In this document: positions 1 to 64,000 of the stretch, piece by piece
Layout of the letters: the number at the start of each line of letters is the position of its first letter
Position numbering within the stretch: position 1 is the first letter of the stretch
Assembly (NCBI GenBank): GCA_003453595.1
Contig: DMOG01000026.1
Span: 6,567-70,566 of the forward strand
Length of the DNA stretch: 64,000 nt
Reading direction: 5' to 3'
Source of the DNA: Candidatus Uhrbacteria bacterium
GTDB taxonomy: Bacteria; Patescibacteriota; Patescibacteriia; UBA9934
Notes under the pieces: model-generated
What the model saw: only the letters and a program-made list of their open reading frames with translations
The model's database searches: none
Told to the model about the DNA's origin: nothing
Program-made: the position numbers and the translations under genes

Positions 1-58
1 GATTGAACTGCCGACCTCTTCCTTACCATGGAAGCGCTCTGCCACTGAGCTACAACGG
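1..58 (-). tRNA. tRNA-Thr (anticodon GGU); 3' part (T-stem and acceptor end) is cut off by the window start
   Basis: The reverse complement reads GCCGTTG-TA-GCTC-AGTGGCA-GAGC-G-CTTCC-ATGGTAA-GGAAG-AGGTC-GGCAG-TTCAATC. This shows a canonical D-arm, an anticodon stem CTTCC/GGAAG and loop AUGGUAA, which gives anticodon GGU. Confidence 0.8.
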
Positions 59-74
59 CACTTGAAAAACGACC

Positions 75-249
75 CAAGTTCGGCCATCTTCGGCGTCGCT
101 TGCTCCGTTCGGCTTCACCGTACACTCAGGTACGCCTCAGCCATACTCGCTCGCTCCTTGAACCTGACCAAACTTAGTCATTTTTCATGATACAACATCC
201 ACTCGTTCGCCGATAAGATGTTCAAGTTCGGCCATCTTCGGCTTCGCCT
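75..249. repeat. Direct repeat CAAGTTCGGCCATCTTCGGC(G/T)TCGC in two copies (75-99 and 224-249) in the spacer between the two tRNA-Thr genes
   Basis: A 20-nt identical string plus a similar tail was seen twice by reading the spacer. Confidence 0.6.
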
Positions 250-275
250 ACTTGATAATATATTAAAGAAAAAGA

Positions 276-350
276 TGGAGCCGAAAGTGGGATTCGAACC
301 CACGACCTACGGTTTACAAAACCGTTGCTCTGCCGCTGAGCTATTTCGGC
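276..350 (-). tRNA. tRNA-Thr (anticodon UGU), 75 nt, CCA encoded
   Basis: The reverse complement reads GCCGAAA-TA-GCTC-AGCGGCA-GAGC-A-ACGGT-TTTGTAA-ACCGT-AGGTC-GTGGG-TTCGAAT-CCCAC-TTTCGGC-T-CCA. All four stems pair, the T-loop is TTCGAAT, and the anticodon loop gives UGU. Confidence 0.85.
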
Positions 351-455
351 GTATTTATCAAATATAACGCGTCCATATAATATCCAATCTAGGAGATTTT
401 GTAAAGAGCGCTATAGTTTGTAATTGTTAACAAATAGCCTTATACTCACCTCAAT

Positions 456-1481
456 ATGACTTCAAAAACTAGACAAGATACAATCTTATCTTTATTCCCA
501 GATCTGCAGAAGTTTCGACTGGATCAAATTCAAACAGCGCTGTTTGATACATCAATCCATAACTGGGAAAAGGTTTCTACACTTTCAAAAACAGTGCGGC
601 AGACTCTGGATGAAAAAGTACCGTGGACATCTTTGCGTTGTGCTAAGACCATCAAATCAAAGGATTATTCAACTCGCAAAGCGCTTTTGCAAACTGATGA
701 CATGTTGGCCATTGAAAGCGTGTTAATGAAAAACACCCGTGACCAATGGACGATTTGCGTTTCCACTCAGGTTGGTTGTGCTATGGGATGTGCGTTTTGT
801 GCCACTGGCAAACTTGGACTTTCACGAAATCTAAATGTTGACGAGATTGTTGACCAAGTTCGATTTTGGCAAAGTCAAATCAAGGATGACGAGCGTATCA
901 GTAATATCGTAGTCATGGGTATGGGCGAGCCACTGATGAACTATGATAATGTCCGTGACGCCATCAACCTTGTCCTTAAATACACTGACATTGGAAAAAC
1001 GCGCATCACTGTCTCAACAGTGGGTATCGTTCCTCGCATGCAACAAATTCTGACCGATCCTCTTTGGCCACACATCAGACTAGCTGTTTCTTTACACAGT
1101 GTTGACCCAATAACCCGCAAACGCTTAATGCCTTCATCAACACCCACATTCTTGGAAGACTTGGCAACCTGGGCAAAAGAATATTTAGAAACTTTTGGTA
1201 ATCGTCGTCATCATCTAACATTTGAATATCTACTTTTGGAAGGTGTGAATGACTCAGAGGAGGAAGCAAAGAAACTAGCCCGCTATGTGCAAAAAATCGG
1301 AAATGTAAAAGTGAACTTACTAATCTATAACAATACCGGTGATTTTAATGGACCGCGAACAGAGAAAGTTGTTGCCTTTGCAGAAATCCTTCAAAACGCA
1401 AACATCGATGTTACCCGACGCCGTTCCATGGGCCAAGACATCCTCGCTGCCTGCGGACAATTAGCTCAGAAGATCTCATAA
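456..1481 (+). CDS. rlmN: 23S rRNA (adenine2503-C2)-methyltransferase RlmN (radical SAM)
   Basis: Carries the radical-SAM CxxxCxxC within 'VSTQVGCAMGCAFCATGKLGLSRNL', the typical RlmN/Cfr context (GCxFCATG), and is of RlmN-like length and overall similarity. Confidence 0.85.
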   Translation: MTSKTRQDTILSLFPDLQKFRLDQIQTALFDTSIHNWEKVSTLSKTVRQTLDEKVPWTSLRCAKTIKSKDYSTRKALLQTDDMLAIESVLMKNTRDQWTICVSTQVGCAMGCAFCATGKLGLSRNLNVDEIVDQVRFWQSQIKDDERISNIVVMGMGEPLMNYDNVRDAINLVLKYTDIGKTRITVSTVGIVPRMQQILTDPLWPHIRLAVSLHSVDPITRKRLMPSSTPTFLEDLATWAKEYLETFGNRRHHLTFEYLLLEGVNDSEEEAKKLARYVQKIGNVKVNLLIYNNTGDFNGPRTEKVVAFAEILQNANIDVTRRRSMGQDILAACGQLAQKIS

Positions 1482-1766
1482 CTAGGGTCTGGTTATATAT
1501 ATCGAGACATTTCAAACAATTCCAGTCCGGTATCAAACAGCTAAGCTGAATCAGTCCGGACCAAAACAGCTAAGCTGTTTTGGCTAAGCTATACTCCTGA
1601 ACCTTCAGGTAGTCGGACATAAAACCGCTCAATGCATTTGCACGAGCGGTTTTATGTTTGTCAATCTCAAGGACGCATGCTTTTGTTAATACTTTTTACT
1701 TCGCGATTAACAAAATCTTATTATAAGCAAATTCTTTTTCGTCCATTATAAGATTCAAACAAACCT

Positions 1767-2408
1767 CTACATTATATCTAATATCTTTGAGCCATAAATG
1801 TACTCAATGTTGGTTAATCCAAACTTCGTCACCAGCTGGCCCTCGATTGGGTAAGTATGGCCGTGGAAAAGATATTTTGGTGACTTTTTCTCCACATACT
1901 CACGCAAGCCAATCAATCCGGCGTGAGTTGGATCGTCAGGTTCGTCATTTACTCCATATGGCGGTGCATGGCAGAGCATAATGTCAACATATGGAAAATC
2001 CTTTAAAAGCTCTGACGCCTGTTCTTGTGTATACATCTTGGCTGATGATTCTTTATATTTAACCGATCCTTCAAACCCACCAAAAATAATGCCATTTATC
2101 TCTTTTGTAGCTAGATGCATATTTTCGATCCCCAACTCAGCCATATACATTCCGGAACAGTGATTGCCATATACTCCCAACTTCGGAATATCATTAATGT
2201 CCTCAAGTTCACGAATTTGATGCATTTCTAAATCACCTAAAGTCACAATAACATCAACCGATTGTTTTAATAAAATCTCCTTTATTGACTCAAACGAAGG
2301 CCGATCAGCAATAGCAAGTATTCGCATAGAACTTGATTTTATTTTAAAAACTCGAAGTAGTTGCCGGTCATTGATCGGGACAAGGACCTGGGCAAAATTA
2401 TTTTCCAT
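1767..2408 (-). CDS. Calcineurin-like metallophosphoesterase (YfcE/MJ0936-like)
   Basis: Shows the metallophosphoesterase motifs: GDLE...(D), GNHC, LCHAPPYG, and GHTY (the GH motif). Confidence 0.7.
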   Translation of the reverse strand: MENNFAQVLVPINDRQLLRVFKIKSSSMRILAIADRPSFESIKEILLKQSVDVIVTLGDLEMHQIRELEDINDIPKLGVYGNHCSGMYMAELGIENMHLATKEINGIIFGGFEGSVKYKESSAKMYTQEQASELLKDFPYVDIMLCHAPPYGVNDEPDDPTHAGLIGLREYVEKKSPKYLFHGHTYPIEGQLVTKFGLTNIEYIYGSKILDIM

Positions 2409-2670
2409 TATTGAGAAATTGTCTCCCGATAAGAAATTGCACTAAACCAATCATTGATAGAACAGCAAAAAGTAAAATAAAGAATATATAGTAGGTGCCA
2501 GTATACCAACAGATTAAGATAATAATCAGGTCTCCAATGCCACAAGCGAGGAATATCCCCAAGCCACTAATCCTAGCATATTTTTTATATTCATTTGGAA
2601 TAGATTTTCCCTGTGCCCGTAATTCTTTTTGCTTACGCGCCTCAATAATCACATTTTCTCGAAATGTCAT
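2398..2670 (-). CDS. Small membrane protein with two predicted TM helices, hypothetical
   Basis: Has hydrophobic stretches LGIFLACGIGDLIIILICWY and YIFFILLFAVLSMIGLVQFLIG, and overlaps the downstream phosphoesterase gene by 11 nt, suggesting an operon. Confidence 0.45.
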   Translation of the reverse strand: MTFRENVIIEARKQKELRAQGKSIPNEYKKYARISGLGIFLACGIGDLIIILICWYTGTYYIFFILLFAVLSMIGLVQFLIGRQFLNNGK

Positions 2671-2744
2671 ATATTAGTTTTATCTGTAAATTTTAGCACG
2701 AATTAAAGATAAAAGCACAGACCACTCTTATTCGTCCAATCAAA

Positions 2745-2775
2745 AACCCCACCGATTCTGCACGGTGGGGTTTAA
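2745..2775. terminator. Bidirectional intrinsic-terminator-like hairpin AAAAACCCCACCG-attctgca-CGGTGGGGTTT
   Basis: An 8-bp GC-rich stem is flanked by an A-run and a T-run. Confidence 0.5.
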
Positions 2776-2795
2776 ATTTATATGATGAATGTGAG

Positions 2796-2841
2796 AAATC
2801 GCGTCACATTAGTGACGATCGTCACTAATGTGACGCGATTT
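2796..2841. promoter_or_regulatory. 46-bp perfect palindrome AAATCGCGTCACATTAGTGAC-GATC-GTCACTAATGTGACGCGATTT (candidate operator or long hairpin)
   Basis: Read directly from sequence: the arms are perfectly complementary around a central GATC, with a nested sub-palindrome GTCACATTAGTGAC. Confidence 0.7.
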
Positions 2842-2957
2842 AATTTTGTTTAAGTTGATAAACATGGATAGTTATTAGTACGCAAACGAAATACCGCCCA
2901 CTAAATCGAAGACAACGGGGCGGTCTTCGACGGGGCGGCTAGTTTTTTAGACGGATG

Positions 2958-3188
2958 TTAGCTTCCGTCTCTGATGGTGTAAGTGTAGGAGATGCTTCCC
3001 ACCGTCACTACATATTCATCCATCATCCCACCAAACATGACTGACCCGTCATCGGTGAGAAGTGGCATGTTCATGCCTTGAAATTGGTTTATTGTCCTAC
3101 CATTCTTGCGCCAGGTTAACGAGATCGGTGCTTCCACAGCCGACTCCTGACCTAGACCATTGATATATTTTGACAGCACCATTGGCAT
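2958..3188 (-). CDS. Hypothetical small protein (76 aa); weak call
   Basis: An open frame only, with no recognisable motif and no clear RBS. Confidence 0.25.
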   Translation of the reverse strand: MPMVLSKYINGLGQESAVEAPISLTWRKNGRTINQFQGMNMPLLTDDGSVMFGGMMDEYVVTVGSISYTYTIRDGS

Positions 3189-3260
3189 TTATTTATATAT
3201 TTATAGGAAATTATTGCAAATATAAGGAATTTATAGTATTATTTGCCTGCACAAAAAAAT

Positions 3261-3334
3261 AGGGGTGTAGTGAAATGGTATCACGAAGGTCTCCAAAACC
3301 TTTATTCTGGGTTCGAGCCCCAGCGCCCCTGCCA
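3261..3334 (+). tRNA. tRNA-Trp (anticodon CCA), CCA encoded, followed by a perfect palindromic hairpin CCACGTCGTTCGCGAACGACGTGG (3332-3355)
   Basis: Reads AGGGGTG-TA-GTGA-AATGGTA-TCAC-G-AAGGT-CTCCAAA-ACCTT-TATT-CTGGG-TTCGAGC-CCCAG-CGCCCCT-G-CCA. The acceptor stem has one G-U pair and the anticodon loop gives CCA. Confidence 0.85.
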
Positions 3335-3477
3335 CGTCGTTCGCGAACGACGTGGCCTGCCACTCAGATTTTATGCGGGCATTTAGTCTGCAGTTGAGAA
3401 TAGTGTAGGTCACGGTTCGTAACAATGTGATAGCAAAAGAGCGCCGAAAGGTGTTCTTTTGCTATAATGGAATTATT

Positions 3478-3738
3478 ATGTGGTATTTCTATATCCTACA
3501 AAGTCAGAAGGATTTAAATTATTTCTACAAAGGATCTACCGGCGATTTGCGAGCAAGATTCACACAACACAATGATGGCGAAGTTGAATCCACGAAACCG
3601 AGATGTCCTTGGCGGCTGGTTTACTATGAAGCTTATATCTCAGAAAAATCTGCAAGGTTGCGAGAAAAATCTGTAAAACAAAGTGGGTCAATCTCAATTC
3701 CGTTATTGAAGAGAGTAAAAGAAAGTTTGAATAATTAG
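3478..3738 (+). CDS. GIY-YIG nuclease superfamily protein (UPF0213/YhbQ-like); the ORF extends upstream to 3427
   Basis: Has 'YFYILQS...YKGSTGDLRARFTQHNDG...RPWRLVYYEAY...REK', which matches the GIY-YIG motifs (GIY...YIG, R, H-N, E). Confidence 0.75.
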   Translation: MWYFYILQSQKDLNYFYKGSTGDLRARFTQHNDGEVESTKPRCPWRLVYYEAYISEKSARLREKSVKQSGSISIPLLKRVKESLNN

Positions 3739-3800
3739 TGTTTACTGGGTCTTTTTCGTTGGTGGCTCGTAGACTGTGAACTTTATAGTATACTGAATAT

Positions 3801-4067
3801 ATGAAAAACTACTTATTGACTTTGTTTATAATGATACTAATGGGAGCTGGGTGTGCCGTAGTTGACGAAGATTTCCCAATAGTTAATAAGGAGGCCGAAC
3901 CTTTTGAAGATATTTATTATATCTGCACGAGTACGGAAACAGAGAATAGAATTTATGAAACTGTATTTTGCGGTGATGATTCTTGCTGGCTTTCCTTTTA
4001 TGATCAAAACGGAAACCTTATAGAAAAGACGCCTGAACTTGGACCCGGTGCTAGCAATATGAATTAA
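3801..4067 (+). CDS. Small lipoprotein, hypothetical
   Basis: The N-terminus MKNYLLTLFIMILMGAGCAV has a lipobox (LMGAG-C). Confidence 0.5.
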   Translation: MKNYLLTLFIMILMGAGCAVVDEDFPIVNKEAEPFEDIYYICTSTETENRIYETVFCGDDSCWLSFYDQNGNLIEKTPELGPGASNMN

Positions 4068-4312
4068 CCAGAAACTAAAGTTGAAGACTGTCAAAGAACT
4101 ACCGAGAATTATTTTATGAGTAAGATTGAAGAATAATAGTTCGCACCTCGCTCATGAGCCCCTGCCATGTAGAACGCTTCCTAGACGGGGAGCGTTTTGC
4201 TATTGAAGAAAACAGTAATTTTTGCGTAATACTAATAAAAAGCAAGACGCACCCGAGGACGGCGACGAGTACGTCTGCCGTCACGCGGGTGCGTGAGCGA
4301 GTGTGCCAGACC

Positions 4313-4906
4313 CTATCGGATCATGGCGTGGTTGTTCCAGAACTCCACCGAGGCGAGGTAGGCCTCGCGGTTGAGGGCGACGCCGCTGCCGCCCTCCTCC
4401 TTACCCAGTGCGTTGCGCATCATGGTGATGGGGGGCATGGGGTCCTCGGCGGGGTTGAGGCCGGCGTTGATGGAGACGATGCCCCACTCGGCGTCGGGTA
4501 CATCGCGCTCCATGTTCGGCGTCTGGTCGGCTTCCTCCTCCAGTGCCTCGCGGTTGTAGAGGATGATGTCGAGCCACTCCGCCTGCGGCGCCTTCAACCC
4601 CTCGAACCAGCGGGTCAGCACCGGCAGCTCACCCTCGCGCCGCGCCTCGTAGCCGGAGCGCAGCAGGTGTGCGTTGTCGGGGGTGATGGCCGCGATGGGG
4701 GCCGTGGTGGTTGTGGTGTTGCGGACGAAGAGGTGCTTGCAAAACGGCGCGTAGCCGTCCACCAGCATCTCGCCCGCCTCGAGCGCCGCATTGGCGATCT
4801 CGACGAGCTCCTCGGCGGTCATCCCAACGATGCGGGTGCCAGCGAAGTTCTTGTTGGCAAAGTGGCGGCCGAGGGCGAACTTGGTCATTCCGATGGTGTT
4901 GCGCAT
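4313..4906 (-). CDS. Hypothetical protein encoded in a high-GC island (about 62% GC); start assigned at MRNTIG with a GGAGG RBS
   Basis: A long ORF in a high-GC segment. A GGAGGCACC sequence sits directly upstream of ATG 4904-4906 on the minus strand. The overlapping plus-strand ORF 4154-4969 is judged a GC-induced shadow ORF. Confidence 0.55.
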   Translation of the reverse strand: MRNTIGMTKFALGRHFANKNFAGTRIVGMTAEELVEIANAALEAGEMLVDGYAPFCKHLFVRNTTTTTAPIAAITPDNAHLLRSGYEARREGELPVLTRWFEGLKAPQAEWLDIILYNREALEEEADQTPNMERDVPDAEWGIVSINAGLNPAEDPMPPITMMRNALGKEEGGSGVALNREAYLASVEFWNNHAMIR

Positions 4907-5180
4907 GGTGCCTCCATGAAGTTGGCCCGGATGCCTCCGGACGTGTCGACTTCGACACGATTCGGTTAGACGTTTGATACAATCTCGCGTCGCCTGCTTT
5001 ATAGGTTGGCACCTACAAATCAGGAAAAACGAGAAAAGCCAGTAACTGGATTCGTTCAAATAAAGAGAATAAGCGCAAATACCGGCGTTCTGTGGTTACC
5101 GTTACCCTTTGTGTGCTTGGATACCATAAATCTCAAGCATTAGGACAGCCCTGCTTGCAGGGTGTTTTTTTAATTATTTT

Positions 5181-6335
5181 TTACCATCGACCAGGACCGT
5201 TTGGATCATAGCCGTAGGCAACTTCTAACCCGTCGTTGTATCCGTCGTTGTCAGAGTCAGTGTCGAAACGATTTGTCCAGTGAATAGTCATCTCATTGTA
5301 ATCACTTAGACCATCACCATCAGAATCAAGTTTACCTTTTCCGTTTGGATTGTAACCATTAATCACTTCTGTTCCATCTTTATAACCATCGCCGTCAGTG
5401 TCAGCACTGAAGATATCAGTCTTCCAAATATTTGTCTCATCTTGGTTTGTTAAACCATCGCCGTCAGTGTCTAGGCTTGACTCAATACTATCAATACTAG
5501 ACATAACAAAATCTTCTGTCTGACGACTATCATAATTTTCAAATGACAATGCACTTTCTGGTACACGAATATTTGTTACTTTGTTAATACTATTTAACAA
5601 AACTGAGAAGCCGAACTTTGTATAAGCCACGCCCACAGGGTCACTGACAACATCCAAAGTAAACATTACTGGCATCATCTCCACTGTATCAATCCAGAAG
5701 TTACCACTAATCTTTAAGTTTTGCTCCTGCAGTGATTTCAGCTTAATAGCGTCGGTGTTAGAAATCTGTCTTTGCTCAATCAGATAATCGGCCAGCTTTT
5801 CACAATTGATTTCGTAATAATAACGAACAGCAAGTTTACCGCTAATATAATCAACTGTTTCCGCATGATATTCAATCACCCCATTTTTTAGCATTTCAGT
5901 AATTAATGTTTTTATTTGGTCCAAATCATTTTCTTCGTTTTCTGAAAATAATGAGATCTGGCCATCATTCATTTTAATAAAAAACCAATCATCTCCTGCT
6001 TGTGAGAAATATATTTTGTCGTGAGTTACAATCATTGATCCGTAAAAATCTTTGAATTGACTATCATAATCAGTCACTTGAAGGGCAAAATCAAAGGAAC
6101 CGTTTCCTTGTTCATCAATCACACCATCAAAGTCAGTATGGAGACTAAATGGATTATCCATTTTCTCGCTGTTTGTCTCAAAGTAAAAATCAGTATTAAA
6201 ATCTACTGACTTAATTTCAGATATATTATCAACTACCTCAGATGTAGGATCAGCTAGGAGCGTTGAGGCAAGCACTGAATTAAAAGGCATAATAATCAGC
6301 GCTATTAATGGCAAAATGAGTATTTTTCTAATCAT
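5181..6335 (-). CDS. Secreted protein with C-terminal thrombospondin type-3-like calcium-binding repeats
   Basis: Has a signal peptide MIRKILILPLIALIIMPFNSVLAS and repeated DTDGDGxxDxxE / DSDGDG / DTDSDNDG motifs. Confidence 0.6.
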   Translation of the reverse strand: MIRKILILPLIALIIMPFNSVLASTLLADPTSEVVDNISEIKSVDFNTDFYFETNSEKMDNPFSLHTDFDGVIDEQGNGSFDFALQVTDYDSQFKDFYGSMIVTHDKIYFSQAGDDWFFIKMNDGQISLFSENEENDLDQIKTLITEMLKNGVIEYHAETVDYISGKLAVRYYYEINCEKLADYLIEQRQISNTDAIKLKSLQEQNLKISGNFWIDTVEMMPVMFTLDVVSDPVGVAYTKFGFSVLLNSINKVTNIRVPESALSFENYDSRQTEDFVMSSIDSIESSLDTDGDGLTNQDETNIWKTDIFSADTDGDGYKDGTEVINGYNPNGKGKLDSDGDGLSDYNEMTIHWTNRFDTDSDNDGYNDGLEVAYGYDPNGPGRW

Positions 6336-6555
6336 AGAGATTTATTAATTAACGCGAAATAATAGCACAAAAACGCGGTTTTGTCAATCACAAAACCTAA
6401 TCTTTACTATAAATAATGTACTATAAATAATTGACAAAAAGCCTTATTTAGACTACACTTCTCGAGTTGTACTAAGGGATAGCCATGCGTTCCCCGACTA
6501 TTTTAAAAACTTAAGCCTGTACATCGAGTTATCACAACAGTGGAAGCCTCATAGC

Positions 6556-6596
6556 AACCACCCCCCACCCCTCCTTAGAAAAGGAGGGGAGTCGAG
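6556..6596. repeat. Copy of the dispersed palindromic repeat (AACCACCCCCCACCCCTCCTTAGAAAAGGAGGGGAGTCGAG) in the 5' leader of the DEAD-box helicase gene
   Basis: Matches the family consensus CCCCTCCTT-loop-AAGGAGGGG. Confidence 0.6.
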
Positions 6597-6636
6597 ATGT
6601 GATGCCACAGGGGTTTGAGTAATATACGGCACATGC

Positions 6637-8073
6637 TTGCCGTTCAAACCCTATTTTATGAAACAGGACTCACAAAAGAGCTCTTCGCTCTTTGCAAATC
6701 TTGGATTGTCTTCTGACTTTGTCCAAGTGTTAGATCGTCTTAACTTTAAGACCCCAACCCCTATTCAAGAAAAATCAATTCCAGAAACTTTGCAAGGCAA
6801 AGATGTAATTGGTATTGCCCAAACTGGAACAGGAAAAACTCTGGCCTTTTGTTTGCCGATGCTAGAAAAAATTAGAAAAGAAGGCGGATCAGGACTAATC
6901 GTTGTGCCGACCCGCGAACTTGCTGCTCAGGTTAGTGAAGAGATTGAAAAAGTTGGCGGACGCCTTGGTTTTAAAACCACTTTACTTGTTGGTGGTGCTG
7001 ACATTGGTCAACAAATTCGTTCACTTAGACGCGGGCCTCATGTCATTGTGGCCACTCCGGGTCGACTTAACGACCATCTTGAAAGACGCACAGCCGATCT
7101 TTCTCATGTCCACACACTAGTGCTTGACGAAGCTGATAGAATGTTAGACATGGGATTTGCGCCACAGATCAATCAAATTCTTCAGTCTGTACCAAACGAT
7201 CGTCAAACTTTGCTTTTTTCCGCAACCATTCCAGAAGGAGTTGCAAAAATCGCCCAAGGATACATGAATAATCCAATCACCATTAAAGTTGTCCCGACTG
7301 GAACTGACGCGAAAAGCATAAAACAAGGAATGTATTATGTTGATGCTTCCAGCAAATTCCCTCTTTTACAAGAACTTTTGGAAAGATACGAAAACGGACC
7401 AGTACTTGTTTTCTGCCGCACAAAACATGCTACTAAAAAAATGGCTCGTATTCTAAACACTCAAGGACATGTTACCGAAGAGCTTCATTCCAATCGAACA
7501 CTTAGCCAACGCCGTCGCGCTTTACAAAACTTCAAATCTGGAAAAAGTCGAATCTTGGTTGCTACCGATGTGGCTGCCCGAGGAATTGATGTAAAGGAAA
7601 TTGAGCTAGTCGTTAACTATGACATTCCTGACCAAAACGAAGATTACATTCACAGAATCGGCCGAACAGGACGAGCAGGACACACAGGATGCGCTTTGTC
7701 TTTTGTTTCACCAGATCAATATCGCGACATGAAAGCAATTGAGCGCCTTGTCGGTATCTCAATCCCGGTTTTGGAAGCGTCATGCACTCTAACTGCCAAG
7801 GACATGGAACGATACGCCTATAGCGGATCAAAACCATCGAGCCATGGACAAGGCGGACGAGGAGGACGCAATCAATCTCGAGGTCGAAGATCAAGCTCTC
7901 AACAAAGATCAACCGATCGTACGCCTGCATACCAAACAGTTAGAGCAGGAGAAAGTCAAAATGAAAATCGAGCTGGAAGACCAAAACGCCGTTCTGGTAA
8001 ATCTGGCGCATATCAACCAGAATTTGCCCGCGGTCGCCGACCAGGCTCTGCCCGGCAATCAAAAAAAGGATAA
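6637..8073 (+). CDS. DEAD-box ATP-dependent RNA helicase with an Arg/Gly-rich C-terminal tail
   Basis: Shows motif I AQTGTGKT, Ia PTRELA, II DEAD (VLDEADRM), III SAT, and VI HRIGRTGRAG. Confidence 0.9.
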   Translation: MPFKPYFMKQDSQKSSSLFANLGLSSDFVQVLDRLNFKTPTPIQEKSIPETLQGKDVIGIAQTGTGKTLAFCLPMLEKIRKEGGSGLIVVPTRELAAQVSEEIEKVGGRLGFKTTLLVGGADIGQQIRSLRRGPHVIVATPGRLNDHLERRTADLSHVHTLVLDEADRMLDMGFAPQINQILQSVPNDRQTLLFSATIPEGVAKIAQGYMNNPITIKVVPTGTDAKSIKQGMYYVDASSKFPLLQELLERYENGPVLVFCRTKHATKKMARILNTQGHVTEELHSNRTLSQRRRALQNFKSGKSRILVATDVAARGIDVKEIELVVNYDIPDQNEDYIHRIGRTGRAGHTGCALSFVSPDQYRDMKAIERLVGISIPVLEASCTLTAKDMERYAYSGSKPSSHGQGGRGGRNQSRGRRSSSQQRSTDRTPAYQTVRAGESQNENRAGRPKRRSGKSGAYQPEFARGRRPGSARQSKKG

Positions 8074-8173
8074 ACAAAAAAACCACTGACTTTAATAAGT
8101 TGGTGGTTTTTAACTAAATCAGGCACTAATCCCAGCTTTCTGATATACTAAAACTAAGCGAAATAACAAATCT

Positions 8174-8623
8174 ATGAAAAAAAATATTCTTCTTGTCTTT
8201 GCCTTGATTATTATCATTATCGCCTGCGGTTTGATATATACTCAGGAATCTACTTCTGATCTAACTGATGAAAATAATTATGAGCAATCATATACCAACA
8301 CAACAGCAGACGAAATTATTGTGGATTTTGAGCCAGGATCCACAATCACTTCCCCGTTGACAATTACCGGACAAGCCCGTGGAACTTGGTTTTTTGAAGC
8401 AACCGCACCATTTGTTTTAGTTGATTGGGATGGTTTAATAATCGCCCAAGGCTACATTCAAACTCAGGGCGACTGGATGACAGAGGAATTTGTTCCGTTT
8501 ATTGGCACTCTGGAATTCGTCAAACCAAGCTATGGCAACACTGGCGCATTGATCTTGCAAGCATCAAATCCATCTGACTTGCCCGAATATGATCGTGCAG
8601 TGGAAATTCCAGTAAAATTCTAA
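8174..8623 (+). CDS. Secreted or membrane-anchored hypothetical protein
   Basis: Has an N-terminal hydrophobic segment MKKNILLVFALIIIIIACGL. Confidence 0.45.
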   Translation: MKKNILLVFALIIIIIACGLIYTQESTSDLTDENNYEQSYTNTTADEIIVDFEPGSTITSPLTITGQARGTWFFEATAPFVLVDWDGLIIAQGYIQTQGDWMTEEFVPFIGTLEFVKPSYGNTGALILQASNPSDLPEYDRAVEIPVKF

Positions 8624-8638
8624 TGTCAATTTACAAAA

Positions 8639-8665
8639 AGAGTCTGCAACAGACTCTTTTGTGTT
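8639..8665 (+). terminator. Intrinsic terminator (AGAGTCTG-caa-CAGACTCT followed by TTTGTGTT)
   Basis: A hairpin plus a T-run immediately after the 8174-8623 stop codon. Confidence 0.6.
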
Positions 8666-8679
8666 AAAATATAAAAACT

Positions 8680-10131
8680 ATGAAACTGTCTTCATTTAAA
8701 AAGAAATGGCCAAACTCAAAAAATACTTCCAAGAAAAAATGGCCAAAAAAAGTGCCAGTGGCCCCGTTGCCAGTAAAGATGATAAAACAAAAGGAAAAAA
8801 TCACAAAATCAGCAAAAGAAATCTCAAGTATTGCTTCGGAAGTTCTTGGCATGAACATTAAGATCACGGAGGAATTTAAAAAAGCTTTTGATGCCATGGA
8901 AAACACCAATGAGCTAATTTTTCTCACTGGACGAGCTGGAACTGGCAAATCAACTCTTTTAAAATACTTTCGCAGCCAAACAAAAAAGAAACATGTCGTG
9001 TTGGCACCAACCGGAGTGGCAGCGCTAAATGTTAAAGGTCAAACAATTCATTCATTTTTCGGCTTTCATCCCAGAATAGAAAAAAGTCTGGTTCGCCGAG
9101 CATATCCAGACAATTTGGAATTTTTTGAAAAAATAGAAACAATCGTGATTGATGAAATTTCCATGGTCCGCGCTGACCTACTTGATTGCGTTGATAAAGC
9201 ACTGCGACTCAATCGCGGTTGTCCTGATCAGATTTTTGGTGGCGTGCAAATGATTTTTATTGGTGATCTTTTTCAGCTACCACCGGTTGTGACTAAAGAA
9301 GATCAATATAAGTTTGAGGGAGAATATACATCACCATATTTTTTCTCATCTGACTGCATGATGAATGCGTCAATAAATATCATCGAACTCCATACAGTAC
9401 ACAGGCAAAAAGAAAAAAACTTTGTTGAGCTTTTAAATAATGTTCGTTGTGGGGCAATAAAATCAGCTGATCGCGAAAAATGGAATAAATATCATGACCC
9501 GCACTTTGATCCAGCTAATACTTCTGACTATGTTGTGCATCTGACCACCACAAATAAAATGGCTAAAGAACGAAATGATTTTGAGTTAAAAAAACTAAAA
9601 GGCAAAGAATTCACACTCAAGGCTCAATCAATCGGCGAGCTTGGTGAACGAAAAATGCCTTCAGACGAGACTATAAAAATAAAAGAAGGCGCACGAGTAA
9701 TGTTTACCACAAACGACCCTGGAAAAAATTGGGTCAATGGCAGTTTGGGAATTGTTCGAAAAATAAAAAGTAAGGGCTTAAAAAAATATCCAATTCTGGA
9801 AGTAGAATTGGAAAATGGCCAGCGGGTTGAAGTGAGCCAACACAAATGGGAAATTTTTGAATATAAATTGCGTGGTAGTAGTTTTGAAGAAGAAACAATT
9901 GGTTCCTACTCACAATATCCCATTGCCCTTGCCTGGGCTGTCACAATTCACAAAGCACAGGGAAAAACTTTCGACAAAGTTTTAGTCGATGTCGGCTGGG
10001 GAGCATTTGCCCACGGCCAAATGTATGTTGCCCTAAGCCGCTGCACAAAACTAGCAGGAATCACCCTCCTAAAACCCTTCAAACCAAGCGATGTGATTGT
10101 AGACAAGGTGGTGTTGGATTTTATGAGTTAA
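8680..10131 (+). CDS. Pif1/RecD-like ATP-dependent DNA helicase with a Lys-rich N-terminal extension
   Basis: Has Walker A GRAGTGKST, 'LAPTGVAALN', Walker B 'VIDEISMV', 'GDLFQLPPV', and a C-terminal 'VTIHKAQGKTFDKV...YVALSRC' typical of the Pif1 family. Confidence 0.8.
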   Translation: MKLSSFKKKWPNSKNTSKKKWPKKVPVAPLPVKMIKQKEKITKSAKEISSIASEVLGMNIKITEEFKKAFDAMENTNELIFLTGRAGTGKSTLLKYFRSQTKKKHVVLAPTGVAALNVKGQTIHSFFGFHPRIEKSLVRRAYPDNLEFFEKIETIVIDEISMVRADLLDCVDKALRLNRGCPDQIFGGVQMIFIGDLFQLPPVVTKEDQYKFEGEYTSPYFFSSDCMMNASINIIELHTVHRQKEKNFVELLNNVRCGAIKSADREKWNKYHDPHFDPANTSDYVVHLTTTNKMAKERNDFELKKLKGKEFTLKAQSIGELGERKMPSDETIKIKEGARVMFTTNDPGKNWVNGSLGIVRKIKSKGLKKYPILEVELENGQRVEVSQHKWEIFEYKLRGSSFEEETIGSYSQYPIALAWAVTIHKAQGKTFDKVLVDVGWGAFAHGQMYVALSRCTKLAGITLLKPFKPSDVIVDKVVLDFMS

Positions 10132-11405
10132 TCTCCCCTTCCCACAACAAACTTATAAAACTTATCATTCTTCCGAACCACCCCTGGGACTTTTATTGTT
10201 ATTAGGTCTCCTTGAACGGCATGATCAACTTGCTTTTCGTCGATCGTGATGCCTTTGGCAACAAATCGCATCAACCCAGTTGATTTTCCGCTGATGACAC
10301 AATTATCATTGTCTTTAATGTCTGACGCATGGACTTTTATTTCAGCAACTCCAGCTTTTGGATAATAATGCTCAACAGTGCCGACTAGTTCTTTATGTTG
10401 AGTTGCCTGCGAATGTGAACCACCGCTCCAATAGCTAAAAGCTTTACCGCGATAAAAACCTTCACTCATCTTTCGGTTGTAAACAGTGCCAAGCCGTTTA
10501 TTCCATTGATCAATCTTTTCTTTGGTATAGCTTCCGTCTTTTATCGAATCAATCGCCTCGTGATAACAACGCACAACTTGATCAACATATTCTGGTGCGC
10601 GACCACGGCCTTCGATTTTTAATGACACAACTCCAGAATCAATAATCTCATCTAGCATTCCAATAGTGCACAGATCCTGAGTACTCATCACATATTCATT
10701 ATCAATATCCATCTGTTTACCAGTTAACTTGTCTGTCACAGTATATGCGCGTCGACACGGCTGACTACACTTTCCACAATTTGCTGAAGTATCATACATA
10801 TACAAGCTCATGCCACATCTGCCACTGACTGCTACGCACATGGCGCCATGAACAAAAACCTCGATTTGAATTAATTCGCCTTTTGGCCCACGAATATCTT
10901 GATGCTTAATTTCATCAACTATCTGCTTAATCTGTTCAAGAGTTAATTCCCGAGCCAAAACAACTCTGTCTGCCCACTGTGAAAAAAACTTCACAGCTTC
11001 AATGTTTGAGATCGAATGTTGAGTTGAGATATGAACTTCAACCCCGACTGATCGTGCATATGCAATGGCTGACATGTCAAAACTAATAATTGCATCAATA
11101 TCTGACTTAGCAACAGCGTTGATTGTTTTCTTCATGTCATCGATGCCTTGATCATAAACCAGAGTATTTAAAGCCAAATAACATTTCACATTATTCTGGT
11201 GACAAATCTGCGCAATCTCACGCAAATCATCAAGCGTGAAAGCAGCGGCCGTATTCTCACGCATATTCATTCCCTTGACCCCAAAATAAACCGCATCACA
11301 ACCAGCGTTTATAGCAGCACCAAGTGCCTCATAGGATCCGGCCGGAGCTAAAAGCTCCACATTATTGGTTTTTTCCATATTGACGAAACTATACGGCATT
11401 TTCAT
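10128..11405 (-). CDS. Peptidase U32 family protein (PrtC/YhbU-like)
   Basis: The N-terminus 'ELLAPAGSYEALGAAINAGCDAVYFG' and a conserved Cys cluster 'CGKCSQPC...C' are characteristic of U32. Confidence 0.75.
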   Translation of the reverse strand: MKMPYSFVNMEKTNNVELLAPAGSYEALGAAINAGCDAVYFGVKGMNMRENTAAAFTLDDLREIAQICHQNNVKCYLALNTLVYDQGIDDMKKTINAVAKSDIDAIISFDMSAIAYARSVGVEVHISTQHSISNIEAVKFFSQWADRVVLARELTLEQIKQIVDEIKHQDIRGPKGELIQIEVFVHGAMCVAVSGRCGMSLYMYDTSANCGKCSQPCRRAYTVTDKLTGKQMDIDNEYVMSTQDLCTIGMLDEIIDSGVVSLKIEGRGRAPEYVDQVVRCYHEAIDSIKDGSYTKEKIDQWNKRLGTVYNRKMSEGFYRGKAFSYWSGGSHSQATQHKELVGTVEHYYPKAGVAEIKVHASDIKDNDNCVISGKSTGLMRFVAKGITIDEKQVDHAVQGDLITIKVPGVVRKNDKFYKFVVGRGD

Positions 11406-11423
11406 GATCTTGAAAAGAATGTG

Positions 11424-11475
11424 CGGTCAGGCCTTTACCCGTTACTTTTTAACGGATAAAGGCCTGACCGCATTG
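11424..11475. terminator. Long hairpin (stem about 22 bp) GCGGTCAGGCCTTTACCCGTTA / TAACGGATAAAGGCCTGACCGC between two minus-strand genes
   Basis: An inverted repeat with one mismatch, seen in the sequence. Confidence 0.5.
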
Positions 11476-11493
11476 TAAAAACACAAACGCCAC

Positions 11494-12012
11494 CTAAGGA
11501 GTGGTGGCGTTGACGGAATTACGGCATTCGAATCGCTTGGTGGCAATACCATTAGATTCGAGGACGGCCGCACAATTATTGCAAAAAATGAATTTAATCT
11601 TTTTGTCACCCGCCTGCGCCAGGCGATTGCCAAACTGCAGCATCCATGGTTTGGCCGGATCGCGCACGCAGATTCCGTATTGCGCGCCAACACAGGTACT
11701 CAAACCAAGTGGATGCTGTCGAGACACTGGCGTCTCGGGCCTTGGTGAGTGCGAGATGATGGCTCTAGCGTCAGAGACAAACCTCTCAATGGCGCGAGCT
11801 CTTTCATCTTGAGTTTTACAAACTCGGCGCTGATGTTCCAAAGCAATTTCTTCCTGCAGAGCCCTTTCTTCTAGCTCCCGATATTCATGATCTCTTCTTG
11901 CCTGTTCTCCTGCCCGGGCCCTGGCAATAGACATACAAGTTGAAAAACGACGCCCAGGATGATGCAGACACCATCCATAGCTTCCCTCGGCACACATATC
12001 AAACTCGATCAT
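11494..12012 (-). CDS. Cysteine-rich hypothetical protein; local GC is elevated (about 52%)
   Basis: The ORF has a strong RBS GGAGGTAGCT directly before ATG (12010-12012) and no recognised family. Confidence 0.45.
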   Translation of the reverse strand: MIEFDMCAEGSYGWCLHHPGRRFSTCMSIARARAGEQARRDHEYRELEERALQEEIALEHQRRVCKTQDERARAIERFVSDARAIISHSPRPETPVSRQHPLGLSTCVGAQYGICVRDPAKPWMLQFGNRLAQAGDKKIKFIFCNNCAAVLESNGIATKRFECRNSVNATTP

Positions 12013-12070
12013 AGCTACCTCCAGTGAATGGACCATATAAAGTGCCTGAAAACAGGGGTTTTGTCAAGGA

Positions 12071-12099
12071 TTGACAATTCTGTGCAGTTTAGCTACACT
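12071..12099 (+). promoter_or_regulatory. Sigma70-like promoter for rpmG (TTGACA, 17-nt spacer, TACACT)
   Basis: Spacing and hexamers were read directly, and the element lies about 25 nt upstream of the rpmG ATG. Confidence 0.5.
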
Positions 12100-12124
12100 A
12101 AGCGCAGTTTTTACAGCTATACCT

Positions 12125-12280
12125 ATGTCACAAGACAACATGATCAAACTCGAGTGTAAGGAATGCAAAACAGTGAATTACCAATCTCACAAGAACAAAA
12201 AGAAGATCCAAGGACGATTGGAAATCAGCAAACATTGCAAGCATTGTGTAAAACACACTGCACACAAAGAGACAAAGTAA
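12125..12280 (+). CDS. rpmG: 50S ribosomal protein L33
   Basis: 'IKLECKECKTVNYQSHKNKKKIQGRLEISKHCKHCVKHTAHKETK' matches the L33 zinc-ribbon pattern (C-x2-C...C-x2-C, HKETK). The start is at MSQDNM; the ORF track frame extends upstream. Confidence 0.85.
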   Translation: MSQDNMIKLECKECKTVNYQSHKNKKKIQGRLEISKHCKHCVKHTAHKETK

Positions 12281-12282
12281 AA

Positions 12283-12306
12283 ACGCGCCCACGGGCGCGT
12301 TTTTCT
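12283..12306. terminator. Bidirectional intrinsic terminator ACGCGCCC-acg-GGCGCGT followed by TTTTT
   Basis: A GC hairpin flanked by A- and T-runs sits between the convergent rpmG and the TPR gene. Confidence 0.7.
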
Positions 12307-12310
12307 TATT

Positions 12311-13114
12311 TTATTTTTTTTTGTGTTTTTTCCTAATATCTTCAATTCGGACTTCAAAATTGTGTATTTTATTATTATCAGGATTAACCTCAATTAACTT
12401 ATCAAGAACATTCATAGCTGTATGAACATCTCCAGTTTCAATAACTGACTCCAGATAAAAATCCAAATACTTTGGATTTTTCGGACTCAATTCCACAGCT
12501 TTTTCAAAATACGCAACACAACCTTCCGTGTCTCCCAACTTTTCTGCTACCTCTCCCAAACTGGCAATAACGCTTGGATCATCTACTGACAACTTATTTA
12601 AATATTCAAATGTTTCTTTGGCTGATTCATAATCTTTGTTTGCCAAATAAACACGACCCAAATGCTCATAGGCATCTTTATTATGGGCATCCAAACTTAT
12701 TACTTGAATTAATTTCTTCTCAGCTAAATCCCAAATCTGTTCATCAATAAATTTATATGCTTCCTCTAGTAAAGTATCAACAATTCTAAGGTCACCTTCC
12801 AAAGCAGCTTTTTGGTGTTTCTGCTGTTGATAGCGACGCTCAGCCGCTGTTAGCTTTCCAGCAATAATACGAAAAATAGTTTGCAAACCACCACCCAAGG
12901 GTTTGATTACATCTTTTTGCGCCTTGATAGCATATTTTCTTCCGGTCCGCTCAATGCGTTGACGAATTAACTCCTGTTTCTTTTTCTTGTCAGCTGAAAC
13001 AGGGACAGATGCAGGATCTAAAAGTCTAAGCTCTGTCCATTTTTGATAAACAAGCCAAGCAATGCACACAACGCCGGCAATAAACAAGATTATAAATAAT
13101 ATAGTCCAAAACAT
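12311..13114 (-). CDS. Membrane-anchored tetratricopeptide-repeat protein
   Basis: Has an N-terminal TM helix and TPR-like repeats (AYEHLGRVYLANKDYESAKETFEYL; AYFEKAVELSPKNPKY). Confidence 0.6.
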   Translation of the reverse strand: MFWTILFIILFIAGVVCIAWLVYQKWTELRLLDPASVPVSADKKKKQELIRQRIERTGRKYAIKAQKDVIKPLGGGLQTIFRIIAGKLTAAERRYQQQKHQKAALEGDLRIVDTLLEEAYKFIDEQIWDLAEKKLIQVISLDAHNKDAYEHLGRVYLANKDYESAKETFEYLNKLSVDDPSVIASLGEVAEKLGDTEGCVAYFEKAVELSPKNPKYLDFYLESVIETGDVHTAMNVLDKLIEVNPDNNKIHNFEVRIEDIRKKHKKK

Positions 13115-13118
13115 AGAT

Positions 13119-13892
13119 TTATAACTCCTGAGCTAGCATTACCTCAGAAGCAGATTGCACGATACCTTCGAACTCACGAATTTTCAAGCTAGCGCCACCG
13201 ACAAGCACCCCGTCTACCTGCGCCTCTCGCAAAAATCCATATGCATTTTTCGCATCAACTGAACCTCCGTAAATAACATGAATTTTAGAATCCTGATGAT
13301 CCGTGATTGTTTTTGCCAGCGAACGAATCAATCCATGCATAAAAACCATATCTGCCACCAGCGCTGCCTGGCCCGATCCAATTGCCCAAACCGGCTCATA
13401 AGCAATAAACAGATCTTTTTGTTTGGGAATCTTTAAATCCTTAAGCGCACTATACAATTGTTCAGAAACATAACCTTCGGCATTGCCTGACTCACGCTCA
13501 CTGGCTGGCTCGCCAACACATAGAATCGGTGTTAGACGAGATTCCATGGCTGACTTTAATCTTTTTGCTACCAGTTCATTATCTTCGGCAAATAAAGTTC
13601 TTCGCTCACTGTGTCCAACCAAAACATAATCACAACCAACATCTTCGAGCATACCAATAGACACTTCACCAGTGAACGATCCTTTTTTCTCAATCGCACA
13701 ATTTTGTGCACCAAGTTTTACTCGTGATCGAGCCATTATCTTGCGCACATCATTTAAAACAGTAAATGAAGGAAAAATAGAAACAATCGGAGTTTTTTCT
13801 TCACCACGCAAAATACGCATCACTGCTCGCGAAAGCGCAATGCTTTCGCGAATTCCTAAATTCATTTTCCAGTTGGCAAAAATATACTTCAT
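13119..13892 (-). CDS. tpiA: Triosephosphate isomerase
   Basis: Shows the motifs ANWKMN, VGHSERR, YEPVWAIGSG, and YGGSV. Confidence 0.9.
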   Translation of the reverse strand: MKYIFANWKMNLGIRESIALSRAVMRILRGEEKTPIVSIFPSFTVLNDVRKIMARSRVKLGAQNCAIEKKGSFTGEVSIGMLEDVGCDYVLVGHSERRTLFAEDNELVAKRLKSAMESRLTPILCVGEPASERESGNAEGYVSEQLYSALKDLKIPKQKDLFIAYEPVWAIGSGQAALVADMVFMHGLIRSLAKTITDHQDSKIHVIYGGSVDAKNAYGFLREAQVDGVLVGGASLKIREFEGIVQSASEVMLAQEL

Positions 13893-13896
13893 ATTT

Positions 13897-15174
13897 CTAA
13901 ATATTAGGTATGCACTTTCTTAAATCAGCATCTGTTTTATACGGGCCAATAGCTGCCATTGATGCTTTTTCAAAACGCAAAATTTCATTGGCTACTCGTT
14001 TTATATCCGAGACTTTTACATCTTGGAATTCCTTTAATATTTGCTCAGGAGTTTTCATGTAACCCAAATGCAATTGTTGACTACCAAAGAAATTTGCCTG
14101 AGCTGATGAATCTTCCCAAATTAGCTTCATTGCGCCTTCGATGTGATCCTTTGTTTTTTGTAATTCTTTTCTATCAACGCCATTTTGTTTTATCTTTTTA
14201 ATTTCCTTAAAGATAATCTTCATCGCGTCTGACAATCTAGCATCATCAAGTCCAGCAAAAATCGTAAAGGCACCAACATCCTCAAAATTACTTACGGAAG
14301 AATGGATGCTATAACAAAGCCCTTTTCTCTCACGGACCTCAACGAATAATCGAGAACTCATCATTCCACCTAACAATGTGGATAAAAGATGAATCGCTGG
14401 CATATCCTTATGTTCACGACCTGGGGTTGGGAACCCAAGCGCAATTTGAATTTGTTTTAGATCTTTATATTTTCGCGTTAATCGGATTTGGTTCTGATCA
14501 GGAATTTCCGATACATGTTCACGAACGGCCAACTGAATTTTTTGTGCCTTGATAGATCCAAAAGTTTTTTCCAAAAGTTGTTTAGTATTTTTTGGAATTG
14601 CTCCGGCCACAACCACAATCATCTGCGAAGGCTGATAATAAGAATCGCGATAAGCCAAAATATCTGATCGTTTCATTTTAATAATTGACTTTGCATCGCC
14701 AGCAATATCTTTTCCCAAATTTGTGCCAGTGAACATTACCTGCTCAATCAAATCGCGAATATGTAAAATTTGATTTTCCTCATACATCTTTATTTCTTCC
14801 AAAATCACTTTTTTCTCACGGGCCAATTCTTTTGCATCAAACTTAGAATTAACTAGCATGTCATGCAATAAATCAACAGCCACCGGTGTTTTATCAGAAG
14901 CAATCTTTACATAATATCCAGTAAAATCTTTACCAGTAAATGCATTGTATTCTGCGCCATAGCGATCAAGTTCTTTGGAAATATCCAAATTACTTGGCCT
15001 CTTTTTGGTTCCCTTAAACATCATGTGCTCAATAAAGTGTGAAGCTCCCCATACTTTATCAGCTTCATAGCGTGAACCAACATTAGCAAGCACAAGCACG
15101 GTCACAGCTTGCGTGCCAGAAAAAGGAACAAGATGATAGTGCAAGCCATTCTTCAGCTGCTTCGCCTTCAACAT
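13897..15174 (-). CDS. M16 family zinc peptidase (pitrilysin-like)
   Basis: Has an inverted zinc motif HFIEH in 'GASHFIEHMMFKGT', and its length and architecture fit M16. Confidence 0.8.
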   Translation of the reverse strand: MLKAKQLKNGLHYHLVPFSGTQAVTVLVLANVGSRYEADKVWGASHFIEHMMFKGTKKRPSNLDISKELDRYGAEYNAFTGKDFTGYYVKIASDKTPVAVDLLHDMLVNSKFDAKELAREKKVILEEIKMYEENQILHIRDLIEQVMFTGTNLGKDIAGDAKSIIKMKRSDILAYRDSYYQPSQMIVVVAGAIPKNTKQLLEKTFGSIKAQKIQLAVREHVSEIPDQNQIRLTRKYKDLKQIQIALGFPTPGREHKDMPAIHLLSTLLGGMMSSRLFVEVRERKGLCYSIHSSVSNFEDVGAFTIFAGLDDARLSDAMKIIFKEIKKIKQNGVDRKELQKTKDHIEGAMKLIWEDSSAQANFFGSQQLHLGYMKTPEQILKEFQDVKVSDIKRVANEILRFEKASMAAIGPYKTDADLRKCIPNI

Positions 15175-15191
15175 AATATGTGAGTAAAATA

Positions 15192-16574
15192 TTAACTTAA
15201 CTTTTCCGCAAAATAAGTTTCTAAATCAGAAATCGCGATTCTTTCTTGCTTCATCGTGTCCCGATCGCGCACAGTAACAGCCTTATCTTCAAGTGAGTCA
15301 AAATCAACGGTTATGCAATATGGAGTTCCAATTTCGTCTTGTCGACGATAACGCTTACCAATTGATTGAGTGATATCAAAATCAACATTATAAATCTTTT
15401 TCAATCCCAACAAGATTTCACGCGCAGGTTCAATCAACTCATCCTTCTTTGATAATGGCAGTACAGCGATTTTGTATGGTGCTAGCTTTGGATGAAGCTT
15501 AAGAACAACTCGCGTGTCACCTTCAACTTCTTCTTCATTATAGGCCTCACACAAGACTGCTAACAAAGTTCGAGCCACTCCAGCAGAAGTCTCGACAACA
15601 TGAGGTACATACTTCTCATTCTTTTCCTGATCCATGTACTCCAACTTTTGCTTGGAATGTTCAGCATGTTGAGTCAAATCATAGTCACCACGAGCATGAA
15701 CACCCTCTAATTCTTTCCAGCCAAACGGATAATTATATTCAATGTCATAGGCTTCCTTAGCATAGAAAACAAGATTCTCATGTTTGTGCCACTGCAGATT
15801 TTCCGGCTTGATTCCAAGATCAACATAGAATTGCATTCTGCGTTCTTTCCACTGGTCATAATACTTCATGGCATCATCTGGATGAACAAAGTATTGCATT
15901 TCCATTTGCTCAAACTCGCGCGTACGAAAAATAAACTGACGAGCAGTAATCTCATTACGGAATGCTTTTCCAATCTGGGCAATACCAAATGGGACTTTTA
16001 CATGCATGGAATCAAGTACATTCTTATAGTTCACATAAATTCCTTGGCAGGTTTCACCACGCAAATAAACAGGTTCTTTTGTCCAATCGCCAGTGAAGTT
16101 GCCTAAGTTTGACTGTACTAGCAAATTAAACTTGCGTACCGGTGTAAAATCTTTTGCCTTACATTTTGGACATTCAAGTTTATCTAAATTTTCATCAAAA
16201 ATCTTTTGTACCTCCTCTTGGTTCATTTTTTCATCAGCAAAAACTCCCACTGCCTCTAACATATGATCAACCCGATGTCGGCTGTGGCATTTTTTACATT
16301 CAGTTAGTGGATCAGAAAACCCGCTAACATGTCCGCTTGCTTCCCAAACCTTGGGCAACATAAAAATCGCACTATCAAGTCCTACCACATCTTCCCGATC
16401 ATGGACCATAGTCTTCCACCAAGCTTGTTTGATGTTGTTCTCTAATTCGACACCAAGTGGTCCAAAATCATAAACCGCGGCAAAACCTCCGTAAATCTCA
16501 GACGATGGAAAAACGAAACCGCGTCGCTTACAAAGCGACACGATCTTTTCCATTAGATTTGCATCTTCTGACAT
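15192..16574 (-). CDS. glyQS: Glycine--tRNA ligase (single-chain, class II)
   Basis: The N-terminus 'RRGFVFPSSEIYGGFAAVYDFGPLG' and class II motifs are present, at about 460 aa. Confidence 0.85.
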   Translation of the reverse strand: MSEDANLMEKIVSLCKRRGFVFPSSEIYGGFAAVYDFGPLGVELENNIKQAWWKTMVHDREDVVGLDSAIFMLPKVWEASGHVSGFSDPLTECKKCHSRHRVDHMLEAVGVFADEKMNQEEVQKIFDENLDKLECPKCKAKDFTPVRKFNLLVQSNLGNFTGDWTKEPVYLRGETCQGIYVNYKNVLDSMHVKVPFGIAQIGKAFRNEITARQFIFRTREFEQMEMQYFVHPDDAMKYYDQWKERRMQFYVDLGIKPENLQWHKHENLVFYAKEAYDIEYNYPFGWKELEGVHARGDYDLTQHAEHSKQKLEYMDQEKNEKYVPHVVETSAGVARTLLAVLCEAYNEEEVEGDTRVVLKLHPKLAPYKIAVLPLSKKDELIEPAREILLGLKKIYNVDFDITQSIGKRYRRQDEIGTPYCITVDFDSLEDKAVTVRDRDTMKQERIAISDLETYFAEKLS

Positions 16575-16575
16575 A

Positions 16576-17109
16576 TTATATAGTTGTTATTTCATCTTCT
16601 TTTTTCTTTCCCATGGCATCAGCTTTTTCTACAAAACTTTTTATTTCCTTTTCCATTGCTTCAAGCTGTCCATGTTTTTCATCTTCACCGATACCCTCTT
16701 GTTTTTCAATTCCCTTTTTTACTTCCTCGCGCACTCGACGAATTGAAACCCGTGTATCTTCTGTTTTTTCCTTAACTTTTTTTACCATGTGCTGACGATT
16801 TTCATCAGTCATCATTGGCATCACCAAACGAATAACCTTCCCTTGCACATTTGGCATCATCCCCAAATCAGCTTCTGTTAATGCTACTTCAATTAACTTA
16901 ACAACTGAACTATCCCAAGGCTCGATTTGAATAGTTTTTGAATCAGGAGTTGAAATTGAAGCAACAGCTTTTAATGGTTGCTTTGACCCCCAAACTTCTA
17001 CAAATATTCCATCAACCAATTCTGGTGTTGAACGACCGGTACGAATGGTTTTAAGCTCTGCATCCAAATGCTCAATAATTTTCTGACAAGATGTTGATAT
17101 TTCACTCAT
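16576..17109 (-). CDS. frr: Ribosome recycling factor
   Basis: A 177-aa protein with 'RTGRSTPELVDGIFVEVWG...', the typical RRF length and pattern. Confidence 0.8.
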   Translation of the reverse strand: MSEISTSCQKIIEHLDAELKTIRTGRSTPELVDGIFVEVWGSKQPLKAVASISTPDSKTIQIEPWDSSVVKLIEVALTEADLGMMPNVQGKVIRLVMPMMTDENRQHMVKKVKEKTEDTRVSIRRVREEVKKGIEKQEGIGEDEKHGQLEAMEKEIKSFVEKADAMGKKKEDEITTI

Positions 17110-17146
17110 AATTGATGTTATTGCTTGAATCTTAGCTTTATTAGAC

Positions 17147-18205
17147 TTACTTGTCTATGGAACGAAAACCGACCAATACTCGACTCATATCATCTGGATT
17201 TACCACTATCACAAATGGAGTTCGAGCCGATGGCAAAGCCTCTGTTACCCATGATTGTCCGCCAGTGCTTGAGCTATAAAGTGTTGTGGCAGTTGTGTAA
17301 TAAACCGCACTAGCATTGTGTGGCGCAAAAGCAACATCCCAAATTCGAGCTTCGCCTGCGGCAGTAATTAATGGCAGAGCATTCCATGTTTCACCTTTAT
17401 CAATGGAAATTAGCAATCCATAGGTGGTATTCATAATAATCGATGTGCCATCTTCGGTTTGCGTAAATCCGTAAACTTCATCTGAATCTTCAAACTCTTT
17501 TCTTAATACATCTTCAAACTCCATCCAGCTAGCTCCGCTATCTGCGCTTCGATAAAATCCTTTTCGATCAGTTCCTACATAAATAATTCTACTATCAGCT
17601 CTGCTGACCTCTAAATCTGTAATATCATCCCCAAATCGCTCTACCACTGACCATGTTGCTCCCGAATCTAATGATTTAATAACTGCTCCTTGTTTATTTC
17701 CTAGCCACAAAATATTTGGGCTATACCAGTCAATGTCAAACGCTGTAATTGTTTCATCGGTTTGATCGATTTTATAAACATCAGTAAAGCTACGCATACA
17801 ATCTGTTGTTTTCATCACTGTACTTGCGGTTGCCACATAGATCGTACATACGCTAGCTGGATTTACTTCAATATCCAAGATAGATCCAGTCTGCGCCTCT
17901 TTAGCGTCTGGTCTTTGCCAAGTAAGTCCAGCGTCATAGGAGAAGAACATACCAGTAGCATCAGTTGCTAAGTAATAAACAGTGGCATCAGAAGGATCAA
18001 TCTCAATATCAGTAACATTAACGCCGGCAATTGAGCCAACGCCACTAGCTTGTGGCAAAGAAGCAAGTTGTGTCCAAGATTTTCCGCTATCTTGTGTTTG
18101 CCATAGGCCACCAGTGGTTGATGAACTCGAGCCCGACGAAAGACATCCAGCTCCAAGTAAAACTAAGGAGCAAATTAGTAAAGAAGATGATAAATAAGAT
18201 TTCAT
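17147..18205 (-). CDS. Lipoprotein with BNR/Asp-box repeats (beta-propeller, sialidase/Ycf48-like fold)
   Basis: Has a lipobox LLGAGC and repeated S-x-D-x-G-x-T/S-W motifs (SGKSWTQ, DAGLTWQ, DSGATWS, DSGASWM, DKGETWN, TGGQSWV). Confidence 0.7.
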   Translation of the reverse strand: MKSYLSSSLLICSLVLLGAGCLSSGSSSSTTGGLWQTQDSGKSWTQLASLPQASGVGSIAGVNVTDIEIDPSDATVYYLATDATGMFFSYDAGLTWQRPDAKEAQTGSILDIEVNPASVCTIYVATASTVMKTTDCMRSFTDVYKIDQTDETITAFDIDWYSPNILWLGNKQGAVIKSLDSGATWSVVERFGDDITDLEVSRADSRIIYVGTDRKGFYRSADSGASWMEFEDVLRKEFEDSDEVYGFTQTEDGTSIIMNTTYGLLISIDKGETWNALPLITAAGEARIWDVAFAPHNASAVYYTTATTLYSSSTGGQSWVTEALPSARTPFVIVVNPDDMSRVLVGFRSIDK

Positions 18206-18214
18206 AGAAAATTT

Positions 18215-19153
18215 TTAAAATGATGAAGCAAAAAATTGCAGTGAAAGTGCTAAATTAACATTATGGTCGATGGCACGCTGTGACTGATTTAATGCACAAA
18301 GAGCCTTACGCAAAGACTCAGCACTATGGCTTTTAGCCAGTGGAAGCACATATTTTGAGTCTCGCGCATCAATCAAAACGAGCAAAGCTTCATGCAACCA
18401 CATCCTCCATAATTCTATCATGGATTGTACTTTCTGTTCACGCCCATCTTTTTGCTTAGTAATTTTTTCTACTAAGACCATGCGTTTATATAAAGGACTT
18501 TGTAAAAACTCTAAGGCTTCGTTGGCATCAGTCTCAAGTTCTGTACAAGTTTGTTCATCAATGCAAGCAAAAGCAACACCAGGTCGACCCATGCTTAATT
18601 GAGCCAAAAAGTCAGCACGGTCTTGTGAAAGGGTGAGTCGATCCTTGAGTTCGCCGGCGATCTCAACAATTGGCAAAGAGTGAAAAGAAATAGTTGCTAC
18701 TCGCGAACGAATGGTTTCCAAAAGATTTTGCGGGTTGTGAGCAATTAAAATGATGACCGTATCTTTTGATGGTTCTTCCAAAGTTTTCAAAAGTGCATTT
18801 TGTGCTGACTTGGTCATAGCGTCAGCATTATCAATAATCGCAATTTTTCTACCACCGCCCAAAGTGGAAAGCGACAGGGTTGACCGCAATTCTCGAATCT
18901 CATCAACAGAGATTGATGACTCATCTTGATTATTTATTCCCTCACCAACAATTGTGACATTGGTTGAAGTGTGAAGCTTGCTTGGCTCAAGTCCCAAAAG
19001 TAAAGCAGAAAATTCCTTAGCAAGCGTAGCTTTACCCAAACCTTTCGTGCCCGTGAAGCAATAAGCCTGCCCACAATGACCAGAATCAAGGATCGACCGC
19101 AAATAAGCGATTTGCTTCTCATGACCCAAAATAGTCGAAAATCTCTGATCCAT
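18215..19153 (-). CDS. holB: DNA polymerase III delta' subunit
   Basis: Has an AAA+ P-loop-like 'GQAYCFTGTKGLGKATLA' and 'IDNAD' resembling the delta' sensor. Confidence 0.7.
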   Translation of the reverse strand: MDQRFSTILGHEKQIAYLRSILDSGHCGQAYCFTGTKGLGKATLAKEFSALLLGLEPSKLHTSTNVTIVGEGINNQDESSISVDEIRELRSTLSLSTLGGGRKIAIIDNADAMTKSAQNALLKTLEEPSKDTVIILIAHNPQNLLETIRSRVATISFHSLPIVEIAGELKDRLTLSQDRADFLAQLSMGRPGVAFACIDEQTCTELETDANEALEFLQSPLYKRMVLVEKITKQKDGREQKVQSMIELWRMWLHEALLVLIDARDSKYVLPLAKSHSAESLRKALCALNQSQRAIDHNVNLALSLQFFASSF

Positions 19154-19194
19154 AGTGGAGTTATTTTATCACAAAACGCAGACGGCAGATAAAC

Positions 19195-19365
19195 TCGGTC
19201 TCTCCCCCTTTTACAAGGGGGGAGTGGGCTGTGCCCTTCGTAGCCCAGAGGGCGAAAAAGGGAGGGGGTTAATATAGCTTCCGCCTTCCGGAATAACCAC
19301 CCCTAGCCCCTCCTTAAAAAGGAGGGGGAACCAAGTATTCCTAATCCCAATCTCCTCAATCCCCT
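19195..19365. repeat. Cluster of palindromic repeat elements (CTCTCCCCCTTTTACAAGGGGGGAG; GGGCTGTGCCCTTCGTAGCCCAGAGGGC; AGGGAGGGGGTTAATATAGCTTCC; AACCACCCCTAGCCCCTCCTTAAAAAGGAGGGGG) at the left edge of high-GC island B
   Basis: Several hairpin-forming units are shared with the clusters at 30690-30925 and 33230-33375. Confidence 0.65.
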
Positions 19366-19729
19366 CCCAACCTACTCCCCCAAAATTCCCCATTATTCGC
19401 CCAATTTTGTCGCTTTACACTTGACAAAATCGCTTTTTTATGTTATATTTCTCCGTTCGCATAAAGGCAGAAAGAGCCTAAAATGCGAGTTCTTTTCCAC
19501 TTTGTCATCCCCTGGCTTGACCCTCCTATGCCTGCAAGGCTACGGAAGGGCTAGCCAGAGGATCCACCGACAGAAAATTTGCTGGATTCCTGCTTTCGCA
19601 GGAATGACAAAAAAATCTAGTTCTACAAAGCCCCGCCGGGCGAGGTCAAGTTCGACCTTGTCTGGCATCTGTTCGAAAACACCGGCCCAAAAGGCCACCA
19701 ACGCCCTCAAAAAGGGCAAGGAGGCCGAA

Positions 19730-20452
19730 ATGGCCGAAGAGAAGAAAAACGGGAAGCGTCAGGGCCCAGCCCTGTTCCTCTATCGCGGTCGAAAGGAGTG
19801 CGAAGAGCACCCCCTGACCGCGGACGAGCAGACCCTGGCCGACGCCCTGCGCGCCATGGCCACCATGGCCAACCAGGATCCGGCCGTCATGGCCAAGGTC
19901 CTGGAGATCGCCAAGGCCGCCCGTGCCCAGACCGAGCAGGCCCAGCTCAGCTGGTTGCTCGAGAACAAGCCGGACCAACTGGTCTACAAGGCCAAGTACG
20001 ATGTCCGACGCTTCCTCCAGCCCACGGACATGGCCTGCCAGGCCGTACTCGAGGCGGCGGGCAAGTCCGGGATATACCGCAAGTGGCGCGAAGGCGACAC
20101 CTGGAAGGACTCCGGGACCTTCCCCTACCGGTACGAGCTGGACAAAAAGACTGGCATGATCCGGCTCTCGTCCAACCTCGTCGCGGCAGCCCGCGTGATG
20201 TACTTCATCGCGGGTAGTCAGAAGAAGGGCGTCCGCATGTCCTTCGCCGAGACCGGTGACCGGCTGGTCGCTCTGGGTGCCCTGACCCAGAAGCAGCTGG
20301 CGGACATCCGCAAGCAAGCCGGTCCGCTGGCCGTCAAGGCCGGTGGCTCGGAGCAGGAACTCGAATTCCGACCGACAGCCGGGCGCCAGTTGGCGCAGGC
20401 CAAGGGAGGTGGCCTCACCGCCACCATGGCCGAGATGGCCGGCAAGGGCTAG
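19730..20452 (+). CDS. Ala-rich hypothetical protein in high-GC island B (about 63% GC); start assigned at MAEEKK with an AAGGAGG RBS
   Basis: A strong SD lies 6 nt upstream of ATG 19730. The opposite-strand ORFs here are GC shadows. Confidence 0.55.
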   Translation: MAEEKKNGKRQGPALFLYRGRKECEEHPLTADEQTLADALRAMATMANQDPAVMAKVLEIAKAARAQTEQAQLSWLLENKPDQLVYKAKYDVRRFLQPTDMACQAVLEAAGKSGIYRKWREGDTWKDSGTFPYRYELDKKTGMIRLSSNLVAAARVMYFIAGSQKKGVRMSFAETGDRLVALGALTQKQLADIRKQAGPLAVKAGGSEQELEFRPTAGRQLAQAKGGGLTATMAEMAGKG

Positions 20453-20594
20453 ACCACTTCCCGCGTGCAGGACACAATCGTTGAGACCAACTACCCCAGA
20501 GTCTCCGATTGCCTGTACGCGGGTCACGCAGAGTTTATGATGCGAATCATCATAAGTTCTGAGTGACCTGAAAATTTGAGAGAGATTATTAAAA

Positions 20595-20635
20595 AACACT
20601 TTAGATTTGTTTATGGCAAATCTAAGGTGTTTTTA
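20595..20635 (+). terminator. Intrinsic terminator (15-bp stem AACACTTTAGATTTG / CAAATCTAAGGTGTT followed by TTTT)
   Basis: Read directly from the sequence. Confidence 0.6.
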
Positions 20636-20883
20636 CACAGCAACCTGGAGGTTGATGGATTTCTTCTGACAATCATTTAATGTTATCAGGAGGATTTGGA
20701 ACCTCAAGTTCTAGGACCTGGCCTTGGCTAGCTCCCAGTACACACCCGAGGTTCCTCGGGGCATATTTCTTCGGAAGTCACTGCCCCACATGTTCCTAGC
20801 TAGTCTAGGAGCTCTACATCACCTCCAGATTGCTGTGCCTAAAAAACACGCATTCCAAAAACCCGCACACCCAGGAGAGAAGA

Positions 20884-21467
20884 TGACGCAGTTTGTATCC
20901 GACCGGAACGGTCGCGTCGTGGTCGGGGCCTCCTGCCCCGACATCGGCGAGCTCGGCCTGGCCAACCTGTACGACGACGGAGACGAGGTTGCCCAGTCGT
21001 ACGACCCCCTGCGGCGGTGCAAGCCGCTCGTCGACGAAGTCGATGAGGACTGCCTCGCGCTCGAAGAGATCAACCTCGACGAGGCGCAAGCCCCGTGGTG
21101 GTATGACTTCTGCGATGAGCGCGAGGCGATCGAGCCCGACGAAGACGATGCCCCGACCGAGGCCACCCTGCCGGCCGACGCGGACAACGACGACGACCTC
21201 GACGAGCTCGACGCCATGGCCGAGCATGTCGCCAAGGGTTTCGACATGGAGATCCTGGAGGAACGCGCGTTGCGTGCCCACCTCCAGGACAGAGATCCCG
21301 GCCGCCAGCCGGCCAACAAGGGGGGGAGCTGGATCCATCGGCGCCCCCGGCAGTGGGTCGTGGCTCGTGGCCACGACTCCATCCTGCAGGCCACGCCCCG
21401 TCGGACGCCCAAGGCGTTCTGCGAGGCCGAGCGGCTCGCCGACATCCTCGCCGAGGCCACGGCCTAG
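20884..21467 (+). CDS. Acidic (Asp/Glu-rich) hypothetical protein in high-GC island B; start assigned at MTQFVS with an AGGAGAGAAG RBS
   Basis: The ORF has an SD and is followed by a 24-bp perfect palindrome CCCCCGACACAGCTGTGTCGGGGG at 21490-21513. Confidence 0.5.
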
Positions 21468-21529
21468 TCGCGGACTCGACCTACTATGCCCCCGACACAG
21501 CTGTGTCGGGGGCGTTGCGCGTTCTAAAT

Positions 21530-21594
21530 GGGGTCAGGTCTTTACTCGGAACACCTCATATCGATTTGGGTGTTCCGAGTAAAGACCTGACCCC
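21530..21594. repeat. Long-stem hairpin element, copy 1 (26-bp arms GGGGTCAGGTCTTTACTCGGAACACC / GGTGTTCCGAGTAAAGACCTGACCCC around a 13-nt loop)
   Basis: A perfect inverted repeat. The same arms recur at 49939-50003 with a different loop. Confidence 0.8.
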
Positions 21595-21598
21595 ATCT

Positions 21599-22372
21599 TT
21601 ATTCCTCCTGTCCTATTTTCGCCAGCCTCACTGCTTCATTCCAGGCTAGCTCTAGTGTTGCTCGGGCAGTGTCGGCTATTGTTTTGGATTGGATTTCGAC
21701 AGCGATAATCCCTTGAGTGTATGAGAATAAGACAAGTCTATCGCCACAGACTGTCATCTCCCCTTTGATATCAATCAAATCTGGATCAATAACCACATAT
21801 TCAAAATTATTTAGCAGATCCAAATGCGATACATCTTGTTTTGTGGCTATAATGGTTTTTACTTTTCTATCTTTCCTTTTGAGTTCCCTAGCATGCTCCT
21901 GCTCTTTGGCTGGATCATACAATTTCTTGAGCGTATCAAGCCCAACAATCTGAATCATATCCTCATCAAGCATCTCATACTCAGTCTGCATGGCTCGCAA
22001 GCCAGTCACCCGCTCAAAATATCGAATCTTTGGCTTGGCGCTGTCTTGATTATAAAAAACCTGCAGTCTAGTAATTACTTCATTTGCCCGCATTTGACGC
22101 TTTTGTAGTTCCCTTTGTTGCAACTCTAAAAGCGTCAAAATTGACCCTGGTGCTTCTGCTCTGTACTGTCGTTGATCCTCGGATGATACCAAAGTAATCA
22201 TTCCCTTTTTGCGCAAACTTTCTAAAACAGAATAGGTTGTGGCTCGATTGATATTTGCTTTAACTCCAATCTCGTTTGCACCAGTTGGCCCAAACTCCAA
22301 AGCCGTGACATAAATCACAGCTTCATTGTGCGTGAATCCCAGTTGTACTAAATCAATTATCAAATCTTGCAT
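21599..22372 (-). CDS. TrmB-family transcriptional regulator
   Basis: Has an N-terminal wHTH 'AVIYVTALEFGPTGANEIGVKANINRATTYSVLESLRKKGMI' and a TrmB-like C-terminal domain. Confidence 0.65.
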   Translation of the reverse strand: MQDLIIDLVQLGFTHNEAVIYVTALEFGPTGANEIGVKANINRATTYSVLESLRKKGMITLVSSEDQRQYRAEAPGSILTLLELQQRELQKRQMRANEVITRLQVFYNQDSAKPKIRYFERVTGLRAMQTEYEMLDEDMIQIVGLDTLKKLYDPAKEQEHARELKRKDRKVKTIIATKQDVSHLDLLNNFEYVVIDPDLIDIKGEMTVCGDRLVLFSYTQGIIAVEIQSKTIADTARATLELAWNEAVRLAKIGQEE

Positions 22373-23442
22373 ACATCCCTAATTGCTTTCCAAGTTTTCT
22401 GAGCTGTCTTTTCCCATGAAAAAAACTTAATTCTTTCATAGCCTTTTCTTATCAACAAAGCGCGCTGATCATCAGTCATTGCTTCCAAAGCATCAATCCA
22501 AGCATCAGCATCTGTTGGTGACGCAAATATGGCACTGTCTGCGCATACTTCGCGTAGAGCTGGAATGTCAGAGGCAATCACTGGCACACCAGCATCCATA
22601 GCTTCCAAAGCTGGTAAACCAAATCCTTCGTAGCTTGATGGAAATGTGTAAGCCCAGGCGCCAGAAAGTAAATCATTCATATCCTCAACATAACCTAAAA
22701 CCTCAATTCTATCTTTAAATTCTGATCCTTTAATACGCTCCATAATACGGTCAGCGCCATCGCCTGGCTTACCAGCAATCTTTAGCATCAGATCAGACTT
22801 TGGGTGTAAAGCACAATATGCATCAAAAACATCAATTAAAAACTCAATATTTTTCTTTGTCTCCACTCTGCCAATTGTTAGCAAATAATGAGGTAACCTG
22901 ACATTGGACTCGATTCCTATTCTTCGCATCCCAAGTCGAGTAATCCTTATGCGATTTACCGGAACTTTATAAACACTTACTAGGTCATCACAGGTTGTTT
23001 CTGACACACATAAAATTTTGTCAGCCACCCGCACAGCCCACCAAATTGCTAGCCGCTGACGGAGGCGAACAAAAAATGTATACACCTCTGGTACATGGAC
23101 AAAGGCAATGTCATGGATGGTGTTCACAATTGTTGTTCGCAAAGCTCCCAGCGGAATTTCATGAGCTGGAGAGAAAAATATATCCGGCGGATTTACCAAA
23201 AGTTCAAAGCTCAAACGCAGATGAGTCCAGCCTTTTTTGATCAATGGCAATTTTAAAATCTTCCATTCCCAACCGGTTGGCAAATCACCAAGACCTGCAA
23301 TAACTTCACTTGAATATAAAAACACCCGCTCGCTATCTCGGAGCGGTAGTTTTTTCATTTCACTAATTAACTCAAAAACATAATTTTCAACACCAGTGTA
23401 TTGAGTTCGGGCCAAGGCGTTTACTTCGATTCCCAAAATCAT
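22360..23442 (-). CDS. Glycosyltransferase family 4
   Basis: The GT4 C-terminal motif 'EGFGLPALEAMDAGVPVIASD' is present. The start is set at MILGIEV directly after the mreB stop; the ORF frame extends to 23514. Confidence 0.8.
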   Translation of the reverse strand: MILGIEVNALARTQYTGVENYVFELISEMKKLPLRDSERVFLYSSEVIAGLGDLPTGWEWKILKLPLIKKGWTHLRLSFELLVNPPDIFFSPAHEIPLGALRTTIVNTIHDIAFVHVPEVYTFFVRLRQRLAIWWAVRVADKILCVSETTCDDLVSVYKVPVNRIRITRLGMRRIGIESNVRLPHYLLTIGRVETKKNIEFLIDVFDAYCALHPKSDLMLKIAGKPGDGADRIMERIKGSEFKDRIEVLGYVEDMNDLLSGAWAYTFPSSYEGFGLPALEAMDAGVPVIASDIPALREVCADSAIFASPTDADAWIDALEAMTDDQRALLIRKGYERIKFFSWEKTAQKTWKAIRDVCKI

Positions 23443-23443
23443 A

Positions 23444-24448
23444 CTAACCAGTAAACACACTGCGTTTGTAAGCATCCAAATTATCCAAAGCAATTCCTGT
23501 GCCCTTAGCCACACAAAGCTGGGCCTCTTCTGCTAAATATGTCGGCACTCCAGTTGCCTCAGCAATGAGTCGATCAAAGTTTCGTAACTGAGCACTGCCA
23601 CCAGAAATAACAATTCCCTTATCCATAACATCAGCCGAAAGCTCTGGTGGGGTTTTATAAAGCACTTCTTTAATTGATCCTAAAATCCCTTCCAAAAGTG
23701 GTTGGATCGCCTCGGTAACATCATCAGAGGTGACAATCATAATCTTTGGCAATCCGGTAATCATGTCCCGTCCTTTTACTTCCATTTCTAGCTTATCTTC
23801 AAGATATAGTGCAGAACCAACGCGAATCTTAATGTCTTCAGCGGTCCGCTCTCCCACGGCTAGGTTATATTTTTTTCTTATATGGTCCATTAGCGCATGA
23901 TCAAACTTTACGCCACCAATGCGCACAGAATCTGATGTCACAATTCCACCAAGTGAGATTACCGCCACCTCGGTTGTTCCTCCGCCGATTTCAACAACCA
24001 TGTGACCGGACGGACTACCAATAGGGATATTGGCTCCAATAGCAGCTACAATTGGCTGACGGATAATATAGGCAGATTTTGCACCAGCCGAAAGTGCAGC
24101 ATCAATAACTGCCCGGCGTTCTGTTGAAGTAATCCCGCCAGGAACAGCAATCATCACTTCTGGACGGAAAAGCCGCATTCCTCCCAAAGCTTTGTTAATA
24201 AAATAACGAAGCATTGCTTCTGTTGTTTTATAGTCAGCAATGACTCCGTCTTTAAGCGGGCGTTGAGCAACAATTGTATCTGGCGTTCGGCCAAGCATGT
24301 CCTTGGCCTCTTTTCCCACGGCCAAAACCTTTCTGTCACTTTTAGAAACTGCCACAACTGATGGTTCATTGATAATAATTCCACGCTTTGGAATGTATAC
24401 CAGAACCGTGGTTGTACCAAGATCAATTCCAATTTTTTTGTCGAACAT
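23444..24448 (-). CDS. mreB: Rod shape-determining protein MreB
   Basis: Actin-fold motifs 'IGIDLGTTTVLVY' and 'EIGGGTTEVAVISLGG' are present. Confidence 0.9.
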   Translation of the reverse strand: MFDKKIGIDLGTTTVLVYIPKRGIIINEPSVVAVSKSDRKVLAVGKEAKDMLGRTPDTIVAQRPLKDGVIADYKTTEAMLRYFINKALGGMRLFRPEVMIAVPGGITSTERRAVIDAALSAGAKSAYIIRQPIVAAIGANIPIGSPSGHMVVEIGGGTTEVAVISLGGIVTSDSVRIGGVKFDHALMDHIRKKYNLAVGERTAEDIKIRVGSALYLEDKLEMEVKGRDMITGLPKIMIVTSDDVTEAIQPLLEGILGSIKEVLYKTPPELSADVMDKGIVISGGSAQLRNFDRLIAEATGVPTYLAEEAQLCVAKGTGIALDNLDAYKRSVFTG

Positions 24449-24492
24449 AGAAATAAACCTCCTGCTATCCTAACTCATTCTAGCGCAATTAT

Positions 24493-26490
24493 TTAAAACT
24501 GTACTAAGAACTCCAAGTCCTGAACTAAATCTGTGTTCAAGTAATATGAATTATCTCCATACCCTTCTGAGCTCTCCGATGGCTGTGCAGCTCTTAATTT
24601 TTTACCAAAATCAAGGTCTAAAGTCAACGGGGCCTGTTGAGAACCTATTTGCTTAAAAACAGTCAAATCATATGAATTCTTAGCAATCGCCTGATCAACA
24701 CTATCTGGTAGTCGATAATGAAATGATAGAGTTTTGTTTTCTCCTGGTTCAATCACAATATAAGCCCCAAATCTTTGCATGTCAGACTCTTTAGCAGAAG
24801 ATGCATCAGCACCATTTGTAGAAATAAGTTGGCTTCCAAGTGGGGCTATAACGCTTGTATAACTTTGATATCTGGTCGTACGCCAATTAAAATCTCCGTT
24901 ATGATGATAAGTGATATCAACATAGGCCTCATAATGATCATCGACTTTTTCAATAGCATATTCGATTTCCTTTGACATGGCATGATCAGTTTTCAATGCA
25001 CCCATATTTGCGTCCACTACCATTAAATAATCATCAGAGTCAGAAATGTCCATAATCGACGCCCAGCCAGCGTCTTCAAAAACAACCTGAGTCTGAGCAT
25101 CAAAGCTATAAAGCGCCATCTGCTTTTGGGTAAACATTGATGAGAAAACATTTATAAGCGCCGGCAATTGGGCAATTTGTGTATTCATCAATCGCGCCAT
25201 TATCTCATCCATTAAATCATTAATGATTTCTTTTCGATCCTCCCAGGCAACTCCTGACTCAACAAATCCATATTCAACTTCATACTCCAAAGTCTCAGTG
25301 AAGTTTTCACTGGTAAATGTAGTACCATCAACCGTGATATCGCCAACTATATTCAAAAGATTTTCAATTACTGTTGGGGTCAAGCCAATCACGCCGTGTA
25401 TCTCTGGAACTGGCAGACCGGCAAAAGCATACTCCTGTCGAAGAAGTTGAACTGATGTTTTTGAAGATTCTGCAAAATCAGGCGCCCAATTTGCATCCCT
25501 AAAGTACCAGGTATCCAAGCCTAAATAATCTGAAATTGCTTGTGGTGGCACAACATTATATGCATCGCTTTCAACTAATTCATCGATTGAATATGTATTA
25601 TCAGTTGAAATATCCAATATTTCACCATCACGAATCTGAAGAAGTCCATAGACTCCCATAAAACCACCTCCCGGACGCATTTCGGTGTTGTTTAAAAACA
25701 ACAATAGCCACTGTCTGTCACTACCAACCCCTGCTAACTCATCGATTGACTGAGCAAACGGAGTAATAAGCTCAACCGCCGCATAAATACTTGGCAAAAT
25801 TTCTTGCAGTTGATCAACCACTGTTTGCATTGAACCAATTAATTGTTCATCCTTAAGCTGGTTTAATTCTTCCTGAGCAAGTGTTACCTGAATTTTCGCC
25901 TGTGCCAAATCTGGTGCAATGGATTGGAGTGTTTGCAACATCTCGACCCGTACCTGAGCTGGCAATGTGTTAAATGTATATGACTTTTCCAGGCCAGGAA
26001 TTTCATCAAGCGTTTCCTGTATTTTTTCAAGCGAACTATAAACATCAGATGCAATTAAAAGCGCATCATCAATAACATTAACCAAGGCAACGCCTGTATC
26101 TACTAACACAACCAAGGCATGAACTTGATCGCCAACCCACGGTAAAACAGTCAGTGGCTTAGCAATCCAAAGACATGTTTGAGCTGTATGAAGGTCCATC
26201 TGCGCTTGCCAAACATCAATTTGAGCCTCATCAAATTCAAATGCCAATGCATGTTCCTGGGCACTTTCCAGCGCAGACTTGGCGTCAAGAGCTGAGGCGA
26301 CAAATCGTCCAATAAATAAAAGCGCGATCAAAACTAAAACAATAATAATTCCCAACACAGTCGCCACTCCAACTTTTTTTCTGCGAGATGGTAGCCTGGG
26401 CGGTTCATAGGAAACCAAAGGTTCAATTTCGCTGACCTCAGGCCCAGACAAAGCATCTGGTGTTTCCAAAAAATTTAATCCTCGATTCAT
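24493..26490 (-). CDS. Membrane-anchored DUF4012-like cell-envelope protein
   Basis: Has a single N-terminal TM helix, a 'PGGGFMGVYGLLQIRDGEI' motif recalled from DUF4012 proteins, and lies in a glycosylation locus. The ORF frame continues to 26574 into a repeat. Confidence 0.45.
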   Translation of the reverse strand: MNRGLNFLETPDALSGPEVSEIEPLVSYEPPRLPSRRKKVGVATVLGIIIVLVLIALLFIGRFVASALDAKSALESAQEHALAFEFDEAQIDVWQAQMDLHTAQTCLWIAKPLTVLPWVGDQVHALVVLVDTGVALVNVIDDALLIASDVYSSLEKIQETLDEIPGLEKSYTFNTLPAQVRVEMLQTLQSIAPDLAQAKIQVTLAQEELNQLKDEQLIGSMQTVVDQLQEILPSIYAAVELITPFAQSIDELAGVGSDRQWLLLFLNNTEMRPGGGFMGVYGLLQIRDGEILDISTDNTYSIDELVESDAYNVVPPQAISDYLGLDTWYFRDANWAPDFAESSKTSVQLLRQEYAFAGLPVPEIHGVIGLTPTVIENLLNIVGDITVDGTTFTSENFTETLEYEVEYGFVESGVAWEDRKEIINDLMDEIMARLMNTQIAQLPALINVFSSMFTQKQMALYSFDAQTQVVFEDAGWASIMDISDSDDYLMVVDANMGALKTDHAMSKEIEYAIEKVDDHYEAYVDITYHHNGDFNWRTTRYQSYTSVIAPLGSQLISTNGADASSAKESDMQRFGAYIVIEPGENKTLSFHYRLPDSVDQAIAKNSYDLTVFKQIGSQQAPLTLDLDFGKKLRAAQPSESSEGYGDNSYYLNTDLVQDLEFLVQF

Positions 26491-26507
26491 GAAAACATTA
26501 TAGCAGT

Positions 26508-26592
26508 TTCGCGAAACTAAGTCAGTTAGACTTAGACACAGAGACTTAGACATTTTGTCTAAGTCTCGAAGCACTTTAGCTTGATTTTATTG
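26508..26592. repeat. Left flanking repeat of the IS200-like element (two hairpins: CTAAGTC-agtta-GACTTAG and GACTTAGACA-ttt-TGTCTAAGTC, plus CGAAGCACTTTAGCTTGATTTTATTG)
   Basis: A near-identical copy lies at 27370-27449 in direct orientation. Confidence 0.75.
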
Positions 26593-26638
26593 ATTTTTTT
26601 TTATTTTGTATAATCCTTTTCAGCTATATTTCAATAGA

Positions 26639-27250
26639 CTAGATCTTCAATCCAAAATCAATATTCATAGGACAACCATATTTTATCCAATCGATTAAAA
26701 ACTTGTCATACTCTTCACTACAGTCAAATTCATCATAGATTGATTGGCTATTACAGACATTATTACATTTACTAAATAATCTTGGATAACTAGACCATTG
26801 ATAATTCTGTAAATATTTAATGGCTTCTTGCACATTATCGACACCCTTCACCTTCCAATCTGGAAATAAGTATTTTAATGGATTCAAATGGATATATCGT
26901 GATATATGCAATAAATATCCATCATTATCAATTTCCTTAACCTTATAAGGTCCTTCGAATATACACCCAGTTCTTCGACTTATATCGTTATATCTGACAG
27001 TCGAGCTTATCCCAATTTTTTGCATAAACTTAGATATTCCTCCGTCAATTTTCTGCCTTAATAACAAATGAAAATGGTTATCCATCAAACAATAACAAAC
27101 AATATCGACTAATTGTTTACTTTTATTAAACCTCTTAAGGTTATACAAGAAAAATTTTCGATCATAATCACTTTTAAACAGTGGCTGCTTATCAACGCTT
27201 CTATTATATATATGGTAAAAACCATCATTAACTAAATTTTCGCGACGCAT
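26639..27250 (-). CDS. IS200/IS605-family or REP-associated tyrosine (Y1 HUH) transposase-like protein
   Basis: Has 'HIYNRSV...CYCLMDNHFHLLL', which is the HUH motif (HFHLL), a downstream catalytic Tyr region, and a size typical of about 200 aa. Confidence 0.7.
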   Translation of the reverse strand: MRRENLVNDGFYHIYNRSVDKQPLFKSDYDRKFFLYNLKRFNKSKQLVDIVCYCLMDNHFHLLLRQKIDGGISKFMQKIGISSTVRYNDISRRTGCIFEGPYKVKEIDNDGYLLHISRYIHLNPLKYLFPDWKVKGVDNVQEAIKYLQNYQWSSYPRLFSKCNNVCNSQSIYDEFDCSEEYDKFLIDWIKYGCPMNIDFGLKI

Positions 27251-27369
27251 AATTAATTTGTTAAGAATAAAATAACCCCAGCTGTTTTATCAGCTTGGGA
27301 GTGTGTTTGCTTATCTATTGCACCAAAAATACATTCTAAAGTCAATATAAGTTGTGCATATCCAATCAA

Positions 27370-27449
27370 GTGTCTTAGTCAATTTGACTTAGACATAGAG
27401 ACTTAGACAAAATGTCTAAGTCTCGAAGCACTTTAGCTTGATTTTATTG
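27370..27449. repeat. Right flanking repeat of the IS200-like element (GACTTAGACA-aaa-TGTCTAAGTC hairpin; the loop is inverted relative to the left copy)
   Basis: A direct sequence match to 26508-26592. Confidence 0.75.
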
Positions 27450-27454
27450 GGTTT

Positions 27455-28285
27455 CTATTTTCGCGGAGATTCTTTGCTGCGGTATTTATAAAAAAACTTT
27501 ATGGCACTATTTATCTGAATCCAAGTAAATTTATTGAACATTTGTTGCAAAAGCCCGCCGTCAGCGCTAGCTCGGCGGTGGTAGTGAATCATGTGTGCAT
27601 TTGGATAATACACAACTTTGTGTCCGTGTTCCCAAAATCGGCGACACAAATCATTATCTTCGTAATACATGAAAAATCGCTCATCAAAACTGCCGACTTC
27701 ATCCAAGGCAGTTTTGCGCGTAAACAAGGCCGCGCCAATTAGTGAATCAACCTCCATCTGTTGATCATGGCTTTGATCCATCATCAAATAATCCTCAATC
27801 GCTTGCTTACCAACTCCAAACTTTCCTAAAAATGTTCGACGATATGCTGGCACCATTAAAGTTGGAGACCGATAACATGAATACTGCAAACTTCCGTCTG
27901 GATTACGCAATTGCGGACCACACATTCCCACCTCTGGATTTGCGTCCATAAACTCCAGCATTGTTTCCAACGACTCTGGCTGGATCACAATATCTGGATT
28001 AAAAATCAGTACATAACGCCCACGCGCCACATCTATCCCCCTATTCATAGCTGAGCCAAATCCAACATTACGCTCCAGCGGAATATGACGAACCTGTGGA
28101 AACTCAGCGCGCGCCATTTCTCCAAATCCAGCCCCTGGATTGTTATCAACCACAATAATTTCAAAACCAAGCTTTGGTGCAGCTCGTCGAATACTATCAA
28201 GCGTTTGGCGAATAAGATACTTTTCAAATGTATGGACAATGATAATCGACAAGTCCAGTTGTTGGGCCTTATCTGACATAGGCAC
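27455..28285 (-). CDS. Glycosyltransferase family 2
   Basis: Has 'IIVVDNNPGAGF...' and 'FNPDIV', the GT2 DxD-like region. Confidence 0.75.
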   Translation of the reverse strand: MPMSDKAQQLDLSIIIVHTFEKYLIRQTLDSIRRAAPKLGFEIIVVDNNPGAGFGEMARAEFPQVRHIPLERNVGFGSAMNRGIDVARGRYVLIFNPDIVIQPESLETMLEFMDANPEVGMCGPQLRNPDGSLQYSCYRSPTLMVPAYRRTFLGKFGVGKQAIEDYLMMDQSHDQQMEVDSLIGAALFTRKTALDEVGSFDERFFMYYEDNDLCRRFWEHGHKVVYYPNAHMIHYHRRASADGGLLQQMFNKFTWIQINSAIKFFYKYRSKESPRK

Positions 28286-29300
28286 GAATTTCTTTTTCTG
28301 GTTTTATTTGATGCTTGAGAATGAATTTACGCTTCTTTAACATTTTTGGCAAAAGCCAAACTATCTCCAACAAGCGCTTGCGAGTTTGTTTTTCAAATAA
28401 AAATCCATAGATTGCGCGAACAAACTCATGAAAAAAAATCCATGGTAATGACAAAATTGCATCGCCAACAGTCAGATTCTTGAGTAAAACCAAAAGCTGA
28501 TTGCGGGTTGAGTAAGCAGCGAAAAATGGATTTTGCGCCTGACGATTTTTCAATCGTTTCCACCAAGACTGAGTTTGCGCCCCATACATTCCGCGGTAAT
28601 GATAAGCAATCGCGCCTGGCACAAACACTGTTTTCCAGCCTCGCTTTTGCAATCTCCAGGCCAAATCACAATCCTCACGATAAGCAAAAAAATCACTATC
28701 AAAAAAATCGTTGCCAATCATTACATCAGCCACGACTTCAAGTGGGATCAAAAACATTGCGCCCCCAGGACCAAATAAATCTGTGCGTATATCAAACTGG
28801 CCTGTATCCATATCTCCTGCTCCTCGATCCTCCATCCGCCAAGACTTGGAAACAACCAACCCGGTGGTATCAATCACATCTGACTTAACCGTCTCCTCCA
28901 AATACTCATCTCCCACATTCTCGCCAAACGCCCGGTAGATCTTTGGCTGGACAGCTCCGATATTTTTACCAAGAGCTTTGACCATATTCTCAATCGCCTT
29001 TGGCTCAACCAACATATCAGCGTTTGCCAACAAAATCGCCGCCTGCTCACCCTCTGGCGCACGATCCAGAGTAAATCGAATCAACTGATTGTGACCCTCG
29101 GCAAAGCCAAGATTGCGCTTATTGCGAACTATCAAATTCTTTGGACAATGATGGGAAATATAATCATAGGTCTCATCAGTACTACCATTATCCAACAGCC
29201 GAATAGTAAAGTTTTTGTAAGTTTGTTGAGCCAAAGAATCCAAAAGAGCAGGCAAATAATCTCGCTCATTCCAGGCAATAATGTGCACATATACATGCAT
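28269..29300 (-). CDS. Glycosyltransferase family 2 (rhamnosyltransferase-like)
   Basis: Has 'IIAWNERDYLPALLDSLAQQTY...RLLDNGSTDET', the GT2 N-terminal signature. Confidence 0.75.
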   Translation of the reverse strand: MHVYVHIIAWNERDYLPALLDSLAQQTYKNFTIRLLDNGSTDETYDYISHHCPKNLIVRNKRNLGFAEGHNQLIRFTLDRAPEGEQAAILLANADMLVEPKAIENMVKALGKNIGAVQPKIYRAFGENVGDEYLEETVKSDVIDTTGLVVSKSWRMEDRGAGDMDTGQFDIRTDLFGPGGAMFLIPLEVVADVMIGNDFFDSDFFAYREDCDLAWRLQKRGWKTVFVPGAIAYHYRGMYGAQTQSWWKRLKNRQAQNPFFAAYSTRNQLLVLLKNLTVGDAILSLPWIFFHEFVRAIYGFLFEKQTRKRLLEIVWLLPKMLKKRKFILKHQIKPEKEIRAYVR

Positions 29301-29329
29301 AGTAAGTTTAGTTTACTTGGAAAAAGGGT

Positions 29330-29700
29330 GATTGTCGAGGAGGCCAACCCCCCACTTCTCAGTTCGATCAAATTCGAAAAGATCTCTCCCCTTCTTCACT
29401 AAAGTTACGAAGGGCCCATCGAAGTTTGATACGAAGTTGGGCTAGGCGTCGAGATGGAGAGACTTATTCCCCACTTCGAACGAAGAGAGAAGTCTTCTCG
29501 ATGAAATCTATCGTCGCTCTGCTCCTCGGGATGGGAAATAGAAGTCGAGATAGGACAAGACTCATTCCCCACTTCGAACGAAGAGAGAAGTCTTCTCGAG
29601 AAGATCTCTCGTCGCTCTGCTCCTCGAGATGGGGAAAAAGAAGTCGAGAGATGGGAAATGCACTCCTCGACTCCTCGCGTAAACGCTCGGTCGCTCGGAA
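29330..29700. repeat. Tandem repeat array with a period of about 96-99 bp, with units beginning at 29448, 29544 and 29643 (partial) plus degenerate upstream copies; each unit contains small palindromes (TTCGAACGAA, GAGAAGTCTTCTC)
   Basis: Unit alignment was seen directly, e.g. GTCGAGAT(G/A)G...TTCCCCACTTCGAACGAAGAGAGAAGTCTTCTCGA...CGTCGCTCTGCTCCTCG(G/A)GATGGG. Confidence 0.75.
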
Positions 29701-29802
29701 TGACGGCATATGGAATACAAATATATAAAAAGCCGTCAAAAGCGAACACCCCCATGACCGAAGTCTTGGGGGTGACGGAAGGGGGTTGAGAGAGGCCGCC
29801 GT

Positions 29803-30504
29803 CTACATGAAGTAGTACCAGGCGTCGCAGCCCTCCTCGGGGGTGGTGGCGGAGGTGCCGGTGCTCCAGCCGAGCGACTGGACGCCGGACAGGCCGTCGG
29901 TGGTGGTGTCGATGGTCTCGTCCGAGAAGTAGAACTGACCGGCCAGCCCGCAACTGGTCCCGTCCAGGTTCGACGAGGCGTACGAGTACGCACCGTCGTC
30001 CACCCGCTCGACGTTGAGCTTCAGCGAGTAGAACTCGCTGTCGCAGTCGAACTCGCCCTCGACCCACGCCGCGTTGGTCGCGGTGCCGACGGCGTTGCCG
30101 TTGCCCCAGGAGGAGCAGACAGCGTTGTCACCGGCGTCGTAGGCGATGACCCAGAGGGACATCGCGTCATGCGACTGGACACCCCAGTACCCGAGGTACC
30201 AAGTGTCGGCGTCGGCATCGGCGTCGGCATCGGCGTCGGCATCGGCGTCGGCATCGGCGTCCGCGTCCGCATCCGCATCGGCGTCGGCGTCCGCGTCCGC
30301 ATCGGCGTCCGCGTCGGCATCCGCGTCGGTGTCGCTGTCGGCATCGGCGTCGGTGTCCGCGTCCTCTTCCCCGTCGCCGGGGTTGAGGTCACGATCGCCG
30401 TCGTCGGCGACGTAGCCGGTGTCGACGTCGTCGCGGTCGCGGGGCTGGGACAGGTCGGTGCAGCCGACGAGGGCTGCGATCATGGTGATCAGGAAATACC
30501 GCAT
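29803..30504 (-). CDS. Lipoprotein with a (Asp-Ala)n low-complexity repeat, in high-GC island C
   Basis: Has a lipobox ALVGC-TDLS, a long DADADA... run encoded by the GCATCGGCGTCG hexamer microsatellite (about 30200-30345), and a Trp/Gly-rich C-terminal domain. GC is about 65%. Confidence 0.6.
   Translation of the reverse strand: MRYFLITMIAALVGCTDLSQPRDRDDVDTGYVADDGDRDLNPGDGEEDADTDADADSDTDADADADADADADADADADADADADADADADADADADADADTWYLGYWGVQSHDAMSLWVIAYDAGDNAVCSSWGNGNAVGTATNAAWVEGEFDCDSEFYSLKLNVERVDDGAYSYASSNLDGTSCGLAGQFYFSDETIDTTTDGLSGVQSLGWSTGTSATTPEEGCDAWYYFM
30200..30345. repeat. Hexanucleotide microsatellite (GCGTCGGCATCG)n inside the lipoprotein gene, encoding (DA)n
   Basis: Read directly. 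The shadow ORFs on the plus strand (SASASA..., GIGVGIGV...) are artefacts of this repeat. Confidence 0.8.
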
Positions 30505-30689
30505 TTTCTTTCTCCGATTTTGGCCCTTTCGAGCCGGGGGGTGGAAGGCCTTTCGGCCGTTTTTTGAAGGTGTGACAGTCGGGATTGAACCAACATGTCA
30601 ACAGAGCAGGATATCACAAAATAGGGGTTTTGTCAAGGGGTTGGGTTGTAAAATGCACTAAAACCAGCCATTTTTGGCTGGTTTTTGAG

Positions 30690-30925
30690 GTTTTGATAGG
30701 CAACCACCCCACACCCCTCCTTGGGAAGGAGGGGAATCGAGACTCGGTCTCTCCCCCTTAGTAAGGGGGTCTTTTGCACATCATCTATTGACAAATCTGG
30801 CAAAATGGGCTAAGGTTCAGCGTTCATTATCAAAGAAGCGGAAGCCTCAACAACCACCCCTCCTCCTTCGCACAAGGCTACGGAGGACTATCGCAATTCC
30901 TCCTTGGGAAAGGAGGGGAGCCTGA
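30690..30925. repeat. Two clusters of the palindromic repeat family between the divergent island-C lipoprotein genes (GATAGGCAACCACCCCACACCCCTCCTTGGGAAGGAGGGGAATCGAGACTCGGTCTCTCCCCCTTAGTAAGGGGG; ...CAAGGCTACGGAGG...TTCCTCCTTGGGAAAGGAGGGGAGC)
   Basis: Matches the family consensus and sub-units also found at 19195-19365 and 33230-33375. Confidence 0.7.
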
Positions 30926-31092
30926 GCCAAAAAGGAAAAAACTCGGCTTTTACAATATCTGCACAAAATCGTGAAGATATTATACAAGCCGAGTTCCGAT
31001 TCCCGAAACCGGCCCGTGCCCGTCCCTCAATCCCCTTTGCGGGGCGGAGCGGGCATCACCCCCAAAGGCGGAGACCCCGCCAAGGAGGCGCC

Positions 31093-31620
31093 ATGCGCAA
31101 CCTGATGTGTCTGATCACCATCCTGCTGGCCTCGGCCTGCACGGATCTGTCCGGAAACCAGAACGGCGAGGAGACCTACGTCCCGTCCATGTCGTCCGAC
31201 GACATGGACAGCGATGGCCTGGTCGACGGCTACGACTCCGACGAGATCGTCGGCCCCATCGCCAGCTACCCGACGGAGCTCTGGGTGAACGCTGGCGCCC
31301 TGTCCTTCCCCTGGATGGGTGAGGAGATGTCCTTCCAGTGCCGCGACCACAACGGCCGGGTGCTGGACTTCGCCTGGCAGTACTGGTACAACGGCGAGGC
31401 CACCCCCGCCAACACCTGGTTCGTCGCCTACATCGACGACCGGGCCGGCGAAGGAGACTGGCTCTGCGCCTTCACCCGCAACGACCGGTCGGTGCTCGAC
31501 ATCACCGTGTCCAACGACCCCCTGGTCTGGACGCACGGCGGCGTCTGCATCTACCAGGCCAACAACGGCGTCTACCAGGCGCCGGGCAACAACTCCTGCG
31601 ACGACATCCGAGGCCTCTAG
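31093..31620 (+). CDS. Lipoprotein, hypothetical, in high-GC island C; start assigned at MRNLMC with a CAAGGAGG RBS
   Basis: Has a lipobox LLASAC-TDLS, which is the same C-TDLS start as the divergent (DA)n lipoprotein. It contains Trp and Cys pairs, and GC is about 64%. Confidence 0.6.
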   Translation: MRNLMCLITILLASACTDLSGNQNGEETYVPSMSSDDMDSDGLVDGYDSDEIVGPIASYPTELWVNAGALSFPWMGEEMSFQCRDHNGRVLDFAWQYWYNGEATPANTWFVAYIDDRAGEGDWLCAFTRNDRSVLDITVSNDPLVWTHGGVCIYQANNGVYQAPGNNSCDDIRGL

Positions 31621-31699
31621 CCTCGACCGTCGCCCAATCCTTGAACCCCCGACAGCTCAGCTGAGTATCGGGGGTTCTGTGCGTTTAGGTTATAGAACT

Positions 31700-31812
31700 T
31701 GATAGGCAACCACCCCCCCCACCCCTCCTTGGGAAGGAGGGGAGACCGAGGTGCGGGGATCGCGTGATAGGCAACCACCCCTAACCCCTCCTTGGGAAGG
31801 AGGGGTGGTTAG
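31700..31812. repeat. Two tandem copies of GATAGGCAACCACCCC-N-CCCCTCCTTGGGAAGGAGGGG; the second copy overlaps and encodes the last about 10 codons of rfbD
   Basis: Sequence identity to the family was seen. The reverse complement of the repeat translates to ...NHPSFPRRG*, matching the rfbD ORF C-terminus. Confidence 0.75.
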
Positions 31813-32656
31813 ATAAGAACTCTGCTAGTGCTTCGGTGCGGGGGCGGAGTTTTGGGAACTTTGTGTTTGCTAGTGGCGAGTAGTGTGGACATTTTGCCAG
31901 TCGGGGAAAATCACTTCTTGGGCATGGTCGATAGTTTTCTGTGATTCCCATGGCTTCAAAAACTTCTTTGGCAAATCCGTAAACACTGACAGGCTCACCT
32001 TCGTTAACTAGGTGATAGATGCCAGGACAATAGTCTTTTTCCATTAACTCCAGTACGGCGCGAGCTGCGTCCAAAGCGTAGGTTGGTAAACCATATTCAT
32101 CGTCAGCGATCTTTAAGTCTGGCAAATCACGGTTTAAACGAAGCATGATGTCGATAAAGCCTTCTTTGCCACTCTCCCCTGTAGCCTGATTACCAAACAG
32201 TTTAACAACTCGACAAATAAAGGTTTTATCACAAGCTTGCAAAGCCAATCTTTCCCCTTCAAGCTTTGTTTCACCGTATTTTGAAATTGGATTTGGAGTG
32301 TCATCCTCTTGATAATAATCCCCTTTTTCCCCATCAAAAACATAGTCAGTACTAAAATGCACAAACCTAGCGTGGACAATCTGAGCGGCCTTGGCAAGAT
32401 TCTCTGGTCCTTTGGCATTGATCTTCATGGCCAACTCAAAGATCTCTGGCTCTTCAACTTTATCGACAAGATTGTAAGCAGCGGCATTGATAATCACCTC
32501 TGGTTTCTTGTCTTGAACAAAGCTCAAAACTGATTCTATGTCTGTGATATCAAGATCTTTTCGAGTAGCTGAAATAACCTTATGACCAGCAGATTCAAAA
32601 ACCTCAACCAAGTATTGGCCAAGCATTCCTTGTGAACCTGTGATCATTGTTTTCAT
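31781..32656 (-). CDS. rfbD: dTDP-4-dehydrorhamnose reductase
   Basis: Has a Rossmann motif 'MITGSQGMLG', and its position in a dTDP-rhamnose operon and a size of about 290 aa fit RmlD. Confidence 0.75.
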   Translation of the reverse strand: MKTMITGSQGMLGQYLVEVFESAGHKVISATRKDLDITDIESVLSFVQDKKPEVIINAAAYNLVDKVEEPEIFELAMKINAKGPENLAKAAQIVHARFVHFSTDYVFDGEKGDYYQEDDTPNPISKYGETKLEGERLALQACDKTFICRVVKLFGNQATGESGKEGFIDIMLRLNRDLPDLKIADDEYGLPTYALDAARAVLELMEKDYCPGIYHLVNEGEPVSVYGFAKEVFEAMGITENYRPCPRSDFPRLAKCPHYSPLANTKFPKLRPRTEALAEFLSNHPSFPRRG

Positions 32657-32681
32657 AAAAGTGGTAAAGGTTAGTGACCAT

Positions 32682-33227
32682 TTAGAACCTTTTTTTCAAA
32701 AACTCCGCCAAGGTCATGGCCTGTGAGTCGCGGGTTGATAAAATTGGATCGCCATCGAGGGGCCACTTAATATTTATTTCCGGATCATTCCAAGCAATGC
32801 CGGCATCGAGATCTGAGTTAAAAGTATTGGAAACTTTGTATTGAAGTTCGCAATCAGTAAATGCATAAAAGCCATGAGCAAAACCTTCTGGCACAAAAAT
32901 CATTTTTTTGTTTTCTTCAGAAAGCTCAAGTCCAAACCATTGTTTGTAAGTAGGTGAACCAGCTCGCAAATCTACAGCCACATCCCAAAGTCGTCCGCAA
33001 GTACAGCGAACAAGTTTGGCCATTGGCTTTGGATCTTGTTGAAAGTGAAGACCACGAAGAACACCTTTAGCTGATTTGGAATGATTGTCTTGAACAAAGA
33101 TTGTATTCAATCCCAACGCATCAAACTTATCCTTGTTATAAGACTCAAAGAAAAAACCCCGATCATCACCATGAACTTCTGGCTCAATGATTATTAAATC
33201 TGGAATTGTGGTTTTTATTGTTTTCAT
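32682..33227 (-). CDS. rfbC: dTDP-4-dehydrorhamnose 3,5-epimerase
   Basis: Has 'DDRGFFFESYNK', 'LRGLHFQ', and 'FVPEGFAHGF', the RmlC cupin motifs. Confidence 0.85.
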   Translation of the reverse strand: MKTIKTTIPDLIIIEPEVHGDDRGFFFESYNKDKFDALGLNTIFVQDNHSKSAKGVLRGLHFQQDPKPMAKLVRCTCGRLWDVAVDLRAGSPTYKQWFGLELSEENKKMIFVPEGFAHGFYAFTDCELQYKVSNTFNSDLDAGIAWNDPEINIKWPLDGDPILSTRDSQAMTLAEFLKKRF

Positions 33228-33229
33228 GG

Positions 33230-33375
33230 GGGGAAATAGATTAAGAAAGGAGGGAAAATCGAGACTCGGTCTCTCCCCCTTAGTAAGGGGGAGTAGGAGG
33301 GGGTTAATATAGCTTCCACTTTATAAAATAACCTCCCCTAACCCCTCCTTAAAAAGGAGGGGAACCGGGTTTGAG
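33230..33375. repeat. Cluster of palindromic repeat units between rfbC and rfbB (…ATCGAGACTCGGTCTCTCCCCCTTAGTAAGGGGGAG…GGGGTTAATATAGCTTCC…CCCCTAACCCCTCCTTAAAAAGGAGGGG)
   Basis: Shares sub-units with the clusters at 19195-19365 and 30690-30790. Confidence 0.7.
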
Positions 33376-33386
33376 ACAGTTTATTA

Positions 33387-34397
33387 TCAAGTCAATCTAC
33401 CAACATTTTCTTCGTACCATTTTCGGTAGCCTGAGCTTTGTTTGATTGGCTTCCACCATGACTCATTTTCCTGATACCAACGGATCATTTGCTCAAGACC
33501 TTGTTCAAAAGTAACTTGCGGCTTCCAGTTAAGCTCTGTGCTTATTTTAGAATAATTGATTGCATAACGACGGTCCTGCCCTGGTCGATCTTGGGTAAAC
33601 TTTAGCATTTCTTCGTGCGCGCCCATAGCTTTGATAACTGCCCTGGCAGTTTGGGCAATGCTAAGTTCAGCGTCTCCGCCCATCATGTATGTGTGACCAA
33701 TTTGACCTCGTTCAATAATAGCCAATATACCAAGCGCATGATCACGGGCAGTAATCCAGTCACGGATTTGTCGACCATCACCCTGCACACTGATTGGACG
33801 GTTTTCCATGAGGTTAGTAATAGCAATGGCCAAAAACTTCTCAGGATATAAATAGGGACCATAGTTATTGGTGCAGTTTGAGATTGTTCCGCGCAAAGCA
33901 TGAGAATGAACTGCGGCGCGCACAAGATGATCTGAAGCGGCTTTGGTGGCACTATATGGATTACGAGGATCGTAGGGAGTAGCTTCATGGAACTTTGGAT
34001 CATCTGGACCAAGCGAACCAAAAACTTCGTCAGTACTAACATGATGAAAACGCTTGCCGTGTCTTACACAAGCATCAATTAGTCTTTGTACTCCTAAAAT
34101 GTTGGTTAAAATAAAAGGCTCATTATCCATGAGCGATCGATCAACATGAGTTTCTGCCGCAAAGTTTATAACAGCATCAACCTCTGAAACTAAAGTATTT
34201 ACCAAATCTTTGTCTGTGATTGAACCGTAGACAAACCGGTATCGAGGATGAGTCTGGATATCCAAGGTATTTGCTAGATTACCAGCATAGGTAAGGGCAT
34301 CCAAATTGATAACTTGCCAATCAGGCCGTTCAGCAAAGATCACACGAATAAAGTGCGATCCAATAAATCCACACCCTCCTGTGACTAATACTTTCAT
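33387..34397 (-). CDS. rfbB: dTDP-glucose 4,6-dehydratase
   Basis: Has 'MKVLVTGGCGFIGSHF', a YxxxK-type SDR, and a size of about 336 aa. Confidence 0.85.
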   Translation of the reverse strand: MKVLVTGGCGFIGSHFIRVIFAERPDWQVINLDALTYAGNLANTLDIQTHPRYRFVYGSITDKDLVNTLVSEVDAVINFAAETHVDRSLMDNEPFILTNILGVQRLIDACVRHGKRFHHVSTDEVFGSLGPDDPKFHEATPYDPRNPYSATKAASDHLVRAAVHSHALRGTISNCTNNYGPYLYPEKFLAIAITNLMENRPISVQGDGRQIRDWITARDHALGILAIIERGQIGHTYMMGGDAELSIAQTARAVIKAMGAHEEMLKFTQDRPGQDRRYAINYSKISTELNWKPQVTFEQGLEQMIRWYQENESWWKPIKQSSGYRKWYEENVGRLT

Positions 34398-34421
34398 AGT
34401 ACCTTTTACTTTACATTCTTT

Positions 34422-34988
34422 TTACTTGAGATGCAATCCTTGCTCAATAATCTCCAAAACTCGAGGTTTTGCCAATTGCCAGCCGGCTAACATTGATCCA
34501 TCGGTTATTTCTCCTCCAGCCACCATATCTTCAAACATCTCAGCTGTACAAGAAAGTTGTTCAAACTCTTCGGTTGGATCTTTACGAGCAAATGTTGTGG
34601 CTAATCCATAGGCCACAAACACCCAAACAGTTTCCTGCACCCTACCATTGCTAGGATGGAAAAATCCAATCTTCTCCATGGTGCTTGCTTTCATTTGTGC
34701 TTCCTGAGCAAATTCTTCTGCAGCTGCCTGCTCTAAAGTTTGCCCTTCACCAACTCCACCGTTGGGAAACTCAAGGGTAAACTCATCACTCAAACATCGA
34801 TATTGCTTAACCATGGGCATACTGCCCTCTTCATCAATACCAATAATCACCACTGAGTCTGGAACTTTCAAAAAATAATAATCTGCTTGATTGCCATTTT
34901 GTAGATCAAACACAGCGTGTTCGTAACTTGACCATTTACTTTGCGCCACAGTCTCTTGCGAAACTTTCTTCCATCTTTCTAATGACAT
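34422..34988 (-). CDS. NUDIX hydrolase
   Basis: Has a Nudix-box-like 'GGVGEGQTLEQAAAEEFAQEAQ'. Confidence 0.6.
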   Translation of the reverse strand: MSLERWKKVSQETVAQSKWSSYEHAVFDLQNGNQADYYFLKVPDSVVIIGIDEEGSMPMVKQYRCLSDEFTLEFPNGGVGEGQTLEQAAAEEFAQEAQMKASTMEKIGFFHPSNGRVQETVWVFVAYGLATTFARKDPTEEFEQLSCTAEMFEDMVAGGEITDGSMLAGWQLAKPRVLEIIEQGLHLK

Positions 34989-34991
34989 ATT

Positions 34992-35396
34992 TTAAAGTTC
35001 TTGGCGAATTAATTGAGCCACTTGCGCCAACTCTTCTTGAGATGGTTTTTGTTTAATAAAAGTCCGGGCGTCACCTTCATAACGAGGCATGAAATGAAGA
35101 TGAGTATGAAACACATCCTGCCCGGCATCTTCTCCGTGGTTCATTCCTAAATTATAGCCTGTAGCTCCCAGCGCCTTTAGAATTGCTGGAGCGATCTGAT
35201 AAGTCGTGGTCATGATTGCTAGCGCGTCATCAAGCGATCCTGCTTGCATTATATCTGCATGTTGCTTTGGCACTATCAAAGTATGTCCTTTGCTAACTGG
35301 TCCAATGTCCAAAAAAGCAAAAGTCAAATTATCCTCATAAACCTTATGACAAGGAATCTCACCTTTGATAATTTTACAAAATAGACAATCATTCAT
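34992..35396 (-). CDS. HIT-family (histidine triad) protein
   Basis: Has 'HTLIVPKQH' and the triad 'HTHLHFMPR' (HxHxHxx). Confidence 0.85.
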   Translation of the reverse strand: MNDCLFCKIIKGEIPCHKVYEDNLTFAFLDIGPVSKGHTLIVPKQHADIMQAGSLDDALAIMTTTYQIAPAILKALGATGYNLGMNHGEDAGQDVFHTHLHFMPRYEGDARTFIKQKPSQEELAQVAQLIRQEL

Positions 35397-35414
35397 ATGA
35401 TTATATTAAGGTTA

Positions 35415-35470
35415 ATGGATCCGAGTTCACACTCCCCCTTCCCAAGGGGGAGGTAGAGGGGGTTGCCCAC
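35415..35470. repeat. Palindromic repeat copy (CACTCCCCCTTCCCAAGGGGGAGGTAGAGGGGGTTGCC)
   Basis: A variant of the family core. Confidence 0.55.
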
Positions 35471-35524
35471 TTATTGTAGCGCTTTTTTGACTTTATTCAA
35501 AACTGATTCCAAATCTTCATATAT

Positions 35525-35821
35525 CTAATTATTAATGAAGCGAAGTATTATTAAGCCTTGTTCCACAAAAAAATTATCTCTTATTCGGTCATGCAATTTT
35601 CCACTCTCTTGATAGTGCGAATCACCATCCACTTCGATAACCAATTTCTTCTCAGGGCAATAAAAATCGGCTATATATACTCCTATACCATGTTGCCGAC
35701 GGAACTTTACTCCTAATTGTGATCTGCTCAAATATCTCCAGAGAATCTGCTCTGCTTTTGAACAATCAGACCTTAATTGGCTTCGTTTACTTTTTTGAAT
35801 TCTCTGATTAAAAACTTTCAT
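35525..35821 (-). CDS. DUF559 / Vsr-like endonuclease-domain protein
   Basis: 'AEQILWRYLSRSQLGVKFRRQHGIGVYIADFYCPEKKLVIEVDGDSH' is the DUF559 pattern. The ATG start is at 35819-35821. The upstream GTG-start extension would be encoded by the repeat at 35822-35866. Confidence 0.7.
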   Translation of the reverse strand: MKVFNQRIQKSKRSQLRSDCSKAEQILWRYLSRSQLGVKFRRQHGIGVYIADFYCPEKKLVIEVDGDSHYQESGKLHDRIRDNFFVEQGLIILRFINN

Positions 35822-35866
35822 ATAATAGGCAACCACCCCTACCCCCTCCTTGGGAAGGAGGGGTGC
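35822..35866. repeat. Palindromic repeat copy (TAGGCAACCACCCCTACCCCCTCCTTGGGAAGGAGGGGTGCGC) abutting the DUF559 start
   Basis: Matches the family consensus. Confidence 0.7.
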
Positions 35867-35867
35867 G

Positions 35868-36200
35868 CTAATTATCGGCTTTTAATAAGACAAACGGCAG
35901 CGCAAGTCCGATCAAGGAAATAAAAATTCTGAAATCTCCAAATGTTGTTCCTTCGCGCCAGAGAATGATCATGAGCAATAGTCCGACAAAAATCTTAAAA
36001 ACAATCCACATCAAAGATCTACCCTTTCGCTCTATGGCAACCTGCGCCCACCAAATCCCAAAAACAATGGCTGGAATTAAAATCAAATGAACTGAAAATA
36101 CATAACTAACAAACCCAGGCCTAAGATACTCGCACAACAAAAAGAACCCATAACTAATTACGCTCACTAAAAATCCTGTTTTAGCAATTACATCTTTCAT
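35868..36200 (-). CDS. Small polytopic membrane protein, hypothetical
   Basis: Has three hydrophobic helices and overlaps the upstream gene by 4 nt, suggesting an operon. Confidence 0.45.
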   Translation of the reverse strand: MKDVIAKTGFLVSVISYGFFLLCEYLRPGFVSYVFSVHLILIPAIVFGIWWAQVAIERKGRSLMWIVFKIFVGLLLMIILWREGTTFGDFRIFISLIGLALPFVLLKADN

Positions 36201-37660
36201 AATCCAAACGGTAATAAATCTCTTAACCCAGACAAAATCTCGCGCCAGGTCATTGAATCTTTGAGGAACCTAACTGTGATTGAATGAACATCAACTTCCC
36301 CACCAAATTCGGACAACCCGGGAGTCGAAAGAGTGAACTTAACAGTATCATCGATCACAGCCAATGAACCAAGATCGAAACTTCCTAATGAAGCTAGCCA
36401 ATCTCCTGCTTGATTATTGAGGTTATAACTAGTGAGAATATAATCAACTCCCAATGAATTAATGTCAGAATATACATTTAACTCAACTGGATCTGGATTA
36501 AAAAACATACTTTGTGCAAAAGCAAACTTTCCGTCTCCACTAATTTTCAAGTCACCAACTGAGGAGTAACCATAAACAACTCCGGCGTTTTCAACTGTAT
36601 AAGTATATTTTTCATGACTTTGGGCAATGCCAATCATATCACCGTCAACTCGAACTGTTTGCACAGAATCAGCATGGGTTGTTTCAAACGCTAAATGTTT
36701 GGCATCAGTATAAAACTCTGTGGCTCGTGGATTTGATAAATATCCAATATCATCAGCGATGTAAATCTTGCCAACAAATGTCATGTATTGTTGAGTTGTT
36801 TCCAGTGAACGCCAGAAAATATCACTAGTTCCGGAAAGCTCGACTGAATAAACCCCCTCTGGCCAATTTGATTGACCGATTATGGCAGTGCCATCTGAAC
36901 TTATTTGATCTTCAATCGTGTCGCCATCGTCTTTGATAAAATATTCAAACATTACCTCATCTTCTTCATTTCTAACCCGAATAACAGCATCATCTGCCCC
37001 AGTTGTCCGATTCATGTCCATATAATCAACTGCGAGGTAAAAAGGCTCGTTTTTTAGATAGGTCAGATACTTATGATAACCACGCAAAGAAACACCGATT
37101 GTTTTAACTGTTTTTGATAACTGATAATTACTTATTCGATACGGCTCTTCAAAATCATAATGATAAGTTGCAATCTGGCTTTGATCTGGAAGATTCTCAA
37201 GAAATTCTTGGACTGAATCAAAATTGTGTTCATGTTGCAGGAGTCGAGTTTGACCGTCTGAAACCTCTGACCAACTTTGTTGTTCAAGCTCAGAATTGAA
37301 TAATGGCTCAAGCTGATAGCTTTCAGAATATATATCTGCCAGTCCTCCAAGTTCAACCACTGGCTGATCCTTTGGATCAAACACAAGCTCAACTTCAACC
37401 CTGTCAAAACTTGTATGAGGAAGCGCCACGCTAAAGTAAGTTGGTTCATCAATAATCGTGACATATGGATCTCCCGAGTCAGACGATTGGATTTCTGAAA
37501 CTCTTTGAGATGGTAGGAGATTGAAAACATAGGGTGAACTATCACCCATTTCAAAAGTAATTTCTTTGATTCCTGACGGACACAAATCAATCCAAAGCAA
37601 GACAATCAAAATTATAACTGGGGATAAAATGATGAATAATTGTATGATACGATTTCGCAT
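36197..37660 (-). CDS. Membrane-anchored extracytoplasmic hypothetical protein (487 aa)
   Basis: Has an N-terminal TM helix and no recognised domain. It sits in an operon with the GT-C and CDP-alcohol phosphatidyltransferase genes. Confidence 0.45.
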   Translation of the reverse strand: MRNRIIQLFIILSPVIILIVLLWIDLCPSGIKEITFEMGDSSPYVFNLLPSQRVSEIQSSDSGDPYVTIIDEPTYFSVALPHTSFDRVEVELVFDPKDQPVVELGGLADIYSESYQLEPLFNSELEQQSWSEVSDGQTRLLQHEHNFDSVQEFLENLPDQSQIATYHYDFEEPYRISNYQLSKTVKTIGVSLRGYHKYLTYLKNEPFYLAVDYMDMNRTTGADDAVIRVRNEEDEVMFEYFIKDDGDTIEDQISSDGTAIIGQSNWPEGVYSVELSGTSDIFWRSLETTQQYMTFVGKIYIADDIGYLSNPRATEFYTDAKHLAFETTHADSVQTVRVDGDMIGIAQSHEKYTYTVENAGVVYGYSSVGDLKISGDGKFAFAQSMFFNPDPVELNVYSDINSLGVDYILTSYNLNNQAGDWLASLGSFDLGSLAVIDDTVKFTLSTPGLSEFGGEVDVHSITVRFLKDSMTWREILSGLRDLLPFGL

Positions 37661-37669
37661 TTATATAAA

Positions 37670-39394
37670 TTAGTTTTTAATGATTGCGTACAAAGACTCA
37701 TCCCCAACGGTTGCAATCTTACGGAATTGAATATCGTTTTCCGCAAAAACCACTGATTGCAAATGTTCAATATCTGTCTTGGGAAGCGTAATTCCGAAGT
37801 AAAACATTGATGTTTGATCAAGTATCTCAGGAATGGCCTGATAGACATTTTCATCACGCAATGGAGTGATCACAGATCTATCTGGGAATATATACTTGTC
37901 AGCCATGTCAACAATAATTATGCAGTCTGGCGGTGTCTGTTCTAAAACGATCTGCTTTTTTTCAGTGAAAGATTCAAGATTATCATGAGTTTGAATAAAT
38001 CCATCATTTCCCCAGATCACTAACCGAACTGAAAAAAGAAAAACTAAAAAGATAATCAACCAAGGGCCAAAGTCAGCAAAAGGAAAATCCCTTCTTTTTA
38101 ACCATGCTCCGATCTTATCAACGGCAATGCCGGCAAATAATGAACCAAGAACAAATAATGGCAGCCAATAACGCACATAGGAGTTCCCTAAAGTCAAAAT
38201 TGAAGCATCAGGGTTGTCAGTGAATTTCCAGCTTCCATAAACAAATGCCAGCCAAATGCTAAGACCAAAAGTGATAATAAGCAAAGGTCGCCATCCTTTA
38301 TCCTTGAACACAAAAATTATTCCAAGAATTGAAAGTATGCTCATCCATGGATATAGCAGAAATCCATACTGCCAAACATTGCGCAAAATATTCATCTCAT
38401 GAATACCAAACGGGAATAGTACATTTAAAGGCGCAGGCCAAGATTTATCAATATTTGAGTCTTGATAGGCAACCACCCCCGACTCCTCCTTGGGAAGGAG
38501 GGGGGCTTCAGTCTGACTCTGATCTGCGACTGTATATCCAGTCTCTAGCATTGAACCGTATAAAACCTTATTCAATGCCAAAAATGGCAATAGAATCAAG
38601 ACTGCTGAAATTAGAAAAACAAAAACATTCTTTAAAACAAGCTCTTTTCGTTGCCAAAATAAAAATCCCACAACTAAAACTCCGACCCAAACAGCTTCTG
38701 ATGCTCGAAAAGAAATCGCCAACCCAAGCATCAGCCCTGCCAAAAACTCATCTAATATAACAGTTTTCTGCCAATTTGCTTTTATTGGCTGACAAACAAT
38801 GAAATACAAAGCTAGTAACAAAAGTGCAACAAAACCAACATTGTGCATCATTGTTCTGCCTGTGTAATACCAAAAAGCTGGATGAATCATGAGCAACAAT
38901 GCGCCAAAATCCGACAATCTTTCATTCTCAGTTAATCGATATAAAATTTGTTTCCAAGCAAATATTGCCAGAACAGCCAACAATGGAGTGACTAGCGAAA
39001 TACTCCAAGATCCAAAGATAAACGCAAATAAACCAGATAATACAGATAGTCCAAGGAAACTGACTGGAACTATGTATTGGATGCTATCTGTAACCACCCC
39101 CGCCCTTCGCTCTGCAGAGCTTCGGAGCGGCACAGCTAACCACTCCTTAAAAAAGGAGGGGAAACGAGACACAACAATCATGCTCCTTGGATGGACTAAA
39201 TTGGTCCATGAAATACCTTGATATTGTGATTGAATTGCTAAAGTTTGATCTTGAGCAAACTGTAAAGCAAAAACAGCGTTTGCATTCTCATCAGGAGAAT
39301 TAAAAATCATTTCAGATTGAGAATATGCAAAAAATGTAACAGAGAAAAAAAAGAGCAATAATGCCAAACTTCTTAAAACTGTTATTCTGCGCAT
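37670..39394 (-). CDS. GT-C fold glycosyltransferase (ArnT/PMT-like polytopic membrane protein) carrying two in-frame copies of the dispersed repeat
   Basis: Has about 12 TM helices and an N-terminal 'SPDENANAVFA' (DE-type first-loop motif). Repeat copies at 38463-38510 and 39091-39173 are read through in frame (…QTEAPLLPKEESGVVAYQD… and …SSAERRAGVVTD…). Confidence 0.6.
   Translation of the reverse strand: MRRITVLRSLALLLFFFSVTFFAYSQSEMIFNSPDENANAVFALQFAQDQTLAIQSQYQGISWTNLVHPRSMIVVSRFPSFFKEWLAVPLRSSAERRAGVVTDSIQYIVPVSFLGLSVLSGLFAFIFGSWSISLVTPLLAVLAIFAWKQILYRLTENERLSDFGALLLMIHPAFWYYTGRTMMHNVGFVALLLLALYFIVCQPIKANWQKTVILDEFLAGLMLGLAISFRASEAVWVGVLVVGFLFWQRKELVLKNVFVFLISAVLILLPFLALNKVLYGSMLETGYTVADQSQTEAPLLPKEESGVVAYQDSNIDKSWPAPLNVLFPFGIHEMNILRNVWQYGFLLYPWMSILSILGIIFVFKDKGWRPLLIITFGLSIWLAFVYGSWKFTDNPDASILTLGNSYVRYWLPLFVLGSLFAGIAVDKIGAWLKRRDFPFADFGPWLIIFLVFLFSVRLVIWGNDGFIQTHDNLESFTEKKQIVLEQTPPDCIIIVDMADKYIFPDRSVITPLRDENVYQAIPEILDQTSMFYFGITLPKTDIEHLQSVVFAENDIQFRKIATVGDESLYAIIKN
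38463..38510. repeat. Palindromic repeat copy inside the GT-C coding sequence (TGATAGGCAACCACCCCCGACTCCTCCTTGGGAAGGAGGGGGGC)
   Basis: A consensus match. The reading frame is preserved across the insertion. Confidence 0.75.
39091..39173. repeat. Palindromic repeat copy inside the GT-C coding sequence (GTAACCACCCCCGCCCTTCGCTCTGCAGAGCTTCGGAGCGGCACAGCTAACCACTCCTTAAAAAAGGAGGGG)
   Basis: A consensus match. The reading frame is preserved across the insertion. Confidence 0.7.
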
Positions 39395-39395
39395 A

Positions 39396-39965
39396 TCACA
39401 AACTATAAGTTAGCAAAGCAACTATGGCAAAAATCAGCCCAAGAATTAGGGTGCCGTATGAAATAGGGATAAACAAATCAAGTCCAAACCACAGCGCCAT
39501 TAATAGCATCATGATTCCAGCAAACTGTAATATCATCTTTATTTTTCCCCAAATATTTGCCTGCACTTTGTGTCCTTGTCGTCTCTTATACCAGCCTCCG
39601 ATAATCATCAAGCACTCAATCAAAACTATCATGTAACCCAGAATCGGATTAACATGTTGTAATAGGATTAATAAAATAACAGAACCAATAAGCAGTTTGT
39701 CAGCAACTGGATCATAAAAAGTGCCCCAATCTGTAATTTGCTGACGCCAACGCGCCAAGGAACCATCAATAGCATCTGTAAAAGCGACAAAGATAAAAAA
39801 TGGCACACCAATATCGTATTGTTCAAAAAATAGAAGTAAAAGAACCACCGGTGTCATTACCATGCGAGCAATGGTAAAATGGTTTGGTCTAAAAGCATCC
39901 GGAATCAGTTTAATGATTGGTTTCATTAAATAATCATGTGGATATAGCTTTTCAGGGTCACGCAT
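39396..39965 (-). CDS. CDP-alcohol phosphatidyltransferase family protein
   Basis: Has 'DAIDGSLARW...G...DPVADK' (D-G-x2-A-R...G-x3-D-x3-D) and a multi-TM architecture. Confidence 0.8.
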   Translation of the reverse strand: MRDPEKLYPHDYLMKPIIKLIPDAFRPNHFTIARMVMTPVVLLLLFFEQYDIGVPFFIFVAFTDAIDGSLARWRQQITDWGTFYDPVADKLLIGSVILLILLQHVNPILGYMIVLIECLMIIGGWYKRRQGHKVQANIWGKIKMILQFAGIMMLLMALWFGLDLFIPISYGTLILGLIFAIVALLTYSL

Positions 39966-40013
39966 AGATTTGATGCTATAATAATAGCGTAATAAGCGAA
40001 AATTCGCCAGAAT

Positions 40014-42071
40014 ATGACACCAATACGACCAACCATGCTAGGAATGACTTTTCTTATCCTTGCCTGGGCTAACTTAATTGCAACATCAAATCCGGTATTG
40101 GGAATAATTTGTGGAATTGGATTTCTCTGGGCAATTTCTCGACTTTTCGGATCAAGATTTTTTCCAACTGGTGACTCTGCGCAACAGCTAATAATTGGTT
40201 TATTAACCAGCTCGGCAATCCTGATGCTTGGCGGCAGTGCAATTTATTATTTTGGATCAGTAACCCAGTTAAACTTGGGTATATTACTTGTTATTATTTT
40301 GGCAATCGCTACCTTGGTCGCACGAAAACCAAGTTCGAAGTCTAAAGAATCTATCACAAAGTACGCAGTTATATTAATAGCTACTGTTCTTATTTGTTTG
40401 TTTGCTTGGTGGTCAACACTTTGGCCAATTGAAATTACTCAATCAATTCGCTCACCATGGCTGGTGGTTGACCCAAAAATCCTTCTACCTTTATTAATTG
40501 CAATTATTTCTGCAATTACACTGATTACAAAAACTGTTTCAAAAATCTCAACTTTTCTTCTGGTTTTAATTTTTGCCAGCTCTTTGACAATGGCTGTGAC
40601 CATTTATTCACTTGGATATGGATTTGATCCATTTATCCATCGAGCAACTGTTGAACACATTACCCAATTTGGGACAATCACACCAAAGCCGTTCTATTAC
40701 ATTGGACAATATGCTCTAGAACTAATTGGCATGCTAATTTTTGCACTACCACTAAAGCTCATGGATAGTTTGCTTGTTCCGATTGGGGCAGCCTTACTAA
40801 TTCCTTGGAGCGCCTATACCAGCATCAAAATACTAGGACAAAACTGGCGTCTACTACTTGTTTCATTACTATTGCTTCCCTTGGGGATTTTTATTAGCAC
40901 CACGCCCCAATCTATTGCTTATATTCTAGCCACTTGCTTAGTAATATTATCAATACCATTATTACTTAATAAAATAGAAGACAAAATTTATCTTGGATTC
41001 TTGGGTCTGCTAACCCTAGCAATTCTTATCACCCATCCTTTAGCAGGCATTCCATCTGGATTCTTTTTTGTACTTGTCTTTATTAGTCAAATAAGTATTA
41101 GTAAAACCACGGAAATAATTCTTTTATTAATCGCTTCAATTCTAGCTACTGTTTCCTTGCCAATAATTTTTGTTTGGCAATCACTTGGATCAAACTTAAA
41201 TATTGAATTCTCACTAACAAATCTTGCCTGGAACCAACTCCAACTTACCGGCTTCTTTAGCAATCAATACAATTCTTGGCTCGATGGCTTATATTTAGTA
41301 ATTGATAATTATCTTTGGATAATCATCGCACTTTCGATTGTTGGTATCATCTTTGCTGTAAAAGAAAAGCTACCGCGTGGAGTCTATGTTGGACTTTATG
41401 CTGCCATAGCATCGCTTATCAGCTATTTAATTTTGACTCTGACTTTGCAATTTGAATTTCTTATTGAATACGAACGAACAAACTATGCTGACCGATTGCT
41501 AACAATGGCTGTAATCTTTTTAATCCCTTATGTTGGCATTGCCCTTTGTGAGCTTTGGGCGCGACTGACAACAAAACCGCAAGCACTGCAATTAAGTTTT
41601 ATCTTGCTACTTTCTTTAATGGCCACTGCCCTGGTCTATGGAGCATATCCTAGACATGACAATTATGCTCGCTCCGCTGGATTTAATGTCAGTCAAGCTG
41701 ATGTTGACGCAATCTATGCAATTGAAAATTACGCTAAAGATACGCCTTACATCGTGCTTGCCAATCAAGCAACATCATCAGCTGCATTGGAGGCATTTGG
41801 TTTTGCTCATTACTATCATGATGATATTTTCTATTATCCAATCCCAACCGGTGGCGAACTATATAATCTATATCTGGAAATGACGGACAACGAACCAACA
41901 GCCGAAGTTATGAATGAAGCCATGGACTTAGCCGGAGTAAAACTTGGATTTTTTGCAATCAATAATTATTGGTGGGACTCAGAGCGAATTATCGAACACG
42001 CAAAAAACCAATCTATAGATTGGTTTGCGCTAGGAGATGGGGCTGTGACAGTGTTTGTTTTTGAAAGATAG
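40014..42071 (+). CDS. Large polytopic membrane protein (more than 15 TM helices), possibly a glycan polymerase or GT-C-like; hypothetical
   Basis: The assignment rests on hydrophobicity pattern and context only. Confidence 0.4.
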   Translation: MTPIRPTMLGMTFLILAWANLIATSNPVLGIICGIGFLWAISRLFGSRFFPTGDSAQQLIIGLLTSSAILMLGGSAIYYFGSVTQLNLGILLVIILAIATLVARKPSSKSKESITKYAVILIATVLICLFAWWSTLWPIEITQSIRSPWLVVDPKILLPLLIAIISAITLITKTVSKISTFLLVLIFASSLTMAVTIYSLGYGFDPFIHRATVEHITQFGTITPKPFYYIGQYALELIGMLIFALPLKLMDSLLVPIGAALLIPWSAYTSIKILGQNWRLLLVSLLLLPLGIFISTTPQSIAYILATCLVILSIPLLLNKIEDKIYLGFLGLLTLAILITHPLAGIPSGFFFVLVFISQISISKTTEIILLLIASILATVSLPIIFVWQSLGSNLNIEFSLTNLAWNQLQLTGFFSNQYNSWLDGLYLVIDNYLWIIIALSIVGIIFAVKEKLPRGVYVGLYAAIASLISYLILTLTLQFEFLIEYERTNYADRLLTMAVIFLIPYVGIALCELWARLTTKPQALQLSFILLLSLMATALVYGAYPRHDNYARSAGFNVSQADVDAIYAIENYAKDTPYIVLANQATSSAALEAFGFAHYYHDDIFYYPIPTGGELYNLYLEMTDNEPTAEVMNEAMDLAGVKLGFFAINNYWWDSERIIEHAKNQSIDWFALGDGAVTVFVFER

Positions 42072-42083
42072 CAGAACCCTGCC

Positions 42084-43286
42084 CTAACCCTCTTTGATCT
42101 CCCCAATCAACTCTAAAAGCTTGGCTGTATATGACTCTAAACTGTAAGGATCGATGGTTGCTTTAATTTCTTGCGCTCGCTTGCCAAATTCTTCTTTTTG
42201 CTCATTCATAAGCACTATTTTCTTAACTAAATCATCAGCATTGCCTGGCTCAAATAAGAATCCATTTTTCCCGTCATCCATCAACTCGCCAACTCCACCA
42301 ATATCTGAGGCTATCACTGGCACCCCTGCGCTTAATGCTTCGTAAATAACAGTTGGTGAATTTTCATAGCATAAAGAAGGAACAATAAGGGCGTCAGCTG
42401 ATTTTAAGCAATCAATTAATTGTTCCATGGAAACAAATCCTAAATCAGTGATTGGTTTATTCGCTTTTGCTTCTCGCTCAACATAGGCCCGCTCAGTTCC
42501 CTCTCCGGCAATGTTTAAGAACGCATCAAATTTAAGTTTTTTAAATGCTTTAATTAACAACCTTATTCCTTTATGTCTTTCCAATTGACCAACAAATAAT
42601 AATCTCAATGAACCGGGCATTCTTTCAGTACGAATTTCAACATTAAAAGTCGGAGCAGGATTTGGTATCACAATTGATTTTACTCCTTTTAAAAATTTAA
42701 ACTCCTGATATTTTTCCAGTAAAAATTTTGATGGAAAAATTACGCAATCTGGTTTTCCAAATGCTCGCCGAGTAAAAAACCGATAAACAGCATAAGCAGG
42801 TTTAAAAATGGCTGATTCATGTTCCTTGCCATGAATCAAAAGTCCTGAAGGATAAATAAGCTGAAGATCATGCATAACATGGATATGAGGAATACCCATA
42901 TATTGAATAAGTCGCGATGTCCGTAATCCTATACCCTTTAAATTATGGGTGATGACAGCGTTAGGCTTTTCACGAAAAAGAACCTTTTCAATCTCAGTTG
43001 TTTCAAAAGAAATAATTGTATCAATAATATGCCACAGTAAACGAACAAGCCAAATATTCTTGTAATCATATAATGTGAAATACAAATTACGAGGAGAAAA
43101 TCGATAGATTCTTTCTGTCGCGTCTGTGTCTTTTTCCAAGGTACCCCGCTGGCTAATGGGCTTTCCAGTAATAACAAAAATATCTTGCCCTTTATCCATG
43201 AGCGATTCAACTGTCCGCACAACTACATGCTCAGCGCCGCCACGCTGGTAGGGCGGATATAAATTTGAAATGATTCCAATCTTCAT
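42084..43286 (-). CDS. Glycosyltransferase family 4
   Basis: Has 'ENSPTVIYEALSAGVPVIASDIGGVGELM', the GT4 E-x7-E region. Confidence 0.8.
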   Translation of the reverse strand: MKIGIISNLYPPYQRGGAEHVVVRTVESLMDKGQDIFVITGKPISQRGTLEKDTDATERIYRFSPRNLYFTLYDYKNIWLVRLLWHIIDTIISFETTEIEKVLFREKPNAVITHNLKGIGLRTSRLIQYMGIPHIHVMHDLQLIYPSGLLIHGKEHESAIFKPAYAVYRFFTRRAFGKPDCVIFPSKFLLEKYQEFKFLKGVKSIVIPNPAPTFNVEIRTERMPGSLRLLFVGQLERHKGIRLLIKAFKKLKFDAFLNIAGEGTERAYVEREAKANKPITDLGFVSMEQLIDCLKSADALIVPSLCYENSPTVIYEALSAGVPVIASDIGGVGELMDDGKNGFLFEPGNADDLVKKIVLMNEQKEEFGKRAQEIKATIDPYSLESYTAKLLELIGEIKEG

Positions 43287-43287
43287 A

Positions 43288-44415
43288 TTATCTAATTATC
43301 CTAACGCTTTGGTAGATTTCTTTCAATTTTTTGTAAATCGCTGTTTTGGCAAATTGATTTTCTACTCTGAGACGAGCTGACCGTCCAAATTTAAATCTCA
43401 GGTTATCGTCTACTAATAATTTTGTAATTGCCCCAGATAAATCCTTTGCATTGGCTGGTTTAATAATAAATCCAGTCTCACCCAAAGAAACAAGAGTGCG
43501 AACGCCAGGCAAGTTGGAAACGATTGACGGCAGTCCTGACGAAGCTGCTTCCAATGTTACCAGTCCAAACGCTTCACAGCAATTAATTGCTGGCAAAATG
43601 TGAAAATCTGACGCCTGATAATATTTTGGAAGATCGTCATGACCAACCCGACCCACAAAGTGTGTTCTATCTTTGATGTTTTTTTTCGCAGCTAATTCTT
43701 GATATGCTTTCTTTTTATTTCCATCACCAATTATTATTAAATGCCAATCAACATCAGTTATCAGCCCGGAACATGATTCTATTAGCACATCAACGCCTTT
43801 AAAATAATGTGCGTCATCAAGTCCACCCACAAAAATAATAACCTTTGCCTGATGATCAATTCCAAGCTCCTGTCGAATATCTTGCCCATCACCTGGAACA
43901 AATCTATCTACATCAACTGAGAATGGCAGTTCAATTAATTTTTTTGATGTTAAATTAACAGAATCTGCATAATCTAAAGAACTCACACAGATCATTTTGG
44001 CCAAGGCAAAAATAATTGGTTCGGCCAATAATCGATAAATTCGAAATATCCATTCTTGCCAACCTGTGGCAACCGTTTTCATGTGATAAGTAATAATCAG
44101 TGGCTTTCTCCAAATCAAAGCAGCCAGCGCCACGCTTTCTGCTCCACCGTAAAAAGGATAATGTAAATGAATAAGATCAAATTTTCGCAATTTCCAAATC
44201 AATTGCGGAATAAACGCAGCATTTCCCCATTGATATAAAGGTGTGATGCGATTAAGTATCTGATTGTCTGAGCCGGCTTCATCTGCTTTATACTGTGGGG
44301 TAAAAACAGTCACATCGAAATGATCATGCACCAAAGCCTGCGCATATTCCTGCGCCACATTTCCGATTCCACCAATGCGCGGTGGATAGACTGGAGTAAC
44401 CTGTGCGATTTTCAT
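43288..44415 (-). CDS. Glycosyltransferase family 4
   Basis: Has 'EAFGLVTLEAASSGLPSIVSNLPG'. Confidence 0.8.
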   Translation of the reverse strand: MKIAQVTPVYPPRIGGIGNVAQEYAQALVHDHFDVTVFTPQYKADEAGSDNQILNRITPLYQWGNAAFIPQLIWKLRKFDLIHLHYPFYGGAESVALAALIWRKPLIITYHMKTVATGWQEWIFRIYRLLAEPIIFALAKMICVSSLDYADSVNLTSKKLIELPFSVDVDRFVPGDGQDIRQELGIDHQAKVIIFVGGLDDAHYFKGVDVLIESCSGLITDVDWHLIIIGDGNKKKAYQELAAKKNIKDRTHFVGRVGHDDLPKYYQASDFHILPAINCCEAFGLVTLEAASSGLPSIVSNLPGVRTLVSLGETGFIIKPANAKDLSGAITKLLVDDNLRFKFGRSARLRVENQFAKTAIYKKLKEIYQSVRIIR

Positions 44416-44416
44416 A

Positions 44417-45496
44417 TCACCACTTTATTATTGGTAATAATCTTTTCCAAATCCATGTTATAACTTGATTACCGATTCGGGTTGCCAATGAATCAACTTC
44501 TTGATCCGCAATTGAACTTGATAATAATTTCATCCAATCTTTATCTAAAATCACACGCAAATGATTTGATCGTCGACGAATCTTCCACATTAATTTCCAT
44601 GTTCTTGGTTTAAAAAATTCTAAATCAGCTTTAAACTTACTTTTTATCCATCCGCCTTTGAAAGCTAAAATCCAAACTCCACACTCAATTAAATTTAAAA
44701 TCGGTAACAGGATAAGAAAACTTTGCCATTTTAAATAAGAAAACAATACCACTGCCCGATATGTTTCCATCCATTGAAACTTTTTTGGATTTCGCGAAAA
44801 CGAATAATCATGAAAAACATTTGCTTTGGTGGCAATAACATTTTTATATCCGGCAAAACGCAATCGCAAGCCAAATTCTAGGTCTTCGTGATACATGAAA
44901 AAACCTTCTTCTAATAATCCAACTTTCTTAAATACGGAAACTCGATAAATCACAGCCGCACCAGAAGCATAAAATATCTCTGCTTTGTTTTGATAATTTA
45001 CTTGAGAAAATAATTTCCCATTATCTCGCGCGTAACCAAATCCAGCCACATGCATCATCCCACCAGTCACATTAACCTTCTCCGGCTCTTGCCAAAATCT
45101 TACAAAAGCTTGAGCCGAGCCGATATTTATATCTGACTCCATAACATTGACCAGCTCTTTAATAGCACAAGCATCAAGTTTTAAATCACCATTATTTAAA
45201 AACACATAATCACAGCCGTGATTAATTGCCCATTTAATTCCCAAATTATTACCCCCAGAAAAACCAAGATTAACACCATTATCAATTAACACGACTTCTG
45301 GAAGATCTTGCCCGGATCGCGGTAAAACCTTTGTTTTTATTAAATCCTGCACTCCGTCCTTTGCCCCATTTGGGATCATTATAATCGAAATCCTATCCTG
45401 TGGATAAGTCTGATTACTCCAAGATTCAACAACCTCAGGTACATACCTAAGATCATTGTGACATAAATATATTATGGCAACTTTTGGTTTATTCAT
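44417..45496 (-). CDS. Glycosyltransferase family 2
   Basis: Has an N-terminal 'VAIIYLCHNDLRYVPEVVESWSNQTY' and a GT2-A fold pattern. Confidence 0.7.
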   Translation of the reverse strand: MNKPKVAIIYLCHNDLRYVPEVVESWSNQTYPQDRISIIMIPNGAKDGVQDLIKTKVLPRSGQDLPEVVLIDNGVNLGFSGGNNLGIKWAINHGCDYVFLNNGDLKLDACAIKELVNVMESDINIGSAQAFVRFWQEPEKVNVTGGMMHVAGFGYARDNGKLFSQVNYQNKAEIFYASGAAVIYRVSVFKKVGLLEEGFFMYHEDLEFGLRLRFAGYKNVIATKANVFHDYSFSRNPKKFQWMETYRAVVLFSYLKWQSFLILLPILNLIECGVWILAFKGGWIKSKFKADLEFFKPRTWKLMWKIRRRSNHLRVILDKDWMKLLSSSIADQEVDSLATRIGNQVITWIWKRLLPIIKW

Positions 45497-45830
45497 GGTC
45501 TTTTGGTTTTTCTACTCGATTAATTCCCACCTGACGAACAACATCAGAAATTTCTTTTTGCACTTTTTCTAAACGAACTAACACCTTATACAATCCATAA
45601 GCCAAAACAACAATGGCTATGTAAACAAGGAGATCGGCCCCGCGCTGGACACCAACCAATTGCGCGACTGGATCAGTTGCTTGAGGCAAAAGCGCAACAG
45701 CGATCACTACTAACCACAAAATCGCCCAAACAATAAACCAATACAAACTAACTTTGCGTGCTCGATATTGGCGGAAAGTAATAGCCAACGCAAAGGCGGC
45801 AAAAGCAATAAGCAGAATTTGAAATATCAT
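45489..45830 (-). CDS. DUF2304-like small membrane protein (partner of polyprenyl-phosphate GT2)
   Basis: Has two TM helices plus a C-terminal amphipathic tail, and overlaps both neighbouring genes. Confidence 0.55.
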   Translation of the reverse strand: MIFQILLIAFAAFALAITFRQYRARKVSLYWFIVWAILWLVVIAVALLPQATDPVAQLVGVQRGADLLVYIAIVVLAYGLYKVLVRLEKVQKEISDVVRQVGINRVEKPKDHE

Positions 45831-46504
45831 ATGTCAAGAAATTTACTCTTTAACAAATCTTTTACAATTATAAACGCTCCCCAAGAAGACTGACCTTTGG
45901 CCAGCGACTCTTTTGAATATTTAATTTCAACTGCGCACTCAACAAAACGCATTTTTTTTACTTTGATCAAATCAAGAATTTCCGATGCGTGTGCCATGCG
46001 GTCGCGAGTAATTTTAATTTCACGCGCAGCTTTTCGGGAAAGCGCACGGAATCCACAGTGAGTGTCTGATAATTTGATTCCTGAAATTATCAAAGTAAAT
46101 ACAATTCCAAGTTTTAAAATTATTTTACGCGACAATGGCATCTGTAATTTTCCAGATAGAAATCTTGACCCTAAAACAACATCAGCTTGATTATCAAGAA
46201 TCGGTTTTATCATTTTAGGAATATCTTTTCCTTGCATTTGTCCGTCAGCGTCAAAATGAACAACTATGTCTGCATTTAGATTCTCCAGCGCATAATCCGT
46301 TCCTGTTTGCAGCGCTGCCCCTTGCCCTCGATTTATAATATGACGCAAAACAAAAGCGCCAGCTTTAAATGCTTGCTCGCTAGTTTTATCTGACGAGCAA
46401 TCGTCAATAACAACGGCATCATCCACAAAAAGCAAAGCATCGCGCACAGCTTCTGCTACGCGCGATCCTTCATTATATGCAGGAATAATGGCCACAATCT
46501 TCAT
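45827..46504 (-). CDS. GT2 polyprenyl-phosphate glycosyltransferase (DPM1/ArnC/GtrB-like)
   Basis: Has 'VAIIPAYNEGSRVAEAV...VIDDCSSDKT...DADGQ', the DPM1-like pattern. Confidence 0.8.
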   Translation of the reverse strand: MKIVAIIPAYNEGSRVAEAVRDALLFVDDAVVIDDCSSDKTSEQAFKAGAFVLRHIINRGQGAALQTGTDYALENLNADIVVHFDADGQMQGKDIPKMIKPILDNQADVVLGSRFLSGKLQMPLSRKIILKLGIVFTLIISGIKLSDTHCGFRALSRKAAREIKITRDRMAHASEILDLIKVKKMRFVECAVEIKYSKESLAKGQSSWGAFIIVKDLLKSKFLDI

Positions 46505-46513
46505 ATCTGCACT

Positions 46514-47536
46514 TTACATCTGCTCACCTTCCCCAGTCAATAAAATTTTATTTGCCCGAATGTACTCAATAGTTTTCTGCAACCCGTCCTCAAGTCTAAC
46601 GACCGGGAGCCAGCCAAGTTTTTCTTTTGCCAAACTTATATCCGGCAAACCAAGTTCAGACAAAAATGCGAGTTGCTCAGCAAAACTAATATGCGAAGTC
46701 GAGGATGTTAAATCAATTATTTTTTGGGCAACATTAACTAGTTTAAAATCTTGATCACTGCCAAAGTTCATTACTCGTTCTTCGCCGGCATAATCCATCA
46801 AGCGTCTTATGCCGTCAACAATGTCAGTGACATACACCAGTGATGTTTTAAATTCCTCTGTGCCATTGATAACAACATTTTCATTATTAAGCGCTTGCAA
46901 AACAAAATCAGGGATCTGTTGTCCATCAAACAACGGCATGCGTGGTCCATAAGTTCGAAAAATGCGCGCAATCTTGTAATCGATTTTGTGAACTTCGCCA
47001 TATGTGTAAAACATTGTTTCCGCAAAACGACGACCTTCATCATAACAAGCCCGTGGAGTGAGGTGATCAACGCATCCAATCTCGTTCTCTTTTAAAAATT
47101 TCATGTCATCTTTGCGTGGCCCGTAAACAACAGAACTTGAGGATAGTAAAATTTTTGCTTTGTACTTCACTGCCAGATCTAAAATGTTACGCGTACCAAC
47201 CGAACTTGTTAACAATGTTTTCTCTTTGAGTGTGTTGAAGTTTTTTATTGAAGTTGGCACTGCCAAATGATAAATCTCTTGAATGCCCTTAAAAGGTATC
47301 TTGAATGGTTCAAGCTCTGTAAATCTTTCCAGATCAAATGGTTCGTTGATATTCAAACGTAAAAACTGAAAATTTACATCTCTTAAAAATGGATCGATAT
47401 TATTAACACTTCCAGTAGCAAAATCATCAATACAAATAACTTTGTAATCTGACTTTAGAAGTTCGGCGCACAAAAATGATCCGATAAATCCAGCACCGCC
47501 AGTAACAATTGCAATCTTTTTTTCTTGATTAGGCAT
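46514..47536 (-). CDS. NAD-dependent epimerase/dehydratase (UDP-glucuronate decarboxylase / UXS-like SDR)
   Basis: Has 'IAIVTGGAGFIGSFLC' and 'IYHLAVPTS'. Confidence 0.7.
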   Translation of the reverse strand: MPNQEKKIAIVTGGAGFIGSFLCAELLKSDYKVICIDDFATGSVNNIDPFLRDVNFQFLRLNINEPFDLERFTELEPFKIPFKGIQEIYHLAVPTSIKNFNTLKEKTLLTSSVGTRNILDLAVKYKAKILLSSSSVVYGPRKDDMKFLKENEIGCVDHLTPRACYDEGRRFAETMFYTYGEVHKIDYKIARIFRTYGPRMPLFDGQQIPDFVLQALNNENVVINGTEEFKTSLVYVTDIVDGIRRLMDYAGEERVMNFGSDQDFKLVNVAQKIIDLTSSTSHISFAEQLAFLSELGLPDISLAKEKLGWLPVVRLEDGLQKTIEYIRANKILLTGEGEQM

Positions 47537-47596
47537 AGGGAATGTGATTAGAAGTTGTAGAGGTGATTAAGGGGAGTTGGAGGGGAACCGCATGTG

Positions 47597-49207
47597 TCAC
47601 TCTGCGAGTTCTGCCAACATCTGCCGTGTCTTCATCTGACTTGTATCTACTTCAAATACTTGATCGATTCGATCTCCTAGTTCAAACTTTGTAAAAAATG
47701 TTGGTTCTATGTCAATCACATAATCTGCCCAATCACTGCCAAACATTTCAGTAGCGATTTCTTCACTGTTTATTTTTCGCAAAACCGGAACAAGGTCATC
47801 ATCTCCGCTGGCTAACATATAAACACTGTTGTCAGATTGAATTTTTACCAGTGCAACTCCTGCTTTTGGTAACATAACTCCTCCCAAATCAAACTGGGCA
47901 AGCTCATCATCGTTCATGACTTTAATATCAGAGAACGAATTTGACCAAGTAAAATATGCATTTGAGTCTAAAAATACTCTTCGCTTTCCAGCTGAGTCAA
48001 TATAATAAACCGAGGAAAATGAATTGCTTTTTATCAAATCTCCTGACGCATACCCTTCCACTGGAATTGATACTGGCTGCAAATCTTGTTGTGCTTGTGC
48101 TGATGCATAACTAGCTGCCAGCACAATCGCTTGATTAACATTTAATCGACCAGCACCAAATTGGTTACGATATTTACCACTTAAACTCATGGGGTCAACT
48201 GAAAGCTTTAATATATTCCGAATATCAGTTGGACTTAATGTTGGATATTTGGCCAGAATCAAGGCAGCTGAGCCAGCCACAACCGGCGAGGCCACTGAGG
48301 TTCCAGACCAGTGATCACCATATAAAGTGCTATACCCTGCTGATGGTTCATAATAAAACAATCCATACATATCTTCCCCTGGCGCTGATAAATCTGCACA
48401 AGAACTGCCGTAATTTGAAAACAAAGAATGTTGATCTGACGCGTCTGAGGCTGCAACACCAATCACCCAATCCTCATCACCATCATTGTAGCAGGCAGGA
48501 TAAACTGGATTATTATTGATATTCACTCCTTCATTACCAAGCGCAGCAACTACAACTACTCCGTGATTAAAGGCATTCATCACAGCTTTGCGCAAAGCTG
48601 GATCATCAGTGCTTCCTGAAAAACTCAGATTAATAACATCAGCACCATTTTCCACTGCATAATTAATCGCCTCTCGAGCGTCCATTGAATTGCCTGATCC
48701 GGTTTTATCCAACATCCGCACTGCCATAATGCGCGCATCCCAAACAACACCAGTTAGACCTTCGTGATTATTTCCAACAGCAGCAATCAATCCTGAAATA
48801 ACTGTGCCATGTGATACAGCGTCAGGGTCTGACCCACGCGATGTGTCTGGAGTGGGATCATTGTCACTATCAATAAAATCCCAACCATAAACATCGTCCA
48901 CAAATCCATTATCATCGTCATCGATGTTATTATCAGCAATCTCACCTGTATTTACCCAAATATTGTCCATAAGATCTGGATGATCAAGATCAACGCCAGT
49001 GTCCAATACAGCAATCACAACCGAACCATCACCTGTTTTGATGTCCCATGCCTCTGGAGCATCAATCATATCCAAATACCATTGCTCGTCATACTCAGTA
49101 TCATTTGGCGTCCGAGCAAAAACAACCGCAGGAAGCATACATAAAAGCAATCCTGCGGAAATTATTGTTTTAATTGTTTGTTTCCTCCTATTCACACTAT
49201 TCTTCAA
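47597..49207 (-). CDS. Secreted S8 subtilisin-like serine protease with a C-terminal domain of about 110 aa shared with the giant surface protein
   Basis: Has the catalytic triad contexts 'VLDTGVD', 'HGTVISG', and 'GTSVASPVVAG', plus a signal peptide. Confidence 0.85.
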   Translation of the reverse strand: MKNSVNRRKQTIKTIISAGLLLCMLPAVVFARTPNDTEYDEQWYLDMIDAPEAWDIKTGDGSVVIAVLDTGVDLDHPDLMDNIWVNTGEIADNNIDDDDNGFVDDVYGWDFIDSDNDPTPDTSRGSDPDAVSHGTVISGLIAAVGNNHEGLTGVVWDARIMAVRMLDKTGSGNSMDAREAINYAVENGADVINLSFSGSTDDPALRKAVMNAFNHGVVVVAALGNEGVNINNNPVYPACYNDGDEDWVIGVAASDASDQHSLFSNYGSSCADLSAPGEDMYGLFYYEPSAGYSTLYGDHWSGTSVASPVVAGSAALILAKYPTLSPTDIRNILKLSVDPMSLSGKYRNQFGAGRLNVNQAIVLAASYASAQAQQDLQPVSIPVEGYASGDLIKSNSFSSVYYIDSAGKRRVFLDSNAYFTWSNSFSDIKVMNDDELAQFDLGGVMLPKAGVALVKIQSDNSVYMLASGDDDLVPVLRKINSEEIATEMFGSDWADYVIDIEPTFFTKFELGDRIDQVFEVDTSQMKTRQMLAELAE

Positions 49208-49877
49208 TACAAGTGTCTTCTACCACTTGCATATCTTGTTCAATTGACTCCACTGGTCCGCTTTCATTCTTAGCAAGAGTAAGAGCAACATTATAATGAT
49301 CCAATGACTTCTGACACTGACCATGATCTGCATAATATTCTCCCAATTGCACCATCACCCACTGAGTTTGTCCGATTGTATCAATATAATCAAGTAAAAG
49401 ATCTTCAACTTCTAAGCCGCGTGTTTCATCTCGCTCTATCACCTTTATTACATCCCGGTAAAACTCCTCCATTGGGGAAAGTTCAAGCGCAGTGCGAAAT
49501 GCTTCTTCTGCTTTATCCCAATCTTCCATCATGTAAACAATGTTTCCATAGGTATTCCAAGCAGCTGGATTGATTGAATTGTAAGTAAAGTATTCCTCAT
49601 AAATTTCCCGAGCCTGTACCAAATCGCCAAGATAATACGCGTCAGTTCCAGCAATCTCATAAAGATTAAGGTCAGGACGCTCATCAGCTTTTTTTGATGC
49701 AGTAATTGATGAAAGAGATTGTGCAAGCTGTTGTTGTAAAGTGGTAACAGTCTCCGGGTCTGATTGCACCTCCATGTGCGTTACAAGACCATAGTACGGA
49801 TTTGTAGATTGAAAGAGCCAATATCCTCCAGCAACAATTATCACAATTGCTGCCAAAATAAGTGGGAGTTTTTTCAT
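49197..49877 (-). CDS. Secreted or membrane-anchored TPR-like protein
   Basis: Has an N-terminal TM/signal segment and helical repeats with Y/W-rich TPR-like spacing. It overlaps the S8 gene start. Confidence 0.45.
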   Translation of the reverse strand: MKKLPLILAAIVIIVAGGYWLFQSTNPYYGLVTHMEVQSDPETVTTLQQQLAQSLSSITASKKADERPDLNLYEIAGTDAYYLGDLVQAREIYEEYFTYNSINPAAWNTYGNIVYMMEDWDKAEEAFRTALELSPMEEFYRDVIKVIERDETRGLEVEDLLLDYIDTIGQTQWVMVQLGEYYADHGQCQKSLDHYNVALTLAKNESGPVESIEQDMQVVEDTCIEE

Positions 49878-49938
49878 AAGTAGATATGTGATTTATGCCT
49901 ATATTTTATCGGATTATAGAAGATATGGCAACCAAGTT

Positions 49939-50003
49939 GGGGTCAGGTCTTTACTCGGAACACCCAAATTGATAAAAGGTGTTCCGAGTAAAGACCTGAC
50001 CCC
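49939..50003. repeat. Long-stem hairpin element, copy 2 (same 26-bp arms as 21530-21594, loop CAAATTGATAAAA)
   Basis: The arms are identical to copy 1. Confidence 0.8.
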
Positions 50004-50018
50004 ATTTGCGCAAAACCA

Positions 50019-50045
50019 AAACCCCGCCGAAGCGGGGTTTTGGTA
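50019..50045 (-). terminator. Intrinsic terminator for the giant surface protein gene (CCCCGC-cgaa-GCGGGG, T-run on the minus strand)
   Basis: A hairpin plus a run of Ts in the minus orientation lies about 40 nt after the stop. Confidence 0.7.
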
Positions 50046-50081
50046 CTTGATTGCTCAAGATTTGAGGATTTCTAATCGAGA

Positions 50082-53000
50082 TTAGAATTGGATTGCACCA
50101 CCAGAGATAGGCAAGCTATCAACTAGGTATGCGCCCCATCCTTGCTGAGCAGCTGTAAGTCCAGCTACTCCATCGTCTTCCCAATAGAATGAATCAGGTC
50201 GGCGAAGAATGTTTTGTGTAGTTACTGGCAATGTCATATTTCGTCCAAGGTAACCACGAACCAAGGTAACGGTTAGTGTGTCTACGCTTGTAACAAGTAC
50301 GATTTCCTCAGTTGCGTCACATGTTGTGTTAGCACCTGCAAGACATAGCTGATCACCTTCTGTAATTCCAGTTACAGCACTTAAGATAAGTGTGGTATCT
50401 GCAATTGTTATAGCTGGGTCATCGATTGTAACTGTTGGATTTACCCATGTTGAGAACTCGGTTGCTCCAACAAGGGAGAACTGAATAGTGTCATGGTTTG
50501 TTGAAGAAGCTCCCACTGAGTCAAAGTACAAAGCAAATGTGTATGTGGTTCCGGCTGGAACTACAAGTGCCTCTGCGTCTGTATCAAACTCCAACTGAAC
50601 ATAGTCAACCTTTGCATCTTGTGCAAGATCGATTGTTGTTGCGCCTTCTACGAATGTCCACTCGGCATCATCGTCAAGAGCAGTTCCTGTTCCGGTTGTT
50701 GTCAAGTTGTACAAGTCAAAGTCTGAAGTCTGGATATCATCTCCTGTTACTCCATCATCTGGATCCCATGTATTCCACAATGTTGTTTCGTTATCTGTTG
50801 AAGAGAGTTTCCATACAAAGTCATGGATAATCACATCTTCATTTGCAGATGCGGCAACATTAAAGCGGTAAACTTCTTGGTCACCAGGAACCTTTGTTCC
50901 AGATGGGCTTGATGAACTCAAGCTGATTGTTGGTGTTGTTTCCTTAACAATGAATGTTGCAATTCCGTCTGTTGAATGCAAGTCGTCTCCAACAGCACTT
51001 ACATCATCGTCATCTAATGTTGATCCTGAACCAACTCCGACAGCTCGGAAGTTATCATCATTGGTTGCATCAATAAAGAATCCCATACGAACCTTTTCGC
51101 CAGAAGTTGAAGAACCGCCAGCGTTTCGGTCAATAACAGGAACATTAACAAATACTTCAACTGTAGCTGGATCATCTGTAGTTACATAGATTGGAGCTGT
51201 TGACAAGCTAAACTTGGCTTCATTTCCGTTCATTGTAGCAGTCTTTGATCCAGTTGTGCCATTTTCAAGTGGGTACTCAATTGTAACCAATGAAATGTTG
51301 TTTGCGTAACCAGAGTCATTACATGTTGTTGTTAAACATGAACCTGGAGTGACATCGTCAACATTAACATCGTCGTCCTCACCCTGCTCTTCTGAAACAG
51401 TGAAGGTGCTGACCTGGAATGCTTCGTTTGTTGCTGTGATTCTGTATGTAGCTACATGACTATCTGTTGTGTTTGACAACAAGAAATCTGCGCTTGGTGT
51501 TCCAGAATCGGCAGTAACTGCGATTGATCCAGCTGGAGATACTGTTACGATAACAGCACTTGTTAATGTTGTTCCACCGTTTAGAGCGTCAGCAGCTGCG
51601 CCTCCGCTGGTAAGTGGGTCAACATCTGAACCTCCATCATCTTGGGCAACAATATCCTCTGAAGCATCAGCGATATCAAATGAGAAGTAATCGCTATCAG
51701 CATCAGATGGATTTGCAAAGTTACAGTAGAGCTGTACTTTTTGTGTTGCGCCAGCTGCGAGTGTCCAATTTACAGAACTAAATGTAATAGTCTGTCCATT
51801 GCTTGCTGGTGATTTTGGTCCGGCAAGAAGAGCATTGTTAATGTCGTAGATTGAACATGAACTTACGAAATCATTAACATCATATCCTGAAGCTCCACCG
51901 ATTGTGGATGTTTCAGAACCATCATCGTCTCCATAGGCAGAGAACGCGATGCTGGTAATTTCAACATCTCCAGAGTCTCCAGCAACAAGGTTGAAATCAA
52001 CAACATTCACATCTGTCATTCCATGAATAGTTGTGAAATCTGTTGGTGTTGAAGCCAAAGACATTGTTAATGAAGCACTTCGAGCTGTTTGTGCATAACC
52101 TGTAATATCAGCTGATGGCACAACATCAGTTGCGTTTGTAAGAGTGTCACCATTGGTGTCCTCAGCTACAAATCCTGAGATATCTAGAGTTGCTCCAAGA
52201 GCTGTTCCGGTTGTGATTGTGTCATCAACATCAACAACAACTTGGATATTCAATGTTTCACCAGCGCTCATTTCAAAGTCATCAGTGAAATCAATTGTTT
52301 GTGCACCATCGTTTGTTCCGTCAGCTCCACAGACAACAGTAATACAATCAAGTTCCAATGGACCCATGATTGTTGCTCCTGTATCTGCGTTAACAAGCTT
52401 GATGTCAGAAATGTTTCCTTCTGCACCAGTGTTAATAAGACCATCGCTATCATTTCCTGAATCATCGCCTGGAGTGAATGGATTATTATTTCCATCATCT
52501 TCAGCACCAACGATAATATCAAGATCTTTGATAGTGATATCCTGAACAGTTGTAAATGTAAACTCAAGAAGAACTTGGTCATTACTGTTTGTTCGGATAT
52601 CACCAGCACTTGGTCCAGATAGAGCAAATGTTACATCTCCACCTTGGATTGTTGAGTAGTTACACTCATCAGATCCTCCGCCAGCACATGTACCACCGTC
52701 ATATCCAGTGATAGTTGCTGCCATTGGGTAGAAATATTCTGCACCTTCTACTTGAACATCAATAGCATTGTCCATGTAAACCTTAGCAGTGTCAGCTGCT
52801 TCTCCTCCGATATCTGCTGTAACTGTAAAAGTCTTACTCTGACCCTTAGCGATATTGTAGTCCTCATCAAAATCAAAGACTACAAGCTTGCTTCCGATAT
52901 ATTCTCCTGTAGCAACCAAAGTTGTACCTGTGTACATCTTATAGTCACTATGATCAGCGCCGTTATCAACCTTCAATGTTAATGATTGAACATTTCCAGC

Positions 53001-54341
53001 TTCAGTTGCAGTTGTGATCTTGAAAGATCCAATTGTTGCATCGTTCTGGCCCAAAGATGGGTTGTCAATTGTTCCTGTATCAAGAATTGTTACAGTTCCA
53101 ACTGTTGTTCCAGAAACTGAGAATGTATTTCCGTCTAGTGGGAAGTTGCCTGCTACATCACCGGCTGATACAACATCTCCATCCTCGTACAAGCCAAATT
53201 GGATTTCATCACCTACGCTTGCAGAAATTGTTACGCGAACAGAAATTGTTCGTGTTTCATTTGCTGCCAATGCAAGGCCAAGACTTCCAAAAGTTGCCTT
53301 TCGAGTTGAAGAGTTTACTGAACGAGCTTCTGTCAAACGAGTGTTATCTTCGTAAAGATAAACATTGGAAACATCGGTTGATGAAGAAAGTCCAATCATC
53401 TTAACAGCGATCTGGCTAACTGTTGTTGCCTCAGATCCTGCTTTGATATCAAACTTCAAAACTTCAACTGTGTTTGCGTTTGTTGGAACTGAAGTTCCAG
53501 CTGGGTTTGAAGATGAAAGTTTTACTGTTACATCTCCTGTTGCGACTACATCGTCAACACCACCCTGTTGTGAACAGTCTGTAAGCTCTGAAACTTCAGA
53601 AGTGATATCACTTCCTGCTGTCAAAGCTGAGTCATCAATGCCAGTTCCGTTAAGGAACATAGCTGTTTGCATTTTGTTTGCAGTACGTCCAGCTGATGAA
53701 ACCATAAGCTTTTCGCCACCCCATGCAAGGTAATAGTCAGAGCCATCTTTGTACATCATTCCGTCGTATGCGGTTGCTGATGTTAGAGATACTCCTTCTG
53801 AATAATCTGACCAGAAAACATCGGCAACATCATGAATTTGTGTTGCCCAATCGCTTCCTGCTAGTGCTTCTGCAGTAGCAGCGTCTTCAATCCATAGGAT
53901 TGATCCGTCTGTTGAAACTGCGTAAACTTTAGGGTTAGATGTAATCTTAACCCAGTATGAACCTGGTCGGTAAACAATGTTTCCGCCAAGAGCGATATCA
54001 GCTAGAGCGCTGTCTGAGATTGTCTCGACACCACTGAAATCTGAATACCATGTGAAGTAAGTCTTCTCGTTAGGGAATGTGTAACGCATACCGTCTGGTG
54101 CGTAGTAGTAAACGGTTGAGAGAGACTCACTCTTTATAAGGTCACCTGCTGTTGCAGCACTAACTGTGCTTGGAGCAAGGACCGCACTCAAAGAACCAAG
54201 AACCATTGCAGCAATAGTTACCACTGCAAAGATTCGGTTTCGGAGTTGAAATGCATCGTGCATAATCAATTCTATCCTTTCTATTATTATGAGTAATGGC
54301 GTATTTTCGGCCATGCGGCCTCGACCTTTCGGAAAATACAC
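50082..54341 (-). CDS. Giant secreted cell-surface protein (about 1400 aa; probable start at MHDAFQ, 54263) rich in Thr/Ser/Asp/Gly beta-strand-like repeats; adhesin/S-layer-like
   Basis: Has a signal peptide 'IFAVVTIAAMVLGSLSAVLA', low-complexity Ig-like composition, and an N-terminal domain homologous to the S8 protease C-terminus. Confidence 0.6.
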   Translation of the reverse strand: MYFPKGRGRMAENTPLLIIIERIELIMHDAFQLRNRIFAVVTIAAMVLGSLSAVLAPSTVSAATAGDLIKSESLSTVYYYAPDGMRYTFPNEKTYFTWYSDFSGVETISDSALADIALGGNIVYRPGSYWVKITSNPKVYAVSTDGSILWIEDAATAEALAGSDWATQIHDVADVFWSDYSEGVSLTSATAYDGMMYKDGSDYYLAWGGEKLMVSSAGRTANKMQTAMFLNGTGIDDSALTAGSDITSEVSELTDCSQQGGVDDVVATGDVTVKLSSSNPAGTSVPTNANTVEVLKFDIKAGSEATTVSQIAVKMIGLSSSTDVSNVYLYEDNTRLTEARSVNSSTRKATFGSLGLALAANETRTISVRVTISASVGDEIQFGLYEDGDVVSAGDVAGNFPLDGNTFSVSGTTVGTVTILDTGTIDNPSLGQNDATIGSFKITTATEAGNVQSLTLKVDNGADHSDYKMYTGTTLVATGEYIGSKLVVFDFDEDYNIAKGQSKTFTVTADIGGEAADTAKVYMDNAIDVQVEGAEYFYPMAATITGYDGGTCAGGGSDECNYSTIQGGDVTFALSGPSAGDIRTNSNDQVLLEFTFTTVQDITIKDLDIIVGAEDDGNNNPFTPGDDSGNDSDGLINTGAEGNISDIKLVNADTGATIMGPLELDCITVVCGADGTNDGAQTIDFTDDFEMSAGETLNIQVVVDVDDTITTGTALGATLDISGFVAEDTNGDTLTNATDVVPSADITGYAQTARSASLTMSLASTPTDFTTIHGMTDVNVVDFNLVAGDSGDVEITSIAFSAYGDDDGSETSTIGGASGYDVNDFVSSCSIYDINNALLAGPKSPASNGQTITFSSVNWTLAAGATQKVQLYCNFANPSDADSDYFSFDIADASEDIVAQDDGGSDVDPLTSGGAAADALNGGTTLTSAVIVTVSPAGSIAVTADSGTPSADFLLSNTTDSHVATYRITATNEAFQVSTFTVSEEQGEDDDVNVDDVTPGSCLTTTCNDSGYANNISLVTIEYPLENGTTGSKTATMNGNEAKFSLSTAPIYVTTDDPATVEVFVNVPVIDRNAGGSSTSGEKVRMGFFIDATNDDNFRAVGVGSGSTLDDDDVSAVGDDLHSTDGIATFIVKETTPTISLSSSSPSGTKVPGDQEVYRFNVAASANEDVIIHDFVWKLSSTDNETTLWNTWDPDDGVTGDDIQTSDFDLYNLTTTGTGTALDDDAEWTFVEGATTIDLAQDAKVDYVQLEFDTDAEALVVPAGTTYTFALYFDSVGASSTNHDTIQFSLVGATEFSTWVNPTVTIDDPAITIADTTLILSAVTGITEGDQLCLAGANTTCDATEEIVLVTSVDTLTVTLVRGYLGRNMTLPVTTQNILRRPDSFYWEDDGVAGLTAAQQGWGAYLVDSLPISGGAIQF

Positions 54342-54431
54342 CGGGTTGAACCTTAGATGAAGAAACGCTTAAATGCGTTCCTATCAAGAGCCACCATCTT
54401 TGATTGATGACTCCTAGATAGAAAAACAAGT

Positions 54432-55544
54432 TTATTGTGTAATTTGTGGATCTGAACTTTCGTTTTCCTGATTCTCTTCTACAATTTCTACCTCCTCTAC
54501 CACTTCTTCCACTTTTTCTTCTACATCCTCTTGTAAATTAAGCACTGTCATCACCTGCTCTTCGATTGATGCCAGTCTTGCTTCGATACCAAGAAGAGTT
54601 GTGTCTGCATCGCGCAACATGTCAAAGGCACCACGATAGGCACCGGCCGCAAATGAATTCATAGCTTCGGCAACATCATCGGTAGCTTGATCTATTTCAA
54701 ACTGGAGTCTAAGGATATCGTCGCCTGACAAAATACCTTCTATTGCATTTTCATTTATAATTGCACTAATTGTTTGCACACGACCTGTGTCAAATGTTTG
54801 GCGTTCGCGTAGATCTGTGTATTCATTTTTAAATGATCGATTAAGCGCAACTCCTGATTCTTGAGTTTCGGTTTGCTCATGCACATCCATGATTGCGTCC
54901 ACTGCTGAGTTTGAAACTGCTGTGGTTGTTTCTGTGGCATCCTTGGCAGATTGATCGCCAATGGCATTAAGCTCGGCTTGCAATGTGCTGATTTTTTCAT
55001 CAAGAACACTGGCAACTGTGAGAGTATTTGCATCCTGATTATTCTTTAGCTGTGTTAGAGCGTCTCCGGCTTTTACCACCTCTGTTTCCAATGCATGCAC
55101 TGTTTCAGCAAGATAACGCTCTGAACGACCATCATCTATTTGTTGCAATGACTGAATTTCTACCATGCGACGCTGGGCAAATTGAGTATGCAATACAGCG
55201 CGTTGATCTTGTGGGGAGATAATTAATTGAGCTTGCTCAGTAATTAACTTCACATTATAAAGAGTGTCGCCAGGGATACTACCAACCGCAGCCTTTACTG
55301 TTGTGAACCAGCCACCAAATAAAAGCGCGAAAATAACAAGACCCACGCCGATTGGGCGTGTGGCAAAAGAAAAAGCATTCCATTTTATGTAAGCAACTTG
55401 TGCGTCACCAATGACTCGATCATCATGATGACCAATAGCAGTAAGTAATTGAGTCTTGGCCTGATTTTGCCCAACACCATCAACCCATCCAGCATCTGGA
55501 TGATTTTTGAGGGATTTGAGTTGTGCGATCACTTCGCGACTCAT
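54432..55544 (-). CDS. DUF5667-like membrane protein (putative anti-sigma factor partner)
   Basis: Has a single TM helix 'IGVGLVIFALLFGGWFTTV', a long coiled-coil C-terminal region, and lies immediately downstream of an ECF sigma gene. Confidence 0.5.
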   Translation of the reverse strand: MSREVIAQLKSLKNHPDAGWVDGVGQNQAKTQLLTAIGHHDDRVIGDAQVAYIKWNAFSFATRPIGVGLVIFALLFGGWFTTVKAAVGSIPGDTLYNVKLITEQAQLIISPQDQRAVLHTQFAQRRMVEIQSLQQIDDGRSERYLAETVHALETEVVKAGDALTQLKNNQDANTLTVASVLDEKISTLQAELNAIGDQSAKDATETTTAVSNSAVDAIMDVHEQTETQESGVALNRSFKNEYTDLRERQTFDTGRVQTISAIINENAIEGILSGDDILRLQFEIDQATDDVAEAMNSFAAGAYRGAFDMLRDADTTLLGIEARLASIEEQVMTVLNLQEDVEEKVEEVVEEVEIVEENQENESSDPQITQ

Positions 55545-55546
55545 AT

Positions 55547-56074
55547 TTATTTTTTAGCGCGCTCTTGAAGCGCTTTTTTTGCTCTATGCAATAGTACCCG
55601 GACACTGCCTGTTGTTTTTTCCAACGATTCAGCAATCTCACCAATACTCATCTCGTCTAAGAACCTCATGACAAGCACATCCCGATATTCCTCTCTTATT
55701 TCTCGTAAAAGCTTGATAAGAGCTTGCTGATCCTGCTGATCTGACAATTCTTCTGCCAAATCATGTTCATCTGTCTTATATTCTGCTTCTTCCACGCCAA
55801 CCTCGATTTTGCGCTTGCGATAGTAGTCAGCAATGACATTTCTTGCGATTCTGTAGAAAAGAGCGGCTGGATTATTGACTAGGGAGGATGTCGCATATTC
55901 CCAACCTCTAAGAAAGACTTCAGCTGCTAATTCATCTGCATCTTCCTTGCTAGGCACGCGGAATATAATGAAGCGACGAATGCGGGAAATATAAAAGTCA
56001 TACAGTTCTCCGTATGCTCCTGTATCTCGAAACCTAAAAACTCGAAATAGTAGAAATTTGTTTCGATGTCGCAT
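55547..56074 (-). CDS. ECF-type RNA polymerase sigma-70 factor
   Basis: Has region 2 'RNVIADYYRKRK' and region 4 'VLVMRFLDEMSIGEIAESLEKTTGSVRVLLHRAKKAL'. Confidence 0.8.
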   Translation of the reverse strand: MRHRNKFLLFRVFRFRDTGAYGELYDFYISRIRRFIIFRVPSKEDADELAAEVFLRGWEYATSSLVNNPAALFYRIARNVIADYYRKRKIEVGVEEAEYKTDEHDLAEELSDQQDQQALIKLLREIREEYRDVLVMRFLDEMSIGEIAESLEKTTGSVRVLLHRAKKALQERAKK

Positions 56075-56225
56075 TTCAATTAATAAGTCGTTAAAATTCC
56101 TTTTGCGTTACACATTGTCAAAAGGTCAGTAATCATAGCAAAAAAACCGCTTTTAATCAAGGGGAATTTGACAAAATGCCTATTTTTGTCTACTCTAGCG
56201 TAGACAAATCATCATTTATTCCCCT

Positions 56226-56522
56226 ATGACTGGCCAAAATACCCCTGTTCGCCTTTCTGTGTCTGAAGCTGCCAAAATCTTTGGCGTTAGCGCCAGAACC
56301 ATCAGACGAGCTATCACAGACAATGAAATCACCTATATCGTTGTTCAGGGTCGATATAAGATCAATTTTGAGTCTTTGCTAAAATGGTCACAATCAAGCA
56401 CTACTGTCCGCAATAAACGCGACAAAGCCGGAATTGGCCAATTTGTGGAAAAATGGAAAATCAAAAACACACTTTATTCTCCAAATCCTGATATAATTAA
56501 AAAAGATTCTGATGACTCTTGA
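56226..56522 (+). CDS. Small helix-turn-helix DNA-binding protein (excisionase/MerR-like HTH_17)
   Basis: 'VSEAAKIFGVSARTIRRAITDNEITYI' is a typical HTH. Confidence 0.55.
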   Translation: MTGQNTPVRLSVSEAAKIFGVSARTIRRAITDNEITYIVVQGRYKINFESLLKWSQSSTTVRNKRDKAGIGQFVEKWKIKNTLYSPNPDIIKKDSDDS

Positions 56523-56534
56523 GCTTTATAAAGT

Positions 56535-58511
56535 GTGAAAAAATCAATCCTTACAATCTTTGTCCTAGCACTAGTCCTGATCCCACTAGTTACTGTTTTG
56601 TCGCAAGAACCAAATGCCATCAAAACAGCGAACTATTTTCTATTGTCAGGTTCAACTCTTAATGACAGTCTAACCTTGGAAACACTATCTGCGTACGACC
56701 TACTGGTACTGCCGGCTGAAGCTCAAGTATACAATCCAAATTTTTCCAATGACATCCGGGCATTAAACCCGGATATTGTGTTACTTGCCTACATCCCGAC
56801 TGTTAGCTACAACTCAATTTGGCAAGACAGACTGCATAAGGAACTTTCCTCTGGAATACAAAGTGATTGGTGGTTAAAAAATAAAACCGGATCAACAGTC
56901 TCGATCTGGTCTGGAACCTATGCGTTGGATTTAACATCTGGCTGGAATAATTACCTAGCCGAATTTGTTGCTTATGAAGTTTTACACAATGATTATTGGG
57001 ACGGGGTTTTTTACGATGAAGTAAGCGACAGTATTAGTTGGGTCGGATCTGTCTCGCTTTCCAATGGATCGATAAGTATTGATAGCGCTTGGCAAAGTGC
57101 ATACACACAACTATTTGCAAAAACGCGATCGCTGGTTGGTTTGGGAAAAATCATAATCACCAACGGAAGCTCAAACCTGGCCTATACCCCGTATGTTAAT
57201 GGTCGAATGTTTGAGTCGTTCCCTACTCCTTGGGAAGGCAATGGATCATGGAACACAAACATTAGTAGTTATCTGACTCTGGAAAATTCAGTCGCTTATC
57301 AACCAATCATCTTAATAAACGGTGATACGAGCAACACGGGCAACTCAACTGATTACCAAAATGTTCGATTTGCACTTTCAAGTACGCTTTTGGGTGATGG
57401 ATTTTTCGGCTTTGATTATGGAACCCAGTCTCATGCTCAACTTTGGCGATATGATGAATATGATGCCTACATTGGATCTGCTAAGGGTGACGCAACCCAA
57501 GAGTCAACTGGAATTTGGACCCGTGAGTTTACCAATGGAAAAATTGTTGTAAATCCAACAACCTCTTCGCAAACAATCAAGCTCGATGGCGAGTTTGAAA
57601 AACTTCATGGTGAACAAGATCCAGATTTTAATGACGGATCAATTATTTCGCGTTTAACTCTCGACTCTAAAGACGGCGCAATCCTTGTGCGTCCGATTGC
57701 TGAAATTCTTGGTGGAGTATTTTTAAACGGTGCATTTGCCAGAGTTTTTGACGCACAAGGTGAAACCTATCGCACTGGATTTTTCTCATACAACGATGCC
57801 TATGAAGGCGGTACTCAAGTGATAACTGCTGATATTGATTTTGACATTAATGATGAAACAGTGGTCGCCAATGCTAATCAAGTTTTTATTTACAATGAGG
57901 ATGGTAGTTTGCATGCCAGCTTTTATCCATACACTGAAAATTATAAAGGTGGTGTTAATATTTCAATCGGTGATTTGGAAAGTGATGGTTCTGTAGAAAT
58001 TATAACCGGAACTGAAAATGGCGGTGGAGCCCAAGTTCGAATCTTTAATTCTGACGGAGTTCTTATTAATCCAGGTTTTTTCGCCTATGACAATGTGTAT
58101 CGCGGTGGAGTAAATGTGGCGGTTGGAGACTTAAATGGCGACGGAACCAGAGAAATTATTTGTGGAGCCGGAACCGAGGGCGGACCACATGTTCGCATTT
58201 TTAACAAAGACGGAAGATTAATAAACCCAGGATTTTTTGCTTATGACATCAACTTCCGTGGCGGAGTTAATGTAGCCACTGGTGACCTAAACGGCGACGG
58301 CATTGATGAAATTATTACTGGTCCAGGACTTGGCGGTGCTCCAGAGATCAAAGTCTGGAATAATAATCGAGAGCAACTTGGTTCTTCATTCTGGGGTTCT
58401 GACACCAATAGTTGGCGCGGAGTTGAAGTTTCAACCGCTGATCTTGATCATGACGGCACTGACGAAATTATCGCCTTTACCCAAGATGTATTCACATTTT
58501 CGAACTATTAG
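56535..58511 (+). CDS. Secreted protein with an N-terminal glycoside-hydrolase-like (GH114/GHL-type) domain and C-terminal FG-GAP repeats
   Basis: Has a signal peptide and repeated 'GDLNGDGxxEII' FG-GAP motifs. The N-terminal domain assignment is tentative. Confidence 0.55.
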   Translation: MKKSILTIFVLALVLIPLVTVLSQEPNAIKTANYFLLSGSTLNDSLTLETLSAYDLLVLPAEAQVYNPNFSNDIRALNPDIVLLAYIPTVSYNSIWQDRLHKELSSGIQSDWWLKNKTGSTVSIWSGTYALDLTSGWNNYLAEFVAYEVLHNDYWDGVFYDEVSDSISWVGSVSLSNGSISIDSAWQSAYTQLFAKTRSLVGLGKIIITNGSSNLAYTPYVNGRMFESFPTPWEGNGSWNTNISSYLTLENSVAYQPIILINGDTSNTGNSTDYQNVRFALSSTLLGDGFFGFDYGTQSHAQLWRYDEYDAYIGSAKGDATQESTGIWTREFTNGKIVVNPTTSSQTIKLDGEFEKLHGEQDPDFNDGSIISRLTLDSKDGAILVRPIAEILGGVFLNGAFARVFDAQGETYRTGFFSYNDAYEGGTQVITADIDFDINDETVVANANQVFIYNEDGSLHASFYPYTENYKGGVNISIGDLESDGSVEIITGTENGGGAQVRIFNSDGVLINPGFFAYDNVYRGGVNVAVGDLNGDGTREIICGAGTEGGPHVRIFNKDGRLINPGFFAYDINFRGGVNVATGDLNGDGIDEIITGPGLGGAPEIKVWNNNREQLGSSFWGSDTNSWRGVEVSTADLDHDGTDEIIAFTQDVFTFSNY

Positions 58512-58514
58512 CAT

Positions 58515-60365
58515 ATGAGCACACAGCCACCACAATTTTCATGCGACGATACAGTTGATCGAAAATCAAAAAAACATTTACTTGTTTGCTCAATGAATGT
58601 TAGGCGTCAAGCCGGTAAACATGTTTCCGAGCCGATTAAAATGATTTTAAAAGGCAATTATGTTCAAGAAAGGCCAAGACTTCATAAAATTCTTGATGTT
58701 CTAGCTCTAGTTGTCATTACAACAACACTTATTGCGCTTGGCTATTTGCTTTGGCCAAAAAACACACCAGACCTAATTATTATTGACGCGTCCATTGCCC
58801 CTGAACAAGTAATCACTGGCGATCTTTCAACTCTAACTTTTCGCTACGAAAATAATAGTGAAGAAACAATTTCTAATACGCGTTTAACAATTGACCTCCC
58901 AGAACATTTCGAACTTTCCAGCATTGATTCAACTGCCAAACATCTTGGATCACTTGTTTTTAACATTGGTGATATTGCACCAACAGATTATGGCTTTATT
59001 CATATTCAAGGAGCGATGTTCGGCGATGTTGATGGCGAACAAATTTTTACAACCACACTTTCATACACATACTCAACTGAAAAAATAACTGACACAAAAG
59101 TAAGGCAACATATTTTTAAACCTATCCAATCTGCCCTTGAACTTGAACTTTCTTTGCCTGAACATCTAATCGCCTATCAAAAAGTTACCGGTGAGATTCG
59201 CTATACAAACACTGGCTCGATTGCTTTTCCACACCTTATAATCAATCCAAAATGGCCAAATACTTTTGCACTAACAACAAGCTTGCCAGCAAAACAGTCT
59301 GATGGCTTTTTCCATATTGATGAAATAGAGCCAGGAGAAACAGGAATTATTACTTTTGCCGGCTATCTTGGTTCTGAACAAGACTCAACCTTTGTATTTG
59401 AACCATCATTCTCTTTTGATGAAACTAGTTATAAACAGAAAACTCTAACTGATGTGGTAGAAATTTTACCAACACCTTTACAAATCAGCCATTCAATTTT
59501 GGAATCAACCATTAATCCTGGATCAACAATTACGATTGATGCTACTTACAAAAATATCAGTGACTTTAAACTAACTGATATCAGTTTGAAAATTGCCAGC
59601 GACAATAATATTTTTGCCACCTCAGGAATTACTGGCGGGTCATACACCAACGGATATTATATTTTTTCTTCTGTAATTGATGAACTTGCGCCCCAAGAAA
59701 GTGGATCAATCCAAATGAAGCTACCGGTTAAGCAATCCCTTTCACGATCAGCTACAGATGTTTACGAAAATATCTCTATCTCAACTTCTAGCTCAGCAGA
59801 ATTCACATTTTCTCCAGATCAAGAACCAATCACAGTCCAAACAGTTGGATCGCGTTTTGATCTACCATTGACCTCACCAGTAACAATGAGTTCGTTTGGA
59901 AGATACTGGGCGCCAAGTGGTGATCAACTTGGACGAGGGCCTGTTCCGCCAATTGTGGGAGAAACAACCAAGTATTGGATATTCTGGAACATTGAAGAAA
60001 CAACAAATACTTTATCAAATTTAACGCTTGAAGCTGAGTTAGGAACAAATGTGACTATGACCGGACGACAAAGCGTATCAACCGGATCTTCAATTACGCA
60101 ATCACATGGCACTGTTTATTGGTCTATCCCCGAGCTTGACCCAACCCTTCCTCCGGGAAGCGCAGTTGTTGGCATTGCCTTTGAAGTGGCGATTACACCA
60201 AGCCAAGACCAAGTCGGTACTAAACCAACCTTACTTGGTCCAACATTTTTGCGAGCATCTGACAGATTTACTGGTGCTTCGCTCACGCGGACAACAGCAG
60301 GTGTGACAACGGCCATTCCTTATGATACAAAAGCAGCTTCATATGGCGGAATTGTCACAGAATAA
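58515..60365 (+). CDS. Membrane-anchored surface protein with beta-rich repeats, hypothetical
   Basis: Has one TM helix 'VLALVVITTTLIALGYLLW' followed by a long extracytoplasmic region. Confidence 0.45.
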   Translation: MSTQPPQFSCDDTVDRKSKKHLLVCSMNVRRQAGKHVSEPIKMILKGNYVQERPRLHKILDVLALVVITTTLIALGYLLWPKNTPDLIIIDASIAPEQVITGDLSTLTFRYENNSEETISNTRLTIDLPEHFELSSIDSTAKHLGSLVFNIGDIAPTDYGFIHIQGAMFGDVDGEQIFTTTLSYTYSTEKITDTKVRQHIFKPIQSALELELSLPEHLIAYQKVTGEIRYTNTGSIAFPHLIINPKWPNTFALTTSLPAKQSDGFFHIDEIEPGETGIITFAGYLGSEQDSTFVFEPSFSFDETSYKQKTLTDVVEILPTPLQISHSILESTINPGSTITIDATYKNISDFKLTDISLKIASDNNIFATSGITGGSYTNGYYIFSSVIDELAPQESGSIQMKLPVKQSLSRSATDVYENISISTSSSAEFTFSPDQEPITVQTVGSRFDLPLTSPVTMSSFGRYWAPSGDQLGRGPVPPIVGETTKYWIFWNIEETTNTLSNLTLEAELGTNVTMTGRQSVSTGSSITQSHGTVYWSIPELDPTLPPGSAVVGIAFEVAITPSQDQVGTKPTLLGPTFLRASDRFTGASLTRTTAGVTTAIPYDTKAASYGGIVTE

Positions 60366-61542
60366 ACTTGATAGCAAACTCTTTGATCGGTTTTGCCAAC
60401 TACCTGTTTTTTCATTTTCTAAACTAATCACCCCTGATCCTAACAATCTTGAAGAACAAAAACAGGAATTCTTGCGCACTCATAAGAATCCTGTTTTTTT
60501 ATATTCAAAGGCACAAGAGTTTGACGCGGTTGGATACTTGAAAGAAATCAAAGAGTGTCGAGCAGACCTTGAACTGATCAATTCTGATGATTGGATACGA
60601 GATATCTACTTAGCTAAACTAGACGAACTTAAAGCTCGTGCACTTTTTATCAAAGCCATGCAAGATAATAATGATGAAAAAGTTTCCGAGCTGGCAAAAA
60701 ATATCTTTGGAGCTCAGTCTGATGATCAATCAAAGCTTGAGCAAGAACTTAATGATATGCTAGCAACTAACTCAAAACTCCACGCTCATGCTAAAAAAAT
60801 AAATGCAGAAATATTTTCAAAAATGGTTCGCGCTGTGCTCGATGCTTATGGAATGCAAAAATGGAAAATAAAACTTTCCGAAGGATCAGCAATGAAACTT
60901 ACTCGAGGGCGCAAAAGCAAAAGTCTTGCAGTCCATATTCCCAAAAACTTTTCCGCGTCTCGCGCTCGGGCGCAAAGAATTTTAGTTCATGAAATTGAAG
61001 TTCATGCCCTGCGCACCCACAACGCCAAACAAAGCCCGCTAGAGATTTTGCAGGTTGGACTTGATCATTATTCCCAAACCGAGGAAGGACTGGCGCTTTA
61101 TTATCAACAAAAAATCGGCACTGCAAAAACTCCAGCCTTTTGGGAAAGTTATGCCTGTGCTCTTTCCATGGACATGAGTTTTTCAGAAATGTTCAACACA
61201 TTGATTTATGCGCGGACAAAAGTTGATAAGTATGTTGGTCATGACAAATTAGACAAAGAACGGGAAGAAAAAATCTGGAATCTCTGCGTCCGCGCCTATC
61301 GCGGCATTTCAAATCCAAACAAACCAGGACTAGGGACATGTAAGGATCACATTTATCGAACCGGGCTTGATCTGATCAATCAACTCGACATGAACAACAA
61401 ACAAACCCAGAAACTTTTATTTGCCGGTAATATCGGCGTGCAACATCTGTCAAAATTAAATGAGCTTAATGTAAACAATGTCCAAACCCCAATGCTCATC
61501 AGCAAACAAATAGCCAAACAAATCTACCGCGAAAATCGATAA
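60322..61542 (+). CDS. DUF1704-like protein (QEGLA-motif family, MATCAP-related HEXXXH metallopeptidase fold)
   Basis: Has 'LVHEIEVHALRTH' (H-E-x3-H) and a '…TEEGLALYY' QEGLA-like motif. Confidence 0.5.
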   Translation: MIQKQLHMAELSQNKLDSKLFDRFCQLPVFSFSKLITPDPNNLEEQKQEFLRTHKNPVFLYSKAQEFDAVGYLKEIKECRADLELINSDDWIRDIYLAKLDELKARALFIKAMQDNNDEKVSELAKNIFGAQSDDQSKLEQELNDMLATNSKLHAHAKKINAEIFSKMVRAVLDAYGMQKWKIKLSEGSAMKLTRGRKSKSLAVHIPKNFSASRARAQRILVHEIEVHALRTHNAKQSPLEILQVGLDHYSQTEEGLALYYQQKIGTAKTPAFWESYACALSMDMSFSEMFNTLIYARTKVDKYVGHDKLDKEREEKIWNLCVRAYRGISNPNKPGLGTCKDHIYRTGLDLINQLDMNNKQTQKLLFAGNIGVQHLSKLNELNVNNVQTPMLISKQIAKQIYRENR

Positions 61543-61676
61543 AACTCAGATCAGTCTTCCTCCTCCACCATCCCCTGCCAGACTTCAACAACCAGAGTTT
61601 AATATTTCAGTATATGCAATGTTTTGTGGAGTGAGAGTGTAAGGTGAATTCCATTCTTTAAAACTCCTTAGTCTTT

Positions 61677-62792
61677 CTAGGACATATTTTTAAACTGCTC
61701 ATAACTTCCAATTCTGGCAAAGTTTATTTCAAAGTTAACATTATCTATTTTATCAATTCTTACTGAGTCAATTCCCAAAATTTGCAATCTATCATAAGTC
61801 AAAAGTTCTTCTTCTTTGAGTTTTAAAACGTCTCTTAAAATCCATTGCCCTAACTCACGATTTGAATATGACATAAGAGCTTTTCCGCCATCTTGGCAAA
61901 CTTTTGATTGCATTGTATTTCCATTTGGTAGTTTTAAATCAAAAGGCGTTTCTCGATCAGGGAAAAAACTTGGAAAATTTTTGTGAATTTCCGCTGGAAT
62001 TGGGATATAAACTTCGTTAGCGTGTCTGTCTCTACCGCCTGCATTCCATTGATTTAAACCGCTTTTTTCAAAAACAATTTGATTCCTGCCATATAAAGGT
62101 AAATAAATTGTTTGTTTTATTTTTGATTCTTTTTCAAAATGTAAATCTGTTTTTTCAAGCAGTTCTCTCAATTCCAAAAGCGGATCTTCCAAAATATCAA
62201 CATTGAACTCATAAACAATCGGTTCGGTTATAAATCTTTTTGTGAGTGTACTTTTAGAAACTAAAAAAGAATAATCATGCTTGCCGTCATTAAAAACGAT
62301 TGAGCCTTTTCTTTCTGTTATGTTTTTGATGTTAAAAATATCAACTTTATCCATCACCTCCTCAAAAATCAAAAATTTTCCTTTATTTCTTACAACACAA
62401 TGATAAATTGAGTTTTTAAGAGCGTGGGCATTTTCTGTAAATTCAATTCTGGCGTTTCTTAGTTCTGAAACTTTTTTTATTAAGTCTTCAGGAGATAGGT
62501 TTTCATAAAGTCTTCTGTCATTATTAAATTCAGCAACTTTTTGAAAAGTTTTGTTGTTGTTTGCAAGGAAAGTTTTTAGCCCGATACCTAAAGCGTCTTT
62601 TTTAGCATCAGCCGAAACATCACTTCTTGATAAGTCCTCTGCACTAAAGGCACGACAGAAGACTTTTTCTGCAACTCGATAATATAAATATGGAATATCA
62701 GATTCAGAAAAAAGATTGGAAAGACAACCAGCAATTTTTAGAAAATGCTCGTATTCCTTTTTTAATTCGGGTTTTTGAGTTTGAAAAAACAT
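61677..62792 (-). CDS. Putative Type II restriction endonuclease, cognate to the adjacent m5C methyltransferase
   Basis: Co-oriented and separated by 3 nt from a C5-MTase, with no other recognisable family. The region is AT-rich (about 30% GC). Confidence 0.45.
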   Translation of the reverse strand: MFFQTQKPELKKEYEHFLKIAGCLSNLFSESDIPYLYYRVAEKVFCRAFSAEDLSRSDVSADAKKDALGIGLKTFLANNNKTFQKVAEFNNDRRLYENLSPEDLIKKVSELRNARIEFTENAHALKNSIYHCVVRNKGKFLIFEEVMDKVDIFNIKNITERKGSIVFNDGKHDYSFLVSKSTLTKRFITEPIVYEFNVDILEDPLLELRELLEKTDLHFEKESKIKQTIYLPLYGRNQIVFEKSGLNQWNAGGRDRHANEVYIPIPAEIHKNFPSFFPDRETPFDLKLPNGNTMQSKVCQDGGKALMSYSNRELGQWILRDVLKLKEEELLTYDRLQILGIDSVRIDKIDNVNFEINFARIGSYEQFKNMS

Positions 62793-62795
62793 AAT

Positions 62796-63755
62796 TTAAT
62801 TAGTTAAAGCCTTTCTCATATTTTCAGCTATTCTTTGAATAACTGGTATCGAAACGGAATTTCCAAATTGTTTGTACAAATGAGAATCGGCAATATTAGG
62901 AAGTTTATAATTCTTTGGGAATCCTTGAAAATTAGCACATTCTCTTGGTGTTAATTTTCTAATACCTTTTCCATTTAAAACTAATGGTACATTATGACCA
63001 CCCATTCCCATATTTGCCGTTAAAGTAGGACAGACATTGTTTTTATTTTCTCTGACATATTTTCTTCGCCATTGATAAACAGTGTCTCGTTTTTTGATAT
63101 CTTTTTTCAATACTTCATAAAGTGATTTATCGTTGTAATAATACTTATTATCAACATCTTTTTCTTCAAGACAATCGTGAATTGTTTTGGTAAGTTTTAC
63201 TTTTTCGGGAAATGAAAACTTATCATGTGCTTTTTTATCCAAAAAACCGACAATGTAAATTCTTTCTCTATTTTGCGGAAGATTGCCATATTCCATGGTA
63301 TTCAAAACTTTTACTTTAACAAAATAGCCAAGTTCTTTTTCAAGTTTTTCAAGGATAACTTTTAATGTATTTTCTTTATCATGTGTTTTTAGGTTCTTAA
63401 CATTTTCAAGTAAAAAAGCCTTTGGCTTTTTAGCTTTTAATATTCGTACAATATCAAAAAATAAATTTCCTCTATCTTTTTCATCATTAAACCCTTGCTT
63501 ATATCCTGCGATAGAAAAAGGCTGGCACGGAAAACCGCCACATAAAATATCAAAATCAGGAATTTTTGAAGCAGATATTTTTTGAATATCGCCAAGCACC
63601 ATTTGTTTTTCTGTTTCAAAAAGTTCAGAGAAATTAAGATCAAAAGTTATCTTTGCATTTTCATCAAAGTCATTGGAAAAAACACACTGAAATCCAGCGT
63701 TTTCAAAGCCTATTTTTATTCCGCCTATACCAGCAAATAAATCTATAAATTTCAT
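62796..63755 (-). CDS. DNA (cytosine-5)-methyltransferase
   Basis: Has motif I 'IDLFAGIGG', motif IV 'GFPCQPFS', and motif VI 'LLENVKNL'. Confidence 0.9.
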   Translation of the reverse strand: MKFIDLFAGIGGIKIGFENAGFQCVFSNDFDENAKITFDLNFSELFETEKQMVLGDIQKISASKIPDFDILCGGFPCQPFSIAGYKQGFNDEKDRGNLFFDIVRILKAKKPKAFLLENVKNLKTHDKENTLKVILEKLEKELGYFVKVKVLNTMEYGNLPQNRERIYIVGFLDKKAHDKFSFPEKVKLTKTIHDCLEEKDVDNKYYYNDKSLYEVLKKDIKKRDTVYQWRRKYVRENKNNVCPTLTANMGMGGHNVPLVLNGKGIRKLTPRECANFQGFPKNYKLPNIADSHLYKQFGNSVSIPVIQRIAENMRKALTN

Positions 63756-63937
63756 AGTTTAATTATACCTTTGTTTTAAATATAAATAAATCGTTTTTGA
63801 AGCGATAGCGGAGAAAACACCTTTTACCCCCTCTTTAAAAATTAAAAAAATCAAATTCCTAATTTTTTAAAGCACACCAAAAGCATTTTAAAAACAAATT
63901 TTTTAAAAATATATCGCCTAACTCTAATTTATCCGAA

Positions 63938-63978
63938 TAAAAAACCGCCTTTGCTATTCTCAAAAAGCGGTTTTTTAT
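63938..63978. terminator. Intrinsic terminator hairpin AAAAACCGCCTTTGC-tattctcaaaa-AGCGGTTTTTT
   Basis: A stem-loop with flanking A/T runs lies downstream of the R-M genes. Confidence 0.55.
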
Positions 63979-64000
63979 TAAACTTATTTGATTGTCATCG

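Follow-up and report, generated by a model that had tools for sequence, protein, structure and literature searches.

RAYT genes sit as single copies in a fixed genomic context; IS200 elements are multicopy. The matS site, with the consensus GTGAC-RNY-GTCAC, is bound by MatP. The targets of protelomerases (N15 telRL) are perfect palindromes, about 40-56 bp long, in which a CG-rich centre and outer boxes are conserved, and their symmetry is generated mechanistically. REPINs and RAYTs were defined by Bertels and Rainey (2011; PMC3116915), and no paper describing REP/RAYT systems in CPR was found in our literature search. Here we describe a 46-bp perfect palindrome within a 64-kb stretch of DNA (hereafter, the window), of which the gene content is bacterial housekeeping and which matches contig DNJE01000013.1 of the Candidatus Uhrbacteria MAG GCA_003489995.1.

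REP/REPIN repeats and their RAYTs are among the described systems closest to this locus. The palindrome is extragenic, and it is an inverted doublet of a short palindromic unit, the two inverted units forming one long hairpin. Repeat families of this kind are species- or clade-specific, several of them are found in the same intergenic regions, and their stems carry compensatory changes. The same genome carries a single-copy RAYT-type Y1 transposase gene flanked by hairpin repeats. The palindrome differs from REPINs in having no spacer between its units, in its perfect symmetry, and in its number, which is one or two exact cores per genome instead of tens to hundreds. The system as a whole departs from REP/RAYT in that the RAYT-like gene is flanked by repeats of another sequence family, which stand in direct rather than inverted orientation, and in having a CPR bacterium as host. 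As in IS200, directly repeated hairpin-bearing ends lie on both sides of the Y1_Tnp gene (26639-27250); unlike IS200/IS605, the gene was found in a single genomic context among 24 contigs, RAYT and not IS200 TnpA is its best named match, and the palindrome itself carries no gene. The matS, SlmA and parS sites are likewise short perfect palindromes, few per genome and conserved between species, and the centre of our palindrome, GTGAC...GTCAC, is matS-like. The spacer, however, is 4 nt here as opposed to 3 in matS, the element is far longer (32-52 bp), and, unlike in matS, SlmA and parS, non-conserved positions vary in mirrored fashion and the copies occupy non-orthologous positions.

Structured spacer around the palindrome

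The palindrome is located in a spacer of 287 bp (2671-2957) between two minus-strand ORFs. The features of this region are listed below.

2398..2670, minus strand: gene for a 90-aa protein with two TM segments, downstream of the spacer; conserved, with 26 representative homologues
2690..2698, minus strand: extended -10 element TGCTAAAAT, the only promoter-like element of the 90-aa gene in the promoter search
2744..2773, both strands: bidirectional intrinsic-terminator-like hairpin T2, with an 11-bp GC-rich stem and an 8-nt loop (sequence, repeat finder and terminator scan)
2796..2841, no strand: 46-bp zero-spacer perfect palindrome (sequence, repeat finder and half-site search)
2894..2948, both strands: nested GC hairpin T1, the hairpin itself at 2894-2938 (sequence, repeat finder and folding against shuffles)
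2958..3188, minus strand: 76-aa orphan ORF of uncertain coding status, upstream of the spacer; the homologue search found only itself, and the AF2 model (pLDDT 59) is too poor to be informative
3261..3334, plus strand: tRNA-Trp, at the edge of the putatively lineage-specific segment 2671-3260

A preliminary description of this DNA had proposed a gene-free segment containing three structures. All three were recovered at coordinates within 1-2 nt of those reported there, and the ORF scan detected no ORF longer than 25 aa in the spacer (2671-2957). As the 76-aa ORF is an orphan without homologue outside its own species, the gene-free stretch may even extend to tRNA-Trp at 3261. Both strands of the spacer were about 9-10 sd more stable in folding than shuffles.

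The arms of T2 were placed by the repeat finder at 2744-2754 (AAACCCCACCG) and 2763-2773 (CGGTGGGGTTT). An A-run precedes the hairpin and a T-run follows it, indicating a terminator-like element on both strands; on the minus strand, the stem is followed by TTTTTGATT. T2 stands between the palindrome and the promoter of the 90-aa gene. T1 consists of an outer pair, CCGCCC (2894-2899) with GGGCGG (2933-2938), and an inner pair, TCGAAGAC (2906-2913) with GTCTTCGA (2923-2930), and includes two copies of the direct repeat ACGGGGCGG (2915-2923 and 2930-2938). Its tails are T6 on the plus strand (2943-2948) and TATTTCGTTT on the minus strand, and it probably terminates the transcript of the 76-aa ORF. 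The lone SNP in the spacer, at position 2911 of one assembly (L004) compared with the window, lies inside T1 and converts a G-C pair into G-U in the minus-strand RNA, and into an A-C mismatch in the plus strand; this one substitution hints that T1 may serve minus-strand transcripts. The plus-strand T6 run had been taken in the preliminary description as a sign of a small RNA, but it belongs to a bidirectional hairpin that probably also ends the minus-strand 76-aa ORF.

For the history of the locus, the nearest of the other sampled species (GCA_043817975.1, locus L003) was compared. In the window, the 90-aa ORF is followed by a metallophosphoesterase gene, with its true start at about 2327 as judged from homologues. 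The metallophosphoesterase and the 90-aa protein of L003 are 82% and 86% identical, respectively, to those of the window. In L003, tRNA-Trp directly abuts the metallophosphoesterase gene, the 90-aa gene is located downstream of the latter, and the palindrome is absent from this tRNA-Trp/metallophosphoesterase locus. Because the tRNA abuts the metallophosphoesterase gene in the sister species, the segment 2671-3260 (about 590 bp, including the orphan ORF and all three hairpins) appears to be lineage-specific DNA at a rearranged tRNA-adjacent spot. A viral protein search gave no viral relatives for either the 76-aa or the 90-aa protein. An element matching the promoter-like sequence of the 90-aa gene, TGCTAAACT, is found just before the DUF362 gene in relatives.

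The palindrome has two arms of 23 nt (2796-2818 and 2819-2841) that are 100% complementary with 0 nt between them, and the sequence at its centre is CGATCG. Its 32-bp core (2803-2834), GTCACATTAGTGACGATCGTCACTAATGTGAC, is an inverted doublet of the 14-nt mini-hairpin GTCAC-ATTA-GTGAC, one nested in each arm, and the two units abut without spacer around the CGATCG dyad. The energy of the single-strand hairpin was calculated to be -34.2 kcal/mol as RNA and -23.9 as DNA, and the full hairpin (-34.2 kcal/mol) is preferred over two separate mini-hairpins (-13.2). The perfect palindrome noted earlier thus stands, and chance origin is far exceeded, with about 1e-9 palindromes of 23-nt arms expected per 64 kb (64,000 x 4^-23). 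The half-site was detected twice in the window, as against 0 in 100 shuffles, and the palindrome itself is present in one copy in the 64-kb window. The window also contains several further perfect palindromes without spacer, 22-26 bp in length.

The possibility of a mere repeat-assembly artefact, raised in the preliminary description, was dismissed, since the palindrome is identical in independent assemblies, namely the NCBI MAG, the ENA assembly and the JGI metagenome contigs. A 23-aa ORF (2782-2853) spans the palindrome, but a short peptide was rejected as the flanks of this ORF are unconserved in other copies. A link with PvuI-type restriction was also discarded, because the count of CGATCG (9 observed, 8.4 expected) shows neither depletion nor enrichment.

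Copies of the palindrome in other genomes

One genome per species was scanned with the pattern GTCAC-N4-GTGAC-N4-GTCAC-N4-GTGAC. Among the 52 loci detected, 50 were coding tandem repeats. Both of the remaining loci were found in the Patescibacteria MAG KR13_N2.mb.36, and both carried the exact 32-bp core, including the 12 positions unconstrained by the pattern. Half-site copies, for which a genome search had been suggested earlier, are thus found in other genomes. This MAG is of the same species as GCA_043817975.1, with a DUF362 protein 99% identical and an identical intergenic region, and this sister species belongs to the genus of the window organism. The two intergenic loci are unrelated: one copy (P1a) is located between an ABC-transporter gene and the DUF362 gene, with the DUF362 start about 137 nt downstream, and the other (P1b) is located 56 nt upstream of tRNA-Arg. 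A scan of JGI metagenomes recovered the window locus in three samples, each with only that locus, and one additional, unrelated contig of 55% GC (L069), in which the palindrome carries a single mirrored change from ATTA/TAAT to AATA/TATT. The ORFs of L069 gave no Pfam, PHROG or NCBIfam matches. Two further zero-spacer perfect palindromes, ACCTGCACAAGTGATACGATCGTATCACTTGTGCAGGT and GCCACATAGTGTTCGATCGAACACTATGTGGC, were identified in sister-species loci, and the tally for the sister MAG is two exact cores, plus the two relatives, which were found in about 29 kb of its sequence. All the other copies of the family are intergenic, like that of the window.

When six members were aligned without gaps on the dyad, the common sequence was CACA-N7-CGATCG-N7-TGTG. 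The similarity between copies stops at the edges of the palindrome, and the flanks share nothing. The outer arms vary between copies (AAATCGC/GCGATTT, AATCGT/ACGATT and TCCAAAACGA/TCGTTTTGGA) yet stay complementary, and this holds even within one genome, where P1a and P1b differ in their outer arms. For the inner 16 pairs of the six members, Watson-Crick pairing was observed in 96 of 96 cells; nine pairs were changed on both sides, none on one side only, and there was no G-U, although these symmetry statistics are inflated by two of the six members having been picked by the perfect-palindrome criterion. Evidence for mirrored change that is free of this bias comes from the loop change of L069 and from the P1a and P1b outer arms.

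The copies of the window species and those of the sister species are at non-orthologous positions. In other Uhrbacteria, the orthologous ABC-to-DUF362 region contains different, species-specific palindromic repeats, and a third species (L136) has yet another palindromic repeat there. Neither a target-site duplication nor a clean empty site was recovered at the loci compared. As far as sampled, the family appears to be confined to a genus-level clade of Candidatus Uhrbacteria. Queries of 58 bp and 590 bp had no match in phage or plasmid collections, megablast of the whole window returned tRNA matches only, and no paper matching the 32-bp core was found in the literature search. A phage or plasmid origin was rejected; the viral scans for core and consensus gave only chance matches and one unrelated phage palindrome, CACACTCCCTCCGATCGGAGGGAGTGTG.

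A second family of perfect-hairpin repeats, with arms GGTCAGGYCTTTAC, is represented by three copies in the window (six arm matches against 0.47 expected).

RAYT-like gene and the REP/REPIN-like reading

A transposase gene with hairpin repeats on both sides was found elsewhere in the window, as follows.

26520..26592, plus strand: left copy of a 73-bp direct repeat flanking the transposase gene, with the hairpin GAGACTTAGACA-TTT-TGTCTAAGTCTC
26639..27250, minus strand: RAYT-like Y1 (HUH) transposase gene, 203 aa, single-copy, with the HUH motif HFHLLL and the Tyr motif YIHLNP
27377..27449, plus strand: right-hand copy of this 73-bp repeat, 92% identical to the left one, with the same hairpin and its loop flipped to AAA

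The product of this ORF scored 39.6 bits with Pfam PF01797 (Y1_Tnp), for which the cut-off is 23. The sole NCBIfam match was NF047646 (REP-associated tyrosine transposase) at 44.4 bits; because this score is below the equivalog cut-off of 80, the ORF is a Y1 transposase that resembles RAYT and is not a certified member. Its genomic context was identical in 24 of the 24 contigs read. The flanking repeats are similar in architecture to the 46-bp palindrome but belong to a different sequence family, and the palindrome is therefore tied to no transposase.

The region between the ABC-transporter and DUF362 genes, in which the sister species carries P1a, is filled in two other loci (L074 and L075) with the same 27-mer as in the RAYT-flanking repeat and several more copies of that repeat's motif. 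One of these loci, L074, includes a 28-bp zero-spacer doublet of the RAYT-flanking motif, GAGACTTAGTCTC-TA-GAGACTAAGTCTC, with the same architecture as the palindrome core. Read side by side, the mini-hairpin of this doublet and GTCAC-ATTA-GTGAC differ at one loop base and at two stem pairs, both compensated. The identical 27-mer, a shared depletion of ACGT and the common sample series point indirectly to an origin of L074 and L075 from the species of the window or one very close to it.

On the most economical reading, this clade would maintain REP/REPIN-type hairpin repeats together with a RAYT-like enzyme, and the palindrome would be a low-copy member, or a relative, of that system. For the proposal that it represents one copy of a REP/REPIN-like dispersed palindromic intergenic repeat, we consider the chances to be evenly balanced. 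Confidence is held at this middling level because of the low copy number, the absence of a tied transposase, the lack of an empty site and the strict conservation of the core. Species do not differ at the 12 core positions left free in the search pattern, and CACA and CGATCG show no variation; this conservation would also fit recognition by a symmetric DNA-binding protein.

Under the REP/REPIN-like reading, the element would fold into a hairpin of 23 bp when the DNA is single-stranded in replication. A hairpin-specific Y1 HUH transposase of RAYT type would then recognize the conserved core and copy the element to new intergenic sites. The two arms would correct each other, either by template switching as at quasi-palindromes (PMC7202029) or through a hairpin intermediate, keeping the dyad symmetry perfect. 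Such hairpin-templated correction would yield perfect symmetry, mirrored substitutions and flipped loops. We infer both that RAYT may mobilize the 46-bp palindrome and that the symmetry may be kept by template switching. Locally the element, flanked as it is by two bidirectional terminators, would do no more than add one further bidirectional hairpin barrier between transcription units.

Alternative readings and implications

A serious rival, though on balance an unlikely one, is that the palindrome is the binding or processing site of a symmetric (dimeric or tetrameric) sequence-specific DNA-binding protein, which might be chromosome-organizing or regulatory, as in the case of matS/MatP and SlmA, or might act at the CGATCG dyad as a recombinase or nuclease. 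The perfection of the dyad symmetry, including the centre, the presence of CACA and CGATCG at fixed spacing in six of six members, and the identity across species of core positions that the pattern left free are all as expected for such a site. The central GTGAC-GATC-GTCAC also resembles known protein-binding palindromes, and in L069 the palindrome is located 10 nt upstream of an ORF start and is accompanied by two extra GTCACAATAG half-sites about 170-220 bp away. Mirrored differences between the outer arms within one genome, however, are not predicted by a protein contact model, and the positions are non-orthologous between the sister species. The nearest promoter-like element is 70-137 nt away in all three CPR copies, with other hairpins intervening in two. 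The neighbourhoods share no regulator gene, no common protein was found in four family neighbourhoods, and nothing similar was found in the annotated plasmids, phages and papers searched.

The distance from promoters also argues against the candidate operator of the preliminary description. In the window, the inferred transcription start of the 90-aa gene lies about 135 nt downstream of the palindrome centre, beyond the T2 terminator. There is no adjacent regulator gene, and the flanking ORFs lack a DNA-binding domain. The palindrome is absent from this locus in the sister species and is present there at non-orthologous loci. An operator of toxin-antitoxin type was considered for the L054 copy, which is near a pair of Gp49/HigB-like toxin and HTH_3 antitoxin, and was rejected because the palindromes (P1b and its neighbour) are separated from the TATAAT of that operon by over 80 bp and a further hairpin.

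More speculatively, the CACA-N7-CGATCG-N7-TGTG palindromes might represent a new self-symmetrizing element or site in CPR, being either a zero-spacer REPIN copied via a hairpin intermediate by a divergent RAYT, so that every mutation is mirrored, or the target of an undescribed dimeric DNA-processing enzyme at CGATCG. To our knowledge it would be the first REP/RAYT-type or symmetric-site system of this kind in CPR; we put this forward as a tentative and rather unlikely possibility. A tel site of protelomerase was rejected, because independent assemblies read through the palindrome into unique flanks and several copies are present in the sister genome; a Pfam scan of about 50 of the 98 window ORFs of at least 90 aa detected no protelomerase gene. 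TIGR-Tas systems are characterized by a tandem repeat/spacer array beside a Tas gene with a Nop domain (PMC12045711), and this type was also rejected, there being neither a tandem array here nor a Nop-domain match in the neighbouring ORFs. Integron attC, dif and CIRCE were rejected as well, the sequence showing no match when read against the consensus of these elements.

We regard as improbable that the palindrome is a strong bidirectional intrinsic terminator, or an RNA-stabilizing hairpin, that insulates the tRNA-Trp/76-aa region from the operon of the 90-aa and metallophosphoesterase genes. It was flagged on the plus strand in the terminator scan, with the tail TAATTTTGTT; P1a is followed by TTTTT in the direction of the ABC-transporter gene, one strand of a relative (P2) bears a T6 run, and, like those of bidirectional terminators, the outer arms are rich in A on one side and in T on the other. 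The T-runs are nevertheless inconsistent across the family, another relative (P3) having none on either strand, and no G-U pair was seen in the inner pairs of the six members. In the window such a terminator would be redundant, as canonical terminators are already located on both sides, at distances of 22 and 53 nt, and there is no plus-strand gene upstream of the palindrome. Terminator function needs neither a 32-bp core conserved at unrelated loci nor a self-complementary loop.

The small-RNA reading, in which the 23-bp hairpin and the terminator at 2773-2744 would form a stand-alone minus-strand RNA, is very improbable: the highly stable fold and the hairpin-plus-terminator shape, with its minus-strand Rfam matches over 2735-2844 to rnk_leader (34.3 bits) and ncr1175 (32.5 bits), speak for it, but all the Rfam matches are below the gathering score (the best in the region being 34.3 bits against a cut-off of 50), no promoter-like site was found on the minus strand in 2842-2894, the adjacent terminator is not kept with the palindrome in other copies, and perfect DNA symmetry with a palindromic loop is unexpected under selection at the RNA level. 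In the Rfam scan of the window, only tRNAs reached the gathering score. The small RNA suggested in the preliminary description was therefore not borne out by the Rfam/Infernal check, in which no family reached gathering score and the sub-threshold matches were of the generic hairpin-plus-terminator type. In addition, no promoter-like site exists between the two terminators, and these neighbouring terminators lie outside the repeated unit.

The operator and small-RNA readings are thus not favoured, and the palindrome is best filed as a dispersed palindromic repeat. The CPR (Patescibacteria) have small and streamlined genomes, are uncultured, and their non-coding DNA is almost unexplored. Annotators should note that a long perfect palindrome in such a genome is more probably a dispersed repeat than an operator or a small-RNA gene. 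The mirrored variation of the palindromes could serve as a natural read-out of hairpin-templated mutation by template switching. If the REP/REPIN-like reading is true, persistent and vertically inherited mobile DNA of the REP/RAYT type would extend to episymbionts with genomes of about 1 Mb.

Palindrome spacing and palindromes on related contigs

In the window, the centre of the 46-bp palindrome (2818) lies about 135 nt upstream of the point (2683) at which transcription of the next gene is inferred to begin. For P1a, the palindrome copy in the ABC-transporter/DUF362 spacer of sister-species contig L071, the corresponding distance was about 137 nt (3863 and 4001), and extended −10 elements of the form TGCTAAA(A/C)T were detected for both downstream genes. 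This likeness may be a coincidence.

On L054, a contig of the sister species, two distinct perfect palindromes of 38 and 52 bp, separated by 25 bp, were found within 1021-1871, between a Gp49/HigB-like toxin and HTH_3 antitoxin pair and tRNA-Arg. A terminator-like hairpin is located on the plus strand at about 1706-1745, with no plus-strand gene upstream. On the metagenome contig L069 (55% GC), in the region 2713-2947, a symmetric variant of the palindrome lies 10 nt upstream of the start of a 277-aa ORF, and two direct GTCACAATAGAAG half-sites are situated about 170-220 bp from this variant. None of the L069 ORFs matched Pfam, PHROG or NCBIfam.

Rearrangement around tRNA-Trp

The window contains further zero-spacer perfect palindromes of 22-26 bp:

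3331-3356, zero-spacer perfect palindrome
21488-21513, zero-spacer perfect palindrome
42005-42026, zero-spacer perfect palindrome

The start of the zero-spacer palindrome GCCACGTCGTTCGCGAACGACGTGGC falls within the 3' end of tRNA-Trp (3261-3334, plus strand). In the JGI metagenome contig L067, which carries the same locus, 48 bp (about 3316-3363) are missing, with loss of both the 3' half of tRNA-Trp and the GCCACGTCGTTCGCGAACGACGTGGC palindrome; the gap reflects a deletion variant or else a misassembly. The surroundings of tRNA-Trp are rearranged between sister species, as judged from comparison of 1767-3738 in the window with 5200-6850 of L003. The orientation of tRNA-Trp relative to the metallophosphoesterase gene is inverted between the two, the 90-aa gene (2398-2670, minus strand) is located on opposite sides of the metallophosphoesterase gene, and a GIY-YIG ORF (3427-3738) takes the place of the NYN-domain and 55-aa ORFs of L003.

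Hairpin repeats and a RAYT-like transposase

The window also contains a second hairpin-repeat family, long and perfect and with GGTCAGGYCTTTAC in the arms, and a transposase gene:

11422-11472, GGTCAGGYCTTTAC hairpin repeat
21528-21596, GGTCAGGYCTTTAC hairpin repeat
49938-50004, GGTCAGGYCTTTAC hairpin repeat
26639-27250, minus strand, single-copy RAYT-like Y1 (IS200-like) transposase gene

All three hairpin copies are intergenic. In two copies the 27-28-nt arms are identical and the 13-nt loops are mutually near reverse complements; compensated changes were seen in the third. The arm pattern matched six times in the window, against 0.47 expected. The transposase gene lies in a stretch of 30% GC and is flanked on both sides by a 73-bp direct repeat (26520-27449 with both copies) containing the hairpin GAGACTTAGACA-N3-TGTCTAAGTCTC, of which the loop is flipped (TTT or AAA) between the two copies.

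ACGT depletion and GC-rich islands

The tetranucleotide ACGT is strongly depleted in the window (1-64000; 12 observed, about 91 expected), in L074, a contig probably of the same or a very close species (0 against 13), and in L136 of a third Uhrbacteria species (3 against 12), whereas no depletion was observed in the sister species (L003, L071 and L054). This distribution suggests that some lineages have a restriction-modification system specific for ACGT.

As a separate observation, L136, from a related Uhrbacteria MAG, carries a pair of C5 DNA methylase and NgoFVII-like restriction endonuclease genes (4412-6303), downstream of the mraZ-rsmH-divIC cluster.

Four GC-rich islands of about 0.75-0.9 kb each interrupt the window:

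about 19600-20500, GC-rich island
about 20750-21500, GC-rich island
about 29750-30500, GC-rich island
about 31000-31750, GC-rich island

Their GC content is 64-71%, compared with about 40% for the genome. The islands showed neither Pfam or Rfam matches nor mutual similarity. They contain ORFs on both strands, at least one of which (19421-20452) resembles a genuine protein, foreign in composition.

Follow-up and report, generated by a model that had tools for sequence, protein, structure and literature searches.

Island A, a single-gene segment of Candidatus Uhrbacteria DNA, appears to be a horizontally acquired cassette of the size of one transcript, and its extreme G and C content at third codon positions (GC3) probably reflects not just a recent arrival but also a fixation bias towards G/C that upholds it. 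The window, i.e. the whole stretch of 64,000 nucleotides that was analysed, comes from a contig of this member of the candidate phyla radiation (CPR) and has a GC content of 41.5%. We measured 61.5% GC for the segment 4150-5050, in line with the original prediction of about 62% over roughly 900 bp, and refined the island to 4238-4968, where GC reaches 65.5% against a background of 39.7±3.3% (maximum 49.1%) in windows of 731 nt. The compositional edges are sharp, and the high GC extends past the coding sequence (CDS) into the untranslated regions (UTR) and the terminator. Both codon usage and composition deviate from the host genome, with a GC3 of 0.92 compared to 0.32±0.05 for native genes, a gap of about 60 points and more than 10 SD. 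The proposal of a single-gene island of high GC with its own Shine-Dalgarno sequence was upheld, as a compositionally foreign unit, and its parts are as follows.

4238-4968, minus strand: the refined island A, a GC-rich unit about as long as one transcript, in which a 5′ leader precedes the DUF3228 CDS and a terminator hairpin follows at the 3′ end.
4907-4968, minus strand: GC-rich 5′ leader of the DUF3228 gene, 62 nt, 59.7% GC.
4911-4915, minus strand: Shine-Dalgarno sequence GGAGG, 4 nt ahead of the ATG at 4906, read from the sequence.
4313-4906, minus strand: DUF3228 family gene, 197 aa plus stop, GC1/GC2/GC3 of 0.63/0.44/0.92.
4234-4294, minus strand: intrinsic terminator of the DUF3228 gene, with a hairpin at 4247-4294, outer stem ACGCACCCG/CGGGUGCGU, followed by CUUGCUUUUUAUU.

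The predicted open reading frame at 4313-4906 exists on the minus strand and carries GGAGGCACC before its ATG, while its length is 197 aa plus stop and not 198 aa. In the NCBI annotation, the gene encodes 191 aa and starts at Met7. We consider the 197-aa start the better call because the ATG at 4906 aligns with the N-termini of homologues (MxxIxITxFA), so that the annotation of the start codon is corrected. The leader contains a perfect 8-bp palindrome at 4942-4959 (minus strand, CGTGTCGA-ag-TCGACACG) as well as a small hairpin, CCGGA-GGCA-TCCGG. At the other end of the unit, the terminator folds with -40.7 kcal/mol (z = -5.26), a value equalled by none of 200 shuffled sequences. Its outer stem and the CTCACGCACCCGCGTGA just before it are identical in two CPR loci, L009 and L103. 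The only homology between these two loci is a common unit of 764 nt (about 750 nt), consisting of 5′UTR, CDS and 3′ hairpin and nothing else, and the extent of island A matches this unit.

On the minus strand, we detected no convincing sigma-70 promoter for the DUF3228 gene, and by eye there was no good -35 box near 4973-5002 on either strand. The hexamer TTTATA at 4997-5002 reads TATAAA on the minus strand, about 91-96 nt upstream of the ATG, and is on sequence grounds a possible -10 box for the gene. The cassette as we envisage it would comprise the 62-nt GC-rich leader with GGAGG, the 197-codon minus-strand DUF3228 gene and the strong GC-rich intrinsic terminator, and would carry no promoter of its own inside island A. 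Transcription would begin in the native AT-rich DNA directly ahead of the island (TATAAA, 5002-4997), or else reach the gene by read-through from the TSP3-repeat gene, which has the same orientation and a hairpin that lacks a U-tract in this direction.

The encoded protein matched the DUF3228 profile (PF11539) with 234.5 bits at a gathering cut-off of 25, residues 7-197 covering profile positions 2-194 of 194, and it agrees with the family in its invariant residues and with the solved DUF3228 members in its fold. Solved structures of the family are 2pd0 (Cryptosporidium parvum cgd2_2020) and 4fbd (Toxoplasma gondii), and a purine-nucleoside-type pocket was predicted for the former (PMC3892921). 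Our literature search on DUF3228 returned no paper mentioning the family. The protein is stand-alone and enzyme-like, with many invariant polar residues; with low confidence, we suggest a nucleotide or RNA as its possible target. Its fold has a weak RelE/BECR-like resemblance. However, it is twice the size of the BECR-fold toxins (RelE/ParE/HigB/BrnT and CdiA-CT/colicin RNase toxins), to which sequence identity is only 4-17%. Assignment as a RelE/ParE-type toxin (about 90 aa, in an operon with its antitoxin) was rejected, as no antitoxin-like gene is adjacent. Additionally, no gene partner was conserved in more than 10 of 74 alphaproteobacterial DUF3228 loci, and PADLOC gave no match for the protein.

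Compared to other PF11539 members, the island A copy belongs to a separate clade of GC3-extreme single-gene units in low-GC genomes. We examined 13 loci of this clade, each of which lies in a different neighbourhood and has no neighbours in common with the others. GC3 of the gene was 0.88-1.00 in 12 of them and 0.75 in the remaining one (L102), with flanks at 0.40-0.58. In a neighbour-joining tree, from which L102 and L103 were left out, the other 11 loci and the window gene formed one clade, which is sister to alphaproteobacterial DUF3228. In the alphaproteobacterial homologues (70+ loci), gene GC equals genome GC and GC3 follows the genome. Members of the island clade were found in MAGs labelled Uhrbacteria, Nomurabacteria, Parcubacteria and Gammaproteobacteria (three) and in unbinned contigs, and DNA homology between loci ends within a few nucleotides of the CDS borders. 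Viral contigs, considered as a vector, contained only distant homologues (41-45%) with a GC like that of their own contigs. The original prediction would have been undone by a native gene with an intrinsically high GC. One half of this holds, in that all genomes examined show the high GC as intrinsic to the clade; with respect to synteny, however, the gene is not native, because every relative sits in a different neighbourhood.

Island A resembles classical genomic islands in its aberrant composition, its patchy distribution, the differing neighbours of its relatives, the presence of a tRNA gene nearby (tRNA-Trp, 1 kb away and not at the junction) and, in some related loci, accessory or toxin-antitoxin genes close to DUF3228. 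It differs from them in being only one transcript long (about 730-760 nt), in the lack of an integrase within about 6 kb, and in the lack of convincing flanking direct repeats. A search for direct or inverted repeats as insertion scars gave only short matches at chance level, the one notable pair being an inverted repeat of 15 nt (4147-4161/4287-4301). No donor lineage was found, and a scan of metagenomes for an empty site or for close relatives of the TSP3-repeat gene returned only the same locus. According to the model of Lawrence and Ochman, genomic islands and horizontally transferred genes are said to ameliorate; in contrast, GC3 of the DUF3228 clade has not drifted to the host value across deep divergence. 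Horizontal gene transfer in Patescibacteria was reported to occur mostly within the phylum and not recently, and such GC behaviour was not described (PMC12455944).

The unit also shares features with integron cassettes, namely a single ORF that has a short leader but no promoter and runs directly into an imperfect palindrome, at a similar size. As in integron cassettes, the outer arms of the palindrome after DUF3228 are conserved and its centre is variable, and in locus L090 cassette-like units are arranged head to tail with repeated junction elements, as in integrons. However, the 3′ palindrome (ACGCACCCG...CGGGTGCGT) has by eye no RYYYAAC/GTTRRRY cores of the attC type in the window, L009 or L103, and unlike integron palindromes it precedes a T-tract and acts like a terminator. 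Further, there is no array in the window and no tyrosine recombinase in the neighbourhood. An identity as integron gene cassette was therefore rejected, as attC cores and an intI-adjacent array are absent.

Four further genes of the window have a high GC3, and we flag these GC-rich ORFs as real genes.

19730-20452, plus strand: island gene B1, 240 aa, GC3 0.86, identified by frame plot and codon style, same compositional class.
20883-21467, plus strand: island gene B2, 194 aa, GC3 0.88, identified by frame plot and codon style.
29803-30504, minus strand: island gene C1, 233 aa, GC3 0.91, predicted lipoprotein with a long Asp-Ala repeat.
31093-31620, plus strand: island gene C2, 175 aa, GC3 0.95, predicted lipoprotein, with an orthologue in locus L096.

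None of the four has a Pfam match. B1 retrieved only itself among 5.8 billion proteins, B2 retrieved one cluster at 49% identity among 1.84 billion representatives, and C2 has almost no homologues in the protein search. Searches of the island proteins with PADLOC, NCBIfam and PHROGs gave only low-complexity matches to the Asp-Ala repeat of C1. We found no homology of these genes to each other or to genes of other loci, and no leader or motif common to all five island genes of the window except the Shine-Dalgarno sequence. Ribosomal or translation genes are absent from the window.

Beyond the right edge of island A, a divergent small RNA or leader had been proposed for the plus strand, with a promoter near 4972-5000, a clean terminator at 5149-5172 and no plus-strand ORF between the two. 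The features of this interval are as follows.

4970-5146, plus strand: open frame of 58 codons, which follows a TAG at 4967-4969 (the right edge of the island) and ends 1 nt before the hairpin.
4973-4978 and 4997-5002, plus strand: promoter-like TTGATA-18-TTTATA, present in the sequence and absent from the list of the promoter scan.
About 5148-5171, plus strand: hairpin CCCTG-CTTG-CAGGG followed by T7, 5 perfect pairs (6 with G-U), listed by the scan.

Both hexamers are present with their 18-nt spacer, but TTTATA lacks the A at position 2 and the T at position 6 that are required by the scan, and promoter-like sites in 3000-7000 occur at chance level (10 versus 8.1±3.3 in shuffled sequences). 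Likewise, the stem and the T7 of the terminator exist, but only 5 pairs are perfect, terminator-like sites are at chance level as well (3 versus 3.5±2.0), and hairpin-plus-T sites of equal quality were found inside genes elsewhere in the window. The hairpin follows the stop of the TSP3-repeat gene (minus strand) at a distance of 18 nt, and no other CCCTG..CAGGG hairpin occurs in the window. The interval itself is not free of plus-strand ORFs, as the frame 4970-5146 is open for 58 codons and includes a listed ORF of 45 aa with a TTG start (5006-5143). In the Rfam scan, the best scores for 4050-5250 were 12.8-17.8 bits compared to gathering scores of 38-70; only tRNAs were retrieved from the whole window at gathering score, and also from 4050-5250 and five related loci at permissive E-values (up to 10). 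The fold of 4985-5175 is at shuffle level (z = -0.31, with 70 of 200 shuffled sequences folding as well), and no sequence related to the interval was detected in any fetched locus. The pair of promoter and terminator defines no supported small RNA.

We therefore regard a small RNA or leader transcribed from the plus strand over about 150-190 nt, from near 5005 to 5148-5171 and divergently from DUF3228, as very unlikely, even though the hairpin is oriented to the plus strand, has no U-tract in the minus direction and is not needed as a terminator by any annotated plus-strand gene. With an open frame that stops 1 nt before the hairpin, the interval looks more like the 3′ end of a coding gene than like a non-coding RNA. 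This frame may derive from a native gene that the insertion truncated, or may be open by chance. Correspondingly, the hairpin and T-run could possibly be the leftover terminator of a native gene truncated by the island (remnant 4970-5146), or an insulator against antisense read-through from the genes at 3427-4067 across DUF3228, although we consider either role doubtful. The position of the frame, which begins exactly at the island edge, points in this direction, and for the plus-strand genes upstream there is just a weak hairpin, at about 4171-4198. On the other hand, the 58-aa peptide matched nothing in Pfam and had no counterpart in the loci that we fetched, an open frame of 58 codons is possible by chance, and the metagenome scan yielded no relative with an empty site. 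Barring expression data to the contrary, the idea of a small RNA can be dropped.

Returning to the cassette, its GC-richness and that of the other island genes looks maintained and not just recent, because synonymous sites in the clade are saturated and yet end in G/C, and because the orthologue of C2 also has a GC3 above 0.9. Third positions at conserved residues differ in 23-33% within the island clade, which is about the ceiling if only G/C endings are allowed, and most of these differences are G<->C changes. In the syntenic pair L088/L091, the CDS has a GC of 0.68-0.70 and the spacer of 0.55, despite 11-16% divergence. C2 and its orthologue in L096 have a GC3 of 0.95 and 0.92, respectively, with 69% protein identity and homologous low-GC flanks that are 86% identical; their third positions show 19 S<->S versus 16 S<->W changes. 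The loci compared included no syntenic orthologue with low-GC flanks for island A itself, to which the in-situ maintenance shown for C2 and L088/L091 is extended by analogy. A fixation bias towards G/C would then hold GC3 high after arrival, and its source would be either selection on the transcript or the codons, or GC-biased gene conversion. Lassalle et al. in 2015 reportedly found such gene conversion in recombining bacterial genes, with effects of a few percentage points. The island genes are similar in that their GC3 stands well above an AT-biased mutational background, and the high GC of the unit includes its UTRs. Unlike the reported cases, the gap amounts to about 60 points (0.92 versus 0.32) and stops at the transcript borders; if true, the effect would to our knowledge be far larger than any reported. 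A literature search on GC3 in Patescibacteria gave nothing relevant.

A plain recent transfer, in which each island came independently from unsampled and very GC-rich donors, has not yet ameliorated and is subject to no maintaining force, seems rather unlikely to us. It would be consistent with the sharp edges of island A and its extension beyond the CDS into UTR and terminator, with the tRNA-Trp gene close by, with a sister clade in Alphaproteobacteria, and with a codon style like that of high-GC bacteria in all five island genes of the window. The copy in L102 also looks as if it were ameliorating, with its GC3 of only 0.75. However, none of the 13 island-clade loci is located on a uniformly GC-rich contig, and the closest non-self match among 5.8 billion proteins, itself an island gene, is only 75-76% identical. 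Well-sampled GC-rich donors are unlikely since B1, B2 and C2 have almost no homologues, and these three have no relatives in any GC-rich organism. Between adjacent island genes, GC drops to 36-49% in the spacer (B1-B2). Moreover, C2/L096 and L088/L091 held a GC3 of at least 0.92 through 11-23% nucleotide divergence, and G<->C changes are as frequent in these pairs as changes between G/C and A/T, which is unexpected under the AT-biased mutation that Hershberg and Petrov in 2010 and Hildebrand et al. in 2010 reportedly described. While these observations argue for maintenance, divergence of the clade inside unsampled GC-rich genomes would also give G/C-preserving substitutions, and the C2/L096 pattern could stem from repeated allele replacement between conserved flanks. 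We give next to no credence to an assembly chimera, i.e. reads of a GC-rich organism misassembled into a CPR contig. Chimeras do occur among MAG contigs, and the JGI contig L092 is itself chimeric inside a DEAD-box helicase gene, at a conserved motif. Yet an independently assembled JGI metagenome contig equals window positions 3356-7158 at 100% identity and includes both junctions of island A, which partly satisfies the junction check that had been suggested with the original prediction. Further, island B was retrieved identically from many samples and assemblers (it occurs in SRR6487811, SRR3309324, SRR1658465 and ERZ28563657), the same island architecture occurs in MAGs of unrelated studies, and L096, which comes from a different sample and is only 77% identical, has the C2 island together with low-GC flanks.

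Beyond the maintained, acquired cassette that we favour for island A, we tentatively put forward a wider reading, which is possible at best: CPR/Patescibacteria may have a class of transcript-sized genes (GC3 of about 0.9 at least, with native genes at about 0.3), whose GC would be actively maintained through long spans of evolution by a gene- or transcript-specific force. They would move between genomes as promoterless units and, within a genome, each come to lie downstream of a copy of the same promoter and leader, an arrangement that was observed in L011 and L090. Such genes would make up a co-regulated accessory set marked by its composition, and not ordinary foreign DNA in decay. For the present window, this class would include DUF3228 and lineage-restricted genes, two of them predicted lipoproteins, and the force might be local GC-biased gene conversion of great strength, or selection that acts on mRNA composition or on a codon set.

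Unusual GC is commonly taken as a mark of recent foreign DNA that is bound to ameliorate. Here, the whole DUF3228 clade holds a near-maximal GC3 in many low-GC, streamlined genomes. The same is true of one syntenic DUF3228 pair and, in comparison with an orthologous locus, of at least one more gene of the window. If true, composition-based dating of gene transfer would fail in these organisms, and a strong gene-specific force on base composition, through transcript selection or biased gene conversion, would exist in bacteria. The host-interaction biology of CPR bacteria is poorly understood, and the GC-rich genes, encoding predicted surface lipoproteins and a conserved enzyme-like protein, would be candidates for a part in it.

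Island A, the GC-rich unit of the window at 4238-4968, is a real unit of one gene, which encodes a DUF3228 protein. Its setting is as follows:

3261-3334, plus strand, tRNA-Trp
3427-3738, plus strand, GIY-YIG protein gene
3801-4067, plus strand, predicted lipoprotein gene (88 aa)
4313-4906, minus strand, island A gene (DUF3228)
5181-6335, minus strand, TSP3-repeat protein gene
6637-8073, plus strand, DEAD-box helicase gene

With a tRNA gene clipped by the window start (1-59, minus strand) and a tRNA-Thr gene (276-350, minus strand), three tRNA genes fall within 3.4 kb adjoining the island A region. The original prediction of a GC-rich segment was borne out (61.5% GC across 4150-5050; 41.5% for the window overall). 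The refined island is 65.5% GC, and 731-nt windows outside the three islands are at 39.7±3.3% (maximum 49.1%). The predicted minus-strand frame with GGAGGCACC-ATG is present, but its product has 197 aa and not 198. Because the family N-terminus, MxxIxITxFA, aligns at ATG 4906 (31 homologues), the start predicted there is correct and the deposited annotation, 191 aa from Met7, is too short; GGAGG and the homologue N-termini favour 197 aa. An identical NCBI protein comes from Candidatus Uhrbacteria MAG GCA_003489995.1 (contig DNJE01000013.1).

The protein is simply a plain DUF3228 member, without a match in PADLOC, NCBIfam or PHROG, and 74 alphaproteobacterial DUF3228 loci contained no conserved gene partner. 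With low confidence, it could be a stand-alone enzyme acting on nucleotide or RNA. A RelE-type toxin was considered and rejected on operon and size features. At one related MAG locus, L008 (= L003; 5395-6582), DUF3228 is fused in frame behind a ~145-aa GC-rich N-terminal extension, which finds no match in Pfam and brings the product to 342 aa.

On the minus strand, the stop codon is followed by a 48-nt GC-rich hairpin and then CUUGCUUUUUAUU, forming a strong terminator (-40.7 kcal/mol, z = -5.26), and the ATG is preceded by a 62-nt GC-rich leader with two small hairpins. Comparison of two otherwise unrelated loci, L009 from a Uhrbacteria MAG (5919-6669) and L103 (5930-6683), revealed a 764-nt stretch as their sole homology. 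It comprises a leader of ~70 nt, the DUF3228 CDS and a 3' hairpin of ~90 nt; the hairpin is 91% identical vs 77% for the CDS, and nothing past the unit is homologous. In the window copy the outer stem (ACGCACCCG/CGGGTGCGT) and the 17 nt ahead of it are identical, and the inner stem differs. Pairwise comparison of the other loci limited DNA homology to the DUF3228 CDS, and protein searches using the window ORFs found no neighbours shared with the related loci. Therefore, we conclude that the recurring unit is one promoterless transcript's worth of DNA with the same extent as island A. The DUF3228 island clade occupies different places in different genomes.

The island junctions, for which a check had been advised, are reproduced in a JGI metagenome contig that matches window 3356-7158 exactly, which makes an assembly artefact very unlikely for island A. 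The far end of the same contig (L092, Ga0209518_1013194; 1-1192, corresponding to window 7158 onward) is chimeric within the DEAD-box helicase gene: the N-terminal half is identical to that of the window, and the C-terminal half, past the LDEADRMLDMGF motif, derives from an organism far richer in AT. Misassembly at this conserved motif is the probable cause. A 15-nt inverted repeat (4147-4161/4287-4301, 80% complementary) flanks the DUF3228 terminator and links native-side DNA left of the island with the DUF3228 3' UTR; it may be chance or an insertion trace.

A small RNA between a plus-strand promoter and terminator had also been proposed. Both signals exist, but are weak: TTGATA-18-TTTATA lacks the required A2 and T6 in its -10 and was unlisted by the promoter scan, and hairpins such as CCCTG-CTTG-CAGGG with T7 occur as often in shuffles. 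Between 3000 and 7000 we counted 10 promoter-like sites (8.1±3.3 in shuffled sequence) and 3 terminator-like sites (3.5±2.0). A census of the window gave 21 perfect-stem hairpins with a T-rich tail, about half of them intragenic, among these several with an equal 5-bp stem. The statement that no plus-strand ORF separates the signals was wrong, as 58 open codons (4970-5146) reach a stop 1 nt ahead of the hairpin. In the Rfam scan only tRNAs reached the gathering score, and at E up to 10 the segment 4050-5250 gave nothing meaningful (12.8-17.8 bits vs thresholds of 38-70). Folding of 4985-5175 was no better than in shuffles (z = -0.31, 70/200 as good). Among the fetched loci, none held a counterpart of the 226-nt intergenic segment with which to compare conservation or covariation. 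Given these Rfam, folding and homology results, the plus-strand small RNA is unsupported. On the minus strand TTTATA reads TATAAA and could serve as a -10 box for DUF3228. Read on the minus strand, the hairpin lacks a U-tract, so transcription of the TSP3 gene, which points the same way, may continue into DUF3228. The open frame extends from the exact island edge to the hairpin and could be what is left of a native gene.

The composition of the family was examined in 80 loci taken from one-genome-per-species contigs, plus 11 (eight distinct) obtained via exact-protein look-up. In alphaproteobacterial homologues, gene GC and GC3 (GC fraction at third codon positions) track the genome: GC3 spans 0.49-0.92, and the gene differs from its flanks by about -0.02 to +0.08 in GC. 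For the window and the 12 related loci, DUF3228 GC3 is 0.88-1.00, with L102 at 0.75 as the sole exception, and the flanks have 0.40-0.58 GC. The deposited labels of these loci are Uhrbacteria, Nomurabacteria, Parcubacteria group, three 'uncultured Gammaproteobacteria' or unbinned contigs. Neighbour-joining grouped 11 of the related loci with the window gene in a single clade, whose sister is the alphaproteobacterial clade. This island clade is G/C-extreme whatever the surrounding genome. Mutual protein identity is merely 61-75%, and at conserved residues the third position differs in 23-33%, mostly by G<->C changes, which is about the ceiling for G/C-ending codons only. In the syntenic pair L088/L091 the mosaic persists despite 11-16% divergence (CDS 0.68-0.70 GC, spacer 0.55). 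Raised GC3 was also seen in core genes of some CPR loci (0.63-0.79 vs 0.30-0.66 in neighbours), for example sigma-70 and RNase III of the Nomurabacteria locus L011 (2104-4429) and ribosomal proteins L11 and L1 of L103 (1252-2881), so that gene-to-gene GC3 heterogeneity may be more general in these CPR genomes.

Frame plots identified four more window genes with GC3 of 0.86-0.95, in islands B and C:

19730-20452, plus strand, B1
20883-21467, plus strand, B2
29803-30504, minus strand, C1, predicted lipoprotein
31093-31620, plus strand, C2, predicted lipoprotein

Among 35 native genes of the window, GC3 is 0.32±0.05 and spans 0.18-0.41. The five island genes have a C-ending codon style in common, and the B1-B2 and C1-C2 spacers drop to 36-50% GC. 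None of the four matched Pfam. For B1, 5.8 billion proteins yielded no homologue; B2 has one cluster at 49% identity (HMMER, 1.84 billion representatives) and C2 a single homologue. C1 and C2 are divergently oriented with similar signal peptides (..GCTDLS/..ACTDLS), and C1 contains a long Asp-Ala repeat with a 12-nt period (30169-30415).

The one relative of C2, L096, comes from a different sample and is an orthologous locus, in which the promoter region and the REP-like elements of the genome align (86% identity in the upstream non-coding part, 77% overall, 69% for the protein). GC3 is 0.95 in the window vs 0.92 in L096. Of the third positions at 122 conserved residues, 87 are unchanged, 19 show G<->C changes and 16 show G/C<->A/T changes. 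Bacterial mutation is biased towards A/T, and G<->C transversions rank among its least frequent changes; this pattern would therefore mean that A/T-ending variants are weeded out in place. Alternatively, between its conserved flanks the allele would have been replaced repeatedly from some GC-rich source.

In L011, DUF3228 and a GC-rich gene 1.5 kb away each stand behind the same ~270 nt (88% identity), containing a TTGACA-17-TATATT promoter and ~50 nt of 5' UTR. In L090, both DUF3228 and the next GC-rich gene are accompanied by the same 135-nt leader, which reaches to the Shine-Dalgarno sequence, and by the same 3' hairpin element, in a head-to-tail, cassette-like arrangement; L012 has a similar repeated 3' element. 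Within these three loci the paired elements are 77-90% identical, which suggests co-regulation or a common insertion platform. Their leaders match no Rfam family, and the five island genes of the window have no shared leader.

L011, 5706-5960 and 7271-7524, shared upstream sequence
L090, 1742-1877 and 2562-2697, repeated element
L090, 1135-1227 and 2465-2558, repeated element
L012, 51-137 and 4992-5076, repeated 3' element

The window also carries REP-like GC-rich hairpin repeats, (GATAGG)CAACCACCCC..CCCCTCCTTGGGAAGGAGGGG, often followed by ..TCTCCCCCTTAGTAAGGGGG, a motif with 0 matches in shuffled sequence:

6544-6597, REP-like repeat
19186-19336, REP-like repeat
30690-30769, REP-like repeat
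31698-31805, REP-like repeat
33257-33370, REP-like repeat
35819-35863, REP-like repeat
38459-38503, REP-like repeat
39139-39169, REP-like repeat

Islands B and C are flanked by several of these repeats, one is situated 1.6 kb away from island A, and L096 contains them too. A 68-nt near-perfect palindrome, TGGGGTCAGGTCTTTACTCGGAACACC ... GGTGTTCCGAGTAAAGACCTGACCCCAT, has two identical copies (21529-21596 and 49938-50005) and a diverged third (11422-11473); one lies just downstream of B2, and Logan contigs of island B terminate inside it. An 86-nt repeat pair (26517-26602 and 27374-27459, 87% identity) flanks the gene 26639-27250, and tandem ~79-nt units (29460-29538 and 29558-29636, 91% identity) occupy the 500-nt gap downstream of C1.

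We propose that the unit of island A was acquired horizontally, with an ultimate ancestry common with alphaproteobacterial DUF3228, and that its transcription would depend on native DNA or read-through. Its GC-richness would be upheld by a fixation bias and would not reflect recency alone. The chief competing explanation holds that the islands were taken up independently and very recently from unsampled GC-rich donors; it accounts for the sharp island edges and for the intermediate L102, but fits poorly with the two syntenic pairs, with the few or absent homologues of B1, B2 and C2, and with the absence of any clade member from GC-rich contigs. As to the cause of a fixation bias, the GC-richness spans UTRs as well as codons and ends at the promoter, which suggests that its basis is a feature of the transcript, or else of the fragment that was transferred. 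We know of no biased gene conversion this strong and sharp described in bacteria.

As a promoterless ORF with a 3' palindrome, island A resembles a genomic islet or integron-like cassette; unlike an integron cassette, it shows no attC core motifs by eye, has no integrase within about 6 kb and forms no array in the window. Frequent within-phylum transfer has been reported for Patescibacteria, at 4-35% divergence (PMC12455944). In the literature on Patescibacteria we found no description of persistently GC-extreme genes. Apart from the small RNA, the original prediction was largely right. Judged on its own, the locus is an ordinary accessory gene from a known but functionally uncharacterized family. 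Beyond the frame of that prediction, island A is one of a recurrent, apparently stable class of GC-rich units, whose compositional behaviour, judged from limited comparative evidence, would be unusual. This recurrent and apparently stable class is the more interesting result.

Follow-up and report, generated by a model that had tools for sequence, protein, structure and literature searches.

The window analysed here, 64,000 nucleotides of a Candidatus Uhrbacteria genome (contig DMOG01000026.1), contains the same conspicuous hairpin twice, and the question is whether such a structure is a mobile element, an RNA signal or a recombination site. The 26-mer GGGGTCAGGTCTTTACTCGGAACACC occurs exactly four times in these 64 kb, as two inverted pairs (21530-21555 with 21569-21594, and 49939-49964 with 49978-50003), and the number of matches expected by shuffling is 0.00. 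The window holds three copies, the third of them diverged:

21528..21596, plus strand: probable TIR-dimer hairpin, copy 1 (28-bp perfect stem ATGGGGTCAGGTCTTTACTCGGAACACC, 13-nt loop TCATATCGATTTG)
49938..50004, minus strand: probable TIR-dimer hairpin, copy 2 (27-bp perfect stem, 13-nt loop reading TTTTATCAATTTG on the minus strand)
11422..11472, minus strand: diverged family member, copy 3 (arms TGCGGTCAGGCCTTTACCCGTTA and TAACGGATAAAGGCCTGACCGCA, 5-nt loop)

The sequence-only reading had described twin long-stem hairpins with identical arms, and the coordinates, the count of 26-mers and the shuffles bear this out. The stems are perfect, as it had stated, but they are slightly longer than the 26 bp that it gave. 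Likewise, the loops are 13 nt long and differ in sequence, but they are not unrelated: 10 of 13 positions are identical when copy 2 is reverse-complemented, and 2 of 13 when it is not. Since the loops match when inverted, copies 1 and 2 represent one element of 65-69 nt, present in opposite orientations. Fold z-scores of these two copies on both strands range from -13 to -14 as RNA and from -12.5 to -13.7 as DNA, and the dimer is predicted to form a hairpin of -34 to -35 kcal/mol in single-stranded DNA. A single arm folds weakly (-1.0 kcal/mol for copy 1, -2.5 kcal/mol for copy 3), so that the hairpin needs both arms. Copy 3 has the core GGTCAGGyCTTTACyCG in common with the other two, and the lone C/T mismatch between its arms is a G-U pair when read on the minus strand. 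The outer ends of copies 1 and 2 read GGGGTCAG and fit the motif GGGGWSAS, while that of copy 3 reads GCGGTCAG, with one mismatch to the motif, and begins with GCGG rather than GGGG.

That the identity of the two copies arose by chance or as an assembly artefact has a negligible probability. The organism carrying the element recurs in many samples, two NCBI MAGs among them, and homologues of TIM and TrmB assign it to the Patescibacteria (CPR), close to Candidatus Uhrbacteria. Five independent assemblies (L137-L141), with two NCBI MAGs among them, have exactly the same copy-1 junction, and a sixth (L125) matches it at 94.5% identity. With the same junction in at least six independent assemblies and the family present in hundreds of unrelated ones, the collapsed repeats that had been considered as an alternative can be set aside.

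Host DNA in the window has a G+C content of about 40%, and is interrupted by three islands (A, B and C) of 60-70% GC. Copy 1 has on one side, at 15 nt, the GC hairpin that ends island B (21489-21512), and on the other, at 2-4 nt, the stop codon of a TrmB-like gene (21599-21601, minus strand). This site differs among relatives. In L147, where TrmB is 78% identical, island B and its terminal hairpin are kept and a 33-nt AT-rich spacer occurs where the element would be; in L148/L149 (TrmB 71% identical) island B is present and the element absent. In L146, with a TrmB 91% identical, the orthologous site between TrmB and island B is occupied by a different TIR pair of 139 bp, consisting of 23-nt arms GGGGTCAGGCCGTTAGTCGTCAC around 93 nt of AT-rich DNA; by our own count, these arms are about 69% identical to those of the window. 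An apparent further empty site in L140/L145, indicated by a length difference of 60-133 nt, is actually a stretch of Ns at an assembly gap within the island. Judged from these comparisons, insertion or replacement of the element took place when the island was already there, and the hairpin behaves as a mobile or fast-turnover element.

Members of the subfamily to which the window copies belong are few. The 13 stretches returned by a metagenome scan represent about 5 loci, in relatives with a GC content of 40-45%. The copy number in the lineage is low, at about 7 distinct loci counting the window, which counts against the explanation favoured below. Their loops are homologous (consensus yTATATCGATTTGr), and two loci have a shorter form of 46 nt from which the loop is gone. 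Both orientations are represented among the copies, and in 5 of the 7 loci the element is 4-10 nt from a stop codon.

The position of copy 1, right where island B meets host DNA, raises the possibility that the hairpins are binding or recombination sites of a host or island protein, for example an island att site or a palindromic operator. A second locus of the subfamily (L118/L121/L123/L127) also has a GC-rich island no more than about 600 nt away. Such a role is nevertheless very improbable. Island B without the hairpin in L147 means that the hairpin is not part of the island boundary, which largely refutes the idea, and the same absence is seen in L148/L149; whether copy 1 marks the exact right boundary of island B had been suggested as a check, and in a functional sense it does not. 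Islands A, B and C are mutually non-homologous by tblastx, and the other island edges have no such hairpin. Two of about 7 loci beside islands does not exceed chance, with a rough p of ~0.18, assuming that about 11% of intergenic regions bound an island. Furthermore, the half-sites are separated by anything from 8 to 38 nt or more across the wider family described below, a variation ill-suited to a dimeric protein binding double-stranded DNA. The island beside L121/L123 gives only short matches, of 11-27 aa, to island C. Given these short matches and the absence of homology between islands, we see no systematic link between hairpins and islands.

A different possibility is that the hairpins are mainly selected RNA elements, such as terminators, stabilisers of mRNA 3' ends or RNase III substrates. 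The hairpins would be very stable as RNA, and the copies are strongly biased to the 3' ends of genes. The genes around the three copies are arranged in more than one way. The sequence-only reading had placed the hairpins at the ends of convergent transcription units, which is true of copy 1 but not of copies 2 and 3, each situated between genes on the same strand. On the minus strand, the stop codon of a gene for a 1419-aa protein (50082) is followed by a terminator-like hairpin (50016-50043) and then by copy 2, after which come a promoter-like site (49931-49903, 10 of 12 matches) and the start of a TPR gene (49877). A terminator had been reported immediately after copy 2, but in the direction of transcription the terminator-like hairpin comes before it. 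That structure, a GC hairpin with a T-run, is terminator-like by eye, and the consensus terminator scan made no call there. Lying between it and the promoter-like site, copy 2 occupies a spacer that separates transcription units and may be barely transcribed, which speaks against an RNA role. Copy 3 is between two minus-strand genes, 21 nt past the stop codon at 11494 and 16 nt ahead of the start codon at 11405. An adjoining ORF of 180 aa was set aside, having no Pfam match and no similarity to Y1 proteins.

A scan for intrinsic terminators (GC-rich stem plus T-run) made no call at copies 1 and 2, neither of which has a T-run. On the other side, copy 3 pairs along its full length on the transcribed minus strand alone, by virtue of its G-U pair, and on that strand it is the only copy to pass a simple terminator scan. 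Rfam at the gathering threshold finds only tRNAs in the window, and at a permissive threshold it gives only generic miRNA-precursor matches at the hairpin, far under threshold, so that no RNA family is matched. The use of either orientation, and the empty site in L147 between the same flanking genes, also count against an RNA function as the main explanation. Nothing in the analysis points specifically to an RNase III/dsRNA target or to a recombination site. An invariant stem with a variable loop had been taken to fit selection on structure. This argument is not supported, since the loops prove homologous when one of them is inverted and since a head-to-head dimer of a repeat is self-complementary by construction.

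The hairpins extend far beyond this lineage. A scan of GTDB, using one genome per species and the pattern GGTCAGGNCTTTA-N(8-38)-TAAAGNCCTGACC, revealed hairpins with the outer stem GGGGTCAGGyCTTTA at no fewer than 113 loci (118 hairpins among the matches listed) in at least 12 phyla. These include Elusimicrobiota, Desulfobacterota/Syntrophales, Beta- and Gammaproteobacteria, Acidobacteriota, Nitrospirota, Verrucomicrobiota/Kiritimatiellae, Planctomycetota, Gemmatimonadota, Omnitrophota, Campylobacterota, Muiribacteriota and Patescibacteria. Many of the scanned genomes carry several copies, and solo arms, dimers and arrays are seen in other genomes. As 13 core positions were dictated by the scan pattern, invariance at these positions is partly forced and not independent. 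The two flanking G's are outside the pattern and are 97% and 87% conserved among the matches listed, with AT favoured just beyond them. The inner stems, by comparison, are lineage-specific: in the listed matches there are 88 distinct 8-mers in 236 arms, yet arm-to-arm complementarity is 90%. The dimers are near-perfect hairpins with stems of 23-28 bp.

The distribution relative to genes is uneven. Among the matches listed, 36% are placed between convergent genes (background 17%) and 10% between divergent genes (background 16%), an enrichment and a depletion, respectively, and the median distance to the nearest gene 3' end is about 20 nt. The sequence-only reading had named, as a result that would speak against it, only two copies without positional bias; the actual picture is one of more copies, with a clear bias to 3' ends. 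Some hairpins are retained at orthologous sites across species (L052/L056/L072 and L001/L105) while their loops change. This retention is another point in favour of RNA elements, and could also reflect a host function. A search of the full-text literature for the core strings found no relevant paper.

Neighbouring genes were compared for a recurrent partner. All-versus-all clustering of neighbour proteins gave none besides orthologous loci and a small cluster of Y1 proteins, and no DDE transposase recurs beside the hairpins in this clustering. Genes located between closely spaced hairpin pairs (L005, L019, L053, L093) were examined as cognate partners and are ordinary and unrelated. There are three Y1 genes in the approximately 790 kb of fetched loci, and the two that are not from the window are 8 and 15 bp from a hairpin. 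In L048, a solo arm occurs just upstream of an ORF starting MARPLRIEFPGAIYHITSRGN and a full hairpin follows that ORF, while in L011 a full hairpin is upstream of the Y1 gene. These two ORFs and the window ORF at 26639-27250 all match the Pfam family Y1_Tnp (PF01797). The best NCBIfam match of all three is the REP-associated tyrosine transposase NF047646, with scores below its cutoff of 80 bits (74.2 and 78.7 bits for the two hairpin-adjacent ORFs, 44.4 bits for the window Y1).

A homology search with the L011 protein retrieved at least 8000 proteins at E<1e-20, typically of 283 aa and carrying an HTH at the C terminus; in some sources, proteins of this clade are labelled RayT or REP-associated tyrosine transposase. 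Six further members from unrelated taxa were picked by protein homology alone, and each of the six has single arms GGGGTCAGGTCTTG(A/C/T) on both sides, in inverted orientation. Because this sample was not selected by a DNA pattern, it independently confirms the core. The upstream arm ends 31-33 nt ahead of the start codon in seven of seven genes (the six sampled plus L048), and the downstream arm either overlaps the stop codon or is up to 44 nt past it; the two arms are about 900 nt apart. Altogether, all 8 genes seen to be bracketed by the repeats code for a Y1/HUH transposase, and no other type of gene was found bracketed. In MAGs of Sterolibacterium and Acidobacteriota, the repeat flanking the gene runs into the same lineage-specific inner sequence as the dispersed hairpins of that genome. 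The suggestion that the structure might be a mobile hairpin, namely a MITE or an IS200-like end, is in this way upheld: the arms correspond to the terminal inverted repeats of an IS200-like (Y1/HUH) unit.

Enzymes of this clade carry the HUH and RY(I/V)xLNP motifs and are 53-64% identical to one another across phyla, and the C-terminal HTH is backed by precomputed matches to Pfam HTH_23 and related families and by an aligned segment. Published TIRYT and RAYT sequences were rebuilt from Additional file 5 of Quentin et al. 2018, and 13 published TIRYTs were compared. By BLASTP, the best matches of the hairpin-associated enzymes are the published TIRYTs (35-44% identity, E 1e-32 to 1e-42), and the worst are the classical RAYTs (19-30% identity). 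On this similarity, the hairpin-associated enzymes belong with the published TIRYTs, presumably in TnpAY1 subclass 2.1. A best TIRYT match of at most 44%, combined with the high identity across phyla, indicates that these enzymes are a distinct clade of TIRYTs, and a very large one. It may overlap with the broadly distributed 'Group 1' RAYTs of Bertels et al. 2017.

The window itself contains no TIRYT of the GGGGTCAGG clade in its 64 kb. Its own Y1 gene (26639-27250) was rejected as the cognate enzyme, being 28-34% identical to the clade and having neither the HTH nor the MARPLRIEFPGA N-terminus; it is flanked not by inverted arms but by 86-nt direct repeats built on GACTTAGAC hairpins. With the cognate enzyme absent from the window, the three copies may be orphans or relics; alternatively, a TIRYT elsewhere in the genome may serve them.

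The most probable explanation, and one held with considerable confidence, is that the window hairpins are non-autonomous, gene-less derivatives of a TIRtron, in which two TIRs stand head-to-head with a short remnant between them. They are the TIRYT counterpart of a MITE or a REPIN, and so an already described kind of small mobile repeat. A TIRtron is a RAYT-like gene (TIRYT) flanked by long terminal inverted repeats instead of REPs (Di Nocera, De Gregorio & Rocco 2013, PMC3733652). In that survey, many TIRtron repeats have GGGGWSAS in common and are at a roughly constant distance from the gene, dispersed TIR families are moderately abundant and occur as singles, dimers or groups, and the presence of repeats and of a TIRYT gene does not always coincide (PMC3733652). 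In a later classification, 20 of 26 TIRYTs are in TnpAY1 subclass 2.1, with a C-terminal HTH or a DnaA-like domain, and the TIR motif is given as GGGG[AT][CG]A[CG] (Quentin et al. 2018, PMC6006769). The present family resembles these units in the GGGGWSAS start, in the inverted bracketing of an HTH-bearing Y1/HUH gene at near-constant distance (in other genomes), in the dispersed intergenic singles and dimers (three dimers in the window) and in the lack of a GTAG tag. It differs in that none of the enzymes exceeds 44% identity to the 13 published TIRYTs compared, in that the dimers are near-perfect hairpins of 23-28 bp, and in its occurrence in a host from the Patescibacteria (CPR) with no cognate in 64 kb. 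Identity of the 13-15-nt core over at least 12 phyla and tight placement at stop codons are not described in the text of PMC3733652 and PMC6006769.

Other known systems are less close. REP/REPIN-RAYT systems (Nunvar 2010; Bertels & Rainey 2011; Ton-Hoang 2012; Messing 2012) are similar in having a usually single-copy Y1/HUH gene flanked by the repeat that it presumably mobilises, many gene-less intergenic copies, mostly past 3' ends, inverted doublets that form long hairpins, and no target duplication. In contrast to classical REPs, the hairpins here end in (AT)GGGG...CCCC(AT), without a GTAG or CGTC tetranucleotide, and whereas the REP unit is itself palindromic (20-40 nt, imperfect), the single arm is not; the enzymes differ from RAYTs as well, at 19-30% identity to the classical ones and 44-79 bits against the NF047646 cutoff of 80. 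With IS200/IS605 elements and PATEs, the family has in common the Y1/HUH core (PF01797), a presumed substrate of folded single-stranded DNA and the absence of target-site duplications. The ends of IS200/IS605 elements are not inverted repeats but carry small subterminal hairpins of the same orientation, and these elements insert on the 3' side of a particular tetra- or pentanucleotide. In the present family the two ends are truly inverted repeats, and no one-sided target motif was found.

A relation to bacterial MITEs such as NEMIS/Correia, RUP, ERIC and Nezha might also be considered, since these are short, non-coding and intergenic, with conserved TIRs, variable interiors and strong transcribed hairpins. 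If the hairpins were classical MITEs, they would be deletion derivatives of a DDE-type IS, moved as double-stranded DNA by cut-and-paste. The 139-bp version in L146 with its AT-rich interior fits this picture, as do conserved terminal inverted repeats around variable interiors, and the outer GGGG resembles the repeat ends of the Tn3 family. This origin is highly unlikely, however, and was rejected because target-site duplications are absent. In the 118 listed copies, flank repeats of at least 4 bp number 0-1 at every assumed boundary, equal to the control, and those of 3 bp number 0-4 against 0-3 in the control; the only enriched flank repeat is the self-complementary dinucleotide AT. Classical MITEs depend on a DDE transposase, which does not recur beside these hairpins, and the bracketed gene is of the Y1/HUH type in every case.

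The transposase genes also bear on the RNA interpretation, which does not explain why a sequence of 13-15 nt is common to at least 12 phyla, nor why the same sequence is found as separate arms about 900 nt apart around a transposase gene. Side effects on RNA are known for REPs and MITEs (PMC3733652), and for the present hairpins an RNA role could be a secondary, exapted function. As the main explanation, selection for RNA elements is unlikely.

For the gene-less TIRtron derivatives favoured here, a mechanism can be proposed by analogy, in which the element would be mobilised as a hairpin of single-stranded DNA. IS200/IS605 TnpA and E. coli TnpA-REP are Y1 enzymes that work on folded single-stranded DNA. 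We know of no TIRYT that has been tested biochemically. In single-stranded DNA, such as the lagging-strand template, the palindrome would snap into a long hairpin. The foot of this hairpin would re-form the double-stranded GGGGTCAGG repeat, as could the distant repeats of a TIRtron when paired. A TIRYT acting in trans might then bind the foot of the stem, possibly via its C-terminal HTH, and cut and rejoin single strands there, leading to excision and to reinsertion without a target-site duplication. Effects on the 3' ends of mRNAs, if any, would be a secondary consequence. In PMC3733652 and PMC6006769, TIRYT activity is offered as a proposal only.

A bolder version of the favoured explanation, which is tentative and on balance doubtful, is that the TIRYT clade with GGGGTCAGGyCTT repeats is a currently active family of single-strand hairpin transposons spreading between phyla. 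Its gene-less dimers would be aimed just past stop codons, would hit the same site repeatedly (as at the window site and in L146), and would persist in tiny CPR genomes without the enzyme. If true, the clade would offer a tractable model of DNA recognition by TIRYTs, in which a fixed stem foot of 13-15 bp is read by the HTH and cleaved at the foot.

With the hairpins as probable gene-less TIRtron derivatives, a conspicuous structure is explained without a new RNA or recombination system; it would be transposon-end debris, of a class that has been described but little studied. For genome scans there is a warning: where the unit is a head-to-head dimer, selection on RNA structure cannot be read from a perfect stem whose loop changes. 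The core GGGGTCAGGyCTT, found in at least 12 phyla, together with its spacing of 31-33 nt to the transposase start, provides a concrete substrate for TIRYT biochemistry. For the organism and its relatives, the finding would mean that elements of TIRYT type reach the genomes of Patescibacteria (CPR), and turn over there at single sites between close relatives.

The window holds an IS200-like Y1/HUH gene of its own, encoding a protein of 203 aa with the motifs NHFHLL and RYIHLNP. The patch around it has a GC content of 27–31%, and the gene is flanked by direct repeats that are 87% identical, each with two hairpins built on GACTTAGAC/GTCTAAGTC.

26517-27459: whole unit
26517-26602 and 27374-27459: 86-nt direct repeats
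26639-27250, minus strand: Y1/HUH protein gene

Published TIRYTs are the top matches of the protein (28–36% identity). The protein is nevertheless outside the GGGGTCAGG clade, the TIRYTs whose genes are bracketed by the repeat that also forms the TIR-dimer hairpins of the window, and it has no HTH. Together, gene and 86-nt repeats have the look of a distinct Y1 unit that carries repeats of its own. A loop-less palindrome, AAATCGCGTCACATTAGTGACGA/TCGTCACTAATGTGACGCGATTT, is unrelated to the GGGGTCAGG family.

2796-2841: perfect 46-bp palindrome, loop 0

A second dispersed family consists of small GC hairpins with conserved flanks, in the forms CCCCTCCTT-GGGA/AAAA-AGGAGGGG, GAGACTCGGTCTC and CCCCCTTAGTAAGGGGG. 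One 80-nt member recurs at 93–94% identity in related metagenome contigs (L116, L117, L120, L122, L124, L126). Islands B and C, two of the three islands of 60–70% GC in this Patescibacteria host genome of 40% GC, have several of the copies at their borders.

6544-6597, 19186-19336, 30690-30769, 30896-30926, 31698-31808, 33257-33370, 35819-35863, 38459-38503, 39139-39169: small GC hairpin family members
21489-21512: small GC hairpin, end of island B
~4000-5060: GC-rich island
~19200-21525: island B
~29400-31800: island C
30169-30415: 12-nt tandem repeat (GTCGGCATCGGC)n, about 14–20 units, within island C

The island ORFs have a GC3 of 0.77–0.91, a proper coding signature, and the islands look like genes gained from high-GC donors. 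They share no homology with one another, the two island B ORFs tested gave no Pfam matches, and island B is kept in relatives with TrmB identity as low as 71–78%. The (GTCGGCATCGGC)n repeat overlaps a minus-strand ORF (29803-30504), where the predicted product is a low-complexity Asp/Ala-type stretch.

The spot orthologous to that of copy 1, the TIR-dimer hairpin between the end of island B and the TrmB-like gene, is empty in L147. In L146, a relative with a TrmB identity of 91%, a MITE-like TIR pair takes its place.

L146 4273-4411: 139-bp TIR pair, GGGGTCAGGCCGTTAGTCGTCAC, 93 nt of AT-rich DNA and the inverted arm

Either one site was struck twice, or both arms underwent concerted divergence.

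Tandem and grouped repeats occur at several loci in other genomes.

L132 1417-1470 and 2353-2401; L135 1430-1469; L031 1547-2321; L066 ~4430-4560: tandem duplications or arrays

Among these, the repeat and a few bases next to it are duplicated in short tandems at the ends of TIRtrons (TIRYT genes with terminal inverted repeats). Arms or hairpins also form arrays, with a period of either about 40 nt or about 330 nt. Such arrangements match the TIRs that Di Nocera et al. (PMC3733652) mention as "grouped".

In about 5–8 of the 118 hairpins listed in a scan of GTDB genomes (L090, L092, L086, L081, L041, L020), the palindrome runs 6–14 bp past the conserved GGGG. These extensions are unrelated in sequence, and it looks as if the element were seated centrally in an older palindrome, e.g. 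a terminator. Other hairpins of the family persist at orthologous positions in different species.

L052 7528-7569, L056 3210-3267, L072 426-472: three Elusimicrobia species
L001 4500-4557, L105 3783-3840: two Syntrophales-type genomes

Their outer stems are identical, but the apical parts or loops vary in length and sequence. This pattern suggests one of two histories: the hairpins have been retained for a long time and have undergone apical deletions, or the same sites have been used repeatedly.
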